Translations under genes and position numbers: made by a program
Assembly (NCBI GenBank): GCA_964589825.1
Contig: CAZPUS010000005.1
Location: 46,018-110,017 of the forward strand
Origin: an uncultured Fibrobacterota bacterium
GTDB lineage: Bacteria > Fibrobacterota > Chitinivibrionia > Chitinivibrionales > WJKA01
Direction: 5' to 3'
DNA length: 64,000 bases
Shown: in pieces, positions 1 to 64,000 of the stretch
How the letters are laid out: each line of letters begins with the position of its first letter
Position numbering within the stretch: position 1 is the stretch's first letter
Notes under the pieces: generated by a model
Databases searched by the model: none
Told to the model about the DNA's origin: nothing
Seen by the model: only the letters and a program-made list of their open reading frames with translations

Positions 1-741
1 GCGTATAGTTCGGCAAGGGGGTATGGCTATACCGAGCCCGCACTGCACGAATCGTTGTGTGTTAACAGAGGGCGGATTGGTTGCGAAATATATGATCAGC
101 ATATAACTCCTGCTCAGGGAGCGCAGGCGATATTCAGAATAGATCTGGCTGCAGGGCGATACCGGTTTGTGGCGGTATGTGGCGATGCAAAAAAAATAAA
201 CAGCACGACCCTGCAGGTATGCGATACCGCCTCGAGTGACACTCTAACCCTGATCGAGGGCATAACGACGGCTCCCGGAGAATACGCGGTAGCCGCCTGG
301 GATGATAAGCTCGTACCCGCTTGTAAAGAGGCGTCTTTTATCCGTACCGGCGCTTCACCGACGTTTACGGTAACCGGAGACCATATTTTCGTTATTCAGT
401 CATCCAATGGAGAAGGCGGGGCGCTCAATTTGCTGGAGCTTTACAAATACGGTGAACAACCTATCGGGGCGCGTGGCCCGTATGTACGCAGCCGGTTACA
501 CAGAGGCAGGGAACCGATGTTGCATACGAGTACGGGTCCTAACCGTACACTACGTATACGCGTAAATACGAAGATGCCTTATACGGTGGATGTGGTTTCA
601 ATTAAAGGAAGAATCATTGCGCACTACACAGGAACCTCCCCCGATACCCGGATATTATCCGAAAAGCCGGCGGGGGGCATATACTGTGTACGGATGAAGA
701 CCGCACATCACCGTATTATGCACCGTATAGTACTTCGGTAG
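1..741 (+). CDS. secreted/surface protein, C-terminal fragment (5' end outside window)
   Basis: Frame 1 is open from nt 1 through the listed Met at 55 to the stop at 741. The last ~70 aa (PYTVDVVSIKGRIIAHYTG...GGIYCVRMKT...RIVLR*) resemble beta-sandwich C-terminal sorting tails of exported proteins in FCB-group/Fibrobacter-like bacteria. Pattern recognition only. Confidence 0.55.
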   Translation, partial: AYSSARGYGYTEPALHESLCVNRGRIGCEIYDQHITPAQGAQAIFRIDLAAGRYRFVAVCGDAKKINSTTLQVCDTASSDTLTLIEGITTAPGEYAVAAWDDKLVPACKEASFIRTGASPTFTVTGDHIFVIQSSNGEGGALNLLELYKYGEQPIGARGPYVRSRLHRGREPMLHTSTGPNRTLRIRVNTKMPYTVDVVSIKGRIIAHYTGTSPDTRILSEKPAGGIYCVRMKTAHHRIMHRIVLR

Positions 742-765
742 ATGCTGTATGTATCTGCAGCCCTG

Positions 766-1254
766 TTATTGTGCCCCGTGTGTAAGATCGGTTATGGTTG
801 CGTTAGCGGCACGCAGGCGTTTGATGAAAATTTTGAGAAGTTCTATGCTGATATACGGGTAATCGAGGATAACATCGATAAGATCGTCACCTTTTATCCG
901 AATAACCTTGCAGTCGGTTTCGGCTATGGCAGCGGCCGATCGCTCTTCTGAATCGAATACCGCCATCTCACCGAAACAGTCTCCTTCAGAAAGCCGTGCG
1001 AGATCGATCATTTTTTCGCCCCGATACTTTTTTCGTATTGCGACGCGGCCCTTACGAATAAAGTAAGCGGAATCGCCCACATCTTTTTCCTCCACGATGT
1101 GTTCTCCCTTATGATAGGTGAACTCATCGGCAATTTCCGCAATCGCGCCTATCGCCTGTGTCTGAATGGATGAAAAAAGCTGGGTTTTTTTCAGGAAAAT
1201 GACTTTTTCAAAGATGGAAAAGGCATCAGATTGATGAGCGGATTGTTGGTTCAT
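766..1254 (-). CDS. cyclic nucleotide-binding domain protein (stand-alone cNMP-binding module)
   Basis: 162 aa. Has the cNMP-binding beta-barrel pattern (GDSAYFIRKGRVAIRK ... GDCFGEMAVFD). No HTH or other output domain. Confidence 0.8.
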   Translation of the reverse strand: MNQQSAHQSDAFSIFEKVIFLKKTQLFSSIQTQAIGAIAEIADEFTYHKGEHIVEEKDVGDSAYFIRKGRVAIRKKYRGEKMIDLARLSEGDCFGEMAVFDSEERSAAAIAETDCKVIRIKGDDLIDVILDYPYISIELLKIFIKRLRAANATITDLTHGAQ

Positions 1255-1334
1255 AATGAGCAGGTTTTGCAGGGAAAACCGATACTGGATTTGTTCGTCA
1301 TATCGTAGGCAAAATATAGTGATTCAAAAAATAG

Positions 1335-4016
1335 TTATTTACGCAGTGAGTGTTCGACATATTCGGTACTTCTACGTACCCACGCATTGGGTATCTCTTT
1401 GTAGCGCGAAAGGATCCGCTGCAGAGATTCGTGGCGCTGCTTTCTTTTCTGCATTGCAGCAACGGCCGAGTTCGGAATGGAAGAAAGAACCGATTTTACT
1501 TTGGATGTTTTTGAGGAAGGACTGTGGGAGTCACCTTCGAGAATTCGGATTATCTCGCGATTTATCCTGGCATAGCCGGTGTTGTCAAGCACTTCGAGTG
1601 CTCTGGCATGTGTGTGGCGATCGGGATTCTGCAGCCGGTGGGTTATTTTTCTGATCTGTTTTGTTTCGTCAAGCAGTGAGGCGATATTTAGAAGCAAAAT
1701 AGTTTTTTCATCTATACACTCCTCTTTTATCACCTGGGTAAAAAACCGAATCGCCTCGGAATGGGGATATTGCGCACGAAGCGATTTTACCGCCTGGATA
1801 TCATTATGGATATCTTCGATTTCTTTATCGGCGATTTGCTTGAGTTGTTCTTTTTGATCTTCACGCGACAAGGTAGTATTGTTTCGGTTTAGAGCTATAA
1901 GGAGTATCGAGCACTGGGTGTACTGGCACTCGTTGAGTGAAGAAAGAATCTTGTCCTGCGGATATCCGCGGCGCATCATTCGTGCTATTGCATGTGCGAT
2001 ATCGTGTTTGCGTTTTATATGTACCTTGCCGGCAATCGATACCAGAAAAGAGAGACTCTCATCGTTACAAATTTTGGAAAGCGCATGAATGAACTGGGTC
2101 CAGATTTTGCGGTTGGAAAAAATGTCGGCATTATTATAAAACCGTCGTAACGTATCGATTTTGACCGGCATGGTAATTTCCCCGAGCGCATACAGTGCAC
2201 TCGCTCTATACGCATCGTGTAAAGAATAAAGCATTGTGGTGAGTACCGATCGCAAACGATCCCGTGCGGAAGGTTCTGTGTCCACACGCCACAGATAAAT
2301 AATTGCATTGGCTCTTACCCGGCCGCTGGGATGTTTAAGCAGAAAACGTATATAATCTGCTGCAGAAGTGTCATCCAGCTTTACAAGTGATTCTATGCAG
2401 TTTGCCACTACGCGGTAATATGAATCATTGAGTTTTTGTATGAATAAATGTCTGAAAGAAGCATTGTATTGTTCCCCGAGTGCCGATATTACCCGGGCAC
2501 GGGTAATGTTATCCGCGGTGTGAATATGATCAAGCAGTAGTTGAATGGAGCGTTTCGATCTGCTCTGTGCAAGAAATGCGATCGCATATCTGGTGACTGC
2601 CGGATCTTCGTTGTGCAGTATCGATTTTATGGATTGAAAAAGCTTTGTACGATGCGGTGATTTTTCTATATCGGTGGTCTCCAGCGGGGTAATGCCGTGA
2701 AAGCCCTCCAGATGCCGGGTGAGTTGCTGTGTGTATGAGCGCTTGAGCAGTACGCTCAGATAGATAAGTACAATACACAGAATCGCCAGTATGCTCATCT
2801 GAAAGGGAAATGCAATACGGTCGATAACGAATACCAGCCATAACGCGGACGTAAAAATAGCAAGCGGCTTTATCATCCCTTCGACAAAGAGTTTCCCCTT
2901 GCCCCGGATGCTGTGAGAGAGGCTGGAAAAAAATATCTGAAAATCGGGTGAAAAAAATGCATCGAAAAAGCAGATACGTATCCCTACCCCGAAGACGACT
3001 CCCCAGAAAATTACATTGGCGGTAATTGCAGCTCCCGCGTACTCATGCCGGAAACCGAGCACCGCGAGAGTGCCAAAGACGAAAAAGAGCACAAGCGGAA
3101 GTATATACATGGTGCGGGTGGAACCCAGTCTGCGCAGGATGACCTTACTGAGAGAGTTCTGCATCAAAAAGGTGATAAGCATGCTTGTGCCGTTAAAAAT
3201 ACCGAGAAAGGACGCGAGCGTACGTGCCTGATCGGGGGCGTTGCTGAAGTGCGCTTTAAGGTGAGTGTAGAATGTAAAGTGCTGGCTCATTATAATAAAA
3301 AAGAGCGTAAAATAGACAACCGAGATACTCAGAAGTACCTTTTCACGATTGATCTGTTTCATGTCCTGGATAAAAACGGTGATGCTTCTGAACGGATTAG
3401 TGGGTGCGGATCGGGCATATGCACTGTCTTTGGGTTGAAAGAAAAACGACCATCGTGTATGCAGGGGCTTAAAGATAAGAATAAGGACAAAAGAAATGCC
3501 GGCCCACAGAAGAATGAGGTTTTCAGCGCGAATGAAGTTGACAAACAGGGGGATACAATACGCAATTACGATAGCGCCCAGCGTTCCGCCCCCTGCAATA
3601 AACGGAAAAAGGGTCTCCGCCTTGCGGGAGTCGATAAGATCGTTTGTCAACGTCCAGAATGAGAGAAAGAGTAACGTTTTGCTGACGTAAGCGTATGAAA
3701 ACAGCGGCAGAAAAAGCCATTCCCAGTTGCTGAATATTGAAATGCGGATACAGCAAAGGATTGCCGCATGTATCAACAGAAATCGTACAAAAAATACGCC
3801 CCTGTTGGTCCGGTCAATAATCGAAAGGATAAAGGCGGAACAGAAAAAAAGTGCAAATGCGTTAGCCACGAAAAGATAGGGGACGAAATCCGCACCGAGA
3901 TTTGCCAGCAGCAATGCTTCGGCAGTGCTGTCACCAAGTATGGCACTTGAGAAACAGCCGAAAAGCAGCACGAACAGGTACCAGTGGTAATGGCGTGTGG
4001 GATCGAATAGTTTCAT
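1335..4016 (-). CDS. polytopic membrane protein (MFS / ATP:ADP-antiporter-like N-terminal half) fused to a C-terminal HEAT-repeat domain
   Basis: 893 aa. About 12 hydrophobic segments fill the first ~430 aa. The C-terminal half has repeated HEAT/PBS-lyase-like units (e.g. DPAVTRYAIAFLAQ.., YYRVVANCIESLVKL.., SGRVRANAIIYLW..). Lies immediately upstream of, and co-directional with, the cNMP-binding gene. Confidence 0.75.
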   Translation of the reverse strand: MKLFDPTRHYHWYLFVLLFGCFSSAILGDSTAEALLLANLGADFVPYLFVANAFALFFCSAFILSIIDRTNRGVFFVRFLLIHAAILCCIRISIFSNWEWLFLPLFSYAYVSKTLLFLSFWTLTNDLIDSRKAETLFPFIAGGGTLGAIVIAYCIPLFVNFIRAENLILLWAGISFVLILIFKPLHTRWSFFFQPKDSAYARSAPTNPFRSITVFIQDMKQINREKVLLSISVVYFTLFFIIMSQHFTFYTHLKAHFSNAPDQARTLASFLGIFNGTSMLITFLMQNSLSKVILRRLGSTRTMYILPLVLFFVFGTLAVLGFRHEYAGAAITANVIFWGVVFGVGIRICFFDAFFSPDFQIFFSSLSHSIRGKGKLFVEGMIKPLAIFTSALWLVFVIDRIAFPFQMSILAILCIVLIYLSVLLKRSYTQQLTRHLEGFHGITPLETTDIEKSPHRTKLFQSIKSILHNEDPAVTRYAIAFLAQSRSKRSIQLLLDHIHTADNITRARVISALGEQYNASFRHLFIQKLNDSYYRVVANCIESLVKLDDTSAADYIRFLLKHPSGRVRANAIIYLWRVDTEPSARDRLRSVLTTMLYSLHDAYRASALYALGEITMPVKIDTLRRFYNNADIFSNRKIWTQFIHALSKICNDESLSFLVSIAGKVHIKRKHDIAHAIARMMRRGYPQDKILSSLNECQYTQCSILLIALNRNNTTLSREDQKEQLKQIADKEIEDIHNDIQAVKSLRAQYPHSEAIRFFTQVIKEECIDEKTILLLNIASLLDETKQIRKITHRLQNPDRHTHARALEVLDNTGYARINREIIRILEGDSHSPSSKTSKVKSVLSSIPNSAVAAMQKRKQRHESLQRILSRYKEIPNAWVRRSTEYVEHSLRK

Positions 4017-4149
4017 TCGTTATACAGGGATGGAGCCGCAGAAAAAGGTAGAACGAGGTTTAGTTTAGGTGAAAATATAAAAAGCCCATATAGTCCTTTT
4101 ACAAATCTATGTGAGGAGACCGAATGTACAACCATATGCTGTTTCATAG

Positions 4150-4178
4150 TTGCAAAGTTCACTACGGTTTAGTATATT
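4150..4178 (+). promoter_or_regulatory. candidate sigma70-type promoter for infA
   Basis: TTGCAA (4150-4155), a 17-nt spacer, then TATATT (4173-4178), about 85 nt upstream of the infA ATG. Confidence 0.35.
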
Positions 4179-4261
4179 TGATGCATATGTAAAAATGCAA
4201 TCCGCTCAAAAAATAGTTCGTGCATCCTCCGTGATGTGACGTATGACAAAAGGAAGAGCCT

Positions 4262-4480
4262 ATGGCGAAGCAGGAAGCGATTACAGTAGAAGCGACGGTT
4301 GACGAGACATTGCCGAATGCGATGTTCAAAGTAAAACTCGAAAACGGACATGAAGTGCTGGCGCACATATCAGGAAAGATGCGCAAGCACTATATCAGGA
4401 TTCTGCCCGGAGACAAAGTCCAGGTCGAGCTTTCTCCGTACGATCTGTCGCGCGGGAGAGTCGTATACAGGTACAAATAG
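4262..4480 (+). CDS. infA: translation initiation factor IF-1
   Basis: 72 aa, [72 protein letters not shown]. Full-length match to the highly conserved IF-1 S1-fold sequence. GGAAGAG lies upstream of the ATG. Confidence 0.97.
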
Positions 4481-4752
4481 GTCAGCAGCCATAGTGTCGG
4501 CAACGGGCGTGCCGATGGTATGCAAATTGTAAAAAAAAGGGGGGTATCCGGTTTTTAACATACTATACAGGGCTTTTGGGATGACGGATATCCAGGGCCC
4601 TTGTATCCGGCAGGGAAAGATGTTCGACTGTTGTCGTTATATCGGACACATGTGCGAAGTGGGAATTACGGTGTGCGCGGTTTTCCGTGCACTGTTGGGC
4701 TCAGGGGTATCACACGTCTTTCGTTATTCGGATATCGGGAACGTGCAGAAAT

Positions 4753-4782
4753 AAAAAAACCCGGTGACCGTTGATCACCGGG
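4753..4782 (-). terminator. rho-independent terminator downstream of gnd
   Basis: On the minus strand: CCCGGTGA-tcaacgg-TCACCGGG (8-bp stem) followed directly by TTTTTTT. Sits 43 nt after the gnd stop. Confidence 0.7.
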
Positions 4783-4824
4783 TATACACTGGCTGTATGC
4801 CGCGAGAATTGAATTCCAGACTCG

Positions 4825-6279
<1,455 letters not shown>

Positions 6280-6371
6280 AATATACTCCTTTCAACATGA
6301 GTAAATAGCTATGCCTTTACCGGGCTATTGCATGTGCTGAACCCACTGTAGTTCGTATCATTTCGGTGGTT

Positions 6372-6403
6372 ACAAAAACCATAAGCCAACCGGAGCGATC
6401 GGC
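6372..6403 (-). terminator. possible terminator / palindromic hairpin after the LarA-like gene
   Basis: Minus strand: GCCGATCG-ctc-CGGTTGGC (8 bp, including two G.T pairs), then TTATGGTTTTTG. The T-run is 6 nt from the stem, so this is weak. A member of the CAACC/GGTTG hairpin set. Confidence 0.35.
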
Positions 6404-6474
6404 TTTTCATAATCGAGAACAACACAATATTACGGTCCACAGCGGAATCCATACTCATAATCTCCCGCATCAGG

Positions 6475-7752
6475 CTATATAAATTTATTCGCATCTGTCC
6501 AGAGTCCGAGGCCGGGGTTCGATATAAAGTATATCTCTTCTCCGTCCGGCATAGTATTGTAGCCCTGGGTAAGTGTTTCAGGATTGTACTTTTCCATCAT
6601 GGTATCGACCGGCTGCCAGGCATAATTGACCGACTCGATTTCTTTCCGGCTGATGTGACGGGTACAGTAGGTTATCGAGAAGCGGTCTTCGCTCGATCCA
6701 TGGATAAGATGTGCGGCTGCGCTCAGATTGTTTTGCAGTTCAGGATTATCTTTTACCGCTTTCTGTACAAAAGGGGTACCGCGATAGCCGTATTTGCGGA
6801 TGAGACGGTCGATCTCTTCATCTTCACCGAATTGGGTGAGTCCGGGGGCGAGGATAATTAGTTCTCCCTTATCCGCAAGTGCCATTCGGGTACGATAGAT
6901 GCTTTTATTACCAAGCCAGGTACTCTTGTATTCGGACGGGTCGAGGTAGACAACCGCTTTCTGAAGCGGCTGTGTGAGTTTTTCGATATTTACTTCTGCG
7001 CTCAGGGTTGCTGCCCGCTCAAAGCATTCGATGTCTGTGCCGATATAGAGCCCACGGGTGGTAAGTGTGTTTTCCTCGTCAGGAGAGAGTACGGTGTGTA
7101 CATAAACGATGGGCAAATGCGACGCATAACGGTTTTCCGCATAATTGAGCACGCGTCGTACCGGGTTGTCGGCACGACCCATTATGCGTTCCATACCATA
7201 GGCTGCACCAAGGTAGTGGCTTTTGTTGATTCCCTCGCTGCCCCCGGTACCAACAAAGATGTTTTTGTTATAATTGGCCATGCCGATTACTTCATGCGGC
7301 ACTACCTGTCCTATGGAAAGGATGAGATCATAGTCGTTGTCCACAAGCATGGAATCGATCTGAGCCGGCCATGAAAAGTCGACGCATCCGTGGGAGGCCT
7401 GCCGTACGAAGTCGGCTGGCACCTCACCGAGAGTGGTAACGCCGTGGCGCCAGTCGTGGTAGCGGATTCGCTGACGCGGCAGATTACCGAACATATGTGC
7501 AATTTCCTCCTCACCCATCTCCTTATGCGTTCCGAGTGCGGGAAGGATGTCAGTAAGACGGTCACCGTAATAGTCATGGGCGAAACGCGTGAGTTCTCCT
7601 GCGCGTGAGTGCGCTCTGGTGGAGTCGGGCGGGACCACACACACCCGGTTGCGTTCTCCCAGTGCATCGAGTGCCTGGTACAATCCGCTGCGAAGATCCT
7701 CGGCAGTCAGTACGGCATGTGTCGATCCTGTCTCAAATAGTAATGTGCTCAT
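6475..7752 (-). CDS. LarA-like (lactate racemase N-terminal domain / DUF2088) family protein
   Basis: 425 aa. Central block ILSIGQVVPHEVIGMANYNKNIFVGTGG resembles the LarA-family ..PH..G..GG.K motif region. The specific function cannot be read from sequence. Confidence 0.65.
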   Translation of the reverse strand: MSTLLFETGSTHAVLTAEDLRSGLYQALDALGERNRVCVVPPDSTRAHSRAGELTRFAHDYYGDRLTDILPALGTHKEMGEEEIAHMFGNLPRQRIRYHDWRHGVTTLGEVPADFVRQASHGCVDFSWPAQIDSMLVDNDYDLILSIGQVVPHEVIGMANYNKNIFVGTGGSEGINKSHYLGAAYGMERIMGRADNPVRRVLNYAENRYASHLPIVYVHTVLSPDEENTLTTRGLYIGTDIECFERAATLSAEVNIEKLTQPLQKAVVYLDPSEYKSTWLGNKSIYRTRMALADKGELIILAPGLTQFGEDEEIDRLIRKYGYRGTPFVQKAVKDNPELQNNLSAAAHLIHGSSEDRFSITYCTRHISRKEIESVNYAWQPVDTMMEKYNPETLTQGYNTMPDGEEIYFISNPGLGLWTDANKFI

Positions 7753-7920
7753 ATGTGCGAGAGTTCCTTTTTTTTCGATGTGGATAAAACACGGTCATCA
7801 GCAGCCGGTGAGCCGGTGCCGTCTTTGCATACAGCACCCATGCAAAACATTGTGGTATTGCCGTACGCATTGTGTGTGCGTTGTGGTTGTCTGTAACTGC
7901 AGCGAGCGGGGGTACGCATA

Positions 7921-7946
7921 AGAGCACTTGTGTTGTGCTCTTTTTG
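7921..7946 (+). terminator. orphan rho-independent terminator in the 692-nt divergent spacer
   Basis: AGAGCAC-ttgtgtt-GTGCTCT followed by TTTTTG on the plus strand. No called plus-strand gene ends here. Confidence 0.5.
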
Positions 7947-8444
7947 CAAAATGCAGAGTATAAAAATAATTTTTTTACCGATCGTCCGTTACGCCGAAGT
8001 AGTTATACCTGGAAAGGATCATTAAGAAATATGTGATAACTATCCTGCATGTATCGTTGCTGCATTACACGTGATGGCAGTTTTTTCAGCGCAACGGTAG
8101 TCCTGGTAATGCCGGTATACCGTTTTTCTGTTACTCTTGCCTCTTCTCCCGTATGAAACCCGTAACTCCCCAAAAAGGTAATGTGTCCTCTGTTGTTTTT
8201 ACCACATGGAATTCCGGCGCGTATACGTCGGGCATGCCGCAATATTATTTTTTACACGAATTTTGAATAAATCTCGGTGTACAGCTGCGCGTGTCGTAAC
8301 CCCGCCCGGTAATCTCTGTTGCAGAATAAAAAACCGAGTCCGGTATATCTTGAGACGGGCAGCATTAGGCTGCATCGGTCGTTTTGTGGGGCGTCTCGGG
8401 GTATTCGGGTCGGTATTTGCATATTTAACTAAAGGAGTCGCATC

Positions 8445-9728
8445 ATGGGAAAAAATGTCGTTGTTGCCCAGTCGGGCGGACCATCACCGGTTATCAACAA
8501 TTCACTGCGGGGTATTATCGAGACCTGCAAGCGCTTTCCGCAGACTTTCGGGACGATTTACGGGGGCTGGCACGGAATAGAAGGAGTGCTGTATGAGGAG
8601 CTTATCGATCTTTCGGCACAGGAGGAAGAAGAAATTGCGCTGCTTCGTACGACCCCGGCTGCCGGAAGTATAGGTACCTGCAGGTATAAGTTGAAGGACA
8701 AACATGCCGAGGATTTCGACCGTGTGATAGAGGTGTTCAAAAAGCACGATGTCGGCTATTTCTTTTATATCGGCGGCAATGATTCACAGCATACTGCATT
8801 TCGTGTGAGTGAGCTCGCAAAAGAAAAGGGGCTCGATCTCGTCGCCACGGGTGTACCCAAAACGATCGACAACGACGTGGGAGACAGCGAGTTCTCGCTT
8901 ATTGATCATACCCCCGGTTACGGGAGTGTGGCACGATACTGGTCGCATATCGTTCAGAATGCAAACGAGGAAAATATGGGCTCGTCTCCGGCCGATCCGG
9001 TACTCGTGGTGCAGGCAATGGGAAGAAAGATAGGTTTTATACCGGCGGCAGCCCGTCTGGCGGATGAAAACCGGCAAATGCCGTTGCAGATTTACATGAA
9101 AGAGTCGGACGTTACCCTGGAGCAGTTGTGTGACAATGTCAACGATCAGCTCGCAAGGGACAAACGGTGCGTGCTCGTCATAAGCGAAGGGTTCGATGTC
9201 GGCGATGTCGGAGAAGTAAAGGATTCCTTCGGTCATACGTCGTTTGGATCGAGCAAAGTGAGTGTGTTTCAGCACGTGGTCAACTATCTCAACGAAAAGG
9301 GGATAAAGGCCCGCGGCTCGGCGCGCGGCCAGGTAATGGGAACCGATCAGCGCGATACCATGGTATATGCATCGACCATTGACCTTGACGAAGCGTACAA
9401 AGTGGGCCAGAAAGCGGTCGATATCGCCCTCAACGAAGGTAACGGATGGATGGCGACAATTCTGCGCCAGCCCGGGATGATCTACAATGTCAACTACGAC
9501 AAGGTCCCCCTGGAGAAAGTAGCGCTGTCCGAGAGAACCTTTCCCGCATCCTGGATCGCCGAAAACCGCATCGACGTAACCGATGAATTCATACGCTATG
9601 CCCGTCCTCTGATAGGTGAAGACTGGGTGAGTGTGCCCATGGTAAATGGTCGACAGCGCTTTGCCCGTTTCAAACCGATATTTGCAGAGAAAAAATGTGC
9701 CTTCTACACCCCGGATGCCTACAAGTAA
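8445..9728 (+). CDS. pfp: phosphofructokinase, probably pyrophosphate-dependent
   Basis: 427 aa of the PFK family (GGPSPVINN, PKTIDNDV). Carries GGNDS (Asp where ATP-PFKs have Gly) and Lys in PKTIDND (Gly in ATP-PFKs); these are the two residues classically linked to PPi specificity. AAAGGAG lies 8 nt upstream of the ATG. Confidence 0.8.
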   Translation: MGKNVVVAQSGGPSPVINNSLRGIIETCKRFPQTFGTIYGGWHGIEGVLYEELIDLSAQEEEEIALLRTTPAAGSIGTCRYKLKDKHAEDFDRVIEVFKKHDVGYFFYIGGNDSQHTAFRVSELAKEKGLDLVATGVPKTIDNDVGDSEFSLIDHTPGYGSVARYWSHIVQNANEENMGSSPADPVLVVQAMGRKIGFIPAAARLADENRQMPLQIYMKESDVTLEQLCDNVNDQLARDKRCVLVISEGFDVGDVGEVKDSFGHTSFGSSKVSVFQHVVNYLNEKGIKARGSARGQVMGTDQRDTMVYASTIDLDEAYKVGQKAVDIALNEGNGWMATILRQPGMIYNVNYDKVPLEKVALSERTFPASWIAENRIDVTDEFIRYARPLIGEDWVSVPMVNGRQRFARFKPIFAEKKCAFYTPDAYK

Positions 9729-9784
9729 CACTTAATTGCAGTGCCGATATTTTAACCATTTATATAGAAAAGGAGTAGTGGACT

Positions 9785-10675
9785 ATGTCTACCGACCCCC
9801 ATCAGCAGCTTAAGGATCTGACTGCGCAAAACGATTTTTTCATTGGTATCGACTCGGACGGATGTGCATTCGATACCATGGAGATAAAACACAAGGAGTG
9901 TTTCTGCCCCAATACAATTAAACACTGGAATCTGCAGGTAGTATCGAAATATGCCCGTGAGGCATGGGAATTCGTCAATCTCTATTCAAAAACACGGGGG
10001 TGCAACCGGTTCCTCGCCCTGATTCGGGTACTCGATCTTTTACGCGAACGCGGCGAGGTCCAGGATCGCGGTGCACATATTCCCGAAGTGGATTCCCTGA
10101 TCGAATGGACCGAAAAAGAGAGCAAACTGGGAAATCCCGCGCTGGAGAAATACGCGGCATCGGCAAAGGATCAGGTGATCGATAACGCGCTTACCTGGTC
10201 AAAGGCGATCAATGCTTCGGTGGCGGACATGGTGCATGGTATTCCGCCGTTTCCACTGGTACGGGAGTCGCTGCAGAAGCTCAGCCAAAATGCGGACGCG
10301 GTCGTGGTCTCCTCCACACCGGTCGAGGCGCTTTCCAGAGAATGGAAGGAGAACGGAATCGACGCTTACGTAAACCTTATTGCAGGACAGGAACACGGCA
10401 AAAAGAGCGAGCATCTCGAGTTTGCGGCCAAAGGCAAATACGATGACGACAAGATTCTCATGATAGGTGACGCCCCGGGAGATATGAAGGCGGCAAAGAA
10501 GAACGGGGTGCTTTTTTATCCTATCAATCCGGGTGCGGAGGAGGCGTCATGGAAACGCTTCTACGACGAAGCGATGGATACATTTTTCAATGGAGGATAC
10601 GCCGGCGCATATGAGCAGCAGCTGATCGACGAATTCGAAAAGCATCTGCCCGAAAATCCACCCTGGAAGGCATAA
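9785..10675 (+). CDS. HAD-superfamily hydrolase/phosphatase
   Basis: 296 aa. HAD motif I is GIDSDGCAF; the C-terminal motif is MIGDAPGDMKAAKKNG. AAAGGAG RBS. Tightly follows pfp, so probably an operon. Confidence 0.8.
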   Translation: MSTDPHQQLKDLTAQNDFFIGIDSDGCAFDTMEIKHKECFCPNTIKHWNLQVVSKYAREAWEFVNLYSKTRGCNRFLALIRVLDLLRERGEVQDRGAHIPEVDSLIEWTEKESKLGNPALEKYAASAKDQVIDNALTWSKAINASVADMVHGIPPFPLVRESLQKLSQNADAVVVSSTPVEALSREWKENGIDAYVNLIAGQEHGKKSEHLEFAAKGKYDDDKILMIGDAPGDMKAAKKNGVLFYPINPGAEEASWKRFYDEAMDTFFNGGYAGAYEQQLIDEFEKHLPENPPWKA

Positions 10676-10704
10676 GCAGGCAGCGGAGAAAAATATGGAA
10701 TCGT

Positions 10705-10757
10705 ATCCCGGTTTTTTGTGGTGCAAAGCAGCCCAAAGGCCGGGATTTTTGTTTTTG
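10705..10757 (+). terminator. probable rho-independent terminator after the HAD gene
   Basis: ATCCCGG ... CCGGGAT (7-bp stem with a long loop) followed by TTTTTGTTTTTG. Confidence 0.5.
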
Positions 10758-10870
10758 CTGCAGCTCGCGATCAAAAATGGTCCGTGCGATTGTTTCGCAC
10801 AAAAGAGCCGTACTGTATTCGGTTATACAGATGAAAATGTGCAGTAAGAGATTGTACCGTGCAGAAAAAA

Positions 10871-10945
10871 TGGCAGTCCCGAGGGGGATCGAACCCCTGT
10901 TGCAGGAATGAAAATCCTGAGTCCTAACCACTGGACGACGGGACC
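10871..10945 (-). tRNA. tRNA-Glu (anticodon UUC), CCA encoded
   Basis: The minus strand reads GGTCCCGTCGTCCAGTGGTTAGGACTCAGGATTTTCATTCCTGCAACAGGGGTTCGATCCCCCTCGGGACTGCCA. It has a 7-bp acceptor stem (one G.U pair), anticodon stem CAGGA/TCCTG with loop TTTTCAT (anticodon TTC), a T-arm AGGGG-TTCGATC-CCCCT, and a 3' GCCA. Confidence 0.93.
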
Positions 10946-10964
10946 GTCACATTTATGGGGTGTA

Positions 10965-10993
10965 AAAATAGTAAATTTATACGCAAAGCGCAA
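10965..10993 (-). promoter_or_regulatory. candidate sigma70-type promoter for tRNA-Glu
   Basis: Minus strand: TTGCGC, a 17-nt spacer, then TATTTT. The -10 element ends ~20 nt upstream of the mature tRNA 5' end. Confidence 0.4.
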
Positions 10994-11330
10994 ATTTTAA
11001 ATGTATATTTTCAGCCTTTTCCGGAGAAATGACGTATGCAGTTACCCGCACTGCGAGAACATACACAGGCGCACCTGTGTCCAACTACGGGAAGAGGCTG
11101 AGCAGCCCGAATCATCGTTTTGTCGGATACCGCGGCCCGCCGGATACTTATATGATCGAGGCGATATTGTATACCAAATCGGGTGAAATCAGTATCACTG
11201 TGATGGCGGTTAAACACCATACGAAAAAAAAACAGGCCGACGGGCGGCTGAAGAAGAGAAGCCGCAGAACGTTTTGGCGCTGTCTGCATTAAACCGGTCT
11301 CTTGTTTCAGATTAAAAAAGATTTCAGAAT

Positions 11331-12179
11331 ATGAACTATCGTGTCGTCATTATCGTACCACCAGGCTATTCACATGCCTCCTGTTTTCTTGAGCTTGCCT
11401 ATTGTATTAAAAGTTCGTTCGTATCACTGGGCCACTCGTGTGATATCGCGGTCAACGATATGAGTCCCTCGGGTATAAATGTCGTGCTCGGTTATCATCT
11501 GCTCCGGTCGGGTGACTATCTTCGTTCGTATAACTATATAGCCTATCAGCTGGAGCAACTTGGTAAAAATGCGGCGTCTCTGCAGCCAAACACCGAAGCG
11601 GTACTGCGCACTGCCTCCGCGGTGTGGGATTTTTCTCATGACAATATCGATTATCTGAATAAACGGGGCATTCAGGCACATTATCTGCCGCCAGGGTATC
11701 ATGAAAATTTGTGTCAGATACCGGTGCGGGATGAAAATGATAAGGATATTGATCTGTTATTTTACGGGACACTTGGACAGCGACGAAAAAAAATTCTGCA
11801 GCAGCTGGCGGGTTATGACGCGTACAGACTTGAAACGCTTTTCGGGGTATATGGCAAAAAGCGGGATGAGTATATTGCCCGGGCAAGAATAGTACTGAAT
11901 ATCCATCACTACGAAACGAAGCTTTTCGAAGCGGTGCGAATATCCTACCTTCTCAATAACGGTTGTTTCGTGCTTTCCGAAGAGGCGGATTTCAATCCCT
12001 ATGATGATGTGGGATTGGCAAGTGTGGGGTACGAATCAATTCCCCGGCAGGCTCTCTACTGGCTCGAAAACCCCTTACACCGCCAGCGTGTCGCGCAGCG
12101 CAATCGTGCCCGTTTTCAACAGCATTACTACATGCCACGGCTCATGGAACCGGTGATAGCTAAAATGTCCGACAGTTGA
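11331..12179 (+). CDS. hypothetical protein, glycosyltransferase-like C-terminal half (GT1/CgeB-like, weak)
   Basis: 282 aa. The segment DLLFYGTLGQRRKKILQQL...ARIVLNIHHYETKLFEAVRISYLLNNGCFVLSEE resembles the C-terminal nucleotide-sugar-binding half of GT-B enzymes. The functional call is weak. Confidence 0.55.
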   Translation: MNYRVVIIVPPGYSHASCFLELAYCIKSSFVSLGHSCDIAVNDMSPSGINVVLGYHLLRSGDYLRSYNYIAYQLEQLGKNAASLQPNTEAVLRTASAVWDFSHDNIDYLNKRGIQAHYLPPGYHENLCQIPVRDENDKDIDLLFYGTLGQRRKKILQQLAGYDAYRLETLFGVYGKKRDEYIARARIVLNIHHYETKLFEAVRISYLLNNGCFVLSEEADFNPYDDVGLASVGYESIPRQALYWLENPLHRQRVAQRNRARFQQHYYMPRLMEPVIAKMSDS

Positions 12180-12182
12180 GAA

Positions 12183-14357
12183 TCAACGTGTTTTGAAGTG
12201 TTGTGCCAGTGTGTCGAGTTGCCCTTTTGACGCTTTCACCTTTGGTGCAAGATTACCCATATCCTTCATGGAGAGGGATATACGCTTTTTTTCCGGCTGT
12301 ATCTTGACGATTCGGACATTGATGATATCACGTACCGATACGACCTGTTCAGGGACCTCTACGTATTGATCGGCAAGCTGGGATATGTGAATGAGTCCGT
12401 CGTATTCGGCATTAATATCGACAAACACACCGAATTTGGTGATATTGGTAACCACGCCGGTCACGACCGTTCCTTCACTCAGCTCTGAGAGCGTCTTGCG
12501 TCTGCTGCGGCGTGCAGCATCTTTGAGCAGAAAGTTTTTTCCGGTCCGAAGGTGTGGTATCAGTGCATTCTGAACGTAACTCTCCTCGAGGTAGTTGGAG
12601 GCCTCGTAGGAACTGAGCGCCTCTGGAGTGTTGATAAGCGCGGTCGTGGTAATGTCCATCTGTGCACATATCTCTTCTACCCATGAGAAGTTGTCGGGAT
12701 GGACGCGCGTATAATCAAGAGGATTGTCCGAATCCGGAAACAGCAGCCAGCCGGCAATATTGCGGTACATAACATGCGATATCCCCTCAAGCGATGCCAT
12801 CTCCGCTTTTGACGAGAGACCGTGATCGGTAATCGCGGCATGGATTTTTTCAGCGGCCTCTTCCTGGATGCATGGAAGCCATAGTAATGACTGTACACTG
12901 CATTTGCGGGTATCGAGACCGTCTTTGAGTATTAGTGCTCTTGCCTTGTTGTCCACAAGCCCGTAAATATGATCCGAAGCCACCATATTCTGCAGCGGAT
13001 GAAGCGGAAAAAATTCAATACCGATCTGTTGCATTACAGGAATAGGTCTGCAATGGGTTATCCCTGAGGCGAATGCCTTTCTCATAGGTGTTTCGAGATC
13101 ACCATACCTGGTATTCATCCAATTCGATTCGGCGATTTTTGACAGTGACTGACGTGAAACCTTTGTTTCGGTGATTTCGACATCCTGGGCACTGATCTGT
13201 TCTGCAATCGACGTGATCTCTTTGAGCGTCTCTCCGCTTGCGGTTATAAGAAATGTCGAAGGACGATGGCGGTTGTAAAACTGGGAAAGACGCGATTTAA
13301 GCGAGCTGTTTTTATCGGTACGATTGATGGTAGAAGCTCCAAGAAAATTACCCTGTCTGTCAAGTGCGGTCAACGCGATCGCGTTATTGTCCTGCTGAAA
13401 AATCGCGACAATACGCTGTGTGGAGTCATGCTGTCCGGCTATTTCTTCAAGTTCCTTGGCGATTTCCTCGAGCAGATCCTTTTCATGATCAATTTTAAGA
13501 ATTTCCTTGATCTGCTTTTCTACAAGGGAGTGAAGATTCTTATTCCAGCATTCTTCTATGGCTTCGATCATGATGTGGGTGCCATAGCTTTCGGGATCCT
13601 CTATAAGGTGTTCCTTCAGCAATTCCACGATGCTGAAGAGATTAACCGAAATTTTTAGTTTGATCGCTCCTTCGCCCTCTTTACTGAGCAGGTTAAGAAG
13701 CTCATGGGTGGGAATTTCGTCGAGTCTCACCTGATTCTCTATATACGATTTGAACTCGCTTTCATATTTCTTTTTGGGTTGCACTTCGATGTAGCCGTCA
13801 TCGAGAGTGAATTCCCTGGCAAGGGTACGCACCGTCTCGTTGCGCGCGATGGCATCGACAATGATGTCACGAACTCCTTCCAGGATCATATCTGCAGACG
13901 CAAGGGCGGAATTTGACGAATCCACCAGGGCGGCGGCGTCCTCCTCGGGTTCCTGTTCGAGCTCCTGATTGAGCAGTTTGTCCGCGAGATCTCCCAGGCC
14001 TTTGTCGCGTGCTTTTTGCGCTTTGCTGCGCGGGTTAACGCGAAACTGCGCAATCATGTCGTCGAGTTCACAAGAATTGGTTACCTCGTCGATTGCGCGT
14101 TCCACCTCAGCGGTGAGAAGCTGTGATTTTTTCAGCGCGTTTTTGAGGCGTTTTCGTTTGGGCCCCAGAGCCGCCATGCGATCGAGGAACGCATACACGC
14201 TGTAGGTACCTGCATAGTCGAGTTCGGTGTTGACATCAGGATGGTATTCGGACAGGTAGAGTACAGAATCACCATCTGTATACGCAGTACACAGATGTGC
14301 TGCACATGAAGTCGAAATATTCCAGTCCTGGGCGATTTTGTCCGAGAAATGATCCAT
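12183..14357 (-). CDS. Tex-like transcription accessory protein with C-terminal S1 RNA-binding domain
   Basis: 724 aa. The C-terminal S1 domain is GTVVTGVVTNITKFGVFVDINAEYDGLIHISQLADQYV...RISLSMKD. The N-terminal block ELDDMIAQFRVNPRSKAQKARDKGLGDLADKLL matches the Tex N-terminal pattern. Confidence 0.85.
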   Translation of the reverse strand: MDHFSDKIAQDWNISTSCAAHLCTAYTDGDSVLYLSEYHPDVNTELDYAGTYSVYAFLDRMAALGPKRKRLKNALKKSQLLTAEVERAIDEVTNSCELDDMIAQFRVNPRSKAQKARDKGLGDLADKLLNQELEQEPEEDAAALVDSSNSALASADMILEGVRDIIVDAIARNETVRTLAREFTLDDGYIEVQPKKKYESEFKSYIENQVRLDEIPTHELLNLLSKEGEGAIKLKISVNLFSIVELLKEHLIEDPESYGTHIMIEAIEECWNKNLHSLVEKQIKEILKIDHEKDLLEEIAKELEEIAGQHDSTQRIVAIFQQDNNAIALTALDRQGNFLGASTINRTDKNSSLKSRLSQFYNRHRPSTFLITASGETLKEITSIAEQISAQDVEITETKVSRQSLSKIAESNWMNTRYGDLETPMRKAFASGITHCRPIPVMQQIGIEFFPLHPLQNMVASDHIYGLVDNKARALILKDGLDTRKCSVQSLLWLPCIQEEAAEKIHAAITDHGLSSKAEMASLEGISHVMYRNIAGWLLFPDSDNPLDYTRVHPDNFSWVEEICAQMDITTTALINTPEALSSYEASNYLEESYVQNALIPHLRTGKNFLLKDAARRSRRKTLSELSEGTVVTGVVTNITKFGVFVDINAEYDGLIHISQLADQYVEVPEQVVSVRDIINVRIVKIQPEKKRISLSMKDMGNLAPKVKASKGQLDTLAQHFKTR

Positions 14358-14452
14358 AGGGTATTTTCGATACTGAAGATAAGAAAGTATTCAAAGATAC
14401 TATTTGCCGGTTTTTAAAAGCAAGTCATAGGTGAATGCCGTGATGCGGCCGG

Positions 14453-15142
14453 TTACGAGAAATTTTCCGGATCGGTACGTTTCTTGTAAAAAGCGTCGAT
14501 CATACGAATCGCTTCGACGGGGTCATCTATCTGATTGATGAGCGACATATCGTCGTCCGCGATATAGTCGTGCGCCAGCATCGTGGTGCGGATCCACTCG
14601 ACCAGCCCTTTCCAGTACTCGCTTCCCATAAGCACGAGCGGCAGATTTTCGGTTTTGTGTGTCTGGATGAGTGTGAGTGTCTCGAAAAGCTCGTCGAGCG
14701 TGCCAAAGCCGCCCGGCATCACGATCACCGCTGCGGTATATTTTAAAAACATGACTTTGCGGATGAAAAAATAGCGAAAGTCGAGTCGTTGGGTAATGTA
14801 GGGATTGGGTTCCTGCTCGTGTGGCAGCTGGATGTTAAGGCCGATGGATACCCCACCCGCTTCGTGTGCACCTTTGTTCGCCGCTTCCATAAGTCCCGGT
14901 CCGCCGCCGGTGATTACGTTGAACCCATTCTGCACCGCGTTGCGTGCGGTTTGTTCAGTGAGTGCATAGTAACGGTGGTTATCGCGCTCACGGGCGGAGC
15001 CGAAGATGGTCACACACGGTCCATAGCGATATAGTTTTTCGAACGACTCGATAAATTCTGCCATAATGCGGAATACACGCCACGATTCTTCATACGGAAA
15101 ACGCTTTGCATTGTGGGTTGTATCGTTTTGTGGTGCACCCAT
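14453..15142 (-). CDS. LOG-family (TIGR00730) nucleotide 5'-monophosphate phosphoribohydrolase
   Basis: 229 aa. Signature motifs GGGPGLMEA and PGGFGTLDELFE. Confidence 0.9.
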   Translation of the reverse strand: MGAPQNDTTHNAKRFPYEESWRVFRIMAEFIESFEKLYRYGPCVTIFGSARERDNHRYYALTEQTARNAVQNGFNVITGGGPGLMEAANKGAHEAGGVSIGLNIQLPHEQEPNPYITQRLDFRYFFIRKVMFLKYTAAVIVMPGGFGTLDELFETLTLIQTHKTENLPLVLMGSEYWKGLVEWIRTTMLAHDYIADDDMSLINQIDDPVEAIRMIDAFYKKRTDPENFS

Positions 15143-15351
15143 GGGGCAGGCCTTTCTGTGAATTTTGATAGATACGACACGTCATTTCCGATGCGGATGT
15201 CGGTGCGGGACACACCTAAAAAAAACCGCACTGCGGGGCACGTATCATTAGTTCCATCCGTGCCTGAATACGCAAAAACGGTCGCAATACCGGCACGGCA
15301 TTATTTTTACTGATATACTGCCAGAGCACAGCCGGCGTTATTCCCTGTTTT

Positions 15352-15972
15352 GTGAATGCATTGCAGCCGGTTCAGTGCGATTCCATAAAAATTAATTTTT
15401 GCAAACCCACGATGCATACTTGCATGTACACTGAAAACTGCTTTTCATTATCCCCCGGATGGCGGCGGCGGCTACAAAAGGCATGCGGCAGTGAGCCTGG
15501 CGAGTTTCTTTATGTCAAGGTTGCCACACAGATGCTTTACGTGGTGCGTAATAGTGAATCCGTTCGGGAATTTGCGGTTTCGACCTCCCGAAACGGAATT
15601 GGATCGCAGGACGGATCGTTGCGGACACCACCGGGAATTCATCGCATATACCGCAAGATCGGAGCGGGCGTGCCGCCGGGACGGATTTTCGAGAGCAGGT
15701 GCGATACCGGTATCGACTGCACATATGATCGTCACCAGAATTCGGAACGCCGACAGGTGCTCACCAGGATACTGTGGCTGCAGGGCTGTGAGCCGGGCCT
15801 TAACCGGGGTGAGGGGATCGATTCCCTCAGCAGGTATATTTATATTCACGGCACCAATAACGAAGAGAAGATCGGTACGCCGAATTCTCACGGATGCATT
15901 ACCATGAAAAACAACGAAGTAATTGAATTATTCGATATGGTGGAGGAGGGGTGTATTGTTATTATCGATTGA
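15352..15972 (+). CDS. L,D-transpeptidase (YkuD) domain protein
   Basis: Catalytic motif YIHGTNNEEKIGTPNSHGCITM near the C-terminus. The listed start is a GTG at 15352; in-frame ATGs at 15412 and 15424 are alternatives, so the start is uncertain. Confidence 0.75.
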   Translation: MNALQPVQCDSIKINFCKPTMHTCMYTENCFSLSPGWRRRLQKACGSEPGEFLYVKVATQMLYVVRNSESVREFAVSTSRNGIGSQDGSLRTPPGIHRIYRKIGAGVPPGRIFESRCDTGIDCTYDRHQNSERRQVLTRILWLQGCEPGLNRGEGIDSLSRYIYIHGTNNEEKIGTPNSHGCITMKNNEVIELFDMVEEGCIVIID

Positions 15973-15976
15973 CGGG

Positions 15977-17347
15977 GTGGAATGTAAAAAGGTTCATTTT
16001 ATCGGTATTTACGGAAGTGGGATGAGCGCGCTGGCGCAGTTTTTGTGTCAAAGCGGATGTGAGGTGACGGGCTCCGACCGCGGTATGGGCAATGCCGCCA
16101 CCGAGCAAATACACTCATGTCTTTCTGGTGCGGGATGTCGAATATACCCCCAGGATGCAACGGTACCCGACAGCTCACACGATGCGTGTATAGTATCAAC
16201 CGCGATCGAGGAGTCGATTCCGGATGTGCAGAAGGCAAATGAGCTGCGCATACCGCTTTTTCACCGCTCGCGTCTTCTCGGGGCCATCGCACATCAAACC
16301 AGAATGATTGCGGTTGCGGGTACAAGCGGTAAATCGAGTGTGAGTGCAATGATACTGGAGATACTTATGCAAGCAGGGCTCGATCCGTCGTTTATTGCCG
16401 GTGCACGTACAAAAGCGCTTATTGAACGGGGAGTCTACGGTAATGCGTGGAAAGGAGAATCGGATATACTCATCGCCGAAGCGGATGAAAGCGATGGGTC
16501 GCTCGTCAATTACGAGCCATATCTGAGTGTTATTCTGAATCTATCAAAAGATCATAAATCGGTCGATGAAGTCCGGCGTATGTTTCATGCACTGCAGCGA
16601 AATTCGTCTGCGTGTATAGTCAACAGGGACGATCCGGGGCTCGATGAGATAAATGCCGATGCGGCATTCGGCACAGGAGAGACCGTTACGTACCGTATCG
16701 GCGATGTGGGATGCCGCTCCCTGGCATGCGAATTTACGTTTAACGGTGATCCCTGCCGTCTTGCAATGCCCGGGAGGCATAATGTCTACAACTTTTCTGC
16801 CGCCGCCGCAGTGTGCGAGCGGCTCGGGATTGCACGTTCACAGGTGCTTTCCGCCGCTTCGCGGATGCAGGGGGTAAAACGGCGTTTCGAGATACGGTAT
16901 GCGTCGAGCCGTGGCACGGTTATTGACGACTATGCGCATAATCCCGCCAAAATCGCCGCTGCGCTGCAGGCGGCACAGAAAATATCGAAACGGGTGATTG
17001 CGCTCTTTCAGCCGCACGGATTTAAACCTCTGGAATTTTTTCGTGACGAGTTGATTGACTGCCTGCGCAGATATGTGCGTACAGACGATGTCGTGATACT
17101 CCTTCCGGTCTATTATGCGGGCGGTACGGCCCCAAAGCGTATCCACTCAGCTGACATAGCGGGCGCACTGGAGGATGCACCGTTCGACATATGCAGCGTC
17201 TCCTCCCGTGACGAATGCAGCCGTTGTGTGCAACGTATCTTCAGAGAGGCGGATACGCTTTTGCTTATGGGTGCTCGTGATCCCTCGCTTTCCTCCTATG
17301 CCGAAGAGCTGACAGGGATCGTCCGTACACGCCTTACTTCTGCTTAG
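15977..17347 (+). CDS. Mur ligase family protein (UDP-N-acetylmuramate--L-alanine ligase MurC or recycling ligase Mpl)
   Basis: N-terminal Rossmann motif HFIGIYGSGMSALAQFL and ATP P-loop VAGTSGKSS, with Mur-ligase length. I place the start at GTG 15977, just after the upstream stop. The track's Met at 15923 would overlap the upstream gene by 50 nt. Confidence 0.85.
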   Translation: MECKKVHFIGIYGSGMSALAQFLCQSGCEVTGSDRGMGNAATEQIHSCLSGAGCRIYPQDATVPDSSHDACIVSTAIEESIPDVQKANELRIPLFHRSRLLGAIAHQTRMIAVAGTSGKSSVSAMILEILMQAGLDPSFIAGARTKALIERGVYGNAWKGESDILIAEADESDGSLVNYEPYLSVILNLSKDHKSVDEVRRMFHALQRNSSACIVNRDDPGLDEINADAAFGTGETVTYRIGDVGCRSLACEFTFNGDPCRLAMPGRHNVYNFSAAAAVCERLGIARSQVLSAASRMQGVKRRFEIRYASSRGTVIDDYAHNPAKIAAALQAAQKISKRVIALFQPHGFKPLEFFRDELIDCLRRYVRTDDVVILLPVYYAGGTAPKRIHSADIAGALEDAPFDICSVSSRDECSRCVQRIFREADTLLLMGARDPSLSSYAEELTGIVRTRLTSA

Positions 17348-17353
17348 AAGCAG

Positions 17354-17388
17354 CGTCCGACGTTTTTTTCTTTTTCGGACGGCTTTTC
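17354..17388 (+). terminator. possible terminator after the Mur ligase gene
   Basis: CGTCCGA-(14-nt T-rich loop)-TCGGACG followed by GCTTTTCCC. The T-run is short. Confidence 0.4.
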
Positions 17389-17573
17389 CCGTAGCTTCCC
17401 GCGATTATCTTACCTTTTCTGGTACGGATATCACCTTTTCCCATACAAGATCCTTTCGAAAATGGTTAACGCAGTATATATCCGCCGTGTGCGGATATGG
17501 TTGTTTCAGTGTTTGGGCGTAATCTATGCAAATAGTTACGTATGTTCCACGAATCTGTTCGTATCGGGCATCA

Positions 17574-18878
17574 TCAGGTCCCCGCAGCCCTGCTTCTCTG
17601 GACCACAAGATCGAGAAGCTTTGCATAGTCGAGCCGGTGTTCTTCACCCGAGGTCATATCCTTGAGGATTGCGTCACCTTCGGCGTGGAGTGACTCTTTC
17701 ATTATTATACACAGGCGTGCGCCTGTTGCATGTGCCTGTTTCATCTGTTTGGCGATGCCGACCGGCTTGAGACTGTATTCGCACGAAACCGCCTCATCAC
17801 GGAGGCGCCGGGTGATAGTCAGCGGCTCATGCGGCAGCAGCGATTTGTCTGCGGCAATGTAGACCGTGCATCGGGATGGGGAGGGCACCGGCATTTTTTT
17901 GTGTTGCATAAGATGGGCGAGTACTACATCGCCGGCTGCAAAACCGGTTGCGGGGGTGGGCGGTCCGCCGTAGGTCTGTACCAGGTGATCGTAGCGTCCT
18001 CCGCCGGCTATGGCGCGAAACGATTTCATGGTATCGAAAAGCTCGAACACGATACCGGTATAGTAGGCCAGTCCCCGTACAATACCGATGTCGAATCTGA
18101 TGTAGTTACCAAGACCGTAGCGTTCGATAAGTGAAAAAAGAGTGCGGAGATTTTCGAGCTCTTCGAGATCGGGATTGAGCACGCCAATATCGTCAAGCGA
18201 CTGTGCAGAAAATATCTCACCGATACGGCTTCGGCATTTATGCTGCGGTACGAGCTCACGCAGTTTTTCTTCGTACTGATTCTGCTCCATTTTACTCTTT
18301 TTGTCAAGAAGCGCAAATATCGCCGGGACTGCATCAGGGCTGATTCCTTCACCAATAAACAGCTGCTCCAGCAGTGTTCTGCTTGAAATGTGAACCGCAA
18401 AATCGGTTCCTTCGAATCCGAGTGCACGCATCATATCGATGGTGGCGCAGATAAGCTCCGCATCGGCACTTACACCCGCGACACCAAGTATATCCATATT
18501 GAGCTGAAAAAATTCCCGAAGCCGTCCTTTCTGCATTCGTTCGTATCTGAAAAGACGCGGAATCGAATACCACCGCAGCGGGTATTTGAGTGAATTCGCC
18601 CGTGCGGCCACCATTCGTGCAAGCGAGGGAGTCATCTCGGGACGAAGCGATATATTGCGTCGGCTTTTATCCTGGAACGAATAAAGCTGTTTTTCGATCT
18701 CTTCGCCGCTTTTCTGGGTGTAGAGCTCGAGATGTTCGAACATCGGTGCGTCGTAAAGTTCGAACGCATAGTTGTGGCATACGTCATGCCATCGCGAAAA
18801 GATGTGCTCGCGAATGTAAAGCGTTTCTTCTCCGGGATAAAAATCGCGCGTTCCCTTGGGTGGATTGATCTGTTTCAT
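17574..18878 (-). CDS. hisS: histidine--tRNA ligase
   Basis: 434 aa. N-terminal PKGTRDFYP and class II motif 2 (FRYERMQKGRLREFFQ), with typical HisRS length. Confidence 0.95.
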   Translation of the reverse strand: MKQINPPKGTRDFYPGEETLYIREHIFSRWHDVCHNYAFELYDAPMFEHLELYTQKSGEEIEKQLYSFQDKSRRNISLRPEMTPSLARMVAARANSLKYPLRWYSIPRLFRYERMQKGRLREFFQLNMDILGVAGVSADAELICATIDMMRALGFEGTDFAVHISSRTLLEQLFIGEGISPDAVPAIFALLDKKSKMEQNQYEEKLRELVPQHKCRSRIGEIFSAQSLDDIGVLNPDLEELENLRTLFSLIERYGLGNYIRFDIGIVRGLAYYTGIVFELFDTMKSFRAIAGGGRYDHLVQTYGGPPTPATGFAAGDVVLAHLMQHKKMPVPSPSRCTVYIAADKSLLPHEPLTITRRLRDEAVSCEYSLKPVGIAKQMKQAHATGARLCIIMKESLHAEGDAILKDMTSGEEHRLDYAKLLDLVVQRSRAAGT

Positions 18879-18882
18879 TGAC

Positions 18883-19680
18883 TTAACGCCGGCGCCTTTT
18901 TTTTCTTATTTGTTTTTTCATTTTTCGTATCACCCCGGGCAGGTGCGTCTGCTCCCAGCGATACCATTTCTCATGGCAAAAATACTTTTTTTCCACACGT
19001 CTGAATTCCGGGGTGTGAATGCGTCGCGTGCCGTTTTTTGTATAGGGCGGACAGGCAATGTGGCACATTTCGTGGTGTACTATTCCGTATATGGCGAAAT
19101 CAGGAACAGATGGATGATCGTAGACACCCGCGATCGTGATGACATTGACCGCGTCATTATTATCGTTTCTCATTGACGTGTGATACGAGGTGCGTGAGCC
19201 GTAGCGACCCCAGCGTATCAGTGAAGTGAGTCTGTTGCCAAAATAGGTGTTGTTTAATTCATCGAACACCTCACGCAGATCGTATCGTGTACCGGCAGTT
19301 ACAAACGGGATACGGGTGGTGCTGATACTTCGCTGCGCAGAGGCATGGCCTTTTTTTTCCATATAGTGCCATATACGGGCTTCTATCTCCTGCTTTTTGC
19401 GTTGTGCATTTGAAGATAGTCTTCGATTGCGTGAACGTGATATCTGCAGCTGTGCCCACTCTATCAGGCTGTGTTTGATATCCATTGGGGCGCGGTCGAG
19501 AAATGCGGGAATGGTAAGCTGTGCAGGATGCGGCGGGCGGGGAAAGGTTATACGCCAGCTTTTTTTGAGTCTGGGGGCGATTTTTACGGTAATATCGATA
19601 ATACCCCGGGACTGTATAAGTGATGTAAGGCCTTGATTATCGTATAGATTAAGGGTGGTTTGCAGATGCTGTATACTCAT
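18883..19680 (-). CDS. SprT-like zinc-metallopeptidase-fold protein
   Basis: 265 aa. HExxH motif in IVHHEMCHIA followed by HTPEFRRVE (SprT-like HG..F pattern). There are 4 nt between its stop and the hisS start, so probably an operon. Confidence 0.65.
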   Translation of the reverse strand: MSIQHLQTTLNLYDNQGLTSLIQSRGIIDITVKIAPRLKKSWRITFPRPPHPAQLTIPAFLDRAPMDIKHSLIEWAQLQISRSRNRRLSSNAQRKKQEIEARIWHYMEKKGHASAQRSISTTRIPFVTAGTRYDLREVFDELNNTYFGNRLTSLIRWGRYGSRTSYHTSMRNDNNDAVNVITIAGVYDHPSVPDFAIYGIVHHEMCHIACPPYTKNGTRRIHTPEFRRVEKKYFCHEKWYRWEQTHLPGVIRKMKKQIRKKRRRR

Positions 19681-19786
19681 GGCTTTTTTGAATCAGGGGC
19701 TCCACTAATGTATTTTATGTAATTTGTAAAAAATAGTTAATTCAAAAACGGCAGTACTATTATCCAAAGATCAAGGAGTATCTATT

Positions 19787-21865
19787 ATGAGTAACGAGAT
19801 TCTGACAAAAGTCGGTGACAATATCCGCCTGCTCACTGTAGGCATGACAGAAAAAGCGAAGTCGGGGCATCCCGGCGGTGCAATGGGCGGTGCCGATTTT
19901 ATGGCGGTGCTTTTTACCGAATTTCTGAATTTTAATCCCGACAACATGGCATGGGAGCATCGTGACCGTTTTTTTCTCGATCCGGGTCACATGTCGCCGA
20001 TGCTGTATTCGACGCTTTCATTTTTCGGCGCATACTCACTCGATGATATTGCTCAGTTTCGCCAGTGGGGAAGTCCTACGCCGGGGCATCCCGAACGGGA
20101 CGTTACACGGGGTGTCGAAAACACATCGGGTCCTCTTGGCCAGGGCCACAGCATGGCGCTGGGCTCTGCAATCGCGGAGCGTTTTATGGCGGCACGATTC
20201 GGTGAATGGATGAGTCATAAGACATATGCGTTCATATCCGACGGTGGCATACAGGAAGAGATATCGCAGGGTGTCGGAAGACTCGCGGGGCACTATGGTG
20301 TAGGCAATCTCATACTTTTTTACGATGCAAACGATATCCAGCTATCCACGCCCACTGCGGAGGTTACGAGCGAAGATACGGCAAAGAAGTATGAAGCGTG
20401 GGGGTGGCATGTGGAGCAGATTGACGGACACGATTTTGACCAGATACGAGGTGCACTCAAGCGTGCAAATGAGCAGACGCAGCGGCCCTCGATAATAATC
20501 GCAAAGACGATTCTTGGCAAGGGGGTTTGTGATGAGACAGGCAACCAGATGGAGCCGTCCTCCGAAATTCACGGCAAACCGGTATCAAAAGCAGGGGCGT
20601 GTTTTCAGCAGACCGTGCAGAGACTCGGTGCGGATCCTGAAAACCCGTTCGTCATTTTTCCCGAAGTTGCGGAATATATCGAGAAGGTGAAAGAGCAAAA
20701 ACGTGCATATGTAAAGGAATGCGCCCAGAAACGACAGAAGTGGGAAGAGGAGAATCCCGAGCTGTCGAAGAAGCTGAAATCGTTTATGGACGGTACTGCG
20801 GCGAAATTCGATTTCAGTTCGGTAGAGCAGAAATCGGGTGCAGCGACGCGTAAGGCTTCCGGAGCGGTCCTAGCCGAGTTCGCTAACAACATCGATAACA
20901 TGATTGTTGCGTCCGCCGATCTATCCGACAGTGACAACACTAATTCGTTTCTCAAAAATACCAGGGCGTTTACACGGGGTGATTTTTCGGGCCAGTTTCT
21001 CCAGTGCGGAGTCTCGGAATTGACTATGGGCGGCATAATGAATGGAATTGCCGCACACGGCGGCGTTATTCCTGTGTGTGGTACCTTTTTTGTGTTCTCC
21101 GACTACATGAAGCCGGTCGTCAGGCTTGCCGCGCTCATGGAGCTTCCGGTCAAATACGTGTGGACGCACGATGCATTTCGCGTGGGTGAAGACGGCCCCA
21201 CTCACCAGCCGGTTGAACAGGAAGCACAGATTCGCCTGCTCGAAAAAATGAACAATCATTCGGGTACACGCAGCATGATGGTGCTTCGTCCCGCCGATGC
21301 GCACGAGACGACCGTTGCGTGGAAAATGGCAATGGAGAATACTCATACACCCACCGCGCTGCTGCTTTCACGACAGGGTATAGAAGACGTCCCCGCACAG
21401 TCGGGCTCCAGTAGATACACAGATGCCCTGCAGGCGCAAAAAGGCGGATATATCGCCTATCGGGAAGGTGATGCGCCCGATATTATCCTGGTTGCCAATG
21501 GCTCGGAAGTTTCAACCTGTATTGCGGGTGCAAAGATACTCGCAGCGCAGAAATCCCTGAACGCGTGGGTGGTCTCTGCAATTTCGGATGCGGTTTTTAT
21601 GGATCAGGATGAGCAGTATAAGAATTCGGTCATTCCCTTCGGCGTCCCCGTGCTCGGGTTTACCGCGGGACTTGCTACTGCCCTCGAGCCGCTGACAGGC
21701 CCGATGGGTAAAGCAATCGGTATGGAGAGCTTCGGTTTTTCGGCCCCGTATACCGTACTCGATGAAAAACTCGGATATACCGGCGAGAACGTGGCGCAAA
21801 AAGCACTTGCATATTTGAATGAATACGATGCGCTGAAGAAAAAACTTTCATCGGTAGTATGCTGA
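19787..21865 (+). CDS. tkt: transketolase
   Basis: 692 aa. Thiamine-diphosphate motif region SGHPGGAMGGADF and the transketolase signature THDAFRVGEDGPTHQPVEQ. AAGGAG RBS. Confidence 0.95.
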   Translation: MSNEILTKVGDNIRLLTVGMTEKAKSGHPGGAMGGADFMAVLFTEFLNFNPDNMAWEHRDRFFLDPGHMSPMLYSTLSFFGAYSLDDIAQFRQWGSPTPGHPERDVTRGVENTSGPLGQGHSMALGSAIAERFMAARFGEWMSHKTYAFISDGGIQEEISQGVGRLAGHYGVGNLILFYDANDIQLSTPTAEVTSEDTAKKYEAWGWHVEQIDGHDFDQIRGALKRANEQTQRPSIIIAKTILGKGVCDETGNQMEPSSEIHGKPVSKAGACFQQTVQRLGADPENPFVIFPEVAEYIEKVKEQKRAYVKECAQKRQKWEEENPELSKKLKSFMDGTAAKFDFSSVEQKSGAATRKASGAVLAEFANNIDNMIVASADLSDSDNTNSFLKNTRAFTRGDFSGQFLQCGVSELTMGGIMNGIAAHGGVIPVCGTFFVFSDYMKPVVRLAALMELPVKYVWTHDAFRVGEDGPTHQPVEQEAQIRLLEKMNNHSGTRSMMVLRPADAHETTVAWKMAMENTHTPTALLLSRQGIEDVPAQSGSSRYTDALQAQKGGYIAYREGDAPDIILVANGSEVSTCIAGAKILAAQKSLNAWVVSAISDAVFMDQDEQYKNSVIPFGVPVLGFTAGLATALEPLTGPMGKAIGMESFGFSAPYTVLDEKLGYTGENVAQKALAYLNEYDALKKKLSSVVC

Positions 21866-21910
21866 GTAGGCGGATAGACGGGGGCAATTAACGCGATACG
21901 AACGGAGGTA

Positions 21911-22444
21911 GTGATGAAAATAGGTGTGGTGAGTGATACTCACAGAAACAGAAGACTGCTGCAGCAGGTTGTCGACTGGCTCGTACAGACGCATTCTATT
22001 GCCGTATTGTATCATCTTGGTGATGATTACGACGATACGTCCAGTATATCGGATAAAGGAGTAGAGATATATCAGGTTCCCGGGATATATCATCCCGGCT
22101 ATCGCAGCGGAAGCCTGGAGCCTGTCGTACGACACACCGTGATGGGCCTTAATGTGCTTTTGGTACACAGCCTCGATCAGGATGTGTCACAGGAGGATGT
22201 GCTGAGTTCCGATATCGTGCTGTATGGACATACGCACGATGCTACGATTCGGATCGAAGACGGCGTATTGTTCATGAATCCCGGCCACCTGAAGGGCAAG
22301 AGGGATAAAAACCGGGATTCATCCTTTGGTATGCTCGACATACAGAACGAGAACATATATGCGTCTTTGTACGATATAAAATACGGAGAGCTCCAGAAGG
22401 TCCCGATTTCACGTTCGGGAGCCGGGCTCTACAAACATATATAG
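21911..22444 (+). CDS. YfcE/MJ0936-family metallophosphoesterase
   Basis: 177 aa. Motifs VVSDTHRN, HLGDD, YGHTHD and NPGH in the canonical order. Confidence 0.85.
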   Translation: MMKIGVVSDTHRNRRLLQQVVDWLVQTHSIAVLYHLGDDYDDTSSISDKGVEIYQVPGIYHPGYRSGSLEPVVRHTVMGLNVLLVHSLDQDVSQEDVLSSDIVLYGHTHDATIRIEDGVLFMNPGHLKGKRDKNRDSSFGMLDIQNENIYASLYDIKYGELQKVPISRSGAGLYKHI

Positions 22445-22592
22445 CGGCCCATTCTTTCCATATGACCCGGGGCATCGGAGGAAAGGAGCACGTTTTTTAC
22501 ATTATTTTTTTTTGCCGAAAATACGGGTAATGACATTGCCGGCGAATTGAAAAGAAACAGGATGCCATTGATATTGATTCGTATGGCTGTTA

Positions 22593-22620
22593 CCTAAATT
22601 GATCGGCTTTGTTCGCGAAA
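22593..22620 (+). repeat. short copy of the intergenic motif (M5)
   Basis: CCTAAATTGATCGGCTTTGTTCGCGAAA matches 21 of 28 positions of the copy at 39573-39600 (read on the minus strand). It is followed by hairpin CGCGA-(17 nt)-TCGCG and then TTTGC. Lies ~150 nt downstream of a plus-strand gene. Confidence 0.55.
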
Positions 22621-22741
22621 TTTGGAGCCATCCCCTCGCGTTTGCATCCGCAAAAAAAGAACCTGTGAACAACGTCGACCCATTATTTCCGGGAATGCAA
22701 TCATCGTAGGGCTTACCGCATTGTTCATATAAACTTTGCGG

Positions 22742-23698
22742 TCAGCTTGAGTGAGTAGTATCTGCCAGCGAATCCCTGAATTCATAAAACGTGGTATTAT
22801 CGGTATACAGGGCGAATACCCGTTCGAACTCGTCTGTATCCTCAAAGCCTACCTTTGCAGCGATCTCGGCAGCCATGGTTTTGGGATGGATGTAAAGGTG
22901 ATGTTTTGCCCGATTAATTCTGACATGGTTGATGAACTCTTCTATAGACATACCGAGTTCTTTTTGGAAAAGACTCTGTAGAAACGCTTCGCCGGTGACG
23001 AGGTCCTGGCAAACGATTTTTGGCGTAAGATGAGGCAGGTAATAAAGTTTTTCGATATATTTACAGGCTTTCTGTACTTCCTTGTCCATTATCGAAAGGC
23101 GCATTCGGGTAAGAAATCGCTGCTTATCCCTCGTGTCATGAAAGAACGCGATGGTTGCCCAAATAAGCCCTGCACAAATGAGCAGGATGGCAATATGAAT
23201 GATATGCGTTCTAAGCCATGAAAATACCGTGTGCAGATGGAGGAATCGTCCCACGCGTACAATAAAGCTGAGGTTTTTGGTGGTATCTCGCTGGGTGTCC
23301 GCTGCATAGAATGTGTCGGTAAAGGTCGCTGCATGTGCAGAATCCTCACGGGCCGCAGAATCTGCGGTTGTTTTTGTGAGCGATTCTTTTGTCATATGCG
23401 AATCGGATACTGCGGCAGTGGAATCGTCGATAGCACTATCCCGGATAGTAGTATCAAACGTATCCTTATCCGTCGGGACAGTCGGTTCGGTCAGACTGTC
23501 GAGTAGATTATCGACCGAGTTCTGTATGAGCGAATCGGAAATCGTGACCGTTGTATCCGACTTGACAACGGAGGAATCAACCGTCGAATCTGACTGCGGC
23601 GGTTCCGCCCATGCGGATGAACCCACAAACAGAAAAAACGATATCAAAAATGGGAAAAAACCCCGCGCTGCAGCGTTAAGTAGTGAAACTGGTCGCAT
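22742..23698 (-). CDS. membrane-anchored AraC-family transcriptional regulator
   Basis: C-terminal AraC HTH (..EEFINHVRINRAKHHLY..AAEIAAKVGFEDTDEFERVF). A transmembrane segment (IIHIAILLICAGLIWATIAFF) precedes it. The start is set at MRPVSLLNAAARGFFPFLISFFLFVGSSAWA (signal-like); the track's Met at 23839 adds 47 non-hydrophobic residues. Confidence 0.7.
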   Translation of the reverse strand: MRPVSLLNAAARGFFPFLISFFLFVGSSAWAEPPQSDSTVDSSVVKSDTTVTISDSLIQNSVDNLLDSLTEPTVPTDKDTFDTTIRDSAIDDSTAAVSDSHMTKESLTKTTADSAAREDSAHAATFTDTFYAADTQRDTTKNLSFIVRVGRFLHLHTVFSWLRTHIIHIAILLICAGLIWATIAFFHDTRDKQRFLTRMRLSIMDKEVQKACKYIEKLYYLPHLTPKIVCQDLVTGEAFLQSLFQKELGMSIEEFINHVRINRAKHHLYIHPKTMAAEIAAKVGFEDTDEFERVFALYTDNTTFYEFRDSLADTTHSS

Positions 23699-24037
23699 AA
23701 TTCCAAATATACTACCTGCGCGGGACTCTATCATAAAGCGCGCGTACGATGGTATTTTATTCGAATCGGTAAGAGAGCCATTCAATTGAAATTCACACCG
23801 CGTGATATGGTATGCGACATCGGTTGCATCCTTCACCACTGCGGTGTTTTCGAAAATCGGGAGCTGCAGAGGTGAGCGCAGCCGGAATTTATCAAAAACA
23901 CAACCGCATAACGGTCCGGTGAAGAGTCTATCGAAATAATCGATCGATTCAGGTGCAAAGAGAACAACGAGGGTTGTATTTTATCGAGTGTAGTGATAAT
24001 GAACCGTAAATACGTAACAACAACAAGGAGAAGTAAT

Positions 24038-24667
24038 ATGCAAAGGATAGGGTTGTATATGGTTATGGCAGTAGTGTGCTGCGGTATGTTTTCGGCCCTC
24101 GAGGCCTACAGCAGGTATACGCATGTGCAGATTGGTCCACAGTGGCCCGAAGACCTGAAGGGTGTTGCATGGAACGCGGGTCTGGAGTCGGGTGCGGAAT
24201 TCGATCAGATAATAACCGTGGGTGGCGGGCTCAATTTTTTATGGAAGACCGAGGTGAGTGACAGTGAGGATGTTTCCACCACGCCGGTTACGAAAATCGA
24301 TACCTCGAAAACCGGGCGCTATATGGTTCCTGTCTACGCGACACTCGGTATCGATCCGCAGCCGCAGCTGATCGTGCACCCGGTGCTCAAGATAGATGTC
24401 GGTCTCAACACCATGTACTACAGCCACAGGGAATACGACAGGGATAAGGAAAAGCTTGTTAAAGCCGATACCTCGAGCGGGTTTTATTTTGGTCCTTTTG
24501 TACGGGTGGGTCTCGAAGGGGTATACGATCTCGGAGAGACGGTGTCGGCACGTGCGGGATGTAGCTGGAGCTGGTCGAAGGTAAAGAAAAACGCGGAAAA
24601 TGCCGGGCATTACGAACGGCCCATGAGTGGATTCGGGATGTGTGTGGGGCTGCGTTTCCGTATGTGA
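24038..24667 (+). CDS. outer-membrane beta-barrel protein (small porin/OmpW-like size), function unknown
   Basis: Start set at MQRIGLYMVMAVVCCGMFSALEAYS (signal peptide), preceded by AAGGAG. Alternating amphipathic strands run to the C-terminal ..GMCVGLRFRM. No family assigned. Confidence 0.6.
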   Translation: MQRIGLYMVMAVVCCGMFSALEAYSRYTHVQIGPQWPEDLKGVAWNAGLESGAEFDQIITVGGGLNFLWKTEVSDSEDVSTTPVTKIDTSKTGRYMVPVYATLGIDPQPQLIVHPVLKIDVGLNTMYYSHREYDRDKEKLVKADTSSGFYFGPFVRVGLEGVYDLGETVSARAGCSWSWSKVKKNAENAGHYERPMSGFGMCVGLRFRM

Positions 24668-24741
24668 GCAGGCTGGGCGTGACAAAAATTATGCCCGAAG
24701 CAATAGAGCAAAAATGCAGTAGCGGAGGGCGTGGAAGGCGG

Positions 24742-24948
24742 TTACCATGCTTCGAAAAGGCGCGAATCGACCCCGTCTTCCCCGATGGGAAAACGAACGC
24801 GTTTGCCGCATTTGGGGCACATACCGGCATACGCGCTGCCGTCTCTGGTTTTATATATGTATCTGTACACATTGCAGCACTTGAAATGGACCCCGAGTGC
24901 TTTACTGGGGCGTTTGTCGGCCGGTTTTCCGGAGGTGAAATCGTGCAT
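24742..24948 (-). CDS. possible small zinc-ribbon protein
   Basis: 68 aa with a CC..(19 aa)..CPKC arrangement (HFKCCNVYRYIYKTRDGSAYAGMCPKCGKRV). Co-directional with, and downstream of, nadD. No recognisable RBS. Confidence 0.4.
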   Translation of the reverse strand: MHDFTSGKPADKRPSKALGVHFKCCNVYRYIYKTRDGSAYAGMCPKCGKRVRFPIGEDGVDSRLFEAW

Positions 24949-25202
24949 GGAACCGATTACGTATCAAGTATGGGTTTTTGGAATCGATCATTACATACTG
25001 CTTCGGCGAATACGGACCGGTACATGGAACCGGCGTTTATCCCTTGCGGTTATTTACTTCCGTAAGCCGTGGTATAAGAGTCCCTGTGTCAAAGCAGTAT
25101 CTATGTTCCCACCGGGGATAATGGGCGCAAATGTGGTAATGCAAAAAAAGCACATGTATGTACGCAGCATTATTTCACATTATATCATATTTATTCCTGC
25201 AG

Positions 25203-25226
25203 TGCAACCGGGGCACCTCGGTTGCA
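25203..25226 (-). repeat. CAACC/GGTTG-core palindromic hairpin just after the nadD stop
   Basis: TGCAACCG-gggcacct-CGGTTGCA, a perfect 8-bp stem. No adjacent T-run. Confidence 0.6.
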
Positions 25227-25233
25227 GCACTGC

Positions 25234-25818
25234 TCAGTACACGTTGTTGTCGACAATGTACTCGATGACGCCTTCCGGCAGCAGGTACGTGCAGGGAATG
25301 CCGCTGGAGAAGTATTTTCTGAGTAAAGAAGAGCTGAGTGCCCACTGCGGAGAGGGCAGGGCGGTAATCGGGACATCAGCAATTGCCGCAGGCGGGGTCA
25401 TACCGTAGCCGGGGCGCTTGGTGACACACAACGATACCATAGTGATAATATCGCGAAAACGGTGCCAGGTCGGGATCTCTCTGAGGTTATCGGAGCCGAT
25501 GATGTAGTGTATCTTCGCATGAGGATGTCGGTTTCGGAAACGATACAACGTATCGATTGTATACGAAGGTCCTTCCCGGTCAAGTTCGTCGGTAAGAATC
25601 CGTGCCTTGGGGAATTCGTGGATCGCTTTTTTGAGCATTGTGTGGCGCTGGTGTGCAGATGCGGTAATCGAATGCTTTTTATGGGGAGGGACGCGTGCCG
25701 GTATAAAATACAGTTGTGAGAGCTGCAGATAGTCGCACGCCATTTTTGCGGTGCTGAGATGCCCGTAATGAATGGGGTCGAAACTGCCGCCGAAAAGACC
25801 TACGTTGTAACTGTCCAT
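25234..25818 (-). CDS. nadD: nicotinate-nucleotide adenylyltransferase
   Basis: 194 aa. N-terminal GLFGGSFDPIHYGHL (the nucleotidyltransferase (H/T)xGH motif) and NadD-typical length. Confidence 0.92.
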   Translation of the reverse strand: MDSYNVGLFGGSFDPIHYGHLSTAKMACDYLQLSQLYFIPARVPPHKKHSITASAHQRHTMLKKAIHEFPKARILTDELDREGPSYTIDTLYRFRNRHPHAKIHYIIGSDNLREIPTWHRFRDIITMVSLCVTKRPGYGMTPPAAIADVPITALPSPQWALSSSLLRKYFSSGIPCTYLLPEGVIEYIVDNNVY

Positions 25819-25825
25819 AGAGTGC

Positions 25826-26584
25826 TTATGAATCGGTGGATGGCAGCTGCTGTTTGAGCTGCCGGGCTTTTTTTACTATGGCATCGTCTGCCGTGTCGTC
25901 ATTTAGCAATGACGCGATGAGACGGCGGGCTTCCCGGGTGCGGTGCAGACGGATCAGGTTTTGGGCTGCATGGAGCTTTGCCTGGGGTGCATACTCCGAT
26001 TCCGGGAATTTGTCTATTACCGATCGATAATAGATAACCGCGGCTTCGTATTTATTCAGTTTTTCGTAAAGCTCGGCTGTTTTGTACTCTTTTTTTGCGA
26101 GTTTTTTCCGGCATTTGTGAAGGTAGACTTTTGCGCTGTCTCTGAGAGGCTGAGGTGGATCGCTGTTTATAAAGTCCTGTAAATGACGTATCGCATCCCG
26201 GGTTTCTGACTGGTCGCGATTATATGCCAATGACGCGTTAAAGCTGGAGAGTCCGATATAGAGTCCGGCCTTATCGTAAAAGGGAGAGCGGGGGTAATCG
26301 CGACGAAGATGCTGAAATTCGGTTTGAGCCTCGAGTGGACGGTCGAGTTCATACAGAGAGCGGGCCAGGTAATAGATAATCGAATCGGTTGCCTGGTGGC
26401 CGCTGCAGTTGAATTTTATATTGGAAAGAATCTCCTGGGCCTTTGAATACCGTTGCTTTTCGTAGTTGCCACGAGCGCTTTGGAACCGTTCGCTGCAATC
26501 GACCGGTTTCTTTTTTGCTCCGGCCGTACATGCTGCAATACAGATGCTCAGAACTATAGCGTAGTGTTTCCTTTGAAAAAACAT
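25826..26584 (-). CDS. bamD: outer membrane protein assembly factor BamD-like TPR lipoprotein
   Basis: 252 aa. Lipoprotein signal (..LSICIAAC), then TPR-like helices with YfiO/BamD-like blocks (..YYLARSLYELDRPLEAQTEFQHLRRDYPRSPF.., ..YYRSVIDKFPESEYAPQA..). Confidence 0.72.
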   Translation of the reverse strand: MFFQRKHYAIVLSICIAACTAGAKKKPVDCSERFQSARGNYEKQRYSKAQEILSNIKFNCSGHQATDSIIYYLARSLYELDRPLEAQTEFQHLRRDYPRSPFYDKAGLYIGLSSFNASLAYNRDQSETRDAIRHLQDFINSDPPQPLRDSAKVYLHKCRKKLAKKEYKTAELYEKLNKYEAAVIYYRSVIDKFPESEYAPQAKLHAAQNLIRLHRTREARRLIASLLNDDTADDAIVKKARQLKQQLPSTDS

Positions 26585-26664
26585 CAGGTGATCCTTAAAT
26601 AAAAAGTATTACCGGATACCGGCGCTGACAAAAACTACCCTGTTATGGTACGTAAGGGCGCCTC

Positions 26665-26689
26665 TTTAAAACGCACGATGTAATCGTGC
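26665..26689 (-). terminator. possible terminator inside the ybgF-bamD spacer
   Basis: Minus strand: GCACGAT-tac-ATCGTGC followed by GTTTTAAAG. The loop and the T-run are both short. Confidence 0.4.
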
Positions 26690-26698
26690 ATACTGGGT

Positions 26699-26717
26699 GA
26701 CAACCATTGAGGTTGTC
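26699..26717 (-). repeat. CAACC/GGTTG-core palindromic hairpin
   Basis: GACAACC-attga-GGTTGTC, a perfect 7-bp stem. Same architecture as 27776-27794. Confidence 0.6.
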
Positions 26718-26858
26718 GTCTCAGGCTTAGAAAAATAGTTTATGTGCGTGTACTATACCGGACAACCCCGCCTGAAAGATAGCCACCTGCGGCTGCGGAT
26801 AATAGAATGGCCCCGGGAGGTGGGGCACCTGTTCCTGAAAGCTGGCTCCAGGGGCATA

Positions 26859-27671
26859 TCACTTTAGTCTGGAGAGGTAATTTTCGACCTGGGTGACGTA
26901 AGGAGAGTTAGGAAAGCGGGTAAGGAAATTCTTGAATTTGTTTTTGGCTTCGTTTGTATGCCCCATCTGGTAGAGTGCACGCGCGATCTGGAAGTGGGCG
27001 TCGTCTTTTTTTTCGAAATTTGAAACGTCCTTTACTTTTTTGAATGACGCGATAGCCTGCGCATACTCACCCTGTGCGTAATAACACTCACCAATCCAGT
27101 AACGGGATTTATGCGAATACATGCTTTCCGGATATTTCGAGATAACCTCTGAGAAGATATGGCGAGATTTTTTGTAGTCACCTTTGTCAAAGGTCGTCAG
27201 CCCCTGGTTGTAAAGAAAGTAGGCATCAGAGGGATTAAGAATGCTGTAAGCTGAGGTAGGGGAAAAAGAAGGAGGGGCCTTTGGCGTTTGTTGCGTTTTT
27301 TTCTGCGGAGCACTTCGGGGCATTTGCTTGAGTGTAGTTACCTGTGCCTGCAGATCCTTAATCGCTTCCACTATGAGCGAAAGCTGTACCTCGAGCTCCT
27401 CGATTTTGGCGATCGATACCCGTGAGGCCTTTTCGTTTATATGATTAAGCCGGTGATCGATTTCGGCGAGTTTGCTGTTAAGATTGTCCGTTTTGAGTTT
27501 GGCTTCCTGCGCTATGCGAAGCGCCTTGTTCGAATTCTCCTTGACCTGTACTACATCTACCTGCGGAAGCAGGGGGTCCTGGGTGGAATTCATCTTAGAG
27601 GCAGGACCGGCACATCCGGCGAACACGACCGATGCAAGCGCGAGAGCTGAACATAATTTCATACAGACCAC
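26859..27671 (-). CDS. YbgF/CpoB-like Tol-Pal-associated TPR protein
   Basis: 270 aa. Lipoprotein-type signal (..SVVFAGC), a coiled-coil segment, then C-terminal TPR blocks (YYAQGEYAQAIASFKKV.., FLTRFPNSPYV..). Confidence 0.7.
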   Translation of the reverse strand: MVCMKLCSALALASVVFAGCAGPASKMNSTQDPLLPQVDVVQVKENSNKALRIAQEAKLKTDNLNSKLAEIDHRLNHINEKASRVSIAKIEELEVQLSLIVEAIKDLQAQVTTLKQMPRSAPQKKTQQTPKAPPSFSPTSAYSILNPSDAYFLYNQGLTTFDKGDYKKSRHIFSEVISKYPESMYSHKSRYWIGECYYAQGEYAQAIASFKKVKDVSNFEKKDDAHFQIARALYQMGHTNEAKNKFKNFLTRFPNSPYVTQVENYLSRLK

Positions 27672-27764
27672 TTTCCGTAAAAGAAAAAATGAATGTTATC
27701 GTAACCTGAATTGATAATTTTAGTTGCGGCATCTGTTGCAATCCGCACTATTCTAAATAGTCTC

Positions 27765-27870
27765 TAAAATCATGAGGCAACCAACAAGGTTGCCCCATAA
27801 TTGTTGAGAACACAGTAGCAGCACGGCTCATCGCAGCTTTTATCGAAACAACCGCTCAATTCAAACATAA
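27765..27870 (-). repeat. full-length copy 1 of the intergenic element (motif + spacer + ATTATGGGG + hairpin + CTCATGATTT)
   Basis: Colinear with 45722-45822 (opposite orientation). By hand count, 60 of 75 positions are identical between GAT and TGA. Contains hairpin GGCAACC-ttgtt-GGTTGCC (27776-27794). Confidence 0.85.
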
Positions 27871-28127
27871 ATATAATATATACTGTGCGTCGCTGCGGAT
27901 AAAGAAGAATGGCGTTATCCCTGCTTTGTGTGGAAAAACAGAAGTGATGCCGATCTTCTTTTCATTACTGCGTGTTAATTATATCGACCAGTGAAGCATG
28001 GGCCTTGAGGCGCTATATTGTGGTGGCGTATATACCGGGGTGCTCAACCCTGCGACAAACTATTTTTCTTATGATAAAACGGTAATCCCTGACGGCTTAT
28101 TATTTTGTAATACCGACTTCGTGAACC

Positions 28128-30689
28128 ATGATATTATATCGATACGTCCTTAAAAAACATTTCCCCCCGTTTATCTATTCTATCGCGATTATTCTCTTTA
28201 TTTCGATTGTCAATTATGCGGTACGAATACTGGATAAAATAATCAGCAAGGGGCTCGAACCGGGCGTGGTGCTCGAGATTTTTCTGGTCAATCTCGGATG
28301 GATGGTTGCACTGGCAGTACCTATGGCCACGCTTACCGCCACACTTATGGCGTTTGGCAGTATGTCTGCGGACAACGAGATGGCGGCGATACGGGCTTCG
28401 GGGATTCCTCTTTACAAGCTGTTGATTGCTCCGCTTTCCGCTTCGAGTGTGCTGTGTGTGTTGCTGATTTTTTTTAACAATCTTATTCTGCCCGACGCGA
28501 ACCACAGAACCGCAAGCCTGATGTCCGATATTTCACGAAAGCACCCGGCTGCATTTATCGAGCCCAAGGTACTTATCGATGAGTTCAGCGATTATGGACT
28601 GTATGTCGAGCGGGTAAAAAGCAAAACCGGGCGGCTCTACGGGATCAAGGTTTTCTCTCAGCAAAAGGGAGGACGGTATACCACAACAGTCGCCGATTCG
28701 GGAGAAATCATTCAGACACATAACGGCAGGTTCCTCAGGCTCACCCTCTTTCACGGCGCATCGCATCAGCTCGGCGGTAAAGAGCCCGGGGAGTATATCG
28801 TCAGTTCGTTCAACGAGCAGATCCTGGTGATAAAAAACAAGGATACAAAACTGCAGCGGCGCGACCGCAGTCATCGAAGCGACAGGGAAAAAAGCTCCGA
28901 AGCAATGCTGAGGGATGTAAAACGCTACACCGAAAAAAAACGGCATACGGTAAGCCAGTACAATGCATTTCTCGATTCTCTTCAGCGCAGCGTGACGCGA
29001 TGGGATTCGCTTTACCGTGTTACGCCTTTTAGTCCGGATACGGCTATCCACCGCTCCGATTCTACATTTATGCAGTGGCGTGCCGGTATCGTCACCGCGC
29101 AGCAGATGGAAACGCGGCTGACACACATGCAAAAAAAGGTGCAACGGTATGCCCGTACCATTACCAGGTATGAGAAAAACAGTGCCAAATATATGGTCGA
29201 GGTGCATAAGAAGTTTTCAATACCGTTTGCCTGTATCGTATTTGTGCTGATAGGATCTCCCCTGGGGATAATGGCGCGAAGGGGCGGTATCGCGGTAGGA
29301 GCGAGCTACAGCATACTTTTTTTTATTATCTACTGGGCTCTGTTGATACAGGGGGAGAAACTGGCGGACGAGCTGGTTATTTCCCCGTTTCTTGCAATGT
29401 GGAGTGGTAACATCCTGATCGGCGCGTGTGCATTGGTTCTTGTGTCACGACTGGGCCGACGCCGCATGAGTATTTCCTTTGCTCCGCTCCTGGAGACGCT
29501 TCGTTCATGGGCTGCGCGTCTGCATCGGAATCCGGTTATTCGCGCCATGATATTTATTGCATCGCTTCCCGTAAAGGGATGCTTTTTATTTTTGCTGTTG
29601 TTTCGCAGAATTTCCGGCATCCTTCCGCTTTACATCATACGATTATTTCTTGGGTATGTTATCGGGATAACCGTGGCGATTATAGTCGTATTTGTCACCG
29701 TCGATTACGTATCGAATTCGGGGTTGTTCAGCGAGGCGGGTACCGGGGATATCGCCAGGTACTATCTCTACTACATGCCGTGGATTCTTCCCATGATATT
29801 TCCGGTTATCAATCTTCTCGCGTCGATGGCCGTAGTGGGTAAACTTGTCGGAAGACGTGAGATCGATGCAATGCGCGCATCGGGAATCAGCGTCGTTCGT
29901 GCGTTCAGTCCGTTGCTGCTTGTGGGGCTGCTTTTCACTGGAGGAACGTTTCTTACCCGTGAAGCACTTCTTCCCCAGGCAAACATGAAACGGGAGGTGC
30001 TCAAATCCAGGCTCAAGGGGCACGGCGAACGGATGGCGGGGCGTCATAACCGGAGGGATTTTTATTATTTTGCTAATGACAGTACGGTTTACTTCTTTGA
30101 AAGACTCCGTGGATCCCGCAACAGCGGCCGCAAGGTGTGGGGGCAGTATTTTACCAAATCGAACCGCATGCGAAAATTCGTGCAGGCGGAAAAAGCGTCC
30201 TGGCGGGACAGCAGCTGGTATCTTTATAATGGTGTAGTGCGCTATGTAAGGCCTCAATCCGATTCTTTCGCGCAGTTCGATACTTTGAAAGATGTTGCAC
30301 TCGATGTATCCGCACGAAAAATGGCGACTACCATATCGTCACCGCTTGAGCGCAGCTACTGGGAGCTGCATGAGTATATCCAGCGTGCAAAACGACGAGG
30401 AGAAGAGATTCAGGAGTATCTTGCGGAGCTGCACTTCAAAATGGCATTCCCGTTCATGAATTTTATCGTGATATTACTTGGCGTTTCGATTGCGGCACGT
30501 ATCGGGAGAAGGGGCGGAGCCGTGCTGTTCGGCATCGGCATTTTCGTGAGTTTTTTTTACTGGATGGGTGCACGATTTGTGCTCGAATTCGGCAAAAACG
30601 GCTACATCTCACCGATTCTCGGCGCGTGGATAGGTAATGTAATATTTTTTGTAATTGGGATATGGCTTTATGCAACAACCGACAGATAA
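28128..30689 (+). CDS. fused LptF-LptG-type (YjgP/YjgQ) lipopolysaccharide export permease
   Basis: 853 aa. The N-terminal half starts with the family-typical MILYRYVLKKHFPPFIYSIAIILFI... A second permease module starts near LPLYIIRLFLGYVIGITVAIIVVF... Each half has the 3+3 TM arrangement around a large periplasmic insert. Confidence 0.85.
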   Translation: MILYRYVLKKHFPPFIYSIAIILFISIVNYAVRILDKIISKGLEPGVVLEIFLVNLGWMVALAVPMATLTATLMAFGSMSADNEMAAIRASGIPLYKLLIAPLSASSVLCVLLIFFNNLILPDANHRTASLMSDISRKHPAAFIEPKVLIDEFSDYGLYVERVKSKTGRLYGIKVFSQQKGGRYTTTVADSGEIIQTHNGRFLRLTLFHGASHQLGGKEPGEYIVSSFNEQILVIKNKDTKLQRRDRSHRSDREKSSEAMLRDVKRYTEKKRHTVSQYNAFLDSLQRSVTRWDSLYRVTPFSPDTAIHRSDSTFMQWRAGIVTAQQMETRLTHMQKKVQRYARTITRYEKNSAKYMVEVHKKFSIPFACIVFVLIGSPLGIMARRGGIAVGASYSILFFIIYWALLIQGEKLADELVISPFLAMWSGNILIGACALVLVSRLGRRRMSISFAPLLETLRSWAARLHRNPVIRAMIFIASLPVKGCFLFLLLFRRISGILPLYIIRLFLGYVIGITVAIIVVFVTVDYVSNSGLFSEAGTGDIARYYLYYMPWILPMIFPVINLLASMAVVGKLVGRREIDAMRASGISVVRAFSPLLLVGLLFTGGTFLTREALLPQANMKREVLKSRLKGHGERMAGRHNRRDFYYFANDSTVYFFERLRGSRNSGRKVWGQYFTKSNRMRKFVQAEKASWRDSSWYLYNGVVRYVRPQSDSFAQFDTLKDVALDVSARKMATTISSPLERSYWELHEYIQRAKRRGEEIQEYLAELHFKMAFPFMNFIVILLGVSIAARIGRRGGAVLFGIGIFVSFFYWMGARFVLEFGKNGYISPILGAWIGNVIFFVIGIWLYATTDR

Positions 30690-31083
30690 CGAGAAAAACG
30701 CATCAGCCGATCACCCTTTAAAAATATTTATCGTGGATAACAATCACGATGATCTCGATTTGTTCGAGCTGTTTCTTTTTCGGGATTACGATATCGAGAC
30801 CTTTCTCGATATTTACAGTGCATTGCGGCGTATCCGGGAACAGGGTGAGCGGGTCGATCTGCTTATAACCTTTACCATGTTGCCTGAAGCGGATGCGAAA
30901 AAGGTAATCGAGCTGCTGAAAGAGGATGACTCGACCGCACTGATTCCTGTCGTCGCCATAATATCATCGGTCCAGAAGTATTCCATTACCGAATTGATCA
31001 GCAGCGGGTTTACGGATGTGATCGGAAAGCCGTTTTCTCGCGATGATGTGAAAGCTACTGTCGATAAGGTGCTCGGAGAATGA
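30655..31083 (+). CDS. receiver (REC)-fold protein lacking the phospho-acceptor aspartate
   Basis: 142 aa. Aligned by eye to CheY: VDNNHDD for the acidic pocket, ITFTMLP where CheY has ISDWNMP (Asp57 replaced by Phe), and a conserved GKPF Lys. The start is uncertain (an alternative ATG lies at 30670). Confidence 0.7.
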   Translation: MGYGFMQQPTDNEKNASADHPLKIFIVDNNHDDLDLFELFLFRDYDIETFLDIYSALRRIREQGERVDLLITFTMLPEADAKKVIELLKEDDSTALIPVVAIISSVQKYSITELISSGFTDVIGKPFSRDDVKATVDKVLGE

Positions 31084-31093
31084 TGAGGTATGC

Positions 31094-32860
31094 ATGTCGA
31101 TAACACTGCGTAATAGTGCACTGATATGTGCCGCGATTGGCTTTGGTGCCTTGTTGTCGCTTCTGTTGCAGGGTTCCTTTCATCTTCCGGTATTTTTGGT
31201 CTCGGCTGTGATGTGTATCGCAGGAGGGCTACTGTATGCCGTGGCAAAACCGCGTACCCCGGACACGTCCAACGAGTGTGGGCACTCGGGTGATTCGTTC
31301 AAAAAAGGGGTGATAGAAGAATTCGATGAGACCCTCGAGCTTACCGATGAGGTAACGGTCAAGGTTCTTACCTCCGATTATGCAAAGCGGCAGTGGCAGG
31401 AGACGGACGAGATTATCGATTACATCCTGGATAATGCCATCGAGCTTATTGCGCAGCGAATAGACGGCAATACAGTGGGGATGTTTTTTCCGGCGGGAGA
31501 CGGTGGCTACAGTCTGAGAAGGTATCGGTCCAAAAGCGAGCATGTCGATCCGAATGCGGTCATTTATCCGGGAAAGGGGGTCATCGGCAGTTTTTTGAAG
31601 GAAGGTCTCAAGAAGCTGAATCTCAAGGATATCGTCTCGGACAGTATTACACTGCATTACTATTCCAGAGACGCCGGAATTCGCTCACTTATTGCAAGTC
31701 CGCTGTCGGTCAACGAAACCGACTGGGGTACTATCGTGATAGATAGTACGGAGGACATGCACTTTACTAAAGCGGATGTTGAATACCTCGACCATGTGGC
31801 GTATGTGTTGACTCGTGCCTTGTATTACGCGCATAAAAGCACCGACCAGCGGCTGCGCTATTCCAGGCTTCGTGCAATGAGCGTTACCGAAAAGGACTTT
31901 TTCAGTGAGAGCACGGTCGAAGCGGTTGTAGACAAAATGTATTCGATTGTCCCGTATGCGGTACAGTGCGATCGTATTACAATAAGCCTGCGGGACGAAG
32001 ATAAAAAGAGCGCAACCATTGTACGGGCGCAGGGCCCGGGTGCGGATCGTTTGAAGGACGTATCGTGTCCTGTTGAAAACCATTCGCTCGTTGGACTGGT
32101 GTATGGAAAAAATATTACCCTGTCGCGAAATTTTTCGGATGATCGATATGAAACACGCTATTTTGATGACGAACCACGGTGTCGTGAGCTTCGGTCATTT
32201 CTCATTGTACCGTTCGGTATCGGCCAATGTACCGGTGCGATACTGTTGGAGTCAACTCTGCCCGATGCATTCAGCCAGTCGAGCAAAGGACTTCTGTCCA
32301 GACTGGCAACATCCGCAGGAGTCGCGATAGAGAAAATCAAGGTAATCGACCAGGCGCATCGGCTCGCGACGCATGACGGGCTGACCGGGCTGAATAATCA
32401 CCGCAGTTTTCAGCGGGTGCTTCGCAGGGAGTTGAAAAGGGCCGATCGCTACAAGACCGATCTTTCACTCGTTATTTGCGACATCGACCATTTCAAAAGC
32501 ATTAACGACACCTATGGTCATCAGTTCGGTGACGAGGTACTCAAATCGATTGCCGGTATACTTGAAAAAGAGTCGAGAAAAGATGTCGATATTCCTGCCC
32601 GGTATGGCGGAGAGGAGTTCGGCATAATTCTCGGAAATACAAATGTCGATGAAGCGCGGGAAATAACCGATCGTATTCGTACGCATATTGCACAACAGGT
32701 ATTTCATACCACCCAGTCACAGCCGGTGTCGGTTACCATGAGTTTTGGTCTCGCAGGATACCGTGTTCATGCGACTCGTCCGGAGGATATCGTGAAGAAG
32801 GCGGATAAAGCCCTCTATGTGGCTAAACGAAGCGGCCGCAACCGTGTAGAGGTATTTTAG
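31094..32860 (+). CDS. membrane-anchored GAF-GGDEF diguanylate cyclase
   Basis: 588 aa. Two N-terminal TM segments, GAF-like middle regions, and a C-terminal GGDEF domain with an intact RYGGEEFGIIL active-site motif. Confidence 0.9.
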   Translation: MSITLRNSALICAAIGFGALLSLLLQGSFHLPVFLVSAVMCIAGGLLYAVAKPRTPDTSNECGHSGDSFKKGVIEEFDETLELTDEVTVKVLTSDYAKRQWQETDEIIDYILDNAIELIAQRIDGNTVGMFFPAGDGGYSLRRYRSKSEHVDPNAVIYPGKGVIGSFLKEGLKKLNLKDIVSDSITLHYYSRDAGIRSLIASPLSVNETDWGTIVIDSTEDMHFTKADVEYLDHVAYVLTRALYYAHKSTDQRLRYSRLRAMSVTEKDFFSESTVEAVVDKMYSIVPYAVQCDRITISLRDEDKKSATIVRAQGPGADRLKDVSCPVENHSLVGLVYGKNITLSRNFSDDRYETRYFDDEPRCRELRSFLIVPFGIGQCTGAILLESTLPDAFSQSSKGLLSRLATSAGVAIEKIKVIDQAHRLATHDGLTGLNNHRSFQRVLRRELKRADRYKTDLSLVICDIDHFKSINDTYGHQFGDEVLKSIAGILEKESRKDVDIPARYGGEEFGIILGNTNVDEAREITDRIRTHIAQQVFHTTQSQPVSVTMSFGLAGYRVHATRPEDIVKKADKALYVAKRSGRNRVEVF

Positions 32861-32971
32861 TACAAACCAGAAAGATCAGGTATGCATTCAAAAGACTCCC
32901 CTCACACGCAGGATCGGTGCTTTATATCGACATACGTATGCATGCGAAATCCAGACAACGGATGCCGCAGC

Positions 32972-34774
32972 ATGCTGCGTAAAGAGAAGACACGACCCTT
33001 GCGGGGTGATGAGATCGATACACTGCAGCGTCAGGGTAATATGGCGTATGATTGGGAATTGATACGGGTAACCGACGGTTTTTTACCGGACAATATTTAT
33101 GCCAACCGGTTTACCTCGTGGTGCATACTGGGGCGATTCGACGAATTGGTCGATTCCGCCGAGGTGCCCGTACTTTCAGCCGGCATATATCATTCGGTGA
33201 TTGGAGAATGTGAAGTCGGTGATAACGCACTGGTGGCATTCTGCAGACATGCATGGCGCTATATTGTTTATCCCGGTGCGTGTGTGTACGATGTCGGCGC
33301 CCTCGTGTGCGGCACCTCCACCCAGGCCGCAAACGGATTGACAGTACACGTGGGCCCGGAAACAGGGCAGAGAAGCTGCGGTATAGATATGGATATGTCC
33401 TTTGACGATGTGCTGCAGTGCATATATCGTGATTCGTGCGGGGGTACGGGAGAAGAGAATGGGATACCGGCAACCGATTTCGGAGTGATAGACTCCTGCA
33501 GCACTATTGTACGCACATCCCGTGTGCATAATTGCTGTATTGGTAAGCATGTTACCATACGGGATGTGCAGAGTGTGAGTGAATCGAGTGCCAAAGGAAG
33601 TGAAGATCGACCGGTACTGGTTGCCGACGGAGCATTTGTAGAGCGATCCTGTCTGCAGGCCGGCTGCGAAGTATCATCCATGGCACATGTAAGCCGTTCG
33701 CTACTGTGTGCCGGTGCAGGTGCGTCACGTCACGGCAAAATCATGGAAAGCATTGTAGCGGGACCGACGCATGTGGAAGAAGGCGAAGTGACCGCGTCGC
33801 TTCTGGGGCCTGCAGTTGGATTTCATCACCAGGCGTTGTGTATCTCGGTGTTGTGGCCGGGAGGAAAAGGAAATGTCGGCTATGGCGCCAATGTCGGATC
33901 GAACCATACCGGGCGTGTTGCCGATCAGGAACTTCGTGCAGGTGACGGTCTCTTTTTCGGCCTTGGCGTAAACATAAAATACCCTGCCGATTTTTCATCC
34001 GCGCACTGGTCGATCATTGCAACCGGCGTGACCACGCTGCCGCAGAAAATGACGTTTCCGTTTTCTCTCATCTCGATGCCCCGTTTCAACGATGACGACA
34101 TACCGCCCGCGTATAATCAGCTGAGCCCCGCCTGGGTACTGCAGCACAATGTATACGGAGTGCTTCGCAATGAATACAAATTGAAAAAACGACTAATGGA
34201 TACACAGCAGTCGATGCATTCCCCGCTTTTTACCGTACGTGTGCTGCAGGATATGAATGCAGCGGCAGATTCGCTTGACCGATTCCTTGACAGGCATAAC
34301 ATAGAGAACCGTGTGTACGATGACCGGAATATCGACGGGGCCGGGAAAAACAGTGTTCAGCATTCGCATATCGAGCCTGCCCGGAATGCCTACCGCAGAG
34401 TCGTAGACTATGTGCTTTTGCGTCAGTGGGTGCAAATGCTGCAGCATGAAGATAAGGACAAATGCAGTATGCAGGAGGCTGCAAAAGCGTTCGATCAGCT
34501 GAGGCAAGAGTATAGTACGACCACGCTTGTGGCTCGCATCGACCAGTTGCGCACGCGCAGTGTGGATGTCCGTATGGAGTTTCTCGTTGACCTCGATCAG
34601 CAGATCTACCAGGCGGCGCGCGCTTCAAAACAGCGAGATTACGTGCGCGGCAATGCAGTGTTTGCCGATTACGAGCGGATATACGGTGGTATCGAAGATG
34701 ATGCGCTTTTGGGAGAAATCAAAGCAGAACAGAAGCAAAGGAAGGCGTTCGTTACACGGTGTCTTGACAGATAA
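32972..34774 (+). CDS. DUF4954-like protein (left-handed beta-helix-like repeats), function unknown
   Basis: About 600 aa. The N-terminal pattern LRGDEIDTLQRQGNMAYDWELIRVTDGF and the middle block GYGANVGSNHTGRVADQELRAGDGLFFGLGVNIKYPADF match my memory of the DUF4954 family. Start set at Met 32972; the track's Met at 32882 is possible. Confidence 0.6.
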   Translation: MLRKEKTRPLRGDEIDTLQRQGNMAYDWELIRVTDGFLPDNIYANRFTSWCILGRFDELVDSAEVPVLSAGIYHSVIGECEVGDNALVAFCRHAWRYIVYPGACVYDVGALVCGTSTQAANGLTVHVGPETGQRSCGIDMDMSFDDVLQCIYRDSCGGTGEENGIPATDFGVIDSCSTIVRTSRVHNCCIGKHVTIRDVQSVSESSAKGSEDRPVLVADGAFVERSCLQAGCEVSSMAHVSRSLLCAGAGASRHGKIMESIVAGPTHVEEGEVTASLLGPAVGFHHQALCISVLWPGGKGNVGYGANVGSNHTGRVADQELRAGDGLFFGLGVNIKYPADFSSAHWSIIATGVTTLPQKMTFPFSLISMPRFNDDDIPPAYNQLSPAWVLQHNVYGVLRNEYKLKKRLMDTQQSMHSPLFTVRVLQDMNAAADSLDRFLDRHNIENRVYDDRNIDGAGKNSVQHSHIEPARNAYRRVVDYVLLRQWVQMLQHEDKDKCSMQEAAKAFDQLRQEYSTTTLVARIDQLRTRSVDVRMEFLVDLDQQIYQAARASKQRDYVRGNAVFADYERIYGGIEDDALLGEIKAEQKQRKAFVTRCLDR

Positions 34775-34898
34775 GGTAATACCGATCAGTTTTTTTTGTC
34801 CCCATATTCTGAATCTGAACCCCGGGCTTTTGTGTGTTTCAAATATGCTGTCGTTCTTACAGCCGTTGTGTCCCCGAGAACAATCGAGCGGTTTACGC

Positions 34899-36803
34899 TC
34901 AAGAAGATATCTTAGCTGAGACAAAGGTACGGGCAACAAAGCCGGCCCATACAAGCCCTTTCAGGATTGCAAGACACAGGGCAAAATATGCGGTTCCCAG
35001 AAGTGGGATGAACACCACGCTCGTAAGCGACATGCCGAAAATGCCGCCAAAGAGATCCGCTGCATAACAGTGATGGGTGTTTGAACCTTCAAGGGAGACG
35101 AATTGGGCCGCGCTGAGTATTCCAATGCCTGTATGAAGAATAAAAAAGAGCCATACCGGAGGAAAAGAGAGGCTGAGAAGAAAAAGAAGGGCAGCGGCGC
35201 TGTACAGGGCAATAAAGATATCGCCATGCGTACGCATTCGTAATCGACTTCCGATAACAAAGCCCAGGGTAAGTGCCAGCATCAGAAGCGAGATGTACGA
35301 GTAGAGATTGCCGTAATACGACTGGTACAGCAGCATGAGCGCGACCGAAAATGCGCCGGTGGTAAACCCGCTGGTCGAAATAGAAAGCGAGGTGCGGTTT
35401 TTAGGCAGCAGCAGGAATGCGGCCGCGACAAAAAACGCGCCAAGTAATGCAAGAAAGAATGCGGATAGCGGGAAGTGCTCCAGCCATCGTTGCGCAGAGA
35501 GGGTAAGGGCAATCGGTTTTTGTACCGTATTGATGGCAGAGGTGTCGGAAATGGCATTTACCTCTCTTATCCGTTGCGGTGTAACCGCGGAAAGGATATA
35601 ATGTTCGAGGTATCTGGTCGGTACCGATATGGAAATACTCTCTTTCAGCGCAAAAGTCGATGCGGTAAATGTATAGCCGTTTCCGGGATAGACGAAAAGA
35701 TCGGAAAACATGGTGTCAAGGGTTGTATAGACCGTGGTAAAAAGCTGTCGGGAGCTGGCGCTCATATAATTCGTATTGAACGACAGGGTGACACTTAAAA
35801 GTGAGGAGTCGGACATCATCTTTTTGCATCGGGTATAGAACGAGCGGGTAAAATAGCGATTCGACCCGGCATTGTAGGGGATATCCGTTGCCAGCAGGAT
35901 ACAGTCGTACTTTTTTTCGCAGCAGTAGCGGGAGACTGTACCGGTCACCATACCCGAATCGGCCAGCAGCGGTTCGGACTCGATGCAATCGATCTCGAGC
36001 CCGGGATACTTTGTAAGCTCACGGCGATGGTGTCGATCGTGCACCAGCAGCACCCGTTTGGCATGTGGCAGAAATGAGAGTGGAATATGTACCGACTGCT
36101 CGATCGAGGGGAGTACGATATTCGATCGATAGAGGTGATTGTTTACCAGCAGGGAGGTATCGGTACCGGAAATAATGAATGCAATTTCACCCTGATGTCC
36201 GTACCGTACGACGTCGGGTTCTGACTGATATTTCCAGTTCCGGCTTTGGGGATCGATAAAAAGAAACAGCGCACACGCAACAAGGCTGATACCCAGGAAA
36301 AGCCTGCGTGTGCTAATTGTAAAAATATAGGGAAGCAGACACACGACAAGCAGCAATGCATTGGGAATAAAGGAAAGAACTCCACCAAAGACGATCAGGG
36401 ATCCAGCCATATTTCCTGCATTTTCTATCCCGTATACCCCACGCCGCGGCGTGGACAGGGAGATCGTGCCAAAAAGATACCCGGAGAAAAACGCAAAAGG
36501 GCTCTGGGTAAGTACGATAAACGCGGTAATCGTAAGAGGGGAAAGCATCTCGCCCGGACCGCTCAAAAGCCGTACCCCGCGTATACTTATACAGCCGTAG
36601 AGTGCTGATACCACAAGCAGTAGTACAATGAATTCGATGCTTTTTTTGTGGTGCGCACGTGCACTGCGACTGCCAATGCCACTGCATAAAAGCCATAACC
36701 CGAGTATGAGCCCGATAACGAGCTCATTTCCGTGGAAAATGCCGAGGAACTCTCTGATAAATATGCATTGAATACCGGCGGCGCCGATGCCGCCGGCGAG
36801 CAT
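34899..36803 (-). CDS. polytopic membrane protein with a central spermidine-synthase-like (degenerate) domain
   Basis: Has the architecture of 'fused MFS/spermidine synthase' proteins: ~8 N-terminal TMs, a soluble middle region, and C-terminal TMs. The usual GGGDG SAM-binding loop reads LLVHDRHHRR here. The start is placed at Met 36803, 10 nt after the upstream stop; the track's Met at 36881 would overlap by 68 nt. Confidence 0.6.
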   Translation of the reverse strand: MLAGGIGAAGIQCIFIREFLGIFHGNELVIGLILGLWLLCSGIGSRSARAHHKKSIEFIVLLLVVSALYGCISIRGVRLLSGPGEMLSPLTITAFIVLTQSPFAFFSGYLFGTISLSTPRRGVYGIENAGNMAGSLIVFGGVLSFIPNALLLVVCLLPYIFTISTRRLFLGISLVACALFLFIDPQSRNWKYQSEPDVVRYGHQGEIAFIISGTDTSLLVNNHLYRSNIVLPSIEQSVHIPLSFLPHAKRVLLVHDRHHRRELTKYPGLEIDCIESEPLLADSGMVTGTVSRYCCEKKYDCILLATDIPYNAGSNRYFTRSFYTRCKKMMSDSSLLSVTLSFNTNYMSASSRQLFTTVYTTLDTMFSDLFVYPGNGYTFTASTFALKESISISVPTRYLEHYILSAVTPQRIREVNAISDTSAINTVQKPIALTLSAQRWLEHFPLSAFFLALLGAFFVAAAFLLLPKNRTSLSISTSGFTTGAFSVALMLLYQSYYGNLYSYISLLMLALTLGFVIGSRLRMRTHGDIFIALYSAAALLFLLSLSFPPVWLFFILHTGIGILSAAQFVSLEGSNTHHCYAADLFGGIFGMSLTSVVFIPLLGTAYFALCLAILKGLVWAGFVARTFVSAKISS

Positions 36804-36813
36804 ATACCGCAGT

Positions 36814-38331
36814 CTATTTCCCCGACTCGCTGAAATGGATGACGCGGTAGCGTTGGATGTCTGCGGTTTTCCACGCGTCACGGGGCAGGCCTGCCTTGTG
36901 AGAGAGATTGCGGAGGAATTCTTTTTTATCGTTGAGTTGTTCCCATACCTGAGGAAGGTAGGTCGATCGATGCATTCCGCGGGAAAGGATGATGCCGTCT
37001 TTGCCTTTGACTATTTTGTCAAGCAGGTCTTTCGCATCGCGGTACTCTATCGGTTCGGGTTTCGTGAGCACTGAAATCTCGATGGAAATACCATCCAGCT
37101 CCGCTTTGGTTACAGGAGAAAACCGGTGGTCATTAAAGGCGGCGTGCTGCGCGTTCTCTTTTATTGCCTGGAAGATCGGCTTGACCGGTTGTATATTTCC
37201 GATACATCCTCTCAAAGCACCCTGTGAAGTAAGTGTCACAAAGCACCCCCGCGCTTTTTTGAGCTCCTGCGGTGCATCGTCGCATGAAGGAGGTGATTCG
37301 TCTCTGAGCGATGCGGCGATACTTTGACGCGCGAGTCGCAGCATATACTGCTTTGCGCTGTCTGAAAACGACATCGGTTCATCGGGTGTGTGTGCCGAGC
37401 CGTTTACCTCCTCGGAAGAAAAATTATCAGAATGGGCAACGGCCGAAGCGGTGTTCGCACCCCGTTGTTCAGGACAGTAGATGATGCTGGTATAGCCTAC
37501 GACCCTGTCTTTGGGGGCGTATTCGGGTGCCGCATCGTGAGAGTTTAATGCCGCACGCATTATGGGCTGAAGATTGAGTTGCCCGGCAAGATGGATAAGC
37601 ACTTTTATTCCGGTTTCGCCACACGCCTCTATCGAGGCATCGGTATTACCGGAAAGGATCGCTTCGATGCTCTGCGAGTCTATTCGATTTGCCTCTTCAT
37701 AACTGTGAAAATGAGACAGGTCGGATGAGGCCACGACAACGGTACGCTCGTCGATATACGGTTTAATGAGCCGGGCGACCTTTTCGGCCGGTGCATCACG
37801 CATGAGCATAGGAATAAAAGTGAACTCGTCGAGGCGCATTTGCAGAAACGGAAGCTGTACCTCGATACTGTGCTCCTGCGCATGTGCGTTCGGTGAGGAA
37901 GAGACGAGCGGATCGTTGCGCAGTTGCGAAATAACATCTTTGTCGAGTGAGACGTTACCCAGTGGCGTATGATACGCATCGACGTCAGGGATGGAAATGC
38001 CGTCAACCGGATAGTGATGTGCAGGCCCGAGAATGAATACACGCCTGATTCCCGGCTCGAGAGCGGCATATCCGAGTGCCGCGAGCTCTCCGGAGAAAGG
38101 ATAACCGGCATGCGGACTCAAAAGCAGTGTGGGACTGCATGGCGCCTCTTTCGCCTTTTCAAATGCGGAAGAGATAAACTCACGGACCTCTTTTGGATTC
38201 GAGGAATAAAATTGACCCGCTACTGCGGGTTTACGGATATCTTCTGCTTCGGTTCCATTGCAATGAAACAAACCCATAACACATACTCCTGCTATAATCC
38301 TTGAAATATACAACCGCAGGCGCGCAGCCAT
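36814..38331 (-). CDS. AmmeMemoRadiSam system fusion protein: MEMO1-family (protein B) + AMMECR1 (protein A)
   Basis: 505 aa. The Memo-like N-half has AGQFY, SPHAGYPFSG and ILGPAHH. The AMMECR1 C-half has GALRGCIGNI and STYLPQVWEQ. The N-terminus looks like a signal/lipoprotein peptide (IIAGVCVMGLFHC). Confidence 0.85.
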   Translation of the reverse strand: MAARLRLYISRIIAGVCVMGLFHCNGTEAEDIRKPAVAGQFYSSNPKEVREFISSAFEKAKEAPCSPTLLLSPHAGYPFSGELAALGYAALEPGIRRVFILGPAHHYPVDGISIPDVDAYHTPLGNVSLDKDVISQLRNDPLVSSSPNAHAQEHSIEVQLPFLQMRLDEFTFIPMLMRDAPAEKVARLIKPYIDERTVVVASSDLSHFHSYEEANRIDSQSIEAILSGNTDASIEACGETGIKVLIHLAGQLNLQPIMRAALNSHDAAPEYAPKDRVVGYTSIIYCPEQRGANTASAVAHSDNFSSEEVNGSAHTPDEPMSFSDSAKQYMLRLARQSIAASLRDESPPSCDDAPQELKKARGCFVTLTSQGALRGCIGNIQPVKPIFQAIKENAQHAAFNDHRFSPVTKAELDGISIEISVLTKPEPIEYRDAKDLLDKIVKGKDGIILSRGMHRSTYLPQVWEQLNDKKEFLRNLSHKAGLPRDAWKTADIQRYRVIHFSESGK

Positions 38332-38335
38332 TGTA

Positions 38336-39487
38336 TTAGCCTTTCGATTCCCAGAGTCCTTCTATTGTATGTCCGCAGAATGAACATCTGCCGTCTTTGA
38401 TTTTTGTGTGTTCTATGCGATAACCGCGTCGTGCAATAACAATGCGACCGCAGCCGGGACAGCGTGTATTGCTGTCGGCTCCCGGGACATTTCCGAGATA
38501 GACATAGTGCAGGCCCTTTTGCTGTGCCTGTTGTCTGGCTTTGTGCAGTACATCCGCAGGTGTGGGAGCAAGATTGCGAAGCTTGTAGGAAGGGTAAAAT
38601 CGTGAAAAATGAAGAGGGGTGTGCGCCCCGATACTGGTATGCAGCCATTCGCACATGCGCGAGATGGTTGAAAGATCATCGGTCCATCCCGGAATTACGA
38701 GGTTGGTAATTTCGACCCAGATTCCCATCTCAGCGGCGTGCGCTATCGTTTCAAGTATGGGATCCCGTTTTCCGGCATTGAGCTTTTGGTAGACCGCAGG
38801 GTCGAAGCTTTTAAGGTCGATATTAGCCGCATCGATAAAGGGGGAGAGTTGTTCGAGCGGTTTTCGGTTTATAAAACCGCAGGTAACGAGGATGTTTCGA
38901 AGGCCTTTTTGATGAGCGAGTCGTGCGGTATCGTACATGTATTCATACCATACGGTCGGCTCCGAATAGGTGTAGGCGATCGCATCGCATCGTTGACGCA
39001 GCGCGTGCTCAACCGCCTGCTGCGGGCTGAGATTCGTGTTGCGGGTTTGACGCGGACTTTTCTGGCTTATGGACCAGTTCTGACAATTTTTACAGCGGAA
39101 ATTGCATCCTGCAATGGCCAGCGAATAGACACGGCTGCCCGGCAGCACGTGATAAAGCGGTTTTTTTTCTACAGGGTCCACATGGATGGCACACGGGTTG
39201 GCATAGCCATAGGTAGAGAGTACCCCGTCTTTATTGGTTCGTACCCTGCAGGTGCTTATTTGGCCGGGTGCGAGTATGCAGCCGTGAGGGCATAATCCGC
39301 ACTGTACGGTGTTACCCTCTCGTGCAATTTCGAACATAGCTTTATGAAGCGGGGGCTCTGCGCAAAAGCCTGAAACGGGCAGCGCACTTATACCCGCGGA
39401 TGCACAAAGTGAGCACAGCAGCTCCCTGCGTGTAATCGAGTCGGTTATCATGCCAGAAAAATAATAGGTTCCTTGCCGAAAACGCAT
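38336..39487 (-). CDS. AmmeMemoRadiSam system radical SAM enzyme
   Basis: 383 aa. Radical SAM cluster motif AGCNFRCKNC, a PFL-activase-like fold, and 4 nt to the downstream Memo/AMMECR1 gene. The N-terminus carries a Tat-like SITRRELL + hydrophobic segment. Confidence 0.85.
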   Translation of the reverse strand: MRFRQGTYYFSGMITDSITRRELLCSLCASAGISALPVSGFCAEPPLHKAMFEIAREGNTVQCGLCPHGCILAPGQISTCRVRTNKDGVLSTYGYANPCAIHVDPVEKKPLYHVLPGSRVYSLAIAGCNFRCKNCQNWSISQKSPRQTRNTNLSPQQAVEHALRQRCDAIAYTYSEPTVWYEYMYDTARLAHQKGLRNILVTCGFINRKPLEQLSPFIDAANIDLKSFDPAVYQKLNAGKRDPILETIAHAAEMGIWVEITNLVIPGWTDDLSTISRMCEWLHTSIGAHTPLHFSRFYPSYKLRNLAPTPADVLHKARQQAQQKGLHYVYLGNVPGADSNTRCPGCGRIVIARRGYRIEHTKIKDGRCSFCGHTIEGLWESKG

Positions 39488-39530
39488 GAATCTGTAATAG
39501 GTATAGTATTATGTACCAAAATGTGTTGTC

Positions 39531-39578
39531 AGCAAAATGAAGCTACAGATGACTTTTTTCATATAGCAGCTTTCATCA
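39531..39578 (-). terminator. probable terminator of the 39760-40980 gene, built partly from the repeat motif
   Basis: Minus strand: ATGAAAGCTGC-(19 nt)-GTAGCTTCAT (10 pairs, one bulged A, one G.T) followed by TTTTG. The 5' arm is the 3' end of motif copy M2. Confidence 0.5.
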
Positions 39579-39600
39579 AAACAACCGCTCAATTTAGGCC
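39566..39600 (-). repeat. short copy of the intergenic motif (M2)
   Basis: The minus strand reads GGCCTAAATTGAGCGGTTGTTTTGATGAAAGCTGC, near-identical to the 5' ends of the copies at 27835-27868 and 45937-45969. Confidence 0.8.
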
Positions 39601-39759
39601 TTAATTTAGAGATCCCCGGGACAAAAAGGATATACCTTCGGTATGAAGCTAATGCAAATATTTTCATCCAACCAAATTATTGATGATGAGAAAAAACCGT
39701 CATTCTACGAAGGTACTACCCGTGTGAAACAGATCGTCTTGATACAAGGATAGCCGATA

Positions 39760-40980
39760 CTATCGTTGCGTATGTATCGGAAATAAACGTCCGTGGATGT
39801 CAAACGTTCTCTTCCCAGGTCCTTTTAAAAAGATTCCATGCTCCGGAGAAAACTGCTTATGTATCACAGATCGGGAGGATGATCTTTTCGTTGTGCCCAT
39901 ATTAATGGAGTGCGCGCGGACTGGTGACCCGTTGAGATCGGTGATAGTAACATCCCCGAATGTCGCATCTACATGATGTGACAGAAGTGCGGGGCCTCCA
40001 CTGCGGAGGGCATATTCGCTTTTTTGAGTTTTTTCCCAGTTCCAGTTTGATGGTTCGCTTTCTGCATCCTTCCAGATTTTAAAGCTATATTTCGTCACTC
40101 CCTTACTACCCTCGTCCGGAAGAGTTTCAGCACGAAGGCGCATTTTTAGCCATGTGTCCAGTTGTAAATCAAATGATCCGTAACAACTTTGTGAATTTCC
40201 GGCACCATGGTAATGACAAATTTCCGGATCTGCCGACCATCCGTCTTTCCATCGCAGCCACCCAATACACCCGAATGGCAAATACCCCCATTTCGGTTGA
40301 TCATCGGGCCAGTCTTTAAAGCCTCCGACAGCGTGTCCGGCAAACCGCATAAGGATACCGAGCCCGTTGGGCCCGCTTTTGCTTGAAGTGCTTTGATCTA
40401 CAGAATGAATTATTACCTTTGCGGTAATATCATAATCTTCCCAGTTTGTATTTCCGATCAGAAAGATTCTGTCATAACCCGTTCGTTCATTTAACAGCCC
40501 TTCATTTGTCAATGCCCATTTACCATCTACATACTGTCCCACATTCTGGGGGTTATCAACCTTTGACCAGTCTATTTTCATGGGGAATGTCTGATTCCCG
40601 GATAATTTGGTAATAGTCATTGATTTTGTTTTTACATTATCGTTTTTATCGATCGCGGTAATCGTCACCGTATTCGATCCATCTTGCAGGCTTTCTATGG
40701 CGATGTCTGCGTTAAAATCGCCGTCTTCTGCAAGACGGCGGTAAGCTTCGTACGAAAGAGCGACTTCGGAATCGCCGTTGACGCTGTAAGAAAGTGACGC
40801 AATGTCGTGATAGGGGCTTACATGGCCCATGACATTGAAATCAGGTTGGGCCGGTCCGAGATGCCCTACCTTCTGTTCGCTGCCGTGCCAGATATCGATT
40901 GTTAACGCGAGGCAGGAGGGCGGGAATATGAAGAATACTGCAGAGATGAGGAAAAGGATGCACAAGATACGATATAACAT
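39760..40980 (-). CDS. secreted hypothetical protein (Ig-like N-domain plus possible concanavalin-A-like lectin/glucanase fold)
   Basis: 406 aa with an N-terminal signal peptide (LYRILCILFLISAVFFIFPPSCLA). Beta-rich and Trp/Gly-rich in the centre (..GWLRWKDGWSADPE..). The fold call is weak. G+C is markedly lower than in the neighbours (45/120 in a hand-counted sample vs 73/120 in tkt). Confidence 0.55.
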   Translation of the reverse strand: MLYRILCILFLISAVFFIFPPSCLALTIDIWHGSEQKVGHLGPAQPDFNVMGHVSPYHDIASLSYSVNGDSEVALSYEAYRRLAEDGDFNADIAIESLQDGSNTVTITAIDKNDNVKTKSMTITKLSGNQTFPMKIDWSKVDNPQNVGQYVDGKWALTNEGLLNERTGYDRIFLIGNTNWEDYDITAKVIIHSVDQSTSSKSGPNGLGILMRFAGHAVGGFKDWPDDQPKWGYLPFGCIGWLRWKDGWSADPEICHYHGAGNSQSCYGSFDLQLDTWLKMRLRAETLPDEGSKGVTKYSFKIWKDAESEPSNWNWEKTQKSEYALRSGGPALLSHHVDATFGDVTITDLNGSPVRAHSINMGTTKRSSSRSVIHKQFSPEHGIFLKGPGKRTFDIHGRLFPIHTQR

Positions 40981-41361
40981 AAAAGCTCCTTATATGAAAT
41001 AGTTCATTGGCTTATCGAAATGTTCCCGGAGAAAAACCTTTACAGTAAAGTCGGTTGGGGTGAATAAAGAGAAAAGACTTCCGGTGTAAAAACATTATAT
41101 ATAAAATAATTTATGGGAGTTATGTGACACCACGGTACAATGATAACTTGATGATATTTCCAGACGTACTATAACGGTTCTATATATTGCCGAAAGGCAA
41201 GTAATGGCCACACATGTACACGTTGTAAATCGGAATGAGAGGCCGGCTGAATAAATGAAAGTTGTGGCAGCAATTGTAGCAATTGTCCGAAGAACAGATG
41301 TTTAGGCATCTCTGTCGTCACCCTGCCATCGGTCATCCACATGAAAAGCAAATCCTGATTA

Positions 41362-42498
41362 TCAGCGCTCTGTGCTGAGGTTGTGTCCGCTGGAATCGAA
41401 GACCGTAATATGCGAATTGGGAAGCCGGATAAAAATCGATGAACCGGAAGGGGGCGGGTCGTTCGTCTTTACAATGAGGGTTTGTCCCTCAAGTGTTACA
41501 TAACTGAGATACTCGGATCCGAGATTCTCGATGACGTTTACCGAGGTGCGAATTACATTTTCTTCTTCGGATTCGGAAGAGAACTCTATGTGTTCGGGAC
41601 GAATACCGATTGTGCATTTTTCTTTTTCAGGAGATTCGATTTTCGAAGCATATGCTGGCGGCAAAGTTACCGATTGCCGTCCGATCCGGATACAGGCGGT
41701 GTCTTCATTAATAGTAAGCTGTCCGGTCAGCATGTTCATCGGGGGTGAGCCGATAAACCGGGCAACGAATTCGTTTACCGGATTGTGATAAACGTTCTCT
41801 GAGGTATCGATTTGCTGTATTTTACCTTTATGTAATACCGCGATACGGTCACCAAGCGTCATGGCCTCGAGCTGGTCGTGCGTCACATAAATGGTGGTTA
41901 TTCCGAGCGTACGCTGAAGCTCCTTGAGCTGTGCCCGCATGCTCATGCGAAGCTGGGCATCGAGATTGGAGAGCGGCTCATCCATAAGAAATACCCGGGG
42001 CTGCCTGACAATGGCGCGGCCAATGGCCACACGCTGACGCTGGCCGCCGGAAAGCTCTCCGGGTTTTCTGTCCAGTAGCGATTCGATTTCCAGCAGTCGG
42101 GCGGTCTCTGTGACTCTTGTATGGATTTCCTTTCCGGAAGGTTTCGGCTTTCGATTGGTAAGAGGAAAAGCGATATTCTGACCAATGTTCATGTGTGGGT
42201 ACAAGGCGTAATTTTGAAACACCATTGCGACGTCCCGTTTAAAAGGCGTCTTGAATACGCGTTGCTGAGAATCGGCAACCGGGTCCTCGTTGAACAGGAT
42301 TCGTCCCCGGGTCGGTTTTTCGAGTCCTGCGGTAAGATTGAGCATAGTGCTTTTGCCGCATCCGCTGGGGCCCAACAGCACGAAAAACTCTCCGGGTTCG
42401 ATGGTAAACGAGACGTCCCTGAACACCGTGATTTTACCCCGCAGGGTAAAAAAGGATTTGGCACAGTGGTCAAAAGTGACGGAGGTTTTCTGTGACAT
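41362..42498 (-). CDS. sugar ABC transporter ATP-binding protein (MalK/UgpC/MsmX type)
   Basis: 378 aa. Walker A GPSGCGKST, signature LSGGQRQRVAIGRA, Walker B VFLMDEPLSNLD, and a C-terminal regulatory TOBE-like domain. Confidence 0.93.
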   Translation of the reverse strand: MSQKTSVTFDHCAKSFFTLRGKITVFRDVSFTIEPGEFFVLLGPSGCGKSTMLNLTAGLEKPTRGRILFNEDPVADSQQRVFKTPFKRDVAMVFQNYALYPHMNIGQNIAFPLTNRKPKPSGKEIHTRVTETARLLEIESLLDRKPGELSGGQRQRVAIGRAIVRQPRVFLMDEPLSNLDAQLRMSMRAQLKELQRTLGITTIYVTHDQLEAMTLGDRIAVLHKGKIQQIDTSENVYHNPVNEFVARFIGSPPMNMLTGQLTINEDTACIRIGRQSVTLPPAYASKIESPEKEKCTIGIRPEHIEFSSESEEENVIRTSVNVIENLGSEYLSYVTLEGQTLIVKTNDPPPSGSSIFIRLPNSHITVFDSSGHNLSTER

Positions 42499-42499
42499 G

Positions 42500-43327
42500 T
42501 TATCCTTTCACCGATCCGTTCGTTAGGCCCTGAACGATATAGCGTTGAAAAACCAGTGCGAGCATCGCGAGCGGCACCGATGCAATAGCCGACGCTGCCA
42601 TAAGTGTCCCCCAGGGTATCTCACCGTGGAGTCCTTCGAACAGTGCGATACCCACGGTGAGGGGTTGTGCATGATATTCGATGGTGAGCATTATTGCGAA
42701 AAGGAATTCATTGAATGCAGCAATAAACACCAGCAAAAAGGAAGAAAAAATTCCCGGAAGAGAGAGCGGAAGTACGATCCTGAAAAGTGTCTTGAGCCGC
42801 CCCGCGCCGTCGATACGTGCCGCTTTGTCGAGTTCCTTGGGTATTTGTGAGAAATAACTCATGGTTATCCATAATGCGAGGGGTACGGTAAATGCACAGT
42901 AGGGAAGAATTAACGCCGCATAGGTGTTGATAATACCAATGGAAGAGAAAAAACGGTAGAGATAGCCCACGATACTGATTTGTGGAAACATGGAAAGGGC
43001 AAGCACCCCTATGGGAATAATCATCCTGCCGGGGAACCGAAGCCGTGAAACTGCATACCCGGCAAGGGCCGAGGCAACCGACACGCATATCGCGGTTACA
43101 AAGGAGATGACAAGGCTGTTTTTGCAGTAGTCCACAAAATGCAACGTCTCATCGGTGAGCACCTGAACGTAATTGTCAAGCGAGTATCGGGTAGAACCGG
43201 AGATAAGAAATGTCGGGTCGGAGGTGAAGGAGACCCACAGCATCCATACGAAAGGAGCCAGGGCAAACACGAGAAGTATCAGTGAGCCAGAAACTATGAG
43301 AATCCTTTTAATAAGAAGTTCGTTCAT
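42500..43327 (-). CDS. carbohydrate ABC transporter permease (MalG-like)
   Basis: 275 aa with six TM segments and an EAA-loop region (..KAARIDGAGRLKTLFRIVLPL..). Confidence 0.9.
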   Translation of the reverse strand: MNELLIKRILIVSGSLILLVFALAPFVWMLWVSFTSDPTFLISGSTRYSLDNYVQVLTDETLHFVDYCKNSLVISFVTAICVSVASALAGYAVSRLRFPGRMIIPIGVLALSMFPQISIVGYLYRFFSSIGIINTYAALILPYCAFTVPLALWITMSYFSQIPKELDKAARIDGAGRLKTLFRIVLPLSLPGIFSSFLLVFIAAFNEFLFAIMLTIEYHAQPLTVGIALFEGLHGEIPWGTLMAASAIASVPLAMLALVFQRYIVQGLTNGSVKG

Positions 43328-43336
43328 ACAGTGGTG

Positions 43337-44245
43337 TTACTCCTGTAACCGCCTGTTGAATTTACCTGCATATAAATATACAAGTGTCGCTGAAAATGCG
43401 ATGATAAACGTCAGAATCGAAACCGCGGAACCTATACCGAACCGATCGTTGCTGAAATATTCAAATCCCAGTATCGACAGGCTTTTGGTTGCACTCCCGG
43501 GGCCACCTCCGGTAAGCACGTAGATCAGGTCGAAAACACGCAGCGAGTCGATCGTTCTGAAAATAAGCGCGATTATAAATACCGGCAACAGTTGAGGGAA
43601 AATAATGCGGTAAAATCGTCCCCAGAGACCGGCACCGTCGACACGGGCCTGACGGAAAAGCTCTTCGGGGATCGCCTGAAGTCCCGCCAGAAGTATGATG
43701 ACCACGAACGGTGTCGTCTTCCAGACCTCCGCGATTATCAGTGACCAGAAGGCCGCTTCGGGGGAGCCGAGCCAGTTTATTTTATCATCCGCAATGCCGA
43801 GATAAACAAGTGCGACATTGAGAATGCCATAGGTATAATTGAAAATAAGCGACCAGATCTTTCCGGAAACGATAGTTGGTATTGCCCAGGGTATAAGGAT
43901 TACCGCCCGAAGAATCCCCCTGAGAGGAAAACGTTCATTGAGGATGAGTGCAAAAACCATTCCGAAAAACGCTTCGAGCGCGACGGCAACCAAAGTGAAC
44001 AGAAGCGTGAAACGTACTACATGCCAGAATCCGGGCTGCTGCAGCAATGTCATGTAATTTCGAAGTCCGACAAACGATCTCGGCAGATATGAGACGTCTT
44101 TGAAAAGGCTCGTATAGAGCGATCCTATGACCGGAATTAAGATAAAGCCTACGGCAATCACTACTACCGGAAGAAGAAATGCCCATCCGGTTTGTATATC
44201 GGCCCTGTTGTAGTATTGCAGCGGAGTATCTGATCTCTGTTTCAT
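43337..44245 (-). CDS. carbohydrate ABC transporter permease (MalF-like)
   Basis: 302 aa with an EAA loop (..RQARVDGAGLWGRFYRIIFPQL..). Confidence 0.9.
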   Translation of the reverse strand: MKQRSDTPLQYYNRADIQTGWAFLLPVVVIAVGFILIPVIGSLYTSLFKDVSYLPRSFVGLRNYMTLLQQPGFWHVVRFTLLFTLVAVALEAFFGMVFALILNERFPLRGILRAVILIPWAIPTIVSGKIWSLIFNYTYGILNVALVYLGIADDKINWLGSPEAAFWSLIIAEVWKTTPFVVIILLAGLQAIPEELFRQARVDGAGLWGRFYRIIFPQLLPVFIIALIFRTIDSLRVFDLIYVLTGGGPGSATKSLSILGFEYFSNDRFGIGSAVSILTFIIAFSATLVYLYAGKFNRRLQE

Positions 44246-44336
44246 TGTGGTGTGCAGGCTGTTGTATGCCGGCGCTGTTGTGCGTTAATATGGTATTTCC
44301 GGGACGAATAGCACTGTCGCAGGAAAAAAAGCATCC

Positions 44337-45611
44337 CTATCGGCTCTGTTCGTATTCATCGATAATGGCATAGACCTCTTTTTGTGCACGCCTGAGAGCG
44401 CGTGGCGGTGTTGTTTCTCCCGCGCAGGCGGCGTTGAGGTGTTTTTGCAGCATGTGAGAAATCCTGGGATAATACGGAACCGGGGGACGTGCGATCGCAT
44501 TCGAAAACACATGGCGAAGCTTGCCGAGAGCCCGGTTGTGCTCAAGCAGCTGCGGGTCGTTATAAAGATCCTTTCTTCCCGGGTTCCATCCTAAATGAAT
44601 AGCGAGGTCCTTCTGAACCGGGGCGGAGGTAATATATTTAACAAATGCAACTGCGTCCTCGGTTCGATCAGAAAATTTTGAGACACATATATGCCATCCC
44701 CCCAGCGTCGCGGCGCTCTCTTCCCCCTCAAAATGCGGCAGCGGGGCGATACCGACATTGCCTTTAACCGGTGATTCGTCGCTGTTGTGCAGAGCCCAGG
44801 CATACGGCCAGTTGCGCGCAAAAAGGGCGTTGCCCTTCTGAAACATGAGCCGCACGTCTTCTTCCTTCATATCGGTATAGGTGTTGGGGGGAGAAATACG
44901 CCACGTATGAATGCAGTTATGCATGAATTGTAACGCCTTGATATTCGCTTCGGAATCGAGAACGGGACGGTTCTCCGAATCAAGAAATCCGCCTCCAGCT
45001 GAAGCAAAGACCTCGAGTGCGTTACACACCAGACCTTCATACTGTGCGCCCTGCCAGAGCCAACCCCAGAAGTTGGGATCGTGCGTACGCTGCTCTTTCT
45101 GAATCGTATCGGCCATGTGAACCAGCCCGGACCATCTTTGGGGCGGATTGTCGAATCCGTAGCGCTTCAGCAGATCCGTGCGGTAATAAAGCAGACCTGC
45201 ATCGATGTAAACCGGCAAACCGATAATGCTGTCGTTATAACGGTCCGCGATATCGATCACACGGGGGTAGAAGGGTGACACGTCAATATCAAATTTGTCA
45301 AGGCTTTCGAGCCAGTTCGAAAACGCCATCTGACCGATCCATGCGACGTCCATAAGCATTATATCGGGGTCGCTTTTTTTGCTTCGAAGGGCAATAAGAA
45401 TCGACTGTTTTTTTTGGTCAGTCTGACTCGTGGTGCGTATCAGGGAGACCGTGATGCCGGTTTTTTCTTCAAAACGCCTGGTGATTTTTTCCCAGTAGGC
45501 GATTTCATTGGGTGCGCCACCGACCATAAAGGTGAGATCATCCGCCGGCTTGCTGCAAAAGAAAAATGATGTTAGTGCGACCAAGGCAATCAGGACGGCG
45601 TGTTTTATCAT
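44337..45611 (-). CDS. ABC transporter extracellular sugar-binding lipoprotein (family 1 SBP)
   Basis: Start set at MIKHAVLIALVALTSFFFCSKP (lipoprotein signal), preceded by AAGGAG at 8-nt spacing. The track's Met at 45725 adds 38 residues without signal character. Confidence 0.85.
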   Translation of the reverse strand: MIKHAVLIALVALTSFFFCSKPADDLTFMVGGAPNEIAYWEKITRRFEEKTGITVSLIRTTSQTDQKKQSILIALRSKKSDPDIMLMDVAWIGQMAFSNWLESLDKFDIDVSPFYPRVIDIADRYNDSIIGLPVYIDAGLLYYRTDLLKRYGFDNPPQRWSGLVHMADTIQKEQRTHDPNFWGWLWQGAQYEGLVCNALEVFASAGGGFLDSENRPVLDSEANIKALQFMHNCIHTWRISPPNTYTDMKEEDVRLMFQKGNALFARNWPYAWALHNSDESPVKGNVGIAPLPHFEGEESAATLGGWHICVSKFSDRTEDAVAFVKYITSAPVQKDLAIHLGWNPGRKDLYNDPQLLEHNRALGKLRHVFSNAIARPPVPYYPRISHMLQKHLNAACAGETTPPRALRRAQKEVYAIIDEYEQSR

Positions 45612-45721
45612 GGTATGGTGACTCCTTTTGAAAGATGGCATGGTCTGCGGACGCATCGTGTACAATTGTCCGGCCGCAGGCAGAGATATGCAATAAACGC
45701 AGTAGGTAAATATAAAAAAAA

Positions 45722-45822
45722 GCACCTAAACCGAAAATAGTTTTGATGAAAGCTGCGGTGAGTGGTGCTGCTATTGTGAATTCGAAAATTATGGGGCGAT
45801 CATGTTGGTCGGCTCATGATTT
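45722..45822 (+). repeat. full-length copy 2 of the intergenic element
   Basis: See 27765-27870. The 5' motif core is divergent and 1 nt shorter here (CCTAAACCGAAAATAGTTTTGATGAAAGCTGC). Hairpin CGATCA-tgt-TGGTCG lies at 45797-45811. Confidence 0.85.
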
Positions 45823-45936
45823 CCGGGGACGCAGGCGCAGTGGGGATTGCAGCAGATTACGCGAAAAAAGCGCTCAGTTTAGGTAGCAGTTCTGTGGTGT
45901 TTTTATCCCTGCAACGAAGTAAGCGCGATGCGATAT

Positions 45937-45969
45937 GCAGCGTTTATCAAGACAACCGCTCAATTCAGG
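45937..45969 (-). repeat. short copy of the intergenic motif (M3)
   Basis: The minus strand reads CCTGAATTGAGCGGTTGTCTTGATAAACGCTGC (29 of 33 identical to M2 by hand count). A more degenerate copy lies at 45861-45887 (CTAAACTGAGCGCTTTTTTCGC). Confidence 0.8.
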
Positions 45970-46017
45970 TAAAAAACGATTCGTCGGGATGCAGGTGTAT
46001 CGCCAATGAAGGAACAT

Positions 46018-46941
46018 TCATTCTTTCGAAGTCGCGGATGTAAACCTGCAACCCTGCGTAATGCCCTGTGATTGCATGAAAGAGCGTATATACGCAAGCG
46101 ACTGGGTTTTGCGCGCAGACCACTCGGGTGCAACAAGGCCGGCAGAGAATGATGCATCCGCCATCAGACGATGAATGTGCTGAGTCGGCCTGAGCCGGGC
46201 GAGGAAATCCGAGACCATTTGTGCGTATCGGTCCAAGCTGAGTGTCGTTATTTCATTGCGAAGGTACTGCTCGTGAAGTCGGGTGTTACGTATTATCATG
46301 CACTGGTGCAGCTTCACTCCAGCTATTTCGGGGCGGGCACAGAAATCCGCCGTTTCGTTTGTGTGGTGTATATCTTCTCCGGGGAGTCCGAGGATAACAT
46401 GCGCAACCGTCTCAATATTGTACCTGTGCAGCAGCGAAGCCGCTTTTATAAAATCGCGGCGTGTATGTCCACGGTTGATACGTGCGAGTGTATGGTCATG
46501 AGCACTTTGCAGTCCCAGTTCCACGCTGAGCCAGGTTCGTTGTGCAATATCATGCAGACACGCGGCGACGTCGGCAGAAATACAGTCGGGACGGGTTCCT
46601 ATGGCAAGGCCGACAACCCGGGGGTGTGAAATCAGGGATTCGTAAATATCGCGCAGCCGTGACACATTGGCATACGTGTTGGTAAAGGGCTGCAGATAGG
46701 CGATGTAGATGCCCGCAGGATCATTTTTCTTTTGTATGGCTAGCTGCAGTTGTATGTGCGCAGGTTCGCTGCGCTGTGCAACCGGGCTGAAGGCGCTGTT
46801 ATCGCAAAATATACAGCCCCGGGAGCTGATGGTACCGTCACGATTGGGACATGAAAGGCCTGCATTGACCGGGATTTTGGCGACCGGTTTTCCGAATCGT
46901 TTTTTCAGGTACTGGCGGTAGGTAAAGAGCAGTCGTGACAC
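46018..46941 (-). CDS. TIGR01212-family radical SAM protein (YhcC-like)
   Basis: 307 aa. Family-typical N-terminal cluster motif GLSCPNRDGTISSRGCIFCDN. Confidence 0.88.
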   Translation of the reverse strand: MSRLLFTYRQYLKKRFGKPVAKIPVNAGLSCPNRDGTISSRGCIFCDNSAFSPVAQRSEPAHIQLQLAIQKKNDPAGIYIAYLQPFTNTYANVSRLRDIYESLISHPRVVGLAIGTRPDCISADVAACLHDIAQRTWLSVELGLQSAHDHTLARINRGHTRRDFIKAASLLHRYNIETVAHVILGLPGEDIHHTNETADFCARPEIAGVKLHQCMIIRNTRLHEQYLRNEITTLSLDRYAQMVSDFLARLRPTQHIHRLMADASFSAGLVAPEWSARKTQSLAYIRSFMQSQGITQGCRFTSATSKE

Positions 46942-46964
46942 CGTTGATACTAAGGGATGCGGTG

Positions 46965-48032
46965 CTATTTTTGTTTGGAGTCTTCCATGATCGTGTTGAG
47001 ATCGAAATCGGACATCGAAGCGCTGTCTTCTGCACTCATCTCCATATCGTCCGACATACCGGTAGGCAGATCACTCACATCCATAGTGTCCGCTTCCTTT
47101 TTTTTAACTGTGTCTTCACGTGTAAGTGTGGCGATTTCATCGGGCAGACCGGCCGGTTCGAATACCGCTTTGTTTTCAGCGGCGCTCTCACCCTTGTTGA
47201 TGATATCGATGCGATTCTGGATCCGTTCACGCTTGAGCGCATCATCGACATACGAAATGGCATTGGTATACACATCGAGCGCCTCGTCGGTCTTTTCCAT
47301 GTTTTCGAGTACCATTCCGAGACGGTAATAAAACTCCGCCTCATCGGGACGGATATCGATCGCCCGGCGGTATTGCGCCGCCGCTTTTTCCAGCTCTTCG
47401 TAGTGTTCCCAGTAGATATTACCGAGTTTGTAGTATGCAACTGCATTTTGTGCATCGTAGTTGAGCGCCTGTTCGAGATACTGCTTCGCGTATTTGGGCC
47501 TGTCCTGCTGCTGCATGAGTTCGGCCAGATCCATAAGCACCGTAATGTTTCCCGGATCGATTTGCAGGATATCCTTGAGCTGGCGAATTGCCTGACTGAT
47601 TCGTCCCTGCTCTTCGTAGACTGCCGCCATGTTGATACGCGCGGTCATTTTTTCCGGATTGAGCCGGATCGCTCTCGAAAAGGCATTGATCGCCTTCTGT
47701 GTGTAGCCGACTTGTTTATACGCTACACCGAGATTGCTCCATACCTCCGCATTACGGGGGCGTATACCCGCCGCCTGTTCGAACTGATGTAACGCGTCGG
47801 ATGAATTCCCCATGCTCAGATAGGCGAGACCGAGGTTGAACCGGGCCTCGAAGTTACCGGGCATACGCGACACAACTTTTTTGAGCCGTACCGCTGCCTG
47901 CTGATATGCCCCGTTGTTGAGAAGGTTACGTCCTTCCTGCATGAGTTCGTCGATTGTACGTGCCTGCACCAGGGTACACAGACCGAATAGAGCAGTCAGG
48001 CACAGCAATGTGGATATATACTTGCGATTCAT
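46965..48032 (-). CDS. secreted tetratricopeptide-repeat protein
   Basis: 355 aa. A signal peptide, then >=7 TPR units (..GAYQQAAVRLKKVV.., ..EARFNLGLAYLSMGN.. and others), and an acidic C-terminal tail. Confidence 0.85.
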   Translation of the reverse strand: MNRKYISTLLCLTALFGLCTLVQARTIDELMQEGRNLLNNGAYQQAAVRLKKVVSRMPGNFEARFNLGLAYLSMGNSSDALHQFEQAAGIRPRNAEVWSNLGVAYKQVGYTQKAINAFSRAIRLNPEKMTARINMAAVYEEQGRISQAIRQLKDILQIDPGNITVLMDLAELMQQQDRPKYAKQYLEQALNYDAQNAVAYYKLGNIYWEHYEELEKAAAQYRRAIDIRPDEAEFYYRLGMVLENMEKTDEALDVYTNAISYVDDALKRERIQNRIDIINKGESAAENKAVFEPAGLPDEIATLTREDTVKKKEADTMDVSDLPTGMSDDMEMSAEDSASMSDFDLNTIMEDSKQK

Positions 48033-48267
48033 ACAACACTCCTTATATTATAAAAAAAACGTGTCTTTTATCCAATATAAAATTATCACAATACAATAGC
48101 AAGTATTATTTTAATTTCGCGTAAACCCGAACCGAGCGATTTTGTGTGCGAAATCCGTCGCCATTCGCACTGCAAGTGCATTCCCGCAAATAATGAGGTC
48201 GCCGTAAGTGTTGCTCCATCATCTTCGGGAACGCAATAAACGTACGACTCGTCGCATCTTTCGCCCA

Positions 48268-48306
48268 CACAATCGCGCCGCGTTTTTCCGGCGGAAGTGT
48301 TTTTTT
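48268..48306 (+). terminator. intrinsic terminator inside the purB 5' leader (candidate attenuator)
   Basis: CACAATCGCGCCG-cgtttttc-CGGCGGAAGTG (about 10 pairs with an internal loop and a bulge) followed immediately by TTTTTTT. It ends 47 nt upstream of the purB ATG. Confidence 0.6.
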
Positions 48307-48353
48307 GCCCGTATGACATCCGAACCAAAATATAAATCAAAAGGATAACATCT

Positions 48354-49808
48354 ATGACTCCACAACCCGACGCGACCCGCAGCTCCTACAGCAACCCGCT
48401 GATTCAGCGGTATACCAGTACGCATATGAGCTCGATTTTTTCAGACAAGTTCAAGTTCTCTACATGGCGGAAGCTGTGGGTTGCGCTTGCACAGGCGCAA
48501 AGAGAGCTGGGGATACCCATCACTGCCGAACAGATCGAAGAGATGGAGCATCATACCGATGATATCGATTTCGAAGTTGCCGCTGCATACGAGCGTGAAA
48601 CCCGGCATGATGTCATGGCACACGTAAAGGAGTTCGGAGATAAATGTCCCAGGGCTCGTGGTATTATACACCTCGGGGCCACAAGCGCATTCGTGGGGGA
48701 TAACACTGATCTGATCCAGATACGCGACGCCTCGAAGCTGGTGCTGCAACGGCTTGCACAATGCATCGAGACGCTTTCGCACTTCGCACGGACGCATGCG
48801 CACCTTCCTACTCTCGGTTTCACGCATTTTCAGCCGGCGCAGCTGACCACGGTGGGCAAACGCGCTGCACTGTGGCTCTATGATCTCATGTGTGACTACG
48901 AGCAACTAATCGAGTTTCACGAGTCGCTCAAGTTTCGTGGTGTTAAGGGAACTACCGGAACGCAGGCGAGCTTTCTCAAGCTTTTTGACGGTGATTACGA
49001 AAAAGTGAAAAAACTCGATCATATGGTTGCCCGGCAGATGGGATTCGATGATGTGCTGCCCGTATGCGGGCAGACCTATACCCGCAAGATCGATGCGCAA
49101 CTGGCTGCGATTCTCAGCCTTATTGCACAGAGCATGCACAAGCTGGCAAACGACATCCGCCTTCTGCAGCATCTCAAGGAGGTAGAGGAGCCTTTCGGCT
49201 CATCGCAGATCGGCTCTTCTGCAATGGCATACAAGCGAAACCCCATGCGTTCCGAGCGCATGACCGCGCTTGCCAGGTATGTCATTACAAGCGCCCAGTC
49301 TCCGGCACAGACCGCGGCGGAGCAGTGGTTCGAGCGTACACTCGACGATTCCGCGAATAAGCGCATTTCTATTGCCCAGATGTGTTGTGCCACCGATGCC
49401 ATCTGCATAATCTGTCAGGATATCGCTTCGGGGCTGCGGGTCTATCCGAAAATGATCGAACGGCGGATCATGCACAATCTGCCCTTTATGGCGACCGAAA
49501 ACATCCTGATGGAAGCGGTCCGGCGCGGCGGAGATCGTCAGCAGCTACACGAAAAGATCCGTATCTACTCACAGCAGGCTTCCGACGATGTCAAGCTTCA
49601 CGGCGCAGAGAACACGCTTATAGATAAAATTGCCGCAGACAGTGATTTTAATATGAGTGCCGAACAGATTCACGAACTGCTCGAAGTAAAGGCGTTTATC
49701 GGTGCGGCGCCAATGCAAACGGAGGAATTCCTTTCGGCGCAGGTAGCGCCGCTTCTGGAGCGCGCGCGAACATACGGCGATCCCCCGGAAGGGAAGGTGC
49801 GGGTATGA
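48354..49808 (+). CDS. purB: adenylosuccinate lyase
   Basis: 484 aa. Fumarate-lyase signature loop GSSAMAYKRNPMRSE and PurB-typical N-terminal YSNPLIQRY. Confidence 0.95.
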   Translation: MTPQPDATRSSYSNPLIQRYTSTHMSSIFSDKFKFSTWRKLWVALAQAQRELGIPITAEQIEEMEHHTDDIDFEVAAAYERETRHDVMAHVKEFGDKCPRARGIIHLGATSAFVGDNTDLIQIRDASKLVLQRLAQCIETLSHFARTHAHLPTLGFTHFQPAQLTTVGKRAALWLYDLMCDYEQLIEFHESLKFRGVKGTTGTQASFLKLFDGDYEKVKKLDHMVARQMGFDDVLPVCGQTYTRKIDAQLAAILSLIAQSMHKLANDIRLLQHLKEVEEPFGSSQIGSSAMAYKRNPMRSERMTALARYVITSAQSPAQTAAEQWFERTLDDSANKRISIAQMCCATDAICIICQDIASGLRVYPKMIERRIMHNLPFMATENILMEAVRRGGDRQQLHEKIRIYSQQASDDVKLHGAENTLIDKIAADSDFNMSAEQIHELLEVKAFIGAAPMQTEEFLSAQVAPLLERARTYGDPPEGKVRV

Positions 49809-49819
49809 ATTGTACCGTT

Positions 49820-51445
49820 TTAGTCGAGTGTGCGATAGATGTCACGCATAGTATCAATGTCGCGTTCTTTCACGGGCTGACGATGTCCATTCCACGTCTG
49901 TGCACGGGCCCAGGTCGACTCGACCATTATTTCGGTGTATGAGCGCTGGCGTATACGTGCGAGTTTATCCCGAATAGTGTTGTCTTTCGTATCGAAGTCC
50001 AAGTCACAGAGGCGTTCCACTCGAGTTGTCTTATCTTTTTTTACGGGTACGGTAACGCAGATCCATGCATTGGTGCCACTTTTTTCAGAAGTGATGTTCT
50101 GCTGATCCTGCGAACGTACGAGGCATCCGCACTGGATGGGCCGGGCATCATTCTTTGTGGCGGCGGTAAGTATAACCGCATCGTTATCGATGGCCTGTGT
50201 TGCGGTGACCGTATATCCGGGCTGTTCCGAATGCGGGGTGATGCCCGCACAAAGCGTTACGGCAGTATCCTCTCCCGTGCCGTCGAGTGCATACTCTGTT
50301 GCAACCAGATACGGGACATCATGTGACACAATGCTTCGTTGCACGAGCACCAGTTCGTTGTTGTCGGGAGTGACCAGATGCCAGCGTGCACAGAAGAGTC
50401 CCGAGCGCGTGTCGATACGACGTGAAAAATCACGTACCGATTTTTCTCCCAGCTCGAGTGTTTTCCCCTTCACTATCAGCGAGAGAGCGAGGAAATCGGG
50501 GCAGGCACGCACGTGTTCGTCCTGTGTGCGTGCATGAATCCGTTCCTCACATAAAAGGGCATATTGAGATTTTTCCGGCTCGGATACGGTATCGAGAAAC
50601 CGATCGACATATATCGTGGTTTGTCCCGGTGTATGCGTCCGGGCATTTTCATGGCTCACGGCCGTGGATGGCATATGCGCGCCCGAGCCGGCAATGACCA
50701 TTCTGCTGTTACCAAAATGAAGCTCACTCTCTTCTTCTTCCGCTGAATCGCGCAGCCACCAAAGCTGGGAGGTAAATTCCCGATGTGTCTGTGTCAGGCT
50801 TTGCGCGTCGATCTGTGTGAGCGATTCTATATGCAGATGCGCATGCTTGAGCGCCTCGAATCCGCCGAGTCCGACTGCCACGAATCCGCCGTGCAGTGCG
50901 GCGGTAATTCCCGCCTGGGCATCTTCGACCACGATGCATTCGTGAGGCTTGAGTCCCATCATTTCAGCCGCTTTACAGAATACCTGCGGGTGGGGCTTGC
51001 CGTGTGTGTGGGAAAAACCGTCGGAGATCGCATCGAAGCGGTCTGAAATTCCGAGAAGTTCGAGTACCGGTCTGGTGTTTTTACTAGCAGAGCCGATCGC
51101 CATTTTAATCCCGGCGTTCTTGAGATCGTCAAAGAGTGCCGATGCGCCTTCGTAGAGGTCCTCTTTTGTCAAACTCTGAATTGCATTTTTATACGCTTCG
51201 TTCTTTTTGTTCGCGAGTTCGATAAGTTCTTCTTCGCTGAAGTGTTGTGCATTTTCCCCAAGCGCGACCTTGAGTGACTCCAGGCGCGGTATGCCGCGTA
51301 CCTTGTCGATAAGGTTGTCGACCGGTTCGTAGCCCGCGCTTCGCACCAGTTCTTCCCACGCCTTTGCGTGAAATACCGATGTGTCGACGAGCACCCCGTC
51401 AAGATCGAAGATAACGGCGCGTAATGGATCGGTTTGCAGTGTCAT
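49820..51445 (-). CDS. beta-phosphoglucomutase (HAD) fused to a glycoside-hydrolase-family-65 N-terminal-like domain
   Basis: 541 aa. Residues 1-~215 are beta-PGM (IFDLDGVLVDT, GSASKN, VVEDAQAGI). The remainder follows the GH65 N-domain pattern (..PDFLALSLIVKGKTLELGEKSVRDFSRRIDTRSGLF.. and ..SYTEIMVESTWARAQTW..) and stops where the catalytic (alpha/alpha)6 domain would begin. Confidence 0.8.
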   Translation of the reverse strand: MTLQTDPLRAVIFDLDGVLVDTSVFHAKAWEELVRSAGYEPVDNLIDKVRGIPRLESLKVALGENAQHFSEEELIELANKKNEAYKNAIQSLTKEDLYEGASALFDDLKNAGIKMAIGSASKNTRPVLELLGISDRFDAISDGFSHTHGKPHPQVFCKAAEMMGLKPHECIVVEDAQAGITAALHGGFVAVGLGGFEALKHAHLHIESLTQIDAQSLTQTHREFTSQLWWLRDSAEEEESELHFGNSRMVIAGSGAHMPSTAVSHENARTHTPGQTTIYVDRFLDTVSEPEKSQYALLCEERIHARTQDEHVRACPDFLALSLIVKGKTLELGEKSVRDFSRRIDTRSGLFCARWHLVTPDNNELVLVQRSIVSHDVPYLVATEYALDGTGEDTAVTLCAGITPHSEQPGYTVTATQAIDNDAVILTAATKNDARPIQCGCLVRSQDQQNITSEKSGTNAWICVTVPVKKDKTTRVERLCDLDFDTKDNTIRDKLARIRQRSYTEIMVESTWARAQTWNGHRQPVKERDIDTMRDIYRTLD

Positions 51446-51894
51446 CGCCAGACCTCCCTCTCGTATAAAGTGGTTCGTGAAAACGAATCTTTTACATGAT
51501 TAAATAACGTGAATGCGAAAGTGACAAAAAATACATTGTTTGCGCATCATACGCGTAATAAAGGCAGAGGCTGCCGCAAATCTCTCTCATTCGATTTCGG
51601 TTGGCACAAAAGCGCACATTCATGCGAGTTTAAAATAAAATCAGTAAGAAATTGGCAAAAAACCGAACAAAAAATTATATTTACCGCATACTGGTGATTT
51701 TCTACGTATTTACGGATAGATTTTTTCTTTCGTACAATCCCCATCAAATACAATATTATATACAGTGGTTTTTTATGAAAGTACAGAATATTGCTGCGCA
51801 CAAAAAATACCACATTATTTAACGGTTTAAATTGTAAAAAAAAACAAACCAATCGCAAATCGAAAAAATCTGTTTTATACCACAAGGAGTGATT

Positions 51895-53172
51895 ATGTAC
51901 ACATTTCGTACGCTGGGAAGAGTGGTGACGGGAATCGGAGTAGGGATGGCATTGCTGCTGGGTGCCTGTGAATATCCATTGGATCCGGGGCCGGATCCGG
52001 AAAAAGCAGAGCAGGAGATACAAAGCGGTATTTACAATAAGTACTGGGGCATAAACGGCGGCATTCAGATATGCAATCCTTCGGCGGGACTTGAAGGCAG
52101 GTTTTCCCATTGTATGGCCTGGCTCAACCTGGGTGATATTGATGTGGACAAGCCGGGGTTCGAGGCCGGGTACGAACATGACCGGGTGATCGTATCGAAT
52201 AAAGATAACGGCGTCGAGTGGTTTCTTCTTGCGGATGTCTTTAAAAAATCGCTTTCCGATCCGCCGGTTAATCTGAACAACCCCCAGATTCAGGATCCGG
52301 AATGGGGGATGCACCCGCTGAAGTCCGGTACCGGCTGGCGCGCAGACTCCGCGACCGGCTACCTCGCGATTCTGGTACAGGACGTTGGCGACAAATGGGA
52401 CGGCTATATTGTCCGTATGGCGGACAAAAAGATTCTGCGCTTTGCCAACAACCAGTTCGTGGGCAACGAAACCCCGCATGTCTGGATGAAGACACCTCCT
52501 CAGGTCGCCTATGATGAGGATGCGACCGCGCAGATTGACGAGACGAATTCGGTGTCTGATGAGTACGGGGCGACCGGCTGGCTCGAGGATACCGCAAAAG
52601 TGCGCGCATTTTTCGGCACAAAGGATGTAAAGATCGTATGGTCGAAACAGGAGAAAATGCACTTTATCGATTATTCCGCACAAGCCACGGTAACTTCATG
52701 CAATGAAACATCTCCCCTGGAAGGGTATTACTTCGACAGCCCGCTTATTTCACCCGACGGGGAATGGATCGCCTACAACCTTACAGACGGAAAAGACTGC
52801 AGAGCGTATGTACGGCCCCTGGCAGCGGATGGAAGGGCGATTCTTGCCGACCGTCCCGATTCGGTTACCGCGGACCCTCACTGGTATTACGACACCCTCA
52901 ACAGTACCTATAGTCTTGTCTATATATTCGGGGCAGAGAAAAAAGGACCCTACGATATTCACTGGAAAGTGAAGGATTTTTATAAAAACGGCAGCACGGT
53001 AGCCAAAGGAATCGGTCCCGCAATACCCGCACAGGGTAACTTGCTGCAGTCGGAGTTTTTTGCCACCGGTGCAACGTCAACGTTGATCGGACTTCCCTTT
53101 GCAGGTGGAGTGAACCTCGACGAGCTTGTGTGTACCGGGTATCGTTTTGCCTATATCGCCGAAGCGCTGTAA
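51895..53172 (+). CDS. lipoprotein of unknown function (possible beta-propeller/PD40-like segment)
   Basis: ATG at 51895 with AAGGAG 5 nt upstream. Lipobox LLLGAC. Segment SPLISPDGEWIAYNLTDG resembles a PD40/TolB-type blade. No family assigned. Confidence 0.7.
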   Translation: MYTFRTLGRVVTGIGVGMALLLGACEYPLDPGPDPEKAEQEIQSGIYNKYWGINGGIQICNPSAGLEGRFSHCMAWLNLGDIDVDKPGFEAGYEHDRVIVSNKDNGVEWFLLADVFKKSLSDPPVNLNNPQIQDPEWGMHPLKSGTGWRADSATGYLAILVQDVGDKWDGYIVRMADKKILRFANNQFVGNETPHVWMKTPPQVAYDEDATAQIDETNSVSDEYGATGWLEDTAKVRAFFGTKDVKIVWSKQEKMHFIDYSAQATVTSCNETSPLEGYYFDSPLISPDGEWIAYNLTDGKDCRAYVRPLAADGRAILADRPDSVTADPHWYYDTLNSTYSLVYIFGAEKKGPYDIHWKVKDFYKNGSTVAKGIGPAIPAQGNLLQSEFFATGATSTLIGLPFAGGVNLDELVCTGYRFAYIAEAL

Positions 53173-53249
53173 CAGGCCTGTGAAAATCAAGGAATCTGAA
53201 TATAAAAAACATCGAATACTTTACACAGTTATTTAAAGGAAAAGTGGTT

Positions 53250-54500
53250 ATGCCAATACACAAAAATGCAACACGCACAATCGAGAAAGCGGGTGCAGCG
53301 GCGTTGATTGCAGCTGCAGTGGGCCTCTTTATTGCAGGGTTTGTCGGGGAAACCGGCTTTTTTGAAAAAAATACACGCACCGATACCGCAGCCCGCGTTG
53401 CGGATGTGTCTGCCGGGGTTGCACTTCCTGCAATGCCCTGGCGCAGTGTGGGAGGATGCGGTGCCGGCGGATCGGGCGGCGGCGGTGGCGGAATTAAATG
53501 GATAGGCGAAGGGGTACACGGGGGGCTCAAGGATATGCAGCTCAAGACCATGATAAAGATCGACAACGGACAGAACTTTCAGAATCACACGCTGGAGAAT
53601 CGCTTCAGCTTCAAGCCGCGCTACAGCACCACCGTGGGTCTGACACTGCCATATGTCTCAAAACACGGTTCGGTACAGCCGACTACCCTGGTGCCCGAAA
53701 AGTACCATCGTAGCGGCGGTACCGGCGATCTGACACTCGATGTGTCACAGGCGCTGGGGATGACCGGGCTCTATTCGTTTGCCTTTTCCCTCACAATGCC
53801 CACAGGACAGTACGATATTAAAAGAGGTGACGATAAGACCACGAAGATTCTGCCCAAGGGAATGCAGAAAGGCGGCGGAATTTACAATGTGAGCCTTAGC
53901 CTGAGCAGAACCATCGATACCGATGACGGGATGTGGATGCTCGACGCCTCGTTCAGTCACGGATTCAATATGAAGCCTGTGTCCGGTGAAAACGAATTTA
54001 TGGACGAGTATTTTGCCGACTATACGCACTACCAGGACAGCAGTGACGATGTCGAGGCCAAAGAGCATTTTTACTATCGATTCAAACCGTATGGAGAAAA
54101 CGATCTTGGCGATTATACACCACCGAGCGTGAGCGCGAGCGTCTATTTTGCCGACCGCAGCCATGAAAATTTCATGCAGTCTGGAGGGCTCAGTTTCAGT
54201 TTCCCGCTCGATGTCGCCAAGATCCACAGCGAAGATTATAACGGTGTTAATACACGATATCAGCCCAGGTACGATCCCGATCACCAGGCGTGGAGCCTCA
54301 CTTTCAGCTATGGCATCGAATTCAAAAACGGTGATTTTCCGGTTTTTCTCGGTGCGTCGTGCCCGCTGCATGATAAAGCCAATGCGCCTGAAAAAGACGA
54401 AGACGTGCAACTGTGGAAATTGTGGAATACGCCCGATCTGCAGGATTTTCCTCAGCAGCTGACGATCGCGGCGGGAATGAAAGTCGCGTTTTTTAAATAA
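53250..54500 (+). CDS. outer-membrane beta-barrel protein of unknown function
   Basis: ATG at 53250. N-terminal hydrophobic segment, a poly-Gly run (GGCGAGGSGGGGGG), then alternating beta-strand-like sequence ending ..IAAGMKVAFFK (aromatic C-terminus typical of OMPs). Confidence 0.62.
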   Translation: MPIHKNATRTIEKAGAAALIAAAVGLFIAGFVGETGFFEKNTRTDTAARVADVSAGVALPAMPWRSVGGCGAGGSGGGGGGIKWIGEGVHGGLKDMQLKTMIKIDNGQNFQNHTLENRFSFKPRYSTTVGLTLPYVSKHGSVQPTTLVPEKYHRSGGTGDLTLDVSQALGMTGLYSFAFSLTMPTGQYDIKRGDDKTTKILPKGMQKGGGIYNVSLSLSRTIDTDDGMWMLDASFSHGFNMKPVSGENEFMDEYFADYTHYQDSSDDVEAKEHFYYRFKPYGENDLGDYTPPSVSASVYFADRSHENFMQSGGLSFSFPLDVAKIHSEDYNGVNTRYQPRYDPDHQAWSLTFSYGIEFKNGDFPVFLGASCPLHDKANAPEKDEDVQLWKLWNTPDLQDFPQQLTIAAGMKVAFFK

Positions 54501-54546
54501 GTTGATCCTTACATTTGTATACATAAACCGGAAAAAGGAGAATAAA

Positions 54547-54960
54547 ATGAAACGTAGTATTTTAGCGGTATGCACAATGGCGGCCGGGTTGGCGCTGGCG
54601 GGTATGTGGGGTTGTGACGGCGGCAACGGCCCTGAATGCGAGCGTCCGAATGAATTGACGGTCGACACTCCCACTGAAAACGATACAGTGGCACTTGGAG
54701 AAAATATTACCGTAACCTGGCGCTATCCCGAGGACTGGACATTCGAGCAGCTTCGTATTTTCCTCTCACCCAACAGCGGACTGACCTTCCCGTTTCAGGA
54801 TAGTGCCGATTTTAATGGTAACTGCCGCCAGAGCTATGAGCTGACCATTCCGGACGATGCCTCATACGTGACCGAATTTCCCGCGATTGTAAAAATTACC
54901 GATTATGATCAAACTGTGTCAGCGAAATCGGAACAGTTTACTATTGTTGAATCAAAATAA
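54547..54960 (+). CDS. small lipoprotein of unknown function (Ig-like)
   Basis: Start at MKRSILAVCTMAAGLALAGMWGC (lipobox), preceded by AAAGGAG. 137 aa and beta-rich. Confidence 0.65.
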   Translation: MKRSILAVCTMAAGLALAGMWGCDGGNGPECERPNELTVDTPTENDTVALGENITVTWRYPEDWTFEQLRIFLSPNSGLTFPFQDSADFNGNCRQSYELTIPDDASYVTEFPAIVKITDYDQTVSAKSEQFTIVESK

Positions 54961-54962
54961 TC

Positions 54963-56078
54963 ATGCATCCGAATTCCTCACATACCATTTGTATACTCGG
55001 CTGCGGTGGCTTTATCGGCTCGCATCTGCTGGAGCGGTTGCTGCAGCATACCTCGTGGTATGTCTACGGCATAGACCGAAGCGATGCCAGGATTGCGCAT
55101 CTTCTTGGGCATGAGCGGCTCCATTTCGAGTGTATGGACGCCTCCTGCACCGATCGCGTTCGTCCCTTTATTGAAAAAAGCGACGCGGTGGTATCTCTTA
55201 TCGCACTCTGCAATCCGTCCCTGTACAATACGGTGGCACGTGAGGTTATCGATGCGAATTTTCTGCAGCCCTACGAGATCGTGAAACTGTGCGAGCGCAC
55301 GAATACCTGGCTGGTGCATTTTTCCACCAGCGAGGTCTACGGGAAAACGCCTGCAGCGCTCGGTGTGGCTGCAGGAAGCGAGCCGCAGCGGGAGCATGAC
55401 GAGGGTCTTTTGCACGAGGAGCACTCGCCGTGTATCTACGGCAACGTGCAGGCGCAGCGCTGGAGTTATGCCTGCGCAAAACAGCTTCTCGAACGCACGA
55501 TCTATGCCATGGGAAAAGAGAGTGGGTTACCCTATACCGTGGTACGGCCGTTTAATTTCCTTGGTCCGCGCATGGATTATATCCCCGGTATCGACGGCGA
55601 GGGTATTCCGCGGGTCCTTGCCTGTTTTATGGAAGCGCTGCTGTTTCAAAAGCCCCTGCAGCTTGTCGACGGAGGGAAAAACCGCCGTGTGTTTACCTAT
55701 ATCGACGATGCGATCGATGCGGTGATGTGTATACTGCAGCGGCCGCAGCAGGCTATGGGAGAGATTTTCAATATCGGTCATCCGGATAACGAGGCGAGTA
55801 TCGAAGAGCTCGCCGATATGATGATCGAACTCTATAGCCGGCTTCGGCCGGAATATGCCGGGTATACGTTTACTAAAGAGTGGATAGATGCCGGGCGCTT
55901 CTATGGAGAAGGATACGAAGACTCCGACCAGCGTCGTCCCGATATTTCGAAAGCCCGCACCCGGCTGCAGTGGGAACCCCGGACTTCGCTGTACGATACG
56001 CTCTATTATACCATGGCGGCCTATATACGCCAGTATGCGGAATTCTGTGTACAGGGGAAAAAAAGTGCGGCGGTATGA
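54963..56078 (+). CDS. NAD-dependent UDP-sugar decarboxylase/dehydratase, ArnA C-terminal-domain-like
   Basis: 371 aa. GCGGFIGSHLLERLL Rossmann motif, FSTSEVYG, and the YACAKQL (YxxxK) catalytic motif. The overall block order resembles the ArnA decarboxylase domain / UDP-glucuronate decarboxylases. Confidence 0.82.
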   Translation: MHPNSSHTICILGCGGFIGSHLLERLLQHTSWYVYGIDRSDARIAHLLGHERLHFECMDASCTDRVRPFIEKSDAVVSLIALCNPSLYNTVAREVIDANFLQPYEIVKLCERTNTWLVHFSTSEVYGKTPAALGVAAGSEPQREHDEGLLHEEHSPCIYGNVQAQRWSYACAKQLLERTIYAMGKESGLPYTVVRPFNFLGPRMDYIPGIDGEGIPRVLACFMEALLFQKPLQLVDGGKNRRVFTYIDDAIDAVMCILQRPQQAMGEIFNIGHPDNEASIEELADMMIELYSRLRPEYAGYTFTKEWIDAGRFYGEGYEDSDQRRPDISKARTRLQWEPRTSLYDTLYYTMAAYIRQYAEFCVQGKKSAAV

Positions 56079-56079
56079 C

Positions 56080-56811
56080 ATGAAGGTATGTGTATGCATA
56101 CCCGCCTATAATGCCGCAATGCATCTTGCGGGAGTGATCGCGAGAATTCCGGCCGAATGCTGGGCGAAACTATGTGCAATATGGGTGATCGACGACGGCT
56201 CCAGCGACAAAACCACCGCGGTCGCCAAACGGCTGCAGCAGCACTATAAGGCGATCCGGATTGACGGCTTCGAAGAGAACAGAGGTTACGGTGAGGCGGT
56301 AAAACGCGGACTAACCCGTTGCCGCGAGAGTGATCCCGATGTCTGTATTTGTCTACATGCCGACGGGCAGTATCCGCCGGAGTACATGTCACGGTTTATA
56401 GACCGGGTGTTTGAAGGCTGCGATCTGGTACAGGGTTCCCGTATTGCATCCGGGACCGCTCGCAGTGGTGGGATGCCCCTTTACAAATACGTGGCCAACC
56501 GGACACTGACGGCACTGGAAAATATGGTTTTCGGACTGAAGATGAGCGATTATCACAGCGGCTATCTTGCCTATAGTCGAAAAGCGCTTACAGAAATACC
56601 ATTCGACTCGCTCAGCTTCAGTTTTGATTTCGACCTCGAGGTCATTGCCACTGCGCGTGCCGCCGGAATGCGGATCGAAGAGCTACCCATCCCCACGCGG
56701 TATGCCAATGAAGTGTCCCACCTCAACCCCATTACGTATGGGTTTCGTGTGCTGGCGGTGATGTGCAGGTATATGCGCGGAGTCTATGCACGAGCACAAA
56801 AGAGCGGATAA
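56080..56811 (+). CDS. family 2 glycosyltransferase (polyprenyl-phosphate sugar transferase type, ArnC/DPM1-like)
   Basis: Start at ATG 56080, 1 nt after the upstream stop. CIPAYNAAMHL and VIDDGSSDKT motifs. About 243 aa with no C-terminal TM. Confidence 0.82.
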   Translation: MKVCVCIPAYNAAMHLAGVIARIPAECWAKLCAIWVIDDGSSDKTTAVAKRLQQHYKAIRIDGFEENRGYGEAVKRGLTRCRESDPDVCICLHADGQYPPEYMSRFIDRVFEGCDLVQGSRIASGTARSGGMPLYKYVANRTLTALENMVFGLKMSDYHSGYLAYSRKALTEIPFDSLSFSFDFDLEVIATARAAGMRIEELPIPTRYANEVSHLNPITYGFRVLAVMCRYMRGVYARAQKSG

Positions 56812-56841
56812 AATGATCATACCCACAGACAGGACCGACCG

Positions 56842-57774
56842 ATGGTATGCATAACCGGCGGAAGCGGGGTTATCGGACGCAATCTCGTGGCGCAGTTGCT
56901 CGCCGGGGGTGTTCGTATACGTATGCTGGTGCTGCCCGGAGAAAAGGTGTATGAAAACGACGACCGTGTGGAGGTATGGCACGGTGATATTGCGGAGAGC
57001 AAGTCGATTACGGGTTTATGCAGGGGCGTGGATACCGTCTACCATCTTGCGGCAGTGATAGTTGCTTCCGGACACAGCGATTTCGAGCGTATCAATGTAG
57101 AAGGTACGCGCAATGTGTGCAACGAAGCGCGCGCCCATCACGTGCCCCATTTTGTCTACGTCAGCTCAGCCTCGGTGGTCTATCCCTGTACAACTGCCTA
57201 CTCGCGTTCCAAGCGCCGGTGTGAAGATATCGTGAAGCATGCGGGAATGAACTGGACGATCGTACGTCCCACGCTGGTGTACGATGAGCAGCAGGGGGGA
57301 GAATTCGGCATGTTCGTGCGCTATCTGAAACGCTTTCCGATACTCCCGTTTATCGGCTCCGGCGATGCGCGGAAGCGACCGGTCTATGCGGTCGATCTCG
57401 GCAACGGACTCGCCTCGCTGCACCATAACGAACGCGCCTGTGCAAAAGTCTATAATTTCAGCGGGAGCGAGGTTATCTCCATAAAGGATTTTGCCCGGCT
57501 CTGCCTTATCTCGATGGGCAGAGAGAATAAACCATTTGTTCATATTCCTGTCTGGCTGGCTCTGGTCGCCGCCGGGCTGATGCATATGTGTATGAAAACC
57601 CCCCCGCTTACCTGGCAGGTGATTGCGGGTATGACCCAGGATGCGGACATCGATCCAGCGGCTGCTGCGCAGGAGACGGCATTTGCACCCAGACCGGTGA
57701 GTGAGATGCTGCCGCACTGTTTTTCTCGCAAAAAAGTATTTTCCAGAGGGATAAAAAATGAAAACCATGTATGA
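56842..57774 (+). CDS. NAD-dependent epimerase/dehydratase (extended SDR)
   Basis: 310 aa. ITGGSGVIGRNL Rossmann motif and YSRSKRR (YxxxK). Confidence 0.85.
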   Translation: MVCITGGSGVIGRNLVAQLLAGGVRIRMLVLPGEKVYENDDRVEVWHGDIAESKSITGLCRGVDTVYHLAAVIVASGHSDFERINVEGTRNVCNEARAHHVPHFVYVSSASVVYPCTTAYSRSKRRCEDIVKHAGMNWTIVRPTLVYDEQQGGEFGMFVRYLKRFPILPFIGSGDARKRPVYAVDLGNGLASLHHNERACAKVYNFSGSEVISIKDFARLCLISMGRENKPFVHIPVWLALVAAGLMHMCMKTPPLTWQVIAGMTQDADIDPAAAAQETAFAPRPVSEMLPHCFSRKKVFSRGIKNENHV

Positions 57775-57813
57775 TTTTATAAACTATACATATTCTATTC
57801 AAGGAGGGAACTC

Positions 57814-58359
57814 ATGAAACGGTTGTATACCTTTTTGGCAGGGGCGCTGGTACTCGGTGTAATGGCAACGTCGACATTTGCAGGCGATCAGGGATCCTGT
57901 GAAAAGGACAAGGCGGCAAAAAACGATGCAGCAAAGAAGATGGGAAAAGCGGAGACCGAAAAGGCGTCCTCAGGCGCGCAGAAAAAAGAGAGCGCGGGCA
58001 ACGATACACTCGTTATCAAAGCACGACTGGTCGAAATACCCGGAACCTTCCCTCCCAACGATCTCTACAACTACGTGTATGTGATGAAATATCGTGTGCT
58101 TAAGGTGATGGAGGGCACATACAAAGAACGTGAAATTCTTGTGGGACATTACAATCCCCTTATTCCCCGCTCGCAGATTTCGGACAAGATGGATGAGTAT
58201 GTAGACGGAAATGTCGAAAAATTTGAAGAGGGTAACAAGCACGTGCTGACACTGGTAACGCCGATTTCAAAAGTATGGAAAGAAGCGATGGAAGACGAGT
58301 ATTTCGATGTGAAAAAAGACAAATACTATGCACTCAAGGCGGAGGTTGCGTCTAAGTAA
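57814..58359 (+). CDS. secreted protein of unknown function
   Basis: 181 aa. Signal peptide (LAGALVLGVMATSTFA), a Lys/Ala-rich linker, then a ~110-aa globular region. Lies directly upstream of the MBOAT gene. GGAGGG RBS. Confidence 0.65.
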   Translation: MKRLYTFLAGALVLGVMATSTFAGDQGSCEKDKAAKNDAAKKMGKAETEKASSGAQKKESAGNDTLVIKARLVEIPGTFPPNDLYNYVYVMKYRVLKVMEGTYKEREILVGHYNPLIPRSQISDKMDEYVDGNVEKFEEGNKHVLTLVTPISKVWKEAMEDEYFDVKKDKYYALKAEVASK

Positions 58360-58411
58360 ACGTGCACTGATAACTCACTACACGATTCTGTTACGACAAG
58401 GATAACGACAT

Positions 58412-59836
58412 ATGGTTTTTTCATCGCATATATTTGTATTCTACTTCCTCACCATCTTTCTTCTGTTATATTATGCAATGGTGTGGAAAAAGGTCGATCT
58501 GAGCTGGATCAATCTTTTTGTAACCATTGCCAGTTACGTATTTTACGGATGGTTCGTCCCCTGGTTCGTAGTGCTTATGTGGATATCCACATTCGTCGAC
58601 TATGCGGCGGGAAAGATTATTTCCCGGCCGGGCGCCTCGCAGAAACAGCGCAATCTGGGACTTATCATGTCAATGGCGACCAACCTGGGTCTGCTGGGCT
58701 ATTTCAAGTATTACATGTTCACCATGGAGACGATAAACCACATTGTTGACTTTTTTGGTGGCGGTCCCAATTTTTTCCATATTCTTCAGGTAGCTCTCCC
58801 CATAGGTATTTCGTTCTATACCTTCCAGACAATGAGTTATACCATCGACGTGTGGCGCGGTGACGCTCCGCCGGTAAAGGACATGCGTACTTTTTCATGC
58901 TTTGTGGCGCTTTTCCCGCAGCTTATCGCGGGACCGATCATCCGGTACAATACCGTGGCTCAGCAGCTGTCGCATCGTACGCACACATTGCCCAAGTTTG
59001 CCAGCGGGACCGCGATATTCGTAACTGGATTCGCCAAAAAAACCATACTGGCAAACAACGCAGGGGCGATCGCGGATGCGGTCTTCGGATCGAATGCGCC
59101 GGGATTTCTGACCGCATGGGCCGGGGCGCTGGGATATCATTTTCAGATCTATTTTGATTTCTGCGGGTATTCGGATATGGCGGTCGGTATCGGCCGGATG
59201 CTCGGTTTCGAGTATATCCGTAACTTCTATGCACCGTATCATGCCGACTCGATCAGTGATTTCTGGCGCAGATGGCACATATCGCTTTCAACCTGGTTCA
59301 GGGATTACGTCTATATCAGCCTCGGCGGAAACCGGGTCAACAAGATACTTACCTATCGCAACCTTCTTATCACCATGTTGTGTACCGCGGTATGGCACGG
59401 CGCGCAGTGGACCTTTATTTCTTGGGGTATGCTGCATGCGGTTCTCATGATATTCGAACGGATAAACGGCAGGCGGTCGGTGTATTCGTTTCTGCCGCGC
59501 ATTCCGCGTATCGTGCTGACCAATATCATCGTGGTACTGATATGGGTTCCGTTCCGTGCACCCACCATGCATCAGGCCCTGCTCTACTGGAAGAGCATGC
59601 TCGGACTGCGTGCCGCGGCGGCATCGGCACCCATACTTGCGTCACAGGTATTCAGCCTGAAATCGCTTTTCTTTATTGCGGTCTGTTCGCTGGTTACCTG
59701 GCAAACGGTCCAGGCGCATGACTGGGTGAAAAAGCTTTCGCCGGCTAAATACGCGATTATCATTGTTCTTTTCGCAGTATCGATAATAGAAATGTTTACC
59801 CAGGCGTTCAATCCGTTTCTGTACTTTCAATTCTAA
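58412..59836 (+). CDS. MBOAT-family membrane O-acyltransferase (AlgI/DltB-like)
   Basis: 474 aa, polytopic. Hallmark block FWRRWHISLSTWFRDYVYISLGGNR with the conserved His. Confidence 0.92.
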   Translation: MVFSSHIFVFYFLTIFLLLYYAMVWKKVDLSWINLFVTIASYVFYGWFVPWFVVLMWISTFVDYAAGKIISRPGASQKQRNLGLIMSMATNLGLLGYFKYYMFTMETINHIVDFFGGGPNFFHILQVALPIGISFYTFQTMSYTIDVWRGDAPPVKDMRTFSCFVALFPQLIAGPIIRYNTVAQQLSHRTHTLPKFASGTAIFVTGFAKKTILANNAGAIADAVFGSNAPGFLTAWAGALGYHFQIYFDFCGYSDMAVGIGRMLGFEYIRNFYAPYHADSISDFWRRWHISLSTWFRDYVYISLGGNRVNKILTYRNLLITMLCTAVWHGAQWTFISWGMLHAVLMIFERINGRRSVYSFLPRIPRIVLTNIIVVLIWVPFRAPTMHQALLYWKSMLGLRAAAASAPILASQVFSLKSLFFIAVCSLVTWQTVQAHDWVKKLSPAKYAIIIVLFAVSIIEMFTQAFNPFLYFQF

Positions 59837-59851
59837 AAAGGAAAAGAAGTT

Positions 59852-61675
59852 ATGGCGTCCGATTATATCAAACCCGAAAACGTGAAAGATACCGGCCAGG
59901 AGAAACACGAGCATCTCCCTAAGGTAGCCGGAAAGAAAAGTGCCGCGATTTTCGTGGGTATTTTTCTGGTACTTATCTATTCCGTAGGTATTCTTCAGGC
60001 GAGTGTCGAGCTCTCAAAAGATGAAAGCATTCAGTTTTTTGACGTGTTTGTCGACACCTTTGCGCGTCCGGTTACCCGGGCCAAAACCACGGCACAGCAT
60101 TTTGAAAAACTGCAGGGTCAGCTCGATTCACTCGATCAGGGAATCGATTCGATTGCCCGGCATATGGAGGATACCGGTATACAAGCCGTAAATTATGGAG
60201 AACTCGAGATGAGCGCTGAGGAAGCCCTCTTTACGGTTAAGGATATCAAAAAGGCGCAGATCGATGTGAATCGCCACATCGATGCGGATACCAATTCAAA
60301 AAATATCCAGCGCCTCAGCGATCTTTATCAAAAGATGAACACGCTGCATCAGCATATGTGGAATCAGAAGAGTCTCGACACCGTGCGTGCACAGTACCAA
60401 ACCGTGTCACAGCGGGTCGATGAACTTGCAAAGATGTATGGCAGGCCCTCTTTGCCCGAGTACCCCGCAATGATGGCGCGTCATTTTTTCCAGTATACCG
60501 TGTTCAGCAAACGCTACCTGCGTGCCTACGAAAATGAAATGGAAGAGACGTCGGTGGCGGCTAACACCGTCAGGCCCTACATGCAGTTCTACCGGTACTG
60601 GCTGCTGCACGACGTGGGTGAAAAGGCGGTGCTCGGAAAGGATAAATGGCTCTTTTACAAACCGGGTGTCGACTACCTGGTAAAGCCCTACATACGCGAT
60701 CAGCGCTCGATCAAGGTCGATCCCAACAACAAGCCCATCACCGACAATCCGATCAACGCGATCGCTCAATTCGAAAATGAGCTCAATGAACACGGGGTGG
60801 AACTGCTGGTCGTGATCGTACCGGGTAAGCCGTCGGTATATCCCGATAAGCTTCATTCCGCCTACGACACTTCGGATGTATGCAATTTTGCGCATACCAA
60901 AAAGACGATCGGCCAGCTTCGCGAAAACGGAATTGCGGTGGTCGATCTGTACGGTCCCATGGCTGAATTCAGAAAAGAGATGGAGGCGCAGGGCGAGACG
61001 ATCTATCTTGAAAGGGATACGCACTGGAAGCCGAAAACAGCCGCGTTCGTTGCGCAAACCGTTGCCGGCCGTGTCAGGGAGTATCCATGGTTCAGCTCCG
61101 GAACGACAGAATACGTGAGCGCGGATGTGCCGGTGGAGCGCGTGGGTGATGTCGGTGTCATGACCGATCTGCCCTCTTTTACCGTACGTAATCTTCAGAT
61201 GCATTTTCCCGTAGAGGACGTGACCTGTAAAAAGGTCTACAAGGTGATACGCACCCGGGCCGATTCGTCCGAAATGGGGCTGCAATCGGATGACGGATCG
61301 CTTCAGCTTCCGCTGAGCGTTATCAGCAAGCTTCCTCCGTCACTGGTACATGAGCTTGGAAATGCCGCGACGGTCAAACGCATCAGCCCGTATCGCGACG
61401 AGTATTTCGATTCCGACATCCTTATTCTGGGTGACAGCTTCTCGCGTATATACCAGACCGACGAGCCGCGTGCCGCGGGATGGATTGCCCATTTTGCCGC
61501 GGAGATAGGCTCCCCGGTCGCATCGATCGTAAACGATGGCGGTGCCTCCACACTGGTGCGCGAAACCCTGGCGCGCAAAAAGAAACTTCTTGACGGCAAA
61601 AAGCTCTGTATCTGGGAGTTTGTGGAACGCGATCTGCGCTACGGCGCAAAAGGATGGAAAGATATCGATCTGTAA
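59852..61675 (+). CDS. AlgJ/AlgX-like (SGNH-like) polysaccharide O-acetyltransferase component, membrane-anchored
   Basis: 607 aa. One N-terminal TM and a long helical region, then an AlgJ-type catalytic region with LERDTHWKP (D-x-H-W) and ILILGDSF. Confidence 0.8.
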   Translation: MASDYIKPENVKDTGQEKHEHLPKVAGKKSAAIFVGIFLVLIYSVGILQASVELSKDESIQFFDVFVDTFARPVTRAKTTAQHFEKLQGQLDSLDQGIDSIARHMEDTGIQAVNYGELEMSAEEALFTVKDIKKAQIDVNRHIDADTNSKNIQRLSDLYQKMNTLHQHMWNQKSLDTVRAQYQTVSQRVDELAKMYGRPSLPEYPAMMARHFFQYTVFSKRYLRAYENEMEETSVAANTVRPYMQFYRYWLLHDVGEKAVLGKDKWLFYKPGVDYLVKPYIRDQRSIKVDPNNKPITDNPINAIAQFENELNEHGVELLVVIVPGKPSVYPDKLHSAYDTSDVCNFAHTKKTIGQLRENGIAVVDLYGPMAEFRKEMEAQGETIYLERDTHWKPKTAAFVAQTVAGRVREYPWFSSGTTEYVSADVPVERVGDVGVMTDLPSFTVRNLQMHFPVEDVTCKKVYKVIRTRADSSEMGLQSDDGSLQLPLSVISKLPPSLVHELGNAATVKRISPYRDEYFDSDILILGDSFSRIYQTDEPRAAGWIAHFAAEIGSPVASIVNDGGASTLVRETLARKKKLLDGKKLCIWEFVERDLRYGAKGWKDIDL

Positions 61676-61745
61676 AACGGTCTGCAGACCGGTTCTGATA
61701 GTCTAAATCAGCCTGTTTTTCACTCTAAACACGGAAAGAGCACCT

Positions 61746-63776
61746 ATGAAATTACGTCACATTCGTTCAGCAGCAGCGACCGCGGTATGTATGGCTGCGC
61801 TTATGGCAGGCGGCGCAGATGCGTCGGCATACCGGGAACTCGTACCCGGCTTTGACCGGACAAAATCGCGTGCAATGGTGAGAGAGATCGACAATCCCAC
61901 CAGAGCCAACTTCGACTGTGCCGCATTTATCGACAACCCGATCAGATACAATCCCAAAACGCCAAAATTCGATGCGCCCGAAGAAAAGGTCGGACTCGAT
62001 GCACTTACTTTTGACGGTGCGCTTGCCTCTGTGGCAACCTCAATTGGGCAGACACCGCTGACAGCACAGGAAAAGGAGCAGCCGCTTGCATGGGAGCGCC
62101 TCTATAACGAATATTTCTGGAACGTGATCGGCGATCCGGGATTTGCAAAGGCTTCCGCAAAGATAAACGGAGAAAAGTGGGCCGACGAGAGTCTTGGCCG
62201 TTCGTATCAGAAAATCACCAACGCATGGCTGCACGATACCGACCAAGGAACCGAGGTATGGGTTGAAGTCGAATTCAGTGACTGGGCGGACTTTTTTACC
62301 GGTGTGCAGGATCCTGACAAAGACGGCTTCGATGAGGTCTTCGGCAAACTTGTAGTGGACGACATGGATCCGGCGGAATATAAAAAAGCGATCGCGTGGA
62401 TCCGGGGAGACTACACCACCAAGCGAATGACACAGCAGCAGATCGACGACTGGCTCATGGAACTCGCATCGTACTGGTATCCCACCTACAATACCGATGT
62501 GATCGAGAGCGGGGACATGAAAAAATGGCCCAACCGTAAAGTTAAGCGCAAAATCCGCAAAAAGCTCGGTGACCTGCGTGTGGAAAATCCTACCGCGGTT
62601 ATGCGCGGGGTCCCGCACGGCAAAAAGATATACAATGTATTCAAGGTGCCCGATCTGGGACAGGAGAAAGGTGGCGGTGAAGCCAAGAGCGAAGAGCCTG
62701 AGAGAGAAGCGGCCGCAGATAAGAAGATGGATACCTCGGTATCCGATAATGTGACGCGCAACAATGGGCGCTGGAAAAAGGAGCTGGAGGCCCACGGAGG
62801 ATCATACGACAAATGGGCTTCGGAGCTCACCGATATAAAAAAGGCGCAGAAAGCGATTGTTGAAACGCTCCCCGAAGGCCAGCTGGGATTCGAAGGCAAA
62901 GGTGACTGGCTCTTTTTCGGCAAATCGCTCGAATATACCACCGGCGGTGATATAAGCGATCAGCCAAAGGATAAAAACCCGATTCCGCATCTTGTCAAGT
63001 TCAAAAAATATCTCGCTGACCATGACGTCAACATGCTTTTTGTCGTGATACCGACAAAGGCGGAGATGTATTATGAACATCTTCCCTGCGAAATGCCCGA
63101 AGACAAAACCACGATCGTCAATCCCTATGGTCGCAAGTTTTTACGCGACGTGCAGAACGAGGGTGTGGAGGTGATCGACCTGCTTCCCGGATTTATGGAT
63201 GCAAAGACAAAGGACGATCAGTACGACGAACACCTGTACCAGCATCAGGACACACACTGGACATGGCGCGGTTGTGAACTCATGACCGATGCGGTGGCCG
63301 ATCGAATCACGCAGTATGCCTGGTTCGACGAACTTGACGAGCTCAAAAAAGAGTACACGGTGCGGGAGACGACGTTTACCCGCAGGGGCGATATCGTGGA
63401 CCGGATTCCGGAAGAGAAAAAGGCGGATTACGGGAAGGCGACCCTCAAGGCAAAACGGGTCTATACACCCGAAGGCGAGGCATACAACTCACGCGGCAAA
63501 AAGAGTGCACCTATCATGGTGATCGGTGATTCCTTTACCGGTGTCTATGAGCTTGTGGACTGCAAAAGTGCGGGTATCGCCTCACACCTGGCACAAAAAA
63601 CAGGGATGCCTGTGGAGAATATTACCAGCTGGGGAGGCGGTCCGCTGGTGCGCAACAAAATGCTGCGTGCCCGAAAGGACGATCTCAAGTACAAACGTTT
63701 GGTCGTCTATGTAATGGTGGCACGTGATCTCTACGATTATGCCATGGGGTGGAAGCCGCTCAAAGTTAAAAAATAG
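61746..63776 (+). CDS. AlgX/AlgJ-like (SGNH-like) polysaccharide O-acetyltransferase component, secreted, with a novel ~340-aa N-terminal domain
   Basis: 676 aa with a signal peptide. The C-terminal half has HQDTHWTW and MVIGDSFTG motifs, colinear with the preceding paralogue. I do not recognise the N-terminal half. Confidence 0.8.
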   Translation: MKLRHIRSAAATAVCMAALMAGGADASAYRELVPGFDRTKSRAMVREIDNPTRANFDCAAFIDNPIRYNPKTPKFDAPEEKVGLDALTFDGALASVATSIGQTPLTAQEKEQPLAWERLYNEYFWNVIGDPGFAKASAKINGEKWADESLGRSYQKITNAWLHDTDQGTEVWVEVEFSDWADFFTGVQDPDKDGFDEVFGKLVVDDMDPAEYKKAIAWIRGDYTTKRMTQQQIDDWLMELASYWYPTYNTDVIESGDMKKWPNRKVKRKIRKKLGDLRVENPTAVMRGVPHGKKIYNVFKVPDLGQEKGGGEAKSEEPEREAAADKKMDTSVSDNVTRNNGRWKKELEAHGGSYDKWASELTDIKKAQKAIVETLPEGQLGFEGKGDWLFFGKSLEYTTGGDISDQPKDKNPIPHLVKFKKYLADHDVNMLFVVIPTKAEMYYEHLPCEMPEDKTTIVNPYGRKFLRDVQNEGVEVIDLLPGFMDAKTKDDQYDEHLYQHQDTHWTWRGCELMTDAVADRITQYAWFDELDELKKEYTVRETTFTRRGDIVDRIPEEKKADYGKATLKAKRVYTPEGEAYNSRGKKSAPIMVIGDSFTGVYELVDCKSAGIASHLAQKTGMPVENITSWGGGPLVRNKMLRARKDDLKYKRLVVYVMVARDLYDYAMGWKPLKVKK

Positions 63777-63784
63777 TACCACAG

Positions 63785-63832
63785 GTGCGCGGCAGGGGCG
63801 GCATAAAGCCGTTTCGGCTGCGCACTTTTTTT
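63785..63832 (+). terminator. rho-independent terminator ending the acetylation cluster
   Basis: GTGCGCGGC ... GCTGCGCAC (9-bp stem with one G.T) followed by TTTTTTT. Confidence 0.75.
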
Positions 63833-63873
63833 CGGGCGGGGGCCGGACAGCTGCGGGCAGGAGGTAGCCCATC

Positions 63874-64000
63874 GTGCACAGTACTTCGTTATCAGGTAGC
63901 AATCACACAACCCGCCGATACGTGCGTATGCCGGCACACATAGTGCGTTGTGGTGCTGTCGCGCTCATTGCCGCGTTACTCACAGGTGTGGGATGCGGCG
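63874..64000 (+). CDS. possible lipoprotein gene, 5' fragment (runs off the window)
   Basis: AGGAGG lies 8 nt upstream of GTG 63874, with an in-frame ATG at 63928. The translated end reads ..AVALIAALLTGVGCG (signal + lipobox-like). Too short to verify. Confidence 0.35.
   Translation, partial: MHSTSLSGSNHTTRRYVRMPAHIVRCGAVALIAALLTGVGCG

Follow-up and report, generated by a model that had tools for sequence, protein, structure and literature searches.

A conserved intergenic motif marks the ends of a dispersed, palindromic, MITE-like repeat in a Fibrobacterota genome

Within a 64,000-nt stretch of DNA from an uncultured member of the Fibrobacterota (the window), a motif of about 30 nt that an initial annotation had placed just downstream of genes is the terminal inverted repeat (ACCTRAAYTGAKCGG...) of a dispersed intergenic repeat, an imperfect palindrome of 160-173 bp. 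The repeat is non-coding and typically about 165 bp long. At least nine copies lie in the 64 kb, all of them intergenic and on either side of genes, with none inside a gene body. The best explanation, to which we assign a probability of roughly 0.7, is that this is a MITE-like repeat that was spread by a transposase acting in trans and is now decaying. It is a new repeat family of an already known sort and not a new kind of terminator or regulatory signal.

Four clear copies had been reported, at 22593 on the plus strand and at 39598, 45969 and 45883 on the minus strand. All four are present there (copies A, B, C and D, respectively) and are homologous beyond chance, as judged from E-values for the 64-kb window obtained with profile models built without the copy being tested (Table 1); for A and D this was a full-length model of three other copies. 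An nhmmer profile of these four found three more copies, at 27865 (-), about 48123 (+) and about 23957 (-), listed as E, F and G. Two weaker look-alikes that had also been pointed out, at 17491-17509 and 4191-4210, gave no model match at E < 10 and are best taken as chance. The 14-mer CCTAAATTGAGCGG, allowed up to three mismatches, was not enriched over shuffled sequence (8 matches against 6.1 expected), so the signal resides in the longer similarity.

Table 1. Copies of the repeat in the window. Strand is that of the canonical orientation; E-values come from models built without the copy in question.
Copy	State	Positions	Strand	E-value	Model positions	Setting
I	degenerate; weak call	about 6319-6474	-	0.009 to 0.66	49-157	after LarA-like gene 6475-7752 (-); upstream of 6-phosphogluconate dehydrogenase gene
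A	full	22592-22752	-	2.6e-15	18-163	convergent: phosphoesterase gene (+) / AraC-type gene 22742-23839 (-)
G	full length, degenerate	23806-23958	-	6e-4 to 1.7e-3	3-159	divergent: upstream of AraC-type gene; other neighbour an ORF without Pfam match
E	full	27702-27867	-	3.3e-21		divergent: TPR lipoprotein gene 26859-27671 (-) / LptF/G gene 28128-30689 (+)
H	degenerate partial; weakest call	34808-34895	ambiguous	0.03 to 0.6		convergent, 124-nt spacer: 32882-34774 (+) / 34899-36881 (-)
B	partial, type-1 end	39566-39601	-	1.4e-3 to 6.6e-3 (full-length models)		tandem: 39760-40980 (-) / radical SAM gene, B upstream of the latter
D	full	45724-45884	+	7.4e-28		between same-strand genes, upstream of sugar ABC-transporter operon
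C	partial, type-1 end plus about 30 nt	45913-45975	-	1.1e-3 to 0.065	9-71	same spacer as D
F	full	48124-48296	-	1.6e-20		divergent: TPR gene 46965-48032 (-) / adenylosuccinate-lyase-like gene 48354-49808 (+)

In all four full copies (A, E, D and F; 161-173 bp) one end bears the motif and the opposite end its reverse complement, and the four can be aligned with one another along their entire length. An ungapped scan placed the inverted partner 159-164 nt away from the motif in D, E and F; in D the reverse complement lies 159 nt off and reads GCAGCTTTCATCAAAAC...GGTTTAGG at 45757-45725, and in E the partner reads ATCAATTCAGG at about 27704. The inverted ends are imperfect, matching at about 20-21 of 33 positions. 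Copy E read forward is closest to copy D reversed, which indicates an element with two distinguishable, though related, ends: type 1 reads ACCTRAATTGAGCGGTTGTTTYGATRAAAGCTGCG and type 2 reads ACCTAAAYTGAGCGNTTTTKTSGCGAAAT (...TTGAGCGGTTGTTTYGATRAAAGCTGCG and ...CTGAGCGNTTTTKTSGCGAAAT when taken from the full-length alignments), and the termini can be summarized as ACCTRAAYTGAGCGG inverted ends. We defined the canonical orientation as running from type 1 to type 2. When left out of the model, A, D, E and F each score far better in this orientation than in the reverse one (for copy A, 51.5 bits on the minus strand against 11.8 bits on the plus strand). At the centre of the element is a conserved hairpin, ATTATGGGGC...CTCATGATTT.

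Similarity among the copies runs about 130 nt past the motif; by blastn, D and E are 70.5% identical over 146 nt (E=2.8e-21). Five copies (A, D, E, F and G) were compared in pairs and share 51-66% identity, and decay is evident in the partial copies B, C and H and in the degenerate copies G and I. Inverted motifs spaced 160-170 bp apart, homology over the full length, low identity and partial copies all fit one alternative that the initial annotation had raised, namely that the motif is the conserved end of a decaying mobile repeat; that suggestion was essentially right.

The copies differ in how much of each end survives and in how closely they approach genes. The motif at 22593-22620 (+) is the type-2 end of copy A seen from the opposite strand. 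The degenerate type-1 end of the same copy, at about 22740-22752, runs into the AraC-type gene and supplies that gene's final codons (…H S S) and its TGA stop. In copy I, whose central hairpin part scores highest, the CCTGATGCGGGAG end comes directly after the TAG stop of the LarA-like gene. At A and I, insertions seem to have reached right up to, or into, gene ends. Copy E has its type-1 end, TTTGAATTGAGCGGTTGTTTCGATAAAAGCTGC, at 27865 and its type-2 end, ...ATCAATTCAGGT, at about 27704, and terminates 31 nt upstream of the listed start of the TPR lipoprotein gene (27671). In copy F the inverted ends read GAGCGATTTTGTGTGCGAAAT and GCGCGATTGTGTGGGCGAAAG, and 5 nt are inserted in the type-1 end. 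Copy G overlaps the listed GTG start of the AraC-type ORF at 23839, and copy H matches either strand, depending on the model.

Copy D is the only copy with its canonical orientation on the plus strand. Its type-2 end had been noted as a degenerate second copy of the motif at 45861-45887 (-), and its type-1 end, 45724-45757, which gives the minus-strand reading quoted above, had been missed. Copy C corresponds to the motif reported at 45937-45969 and stops within about 30 nt of copy D. We considered whether D is nested inside C; excising D in silico left the C match unextended, and thus provides no evidence for D having inserted into C.

Copy B, the best match to the motif in the initial annotation, has a type-1 end (CCTAAATTGAGCGGTTGTTTTGATGAAAGCTGC) that is 85% identical to that of copy E over 33 nt in direct reading, and its downstream body has strongly diverged; an eroded opposite end is possible near 39468. 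Directly upstream of copy B, at 39599-39610 (-), the element tip is nearly duplicated: TCTAAATTAAGG precedes CCTAAATTGAGCGG, with 9 of 11 positions identical at a distance of 12 nt. It may be a slippage duplication or a remnant of the end of another copy.

Intergenic DNA makes up about 11% of the window. Of the 21 spacers that measure at least 100 bp, the repeat occupies eight (three divergent, three tandem and two convergent), and it accounts for much of the long intergenic spacers in the source genome. The divergent spacers, those of E, F and G, lie between gene starts and contain no gene 3' end; only A and H are convergent. The canonical strand, which is G/T-rich and the better-folding one, is the minus strand in seven of the eight copies with a callable orientation, a bias that does not reach significance (two-sided p ~0.07) and may be chance. 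Every 4-kb bin (1-64000) has a positive GC skew on the plus strand. No other repeat family was found in common among the intergenic spacers of the window. A weak 52-nt similarity between spacers at 4712-4763 and 15177-15228 (67% identity, E ~0.002) lies outside the element family and may be chance.

The architecture of the element matches that described for miniature inverted-repeat transposable elements: small size, terminal inverted repeats, no transposase and a long stem-loop (PMC3184786). Terminal inverted repeats, ACCTRAAYTGAKCG... with its reverse complement at the opposite end, are found in D, E, A and F. The full copies fall below the 200 bp that generally bounds such elements and carry no transposase gene; copy E has at least two stops in every frame and no frame is open across all copies. 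Nine dispersed copies in eight separate spacers are found in 64 kb of one genome. Bacterial MITEs such as Nezha, Chunjie and RUP (PMC3184786) share with the element a length of about 160-170 bp, terminal inverted repeats, the lack of a transposase or conserved ORF, dispersed intergenic copies, a long stem-loop, partial or decayed copies and restriction to one lineage. The element differs from them in that it has no detectable target-site duplication, no known parent insertion sequence with matching ends and unusually diverged copies.

If the repeat spread as MITEs do, a transposase encoded elsewhere in the genome would bind the inverted ends and move the element by cut-and-paste into intergenic DNA, and the present copies would be old and decaying. 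Where the transcript of a neighbouring gene reads through a copy, the RNA can fold into a long hairpin, which may incidentally affect mRNA ends or stability, as for example at copy B, where a local stem is followed by TTTT. We searched the flanks of the four full copies for target-site duplications of 3-8 nt at offsets of up to 2 nt, and matches within copies were not above those between copies. The flanks of copy D, TGCTA and TGCTT, match at four of five positions, and some flanks read TA, inconsistently across copies; at such divergence, a target-site duplication could have eroded. No transposase gene was found among the Pfam-scanned ORFs of the window.

Searches beyond the window point to an element restricted to its lineage, as in many MITE families. 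The next-best homologues of the transporter binding protein, about 60% identical, come from Chitinispirillaceae and Chitinivibrionales, and contigs of five relatives contain no copy of the element in about 70 kb surrounding their orthologous transporter operons. Motif-pattern scans of public genome contigs returned 6 chance matches; those of public metagenome contigs returned 0 and then 34 chance matches, none of which extended. The sole match to Rfam 15 covariance models in the window, whether at gathering thresholds or at E <= 5, is a tRNA at 10874-10945, and our search of the literature on repeats in Fibrobacter or Chitinispirillum found nothing relevant. Low identity, together with the failure to find a target-site duplication, a transposase gene in the window or copies in relatives and public collections, means that the transposon origin is one that we infer.

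The element has no sequence similarity to any repeat family searched, and its closest counterparts besides MITEs are likewise matters of architecture. With the ERIC (IRU) repeats of Enterobacteriaceae, about 127 bp long, it shares an imperfect palindrome throughout and a strictly intergenic location on either side of genes; it differs in belonging to another phylum (Fibrobacterota, Chitinispirillaceae-like), in its unrelated sequence and in its longer unit. As an RNA hairpin, ERIC exerts orientation-dependent effects on mRNA. ERIC-type sequences have terminal inverted repeats and fold into a long hairpin (PMC3184786). The Correia elements of Neisseria (NEMIS/CREE; about 104-157 bp) resemble the repeat in having inverted ends of about 26 nt or more and in their high density between genes, on the upstream as well as the downstream side. 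Correia elements reportedly contain functional promoters and a binding site for IHF (PMC3184786), whereas inspection by eye and a consensus scan identified neither in our element, whose sequence is unrelated. Movement of Correia elements between strains has been shown, whereas mobility of the present element is putative.

The two strands of the element are not equivalent when folded as RNA. The element forms a single, long hairpin that spans its full length (copy E, -56.8 kcal/mol, z=-5.0; copy D, -58.8 kcal/mol, z=-4.0), and in E, D, F and I the canonical strand is 15-19 kcal/mol more stable than its complement (-67.0 against -49.4 kcal/mol for F, and -44.1 against -28.3 kcal/mol for I). The canonical strand folds better because G-U pairs outnumber A-C mismatches, 59 to 31. 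This large difference between the strands makes it possible that the element acts as an RNA hairpin, for example through recognition by a protein or an RNase, and the strand-asymmetric hairpin is a reasonable candidate for effects of the repeat on mRNA.

Such a role is the core of an alternative reading, in which the element is a functional cis-acting RNA: a strand-specific hairpin of about 165 nt in 5' UTRs, 3' UTRs or intercistronic regions that controls the processing, stability or termination of mRNA, an effect reported for ERIC and Correia repeats, with the conserved ends and the central stem as its functional parts. This reading is compatible with a MITE origin, and we consider it unlikely on balance. 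In its favour, seven of the eight orientable copies are co-oriented with a flanking minus-strand gene, and copies persist at 34-49% divergence; divergence so high for a mobile family could instead reflect retention for function. All four full copies share two invariant G-U pairs, and neither these nor a strand-asymmetric hairpin is predicted by a double-stranded DNA recognition site. In the central stems, 87% of cells are paired compared with 82% in shuffles, a value reached by 2 of 500 shuffles, although the structure used for this test was derived from the same four sequences that were tested. The pairing pattern of the central stems is suggestive of RNA function.

Several observations weigh against this RNA reading. 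The G-U excess falls mainly at positions common to the copies (12 shared columns against 5) and therefore looks inherited from the ancestor, whereas copy-specific changes are balanced (26 G-U against 19 A-C). Six central-stem pairs have changed on both sides, a point for this reading, but 55 of 500 shuffles do as well, so the count is not beyond shuffles. Arm-identity matrices gave no sign of co-evolution, with arms within a copy no more complementary than arms across copies. Copy D runs antisense to the genes on either side, copy A lacks strand asymmetry and in copy G the asymmetry is reversed. Nor does the element match an Rfam family or show conservation in the relatives searched. A more specific version, in which the strand-specific module of about 165 nt, with its ancestral and invariant G-U pairs, would be kept in many transcription units of this Chitinispirillaceae-like lineage to set mRNA ends or half-lives and its conserved 33-nt end would be a putative recognition site for an RNA- or DNA-binding protein, we judge to be less probable still. 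An RNA-level role, possibly acquired after insertion, is thus a possible secondary reading to that of a MITE-like repeat.

The leading proposal of the initial annotation was a module of about 30 nt that lies downstream of genes in the sense orientation and feeds terminators, either as a site recognized by a protein or an RNase or as a small-RNA module derived from the 3' UTR. We now regard this as very improbable. Each of the four copies that it listed does lie downstream of a same-strand gene, and the local stems that it described do exist: about ten pairs with one bulge and then TTTT in copy B (about 39577-39534), CGCGA/TCGCG in copy A and CTGCA/TGCAG in copy C. However, the location after genes reflects the copies that had been spotted; E, F and G lie in divergent promoter regions between gene starts, I and H add to the list, and within the window there is no preference for gene 3' ends. 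The motif is present on both strands of every full element, so the strand of a single motif is uninformative about sense orientation, and the similarity between copies far beyond the motif is likewise at odds with a short module. The variable hairpins that the module was thought to precede are mostly inner segments of the element-wide palindrome.

Intrinsic terminators consist of a G+C-rich stem-loop followed by a U-tract at the 3' end of the transcript. A stem followed by TTTT was found at copy B only, the stems in A and C being 5 pairs long without a proper T-run, and a consensus terminator scan found nothing at A, B or E. Copies may look like terminators, as they did in the initial annotation, and in this they resemble known dispersed terminator-like repeats, but they differ from these in that a T-run follows the stem in copy B alone. 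The element family as a whole is unlike an intrinsic terminator.

A promoter or operator, that is, a site for an alternative sigma factor or a regulator common to the downstream genes (sugar ABC transporter, radical SAM enzyme and TPR lipoproteins), is a reading to which we give hardly any weight. Promoters of the sigma-28 type have the consensus TAAA-N15-GCCGATAA, and those of the ECF type GAAC-N16-17-CGT. Seven copies (B, C, D, E, F, G and I) precede a gene start on one strand or the other by 30-360 nt, and the motif loosely resembles sigma-28 and ECF-type half-sites when compared by eye with these consensus sequences. By the same comparison, however, the half-site spacing is 3-4 nt too short for either type. 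Distances to start codons vary about 10-fold, A and H sit in convergent spacers and have no gene downstream, the genes that do lie downstream have unrelated functions, and in relatives the orthologous transporter operon is not preceded by the motif. The conserved unit is moreover about 165 bp and not a single site. Sigma-28, ECF, sigma-54 and Bacteroidetes -7/-33 promoters were each set aside by eye for misfits of spacing or sequence and for a unit far too long.

Equally improbable is a REP or REPIN repeat maintained by a RAYT tyrosine transposase by means of single-stranded DNA hairpins. The long-hairpin architecture with inverted modules would suit it, as would a hairpin more stable on one strand and perhaps the preponderance of minus-strand copies in DNA with positive plus-strand GC skew, although that orientation bias is not significant. 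REP superfamilies are defined by a GTAG or CGTC tag (PMC3733652) in a palindromic unit of 20-40 nt, which forms inverted doublets and has an associated RAYT gene; the 33-nt end module carries neither tag and is not palindromic. The element is also larger than a typical REPIN, and no Y1-transposase gene or domain was found in the window.

Four further candidates were rejected. Integron attC sites are imperfect palindromes of 57-141 bp with RYYYAAC / GTTRRRY cores, one per cassette ORF in a co-oriented array; the element ends in CCTAAAT.../...ATTTAGG and not in GCCTAAC/GTTAGGC, and its copies are longer, of mixed orientation and located among housekeeping genes. A lac operator or LacI-type operator shares AATTG.GAGCGG with the motif, but the motif is not palindromic at that scale. 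An RAT/antiterminator or riboswitch leader is ruled out by copies E, F and G, by the inverted partners and by the lack of an Rfam match. Finally, an ATG is conserved in ATTATGGGGC, but there is no common frame and stops are frequent, which excludes a conserved small ORF.

The MITE-like repeat adds a family for the poorly studied class Chitinivibrionia of the phylum Fibrobacterota, and it could be of use as a strain-typing marker for its lineage. Because it supplies the end of the AraC-type gene and overlaps listed gene starts at G and possibly at B, the repeat has to be masked if gene prediction and motif searches are not to go astray.

The related metagenome contig ENA k141_1443243 (Chitinispirillaceae-like) carries a dispersed palindromic repeat of its own, with ends CCGCTCACCCTGAG...CTCAGTGTGAGCGG. 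Its copies at 5711-5838 and 15196-15338 are 78% identical over 145 nt, a further similarity joins 2994-3044 and 15109-15159, and one copy is annotated as a 66-aa gene (5655-5855). Apart from a common TGAGCGG heptamer, this repeat is unrelated to the element in the window.

Several genes next to copies also deserve comment. The sugar-binding protein ORF beside copy D (44337-45725, -) is listed with 462 aa and a GTG start; an identical database protein has 424 aa and starts at 45611, 38 codons downstream of the listed GTG, and with that start about 110 nt of 5' region separate copy D from the gene. The 853-aa ORF at 28128-30689 (+) has two stretches that match the LptF/LptG permease family (Pfam PF03739) and is apparently an LptF-LptG fusion. 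Copy B lies just upstream of the radical SAM ORF (38336-39487, -) and may overlap its listed ATG at 39487; an alternative ATG start is at 39451. Directly downstream of this ORF is a fused Memo and AMMECR1 ORF (36814-38331, -). The two are probably in one operon, and the region 36814-39487 (-) looks like an AmmeMemoRadiSam arrangement in which Memo and AMMECR1 are fused.

Follow-up and report, generated by a model that had tools for sequence, protein, structure and literature searches.

A dispersed palindromic repeat of MITE/REPIN-like character as the probable source of two homologous intergenic elements in a Fibrobacterota genome

Two homologous elements in intergenic DNA

The window, i.e. 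the whole stretch of 64,000 nt under analysis, stems from a poorly sampled Fibrobacterota-like genome. Two homologous stretches lie within it, one in the divergent spacer between a ybgF-like gene and lptFG (27868->27770, minus strand) and the other in the spacer between a sugar-binding-protein gene and a TIGR01212-like radical SAM gene (45730->45819, plus strand). A sequence-only reading had proposed them as ~100-nt members of a candidate small RNA family. In the raw sequence the quoted strings were recovered letter by letter, both stretches (27770-27868 and 45730-45819) are intergenic, and the alignment from GAT to TGA is gapless, its 75 positions including 60 identities. For the conserved block AGTGSGGATTGCARCAGAT, two occurrences in the window stand against an expectation of 0.05, so that chance does not account for it. 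Moreover, the homology is real and larger than noticed: an extended alignment comprises 120 columns at 74% identity (blastn E = 9e-18 within the window), and similarity between the two elements, hereafter c1 and c2, spans ~147 nt including ~65 nt beyond the TGA. The arrangement ATTATGGGG + hairpin + CTCATGATTT is present in both copies, the hairpins GGCAACC/GGTTGCC and CGATCA/TGGTCG are both genuine, and the sequence-only reading was right about the A-T to G-C double change and about the G.T pair.

The notion of two sibling small RNA genes did not hold. Instead, the two ~100-base stretches form the middle part of the unit of a dispersed, ~160-nt palindromic repeat with terminal inverted repeats (TIRs), which occupies 7 of the 17 intergenic spaces of at least 150 nt in the window. 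The 7-bp hairpin described previously is just the tip of a ~160-nt hairpin, and the "hairpin plus U-run" taken for a weak 3' end is not a terminator, as CTCATGATTT serves as a 3' arm within the long stem, where its pairing partner is ATTATGGGG.

Copies and anatomy of the repeat

The suggested search for additional copies, carried out within the window, uncovered at least six further copies or fragments that had escaped attention. Starting from c1 and c2 alone, a nhmmer profile detects c3, c4, c5 and two fragments, and an iterated profile adds c6; an unfiltered covariance model (CM) search returns c1-c4 at 143-159 bits and recovers the mini copy A. The window thus has six or more copies of full length, one mini copy of 84 nt and one fragment of 33 nt, which are given here together with one marginal match and one ORF:

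6313..6475, minus strand: c6, full length, 163 nt; nhmmer E = 4e-6; ~50% identical to c1
22592..22752, minus strand: c4, full length, 161 nt; nhmmer E = 2e-12 (c1+c2 profile); CM 143 bits
23778..23954, minus strand: c5, diverged, with an internal insertion; nhmmer E = 1e-5 (c1+c2 profile); CM 15.7 bits
27704..27866, minus strand: c1, full length, 163 nt, containing the original finding (27770-27868); nhmmer 143-171 bits; CM 156 bits
27770..27868, minus strand: 32-codon ORF MFELSGCFDKSCDEPCCYCVLNNYGATLLVAS, coinciding with the 5' two thirds of c1; judged accidental from sequence comparison
34814..34890, plus strand: marginal partial match in a convergent spacer, possibly a decayed copy; nhmmer E = 1.3e-3, 13.4 bits; not recovered by the CM at E <= 1
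39515..39599, minus strand: copy A, internally deleted 84-nt mini copy; blastn 93% over 29 nt; CM 23.3 bits, E = 0.002
45724..45884, plus strand: c2, full length, 161 nt, the sole copy on the plus strand; CM 159 bits
45937..45969, minus strand: fragment B, 5' module only (CCTGAATTGAGCGGTTGTCTTGATAAACGCTGC); blastn 90% over 31 nt; nhmmer E = 1e-3
48125..48292, minus strand: c3, full length, 168 nt; nhmmer E = 7e-17 (c1+c2 profile); CM 148 bits

A further CM match at 14321-14418 was dismissed as noise (minimum free energy, MFE, -11.7 kcal/mol).

The copies are found in every type of spacer. The 3' end of c1 precedes the start codon of the ybgF-like gene by 41 nt, c2 runs antisense to the genes on either side, and c3 resides in the divergent spacer between a TPR gene and an adenylosuccinate-lyase gene. 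In a convergent spacer, the 5' 11 nt of c4 overlap the end of an AraC-type ORF (22742..23839, minus strand) and supply its stop codon, and c5 is located upstream of the same ORF, overlapping its listed 5' end. In sense orientation, c6 fills the 195-nt intercistronic gap between a Lar_N-domain gene and a 6-phosphogluconate dehydrogenase gene, and copy A ends 27 nt upstream of an AmmeMemoRadiSam radical SAM gene. The flanks of the copies are mutually unrelated, and the elements account for 1.1 kb of the 7.3 kb of intergenic DNA in the window.

The full unit measures 161-168 nt (161-177 nt with c5 included) and is delimited by TIRs of the form 5' ACCTRAAYYGA and 3' TCRRTTYAGGT. Its inverted termini read 5' ACCTRAAYYGAGCGG... 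and ...CCGCTCRRTTYAGGT 3', also given as ACCTRAATTGAGCGG, and the ends of individual copies read ACCT/GCCT...AGGT. In c2 the termini ACCTAAACCGA and TCAGTTTAGGT form 11-nt arms that are 91% complementary. The unit has a ~33-nt 5' module, which also persists alone as a fragment, and its central region, which includes ATTATGGGG-apex-CTCATGATTT, is conserved as strongly as the ends. Copy A consists of the 5' module, a short loop and a degenerate inverted module, and its CM hit spans model positions 1-164.

The orientation of each copy is clear, since nhmmer scores amount to 129-150 bits on one strand versus 8-33 bits on the other; each copy weakly matches its own opposite strand, as a palindrome should. 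Seven of the eight copies or fragments share the same DNA strand, with genes split 23/25, a bias that is not significant at n = 8 and that occurs on a replichore with uniform GC skew. Fragment B has the opposite orientation to c2 and is separated from the 3' end of c2 by 52 nt. An invertible DNA switch made of the c2 module (45741-45756) and fragment B (45937-45952) was considered and rejected, the arms matching at only 13 of 16 positions and the window encoding no recombinase; the inverted arrangement follows from the adjacency of two element remnants. An alternative 247-nt fold exists, although it is not strong (z = -2.25).

A strand-specific hairpin maintained by compensatory changes

Read on one of its strands, the unit folds from end to end into one imperfect hairpin of ~57-61 pairs, 9-12 of which are G.U, and the termini pair with each other in the MFE folds of c1, c2, c3, c6 and A. 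The RNA MFE amounts to -56.8 kcal/mol for c1 (z -4.8), -57.5 for c6 (z -3.75), -58.0 for c2 (z -4.0) and -65.4 for c3 (z -3.3), all four of which form end-to-end hairpins. The corresponding antisense values are -42.0, -34.1, -38.7 and -47.4 kcal/mol, respectively, so that the sense folds are better by 15-23 kcal/mol; the folding strand is the one chosen in the sequence-only reading. The same asymmetry is seen in copy A (-20.2, z -1.8, versus -10.6 on the other strand). It is absent in c4, whose hairpin has decayed (MFE -44.2, z -1.0), and in c5. Taken by itself, the 33-nt module folds no better than shuffled sequences (z = -0.6 and -1.0).

The suspected conservation of the fold by compensatory changes is borne out by alignment A5, a sequence-only alignment of just five copies with pairwise identities of 37-66% and 55 hairpin pairs: 78.3% of the hairpin cells are paired, as opposed to 35-44% when the partners are slid, and 19 pairs show double changes versus 4-8 in the slid controls. 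A version with four sequences gives the same trend. On four measures the observed value was reached by 1, 4, 1 and 2 of 500 shuffles, and on the fifth, which concerns further pair types, by 25 of 500.

In addition, G.U cells outnumber A.C cells by 31 to 9. With DNA parameters, the strand gap of c1 falls to 4 kcal/mol and the z value of c6 changes from -3.75 to -0.8. Because the fold relies on G.U pairs and is far less significant under DNA energies, the constraint is read as acting at the RNA level, and the hairpin probably matters in RNA.

Searches beyond the copies

Promoter searches, which were confined to the sigma-70 consensus and may miss the promoter type of this phylum, revealed no sigma-70-type promoter before and no canonical terminator behind c1, c2 and c3; promoter-like sites near c3 are situated downstream of, outside or antisense to the element. 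The copies have no upstream sequence in common. No family was recognised in Rfam, in keeping with the sequence-only reading: at the gathering threshold the whole window yields tRNA-Glu only, and permissive scans of c1, c2 and c3 give at most 20 bits, where the gathering score is 47, all hits being to unrelated hairpin families. The sequence-only reading had named a known IS/MITE terminus or an Rfam family as matches that would speak against it. The MITE-like inverted termini of the unit bear out the former in part, and Rfam gave no match.

No transposase, Y1/RAYT protein or recombinase is encoded among the ~45 ORFs of the window. With copy boundaries varied by +/-3 nt, the best flanking repeats measure merely 2-4 nt and differ from copy to copy (GTT/TTA, AGCA, CGC, AC, TAA), i.e. 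no target-site duplication (TSD) was detected around these copies, whose age makes decay of such duplications possible.

With regard to other genomes, a degenerate DNA pattern of the 5' module had 0 matches in genome, metagenome and viral contigs, and a peptide pattern derived from the frame-translation alignment retrieved nothing from metagenomes. The related loci L001-L005 (LptFG 32-43% and YbgF 66% identical) contain no element detectable by blastn, tblastn, nhmmer or CM. In the closest relative (YbgF 66% identical) the orthologous spacer lacks the element and is too diverged to be aligned as an empty site. A blastn search with c1 (word size 11) against 5,426 complete E. coli genomes gave no match at E <= 0.01, and nothing similar was found by blastn in complete E. 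coli genomes, plasmids and phages.

Relation to known repeat families

MITEs are shorter than 200 bp, possess TIRs but no transposase, form long RNA stem-loops, and frequently contain ORFs that become annotated or fused to genes (PMC3184786). The repeat described here is likewise small and non-coding, has TIRs, occurs in multiple dispersed copies and folds into a long RNA stem-loop; the TSD typical of MITEs was not found around the copies. The closest parallels within this class are the Correia elements (CREE) of Neisseria, whose relation to RNase III has been treated elsewhere (PMC2649163), and the ERIC/IRU sequences of enterobacteria, which are also ~100-170 bp long, non-coding, intergenic and multi-copy, with TIRs and long RNA stem-loops. 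Such elements sometimes overlap gene ends or are annotated as small hypothetical proteins, as seen here for the stop codon supplied by c4 and for the database proteins P0115 and P0116 discussed below. On the other hand, the repeat shows no sequence similarity to the ERIC or E. coli-type consensus in the blastn searches of E. coli genomes, plasmids and phages, no detectable TA or other TSD, and no identified IHF site or end-generated promoter; its host belongs to an unrelated phylum (Fibrobacterota, Chitinivibrionia-like), and its copies are far more diverged (37-66% identity) with the fold still kept.

REP sequences are imperfect palindromes of 20-40 nt that usually carry a GTAG or CGTC tag at one end (PMC3733652); no palindromic, tagged unit of that kind was found in the repeat. 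REPINs, in which compensatory changes are common, resemble it in several respects: inverted modules and a spacer form a hairpin in single-stranded DNA or mRNA, single modules occur as decay products, location is extragenic, and no TSD is present (PMC3116915). Unlike in REPINs, the module here is non-palindromic and free of GTAG/CGTC tags, the central part is conserved like the ends, and the unit is longer, with 160 nt compared to REP spacings of 71 and 110 bp (PMC3116915).

The present repeat also invites comparison with a third group, from which it is separated by an unrelated host phylum and the lack of any sequence relationship. These are the repeats bcr1-bcr18 of the Bacillus cereus group, reportedly treated by Okstad et al. 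2004 and Kristoffersen et al. 2011 as chromosomal repeats of ~150 nt, some of them MITE-like. For bcr1, a TTTAT duplication as well as transcription are said to have been demonstrated experimentally, and others among the bcr repeats are said to represent RNA structures that are kept by compensatory changes and G.U pairs and are co-transcribed with their neighbours.

Most probable interpretation

The original finding probably corresponds to the middle of two copies from a dispersed, non-coding family of ~160-nt palindromes that is MITE/REPIN-like in character, new and restricted to its lineage. The family is new, yet of the familiar bacterial "junk-like" repeat kind. The copies would have spread in a transposition-like manner as a non-autonomous element, with an enzyme supplied by a gene in another part of the genome. 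What preserves the hairpin would be a constraint on transcribed RNA, for instance on a long stem within the 5' or 3' untranslated regions of neighbouring genes, where it may affect processing or stability of their mRNAs.

As counterpoints to the mobile element, the copies are old (37-66% identity) and nothing shows recent mobility; there is no consistent TSD and no transposase in the window, and the fold has been lost in c4 and c5.

Alternative explanations

Maintenance of the fold across copies as old as these exceeds the need of a purely selfish, decaying repeat and therefore leaves room for a functional RNA. Tentatively, the family could comprise domesticated multi-copy, G.U-rich hairpins with a ~60-bp stem under purifying selection for structure, which would act in the transcripts of many unrelated genes, e.g. 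as RNase III entry sites or as 5'/3' stabilisers placed 27-41 nt before start codons as at c1, copy A and c6, or else as stand-alone structured RNAs. We regard this as possible, though less likely than not.

It is unlikely that the copies form a multi-copy family of independently transcribed, ~160-nt long-hairpin small RNAs which are trans-acting or processed, e.g. by RNase III. The strand-specific, G.U-rich fold that is significant with RNA and not with DNA energies, its maintenance by compensatory changes at 37-66% identity, the well-defined orientation of the copies and the sharing of one strand by 7 of 8 of them would all fit small RNA genes. However, c1-c3 lack a common upstream sequence, a sigma-70-type promoter and a canonical terminator (with the reservation that promoters of this phylum may differ), and the promoter-like sites at c3 lie downstream of the element. 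Some copies are truncated or carry internal deletions, no Rfam match was obtained, and the occurrence in all spacer types, with c4 on a stop codon and c6 filling a gap, fits insertion better than the placement of genes.

Quite doubtful is a REPIN-type element in the strict sense. Its hairpin would be selected as single-stranded DNA and serve as substrate of a RAYT or an IS200/IS605-type Y1 (HUH) transposase with a single gene in another part of the genome. Fragment B and the decayed arm of copy A, as isolated 5' modules, would then be "singlets" produced by decay. In agreement with this, two inverted modules form the hairpin, the mini copy consists of little beyond both modules, an isolated module exists, and compensatory changes are present as in REPINs (PMC3116915). 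The 7/8 orientation bias on a replichore with uniform GC skew could reflect strand-specific transposition of single-stranded DNA, although it is not significant at n = 8. The absence of a TSD also agrees, as it is expected for the IS200/IS605 transposase family. In contrast to REPs, however, the 33-nt module is not itself a palindrome, and the ends (ACCT/GCCT...AGGT) carry no GTAG or CGTC tag. The centre is conserved like the ends, unlike REPIN spacers, the hairpin is weak with DNA energies (c6 z = -0.8; strand gap of c1 4 kcal/mol), and no Y1 transposase was found in the window.

Coding capacity

The remaining alternative concerns small Cys-rich proteins or RiPP-type precursors with a "leader" (E/K)LSGC(F/L)D and a variable C-terminus, matured by adjacent radical SAM enzymes; in a variant, the c1 ORF would encode a leader peptide and, through an attenuator hairpin, control the ybgF-like gene. 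The c1 ORF runs intact from ATG to TGA over 32 codons with 5 Cys, the reading (K/E)LSGC(F/L)D(K/E)(S/R)C is common to three loci, copies A and B abut radical SAM genes, and two database proteins, P0115 and P0116, match at 70-76%.

The intact ORF is confined to c1 and is not conserved in c2-c6. In the frame of c1, c2 lacks a start codon and contains a TAA at 45727, a stop codon lies upstream in c4, and both c3 and c4 have lost the CC motif and the stop. Differences between c1 and c2 are distributed 5/5/5 over the codon positions, with 3 synonymous and 9 non-synonymous codon changes, and the homology continues ~65 nt beyond the stop codon. No Shine-Dalgarno-like sequence was seen before the ATG of c1, and no candidate emerged when the 63-aa stop-to-stop frame was used in a word-indexed protein search. 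P0115 and P0116 were the only apparent database homologues of the c1 ORF and are read-throughs with other starts and stops: in P0115, a DUF2391 membrane protein, the element forms an N-terminal extension, and P0116, the only protein returned by a profile search, runs on into another frame of the element. Through such read-through proteins alone, two more copies of the family are known on other NCBI contigs.

Comparison of the copies, in which start, stop and CC motif are missing outside c1, indicates that the 32-codon ORF is accidental. Its Cys-richness is a coincidence, as is the position of some copies close to radical SAM genes: most copies lie far from any such gene, and the two in the window are of the AmmeMemoRadiSam and TIGR01212-like types, which we take to be housekeeping enzymes. 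With frame, start and stop unconserved and synonymous bias lacking, the protein or RiPP reading is refuted as an account of the family and highly improbable in any form. Two side candidates were rejected: P0113, P0114 and P0117 are unrelated tandem-repeat proteins matched via Cys-containing low-complexity repeats, and a Bacteroidetes-type -7 box (TAnnTTTG) over the ATG of c1 does not occur at the other copies.

Implications

This is apparently the first MITE/REPIN-like repeat family documented in the Chitinivibrionia branch of the Fibrobacterota; repeats of this sort go unmentioned in the genome paper of a cultured relative (PMC4814513). Its recognition averts three mis-annotations, namely a pair of small RNA genes, a Cys-rich mini-protein or RiPP precursor beside radical SAM enzymes, and spurious N-terminal extensions as in P0115. 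If the hairpins were indeed domesticated, they would constitute a genome-wide post-transcriptional layer made from a repeat, and a confirmed role in RNA would provide a compact natural system for the recruitment of dispersed repeats into the control of mRNA processing or stability. The covariance model R1, which was built from the family, would find all members in a complete genome. The most noteworthy feature of this repeat is an RNA-type, G.U-dependent and strand-specific hairpin that is kept by compensation though its copies share only about half of their bases.

Copies of the Repeat in the Window

The two homologous stretches of about 100 nt reported by the sequence-only reading, at 27868->27770 (-) and 45730->45819 (+), are letter-exact as given and identical at 60 of 75 positions in the ungapped GAT-to-TGA alignment. 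Likewise, ATTATGGGG-hairpin-CTCATGATTT is present in both corresponding full-length copies, c1 and c2, with the two small hairpins as described. The extended c1/c2 alignment reaches E = 9e-18 within the window, and the similarity is real, far past chance expectation. Three features had been overlooked: the minus-strand string is a complete ATG..TGA ORF of 32 codons (MFELSGCFDKSCDEPCCYCVLNNYGATLLVAS); the homology spans ~147 nt, running past the TGA via a conserved block AGTGSGGATTGCARCAGAT to the tail ...TCARTTYAGGT; and the 5' module (G/A)AATTGAGCGGTTGTYTYGATRAAMGCTGC is found again at 39598->39566 and 45969->45937.

The search for further copies that had been proposed as a check was made with nhmmer inside the window. 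A first profile, built solely from c1 and c2, detected c3 (48276->48124, E = 7e-17), c4 (22735->22587, E = 2e-12), c5 (23952->23812, E = 1e-5) and both fragments, A and B, while an iterated profile newly recovered c6 (6475->6362, E = 4e-6) and yielded a marginal match at 34814-34890. In an unfiltered covariance-model search c1-c4 scored 143-159 bits, and fragment A emerged as an 84-nt mini copy with an internal deletion (39598->39515).

Copies and fragments of the repeat, with positions read in element sense
c1, 27866->27704, minus strand, holds the first of the two stretches
c2, 45724->45884, plus strand, sole copy on this strand
c3, 48292->48125, minus strand, full-length copy
c4, 22752->22592, minus strand, full-length copy
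c5, 23954->23778, minus strand, diverged
c6, 6475->6313, minus strand, full-length copy
A, 39599->39515, minus strand, mini copy
B, 45969->45937, minus strand, module only

Pairwise identity over the full length is merely 37-66%, and the flanks of the copies are mutually unrelated. The copies occupy 7 of the 17 intergenic spaces of at least 150 nt, contributing 1.1 kb to the 7.3 kb of intergenic DNA in the window; the spacers are divergent, convergent and co-directional, and c6 fills an intercistronic gap of 195 nt. The closeness of some copies to AmmeMemoRadiSam-type and TIGR01212-like radical SAM genes is coincidence, since most copies sit elsewhere.

Several positional details accompany this distribution. 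The minus strand holds 7 of the 8 copies and fragments, though 23 genes run on the plus strand and 25 on the minus strand. Over its entire length the window has a positive GC skew (0.03-0.12) and therefore belongs to one replichore; the excess may reflect an orientation bias with respect to replication, a suggestive trend that is not significant at n = 8. An AraC-type (HTH_18) regulator ORF, 22742..23839 (-), is flanked by c4 and c5 in the same orientation: c4 supplies its last codons and stop, and c5 overlaps its listed 5' end, where the predicted start codon is uncertain. The 3' ends of the sense-oriented c6, c1 and A (6313, 27704 and 39515) lie 33, 41 and 27 nt before the start codons of genes for 6-phosphogluconate dehydrogenase, a YbgF-like protein and a radical SAM protein, respectively; if co-transcribed with these genes, the copies would place a long hairpin just 5' of the ribosome-binding region. 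Finally, c2 (+) and B (-) form a composite at 45724-45970, which could consist of two neighbouring remnants of the element or be what an earlier inversion left behind. The c2 module TTTTGATGAAAGCTGC (45741-45756) matches the inverted B module (45937-45952) at 13 of 16 positions; as RNA, 15 of 16 would pair, two wobbles included, and an alternative 247-nt fold built on this pairing is predicted at -82 kcal/mol (z -2.25).

Fold and Strand Specificity

The repeat is bounded by terminal inverted repeats (5' ACCTRAAYYGA, 3' TCRRTTYAGGT). Between c1 and c2, the terminal stem shows double changes at two positions (G-C to A-T; T-A to C-G), and two U.G pairs of c1 are C-G pairs in c2. Each of c1, c2, c3 and c6 is predicted to form a single imperfect end-to-end hairpin, as does the mini copy A on a small scale (-20.2 kcal/mol), while the hairpin is decayed in c4 (z = -1.0) and c5. 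The 7-bp hairpin noticed initially is the tip of an inverted repeat with 22-nt arms. Because these four copies fold end to end with CTCATGATTT as the 3' arm pairing with ATTATGGGG, the proposal that CTCATGATTT is the tail of a terminator has to be abandoned.

Predicted RNA folding energies (MFE, kcal/mol)
c1, sense -56.8, antisense -42.0, z-score -4.8
c2, sense -58.0, antisense -38.7, z-score -4.0
c3, sense -65.4, antisense -47.4, z-score -3.3
c6, MFE -57.5, z-score -3.75; sense/antisense comparison about -54.5/-34.1

Maintenance of the fold was assessed in an alignment of five related copies of the one family (A5; MAFFT, sequence only), with a 55-pair structure taken as the majority of the individual folds. 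Standard pairs occupy 78.3% of cells versus 35-44% with partners slid by 1-3 columns, and the covariation sought from the outset is apparent as double changes at 19 pairs versus 4-8 after sliding. For five measures, 1, 4, 1, 25 and 2 of 500 shuffles equalled the observed value, and a four-sequence version points in the same direction.

The fold is strand-specific, with 9-12 G.U pairs per copy in c1, c2, c3 and c6. G.U outnumbers A.C in the cells by 31 to 9, a count partly biased toward sense because the structure was obtained by folding the sense strand. Most of the signal is lost under DNA energy parameters (c1 only -26.7 versus -22.5; c6 z = -0.8 versus -3.75 as RNA), a contrast that weakly favours RNA, rather than single-stranded DNA, as the molecule under constraint. 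A role of the hairpin at the RNA level appears likely.

Whether the copies are independent small RNA genes, as originally suggested, is a separate matter: homology and a structured sense strand stand, whereas genes of their own are retained only as an unlikely reading. Neither a sigma-70-type promoter, in a scan restricted to that consensus, which may not be that of the host, nor a canonical terminator was found at c1 and c2; by the same consensus, promoter-like sites at c3 fall between the element and a TPR gene. The Rfam comparison likewise assigns the copies to no family, yielding sub-threshold hairpin noise for them and tRNA-Glu alone for the window.

Class of the Element

Bacterial MITEs are shorter than 200 bp, carry terminal inverted repeats, lack a transposase, form long RNA stem-loops and may appear as fused or annotated ORFs (PMC3184786). 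The repeat fits all of these features, but no target-site duplication was found in the flanks examined. The window's ~45 ORFs include no transposase, Y1/RAYT or recombinase. In REPINs, inverted modules form a hairpin 'in ssDNA or mRNA', compensatory changes are 'common' and singlets arise by decay (PMC3116915). A REPIN acting as single-stranded DNA would account for the inverted modules, the compensatory changes and the isolated, singlet-like modules as decay products; nevertheless, the module here is itself non-palindromic and the GTAG/CGTC tag is missing, which leaves this reading quite improbable. Given the match to MITEs, save for the duplication, and the partial resemblance to REPINs, the repeat is filed, on sequence features, as a new family within the known kind 'dispersed palindromic intergenic repeat'.

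A family of small proteins is essentially excluded: the 15 c1/c2 differences fall 5/5/5 over codon positions (3 codons changed synonymously, 9 non-synonymously), in c2 the equivalent frame contains a TAA and lacks a start codon, in c4 it has an upstream stop, and the CC motif and stop are absent from c3 and c4. When 1.84 billion representative proteins were searched exhaustively with phmmer, two matches were meaningful, P0115 and P0116, each a read-through of another copy of the DNA element. P0116 has its start further upstream, lacks a stop at the c1 position and runs on into a different c1 frame (LQQIPQI versus LQQMPQL); in P0115 the element forms residues 33-63, preceding a DUF2391 membrane domain. 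Three other matches to the 32-aa query (P0113, P0114, P0117) were rejected as low-complexity similarities from unrelated sources; these are long proteins built of nine tandem repeats, each ~75 or ~60 aa, that contain SCDAPCTHC or ATCGETCG.

Occurrence Beyond the Window

By lineage the host belongs to Chitinivibrionia-like Fibrobacterota: its LptFG shares 43% identity with that of a Chitinispirillum MAG, and YbgF homologues are labelled Chitinivibrionales or Chitinispirillaceae. The closest relative, a JGI contig (L005), has a YbgF 66% identical and keeps the divergent lptFG/ybgF order, while its 457-nt spacer bears no trace of the element. Searches of related loci, about 60 kb in total, and of genome, metagenome and viral collections revealed no copy, and blastn against every complete E. 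coli genome, PLSDB plasmids and phage genomes gave no match. The analysis covers a single 64-kb window of one genome; as the window's own YbgF (P0001), P0115 and P0116, NCBI singletons on contigs of 116, 69 and 31 kb, are inferred to share one draft genome, the family is probably genome-wide.

Neighbouring Genes

LptF and LptG are fused in one 853-aa protein with two LptF_LptG Pfam stretches (28128-30689, +), a fusion also kept, at 848-854 aa, by relatives that include the Chitinispirillum MAG (L001-L005). Directly downstream of mini copy A, an AmmeMemoRadiSam-type operon (36814-39487, -) encodes a radical SAM enzyme of 383 aa, with an N-terminus (MRFRQGTYYFSGMITDSITRRELL...) predicted to resemble a twin-arginine/signal-type leader, followed by a 505-aa Memo-AMMECR1 fusion. 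Sizeable ORFs without a Pfam match at E <= 1e-5 lie at 51547-54960, 34899-36881, 39760-40980, 23993-25408 and 55-741, including three in a row at 51.5-55 kb, one of 660 aa and one of 406 aa; the overlapping 51547..52683 (-) and 51889..53172 (+) are alternative candidates. The genes at 54963-63776 (+) form a polysaccharide-modification cluster similar to an O-acetylation module of the alginate type: alongside epimerase/dehydratases it encodes a GT2 glycosyltransferase, an MBOAT acyltransferase and, one after the other, two AlgX-like SGNH proteins.
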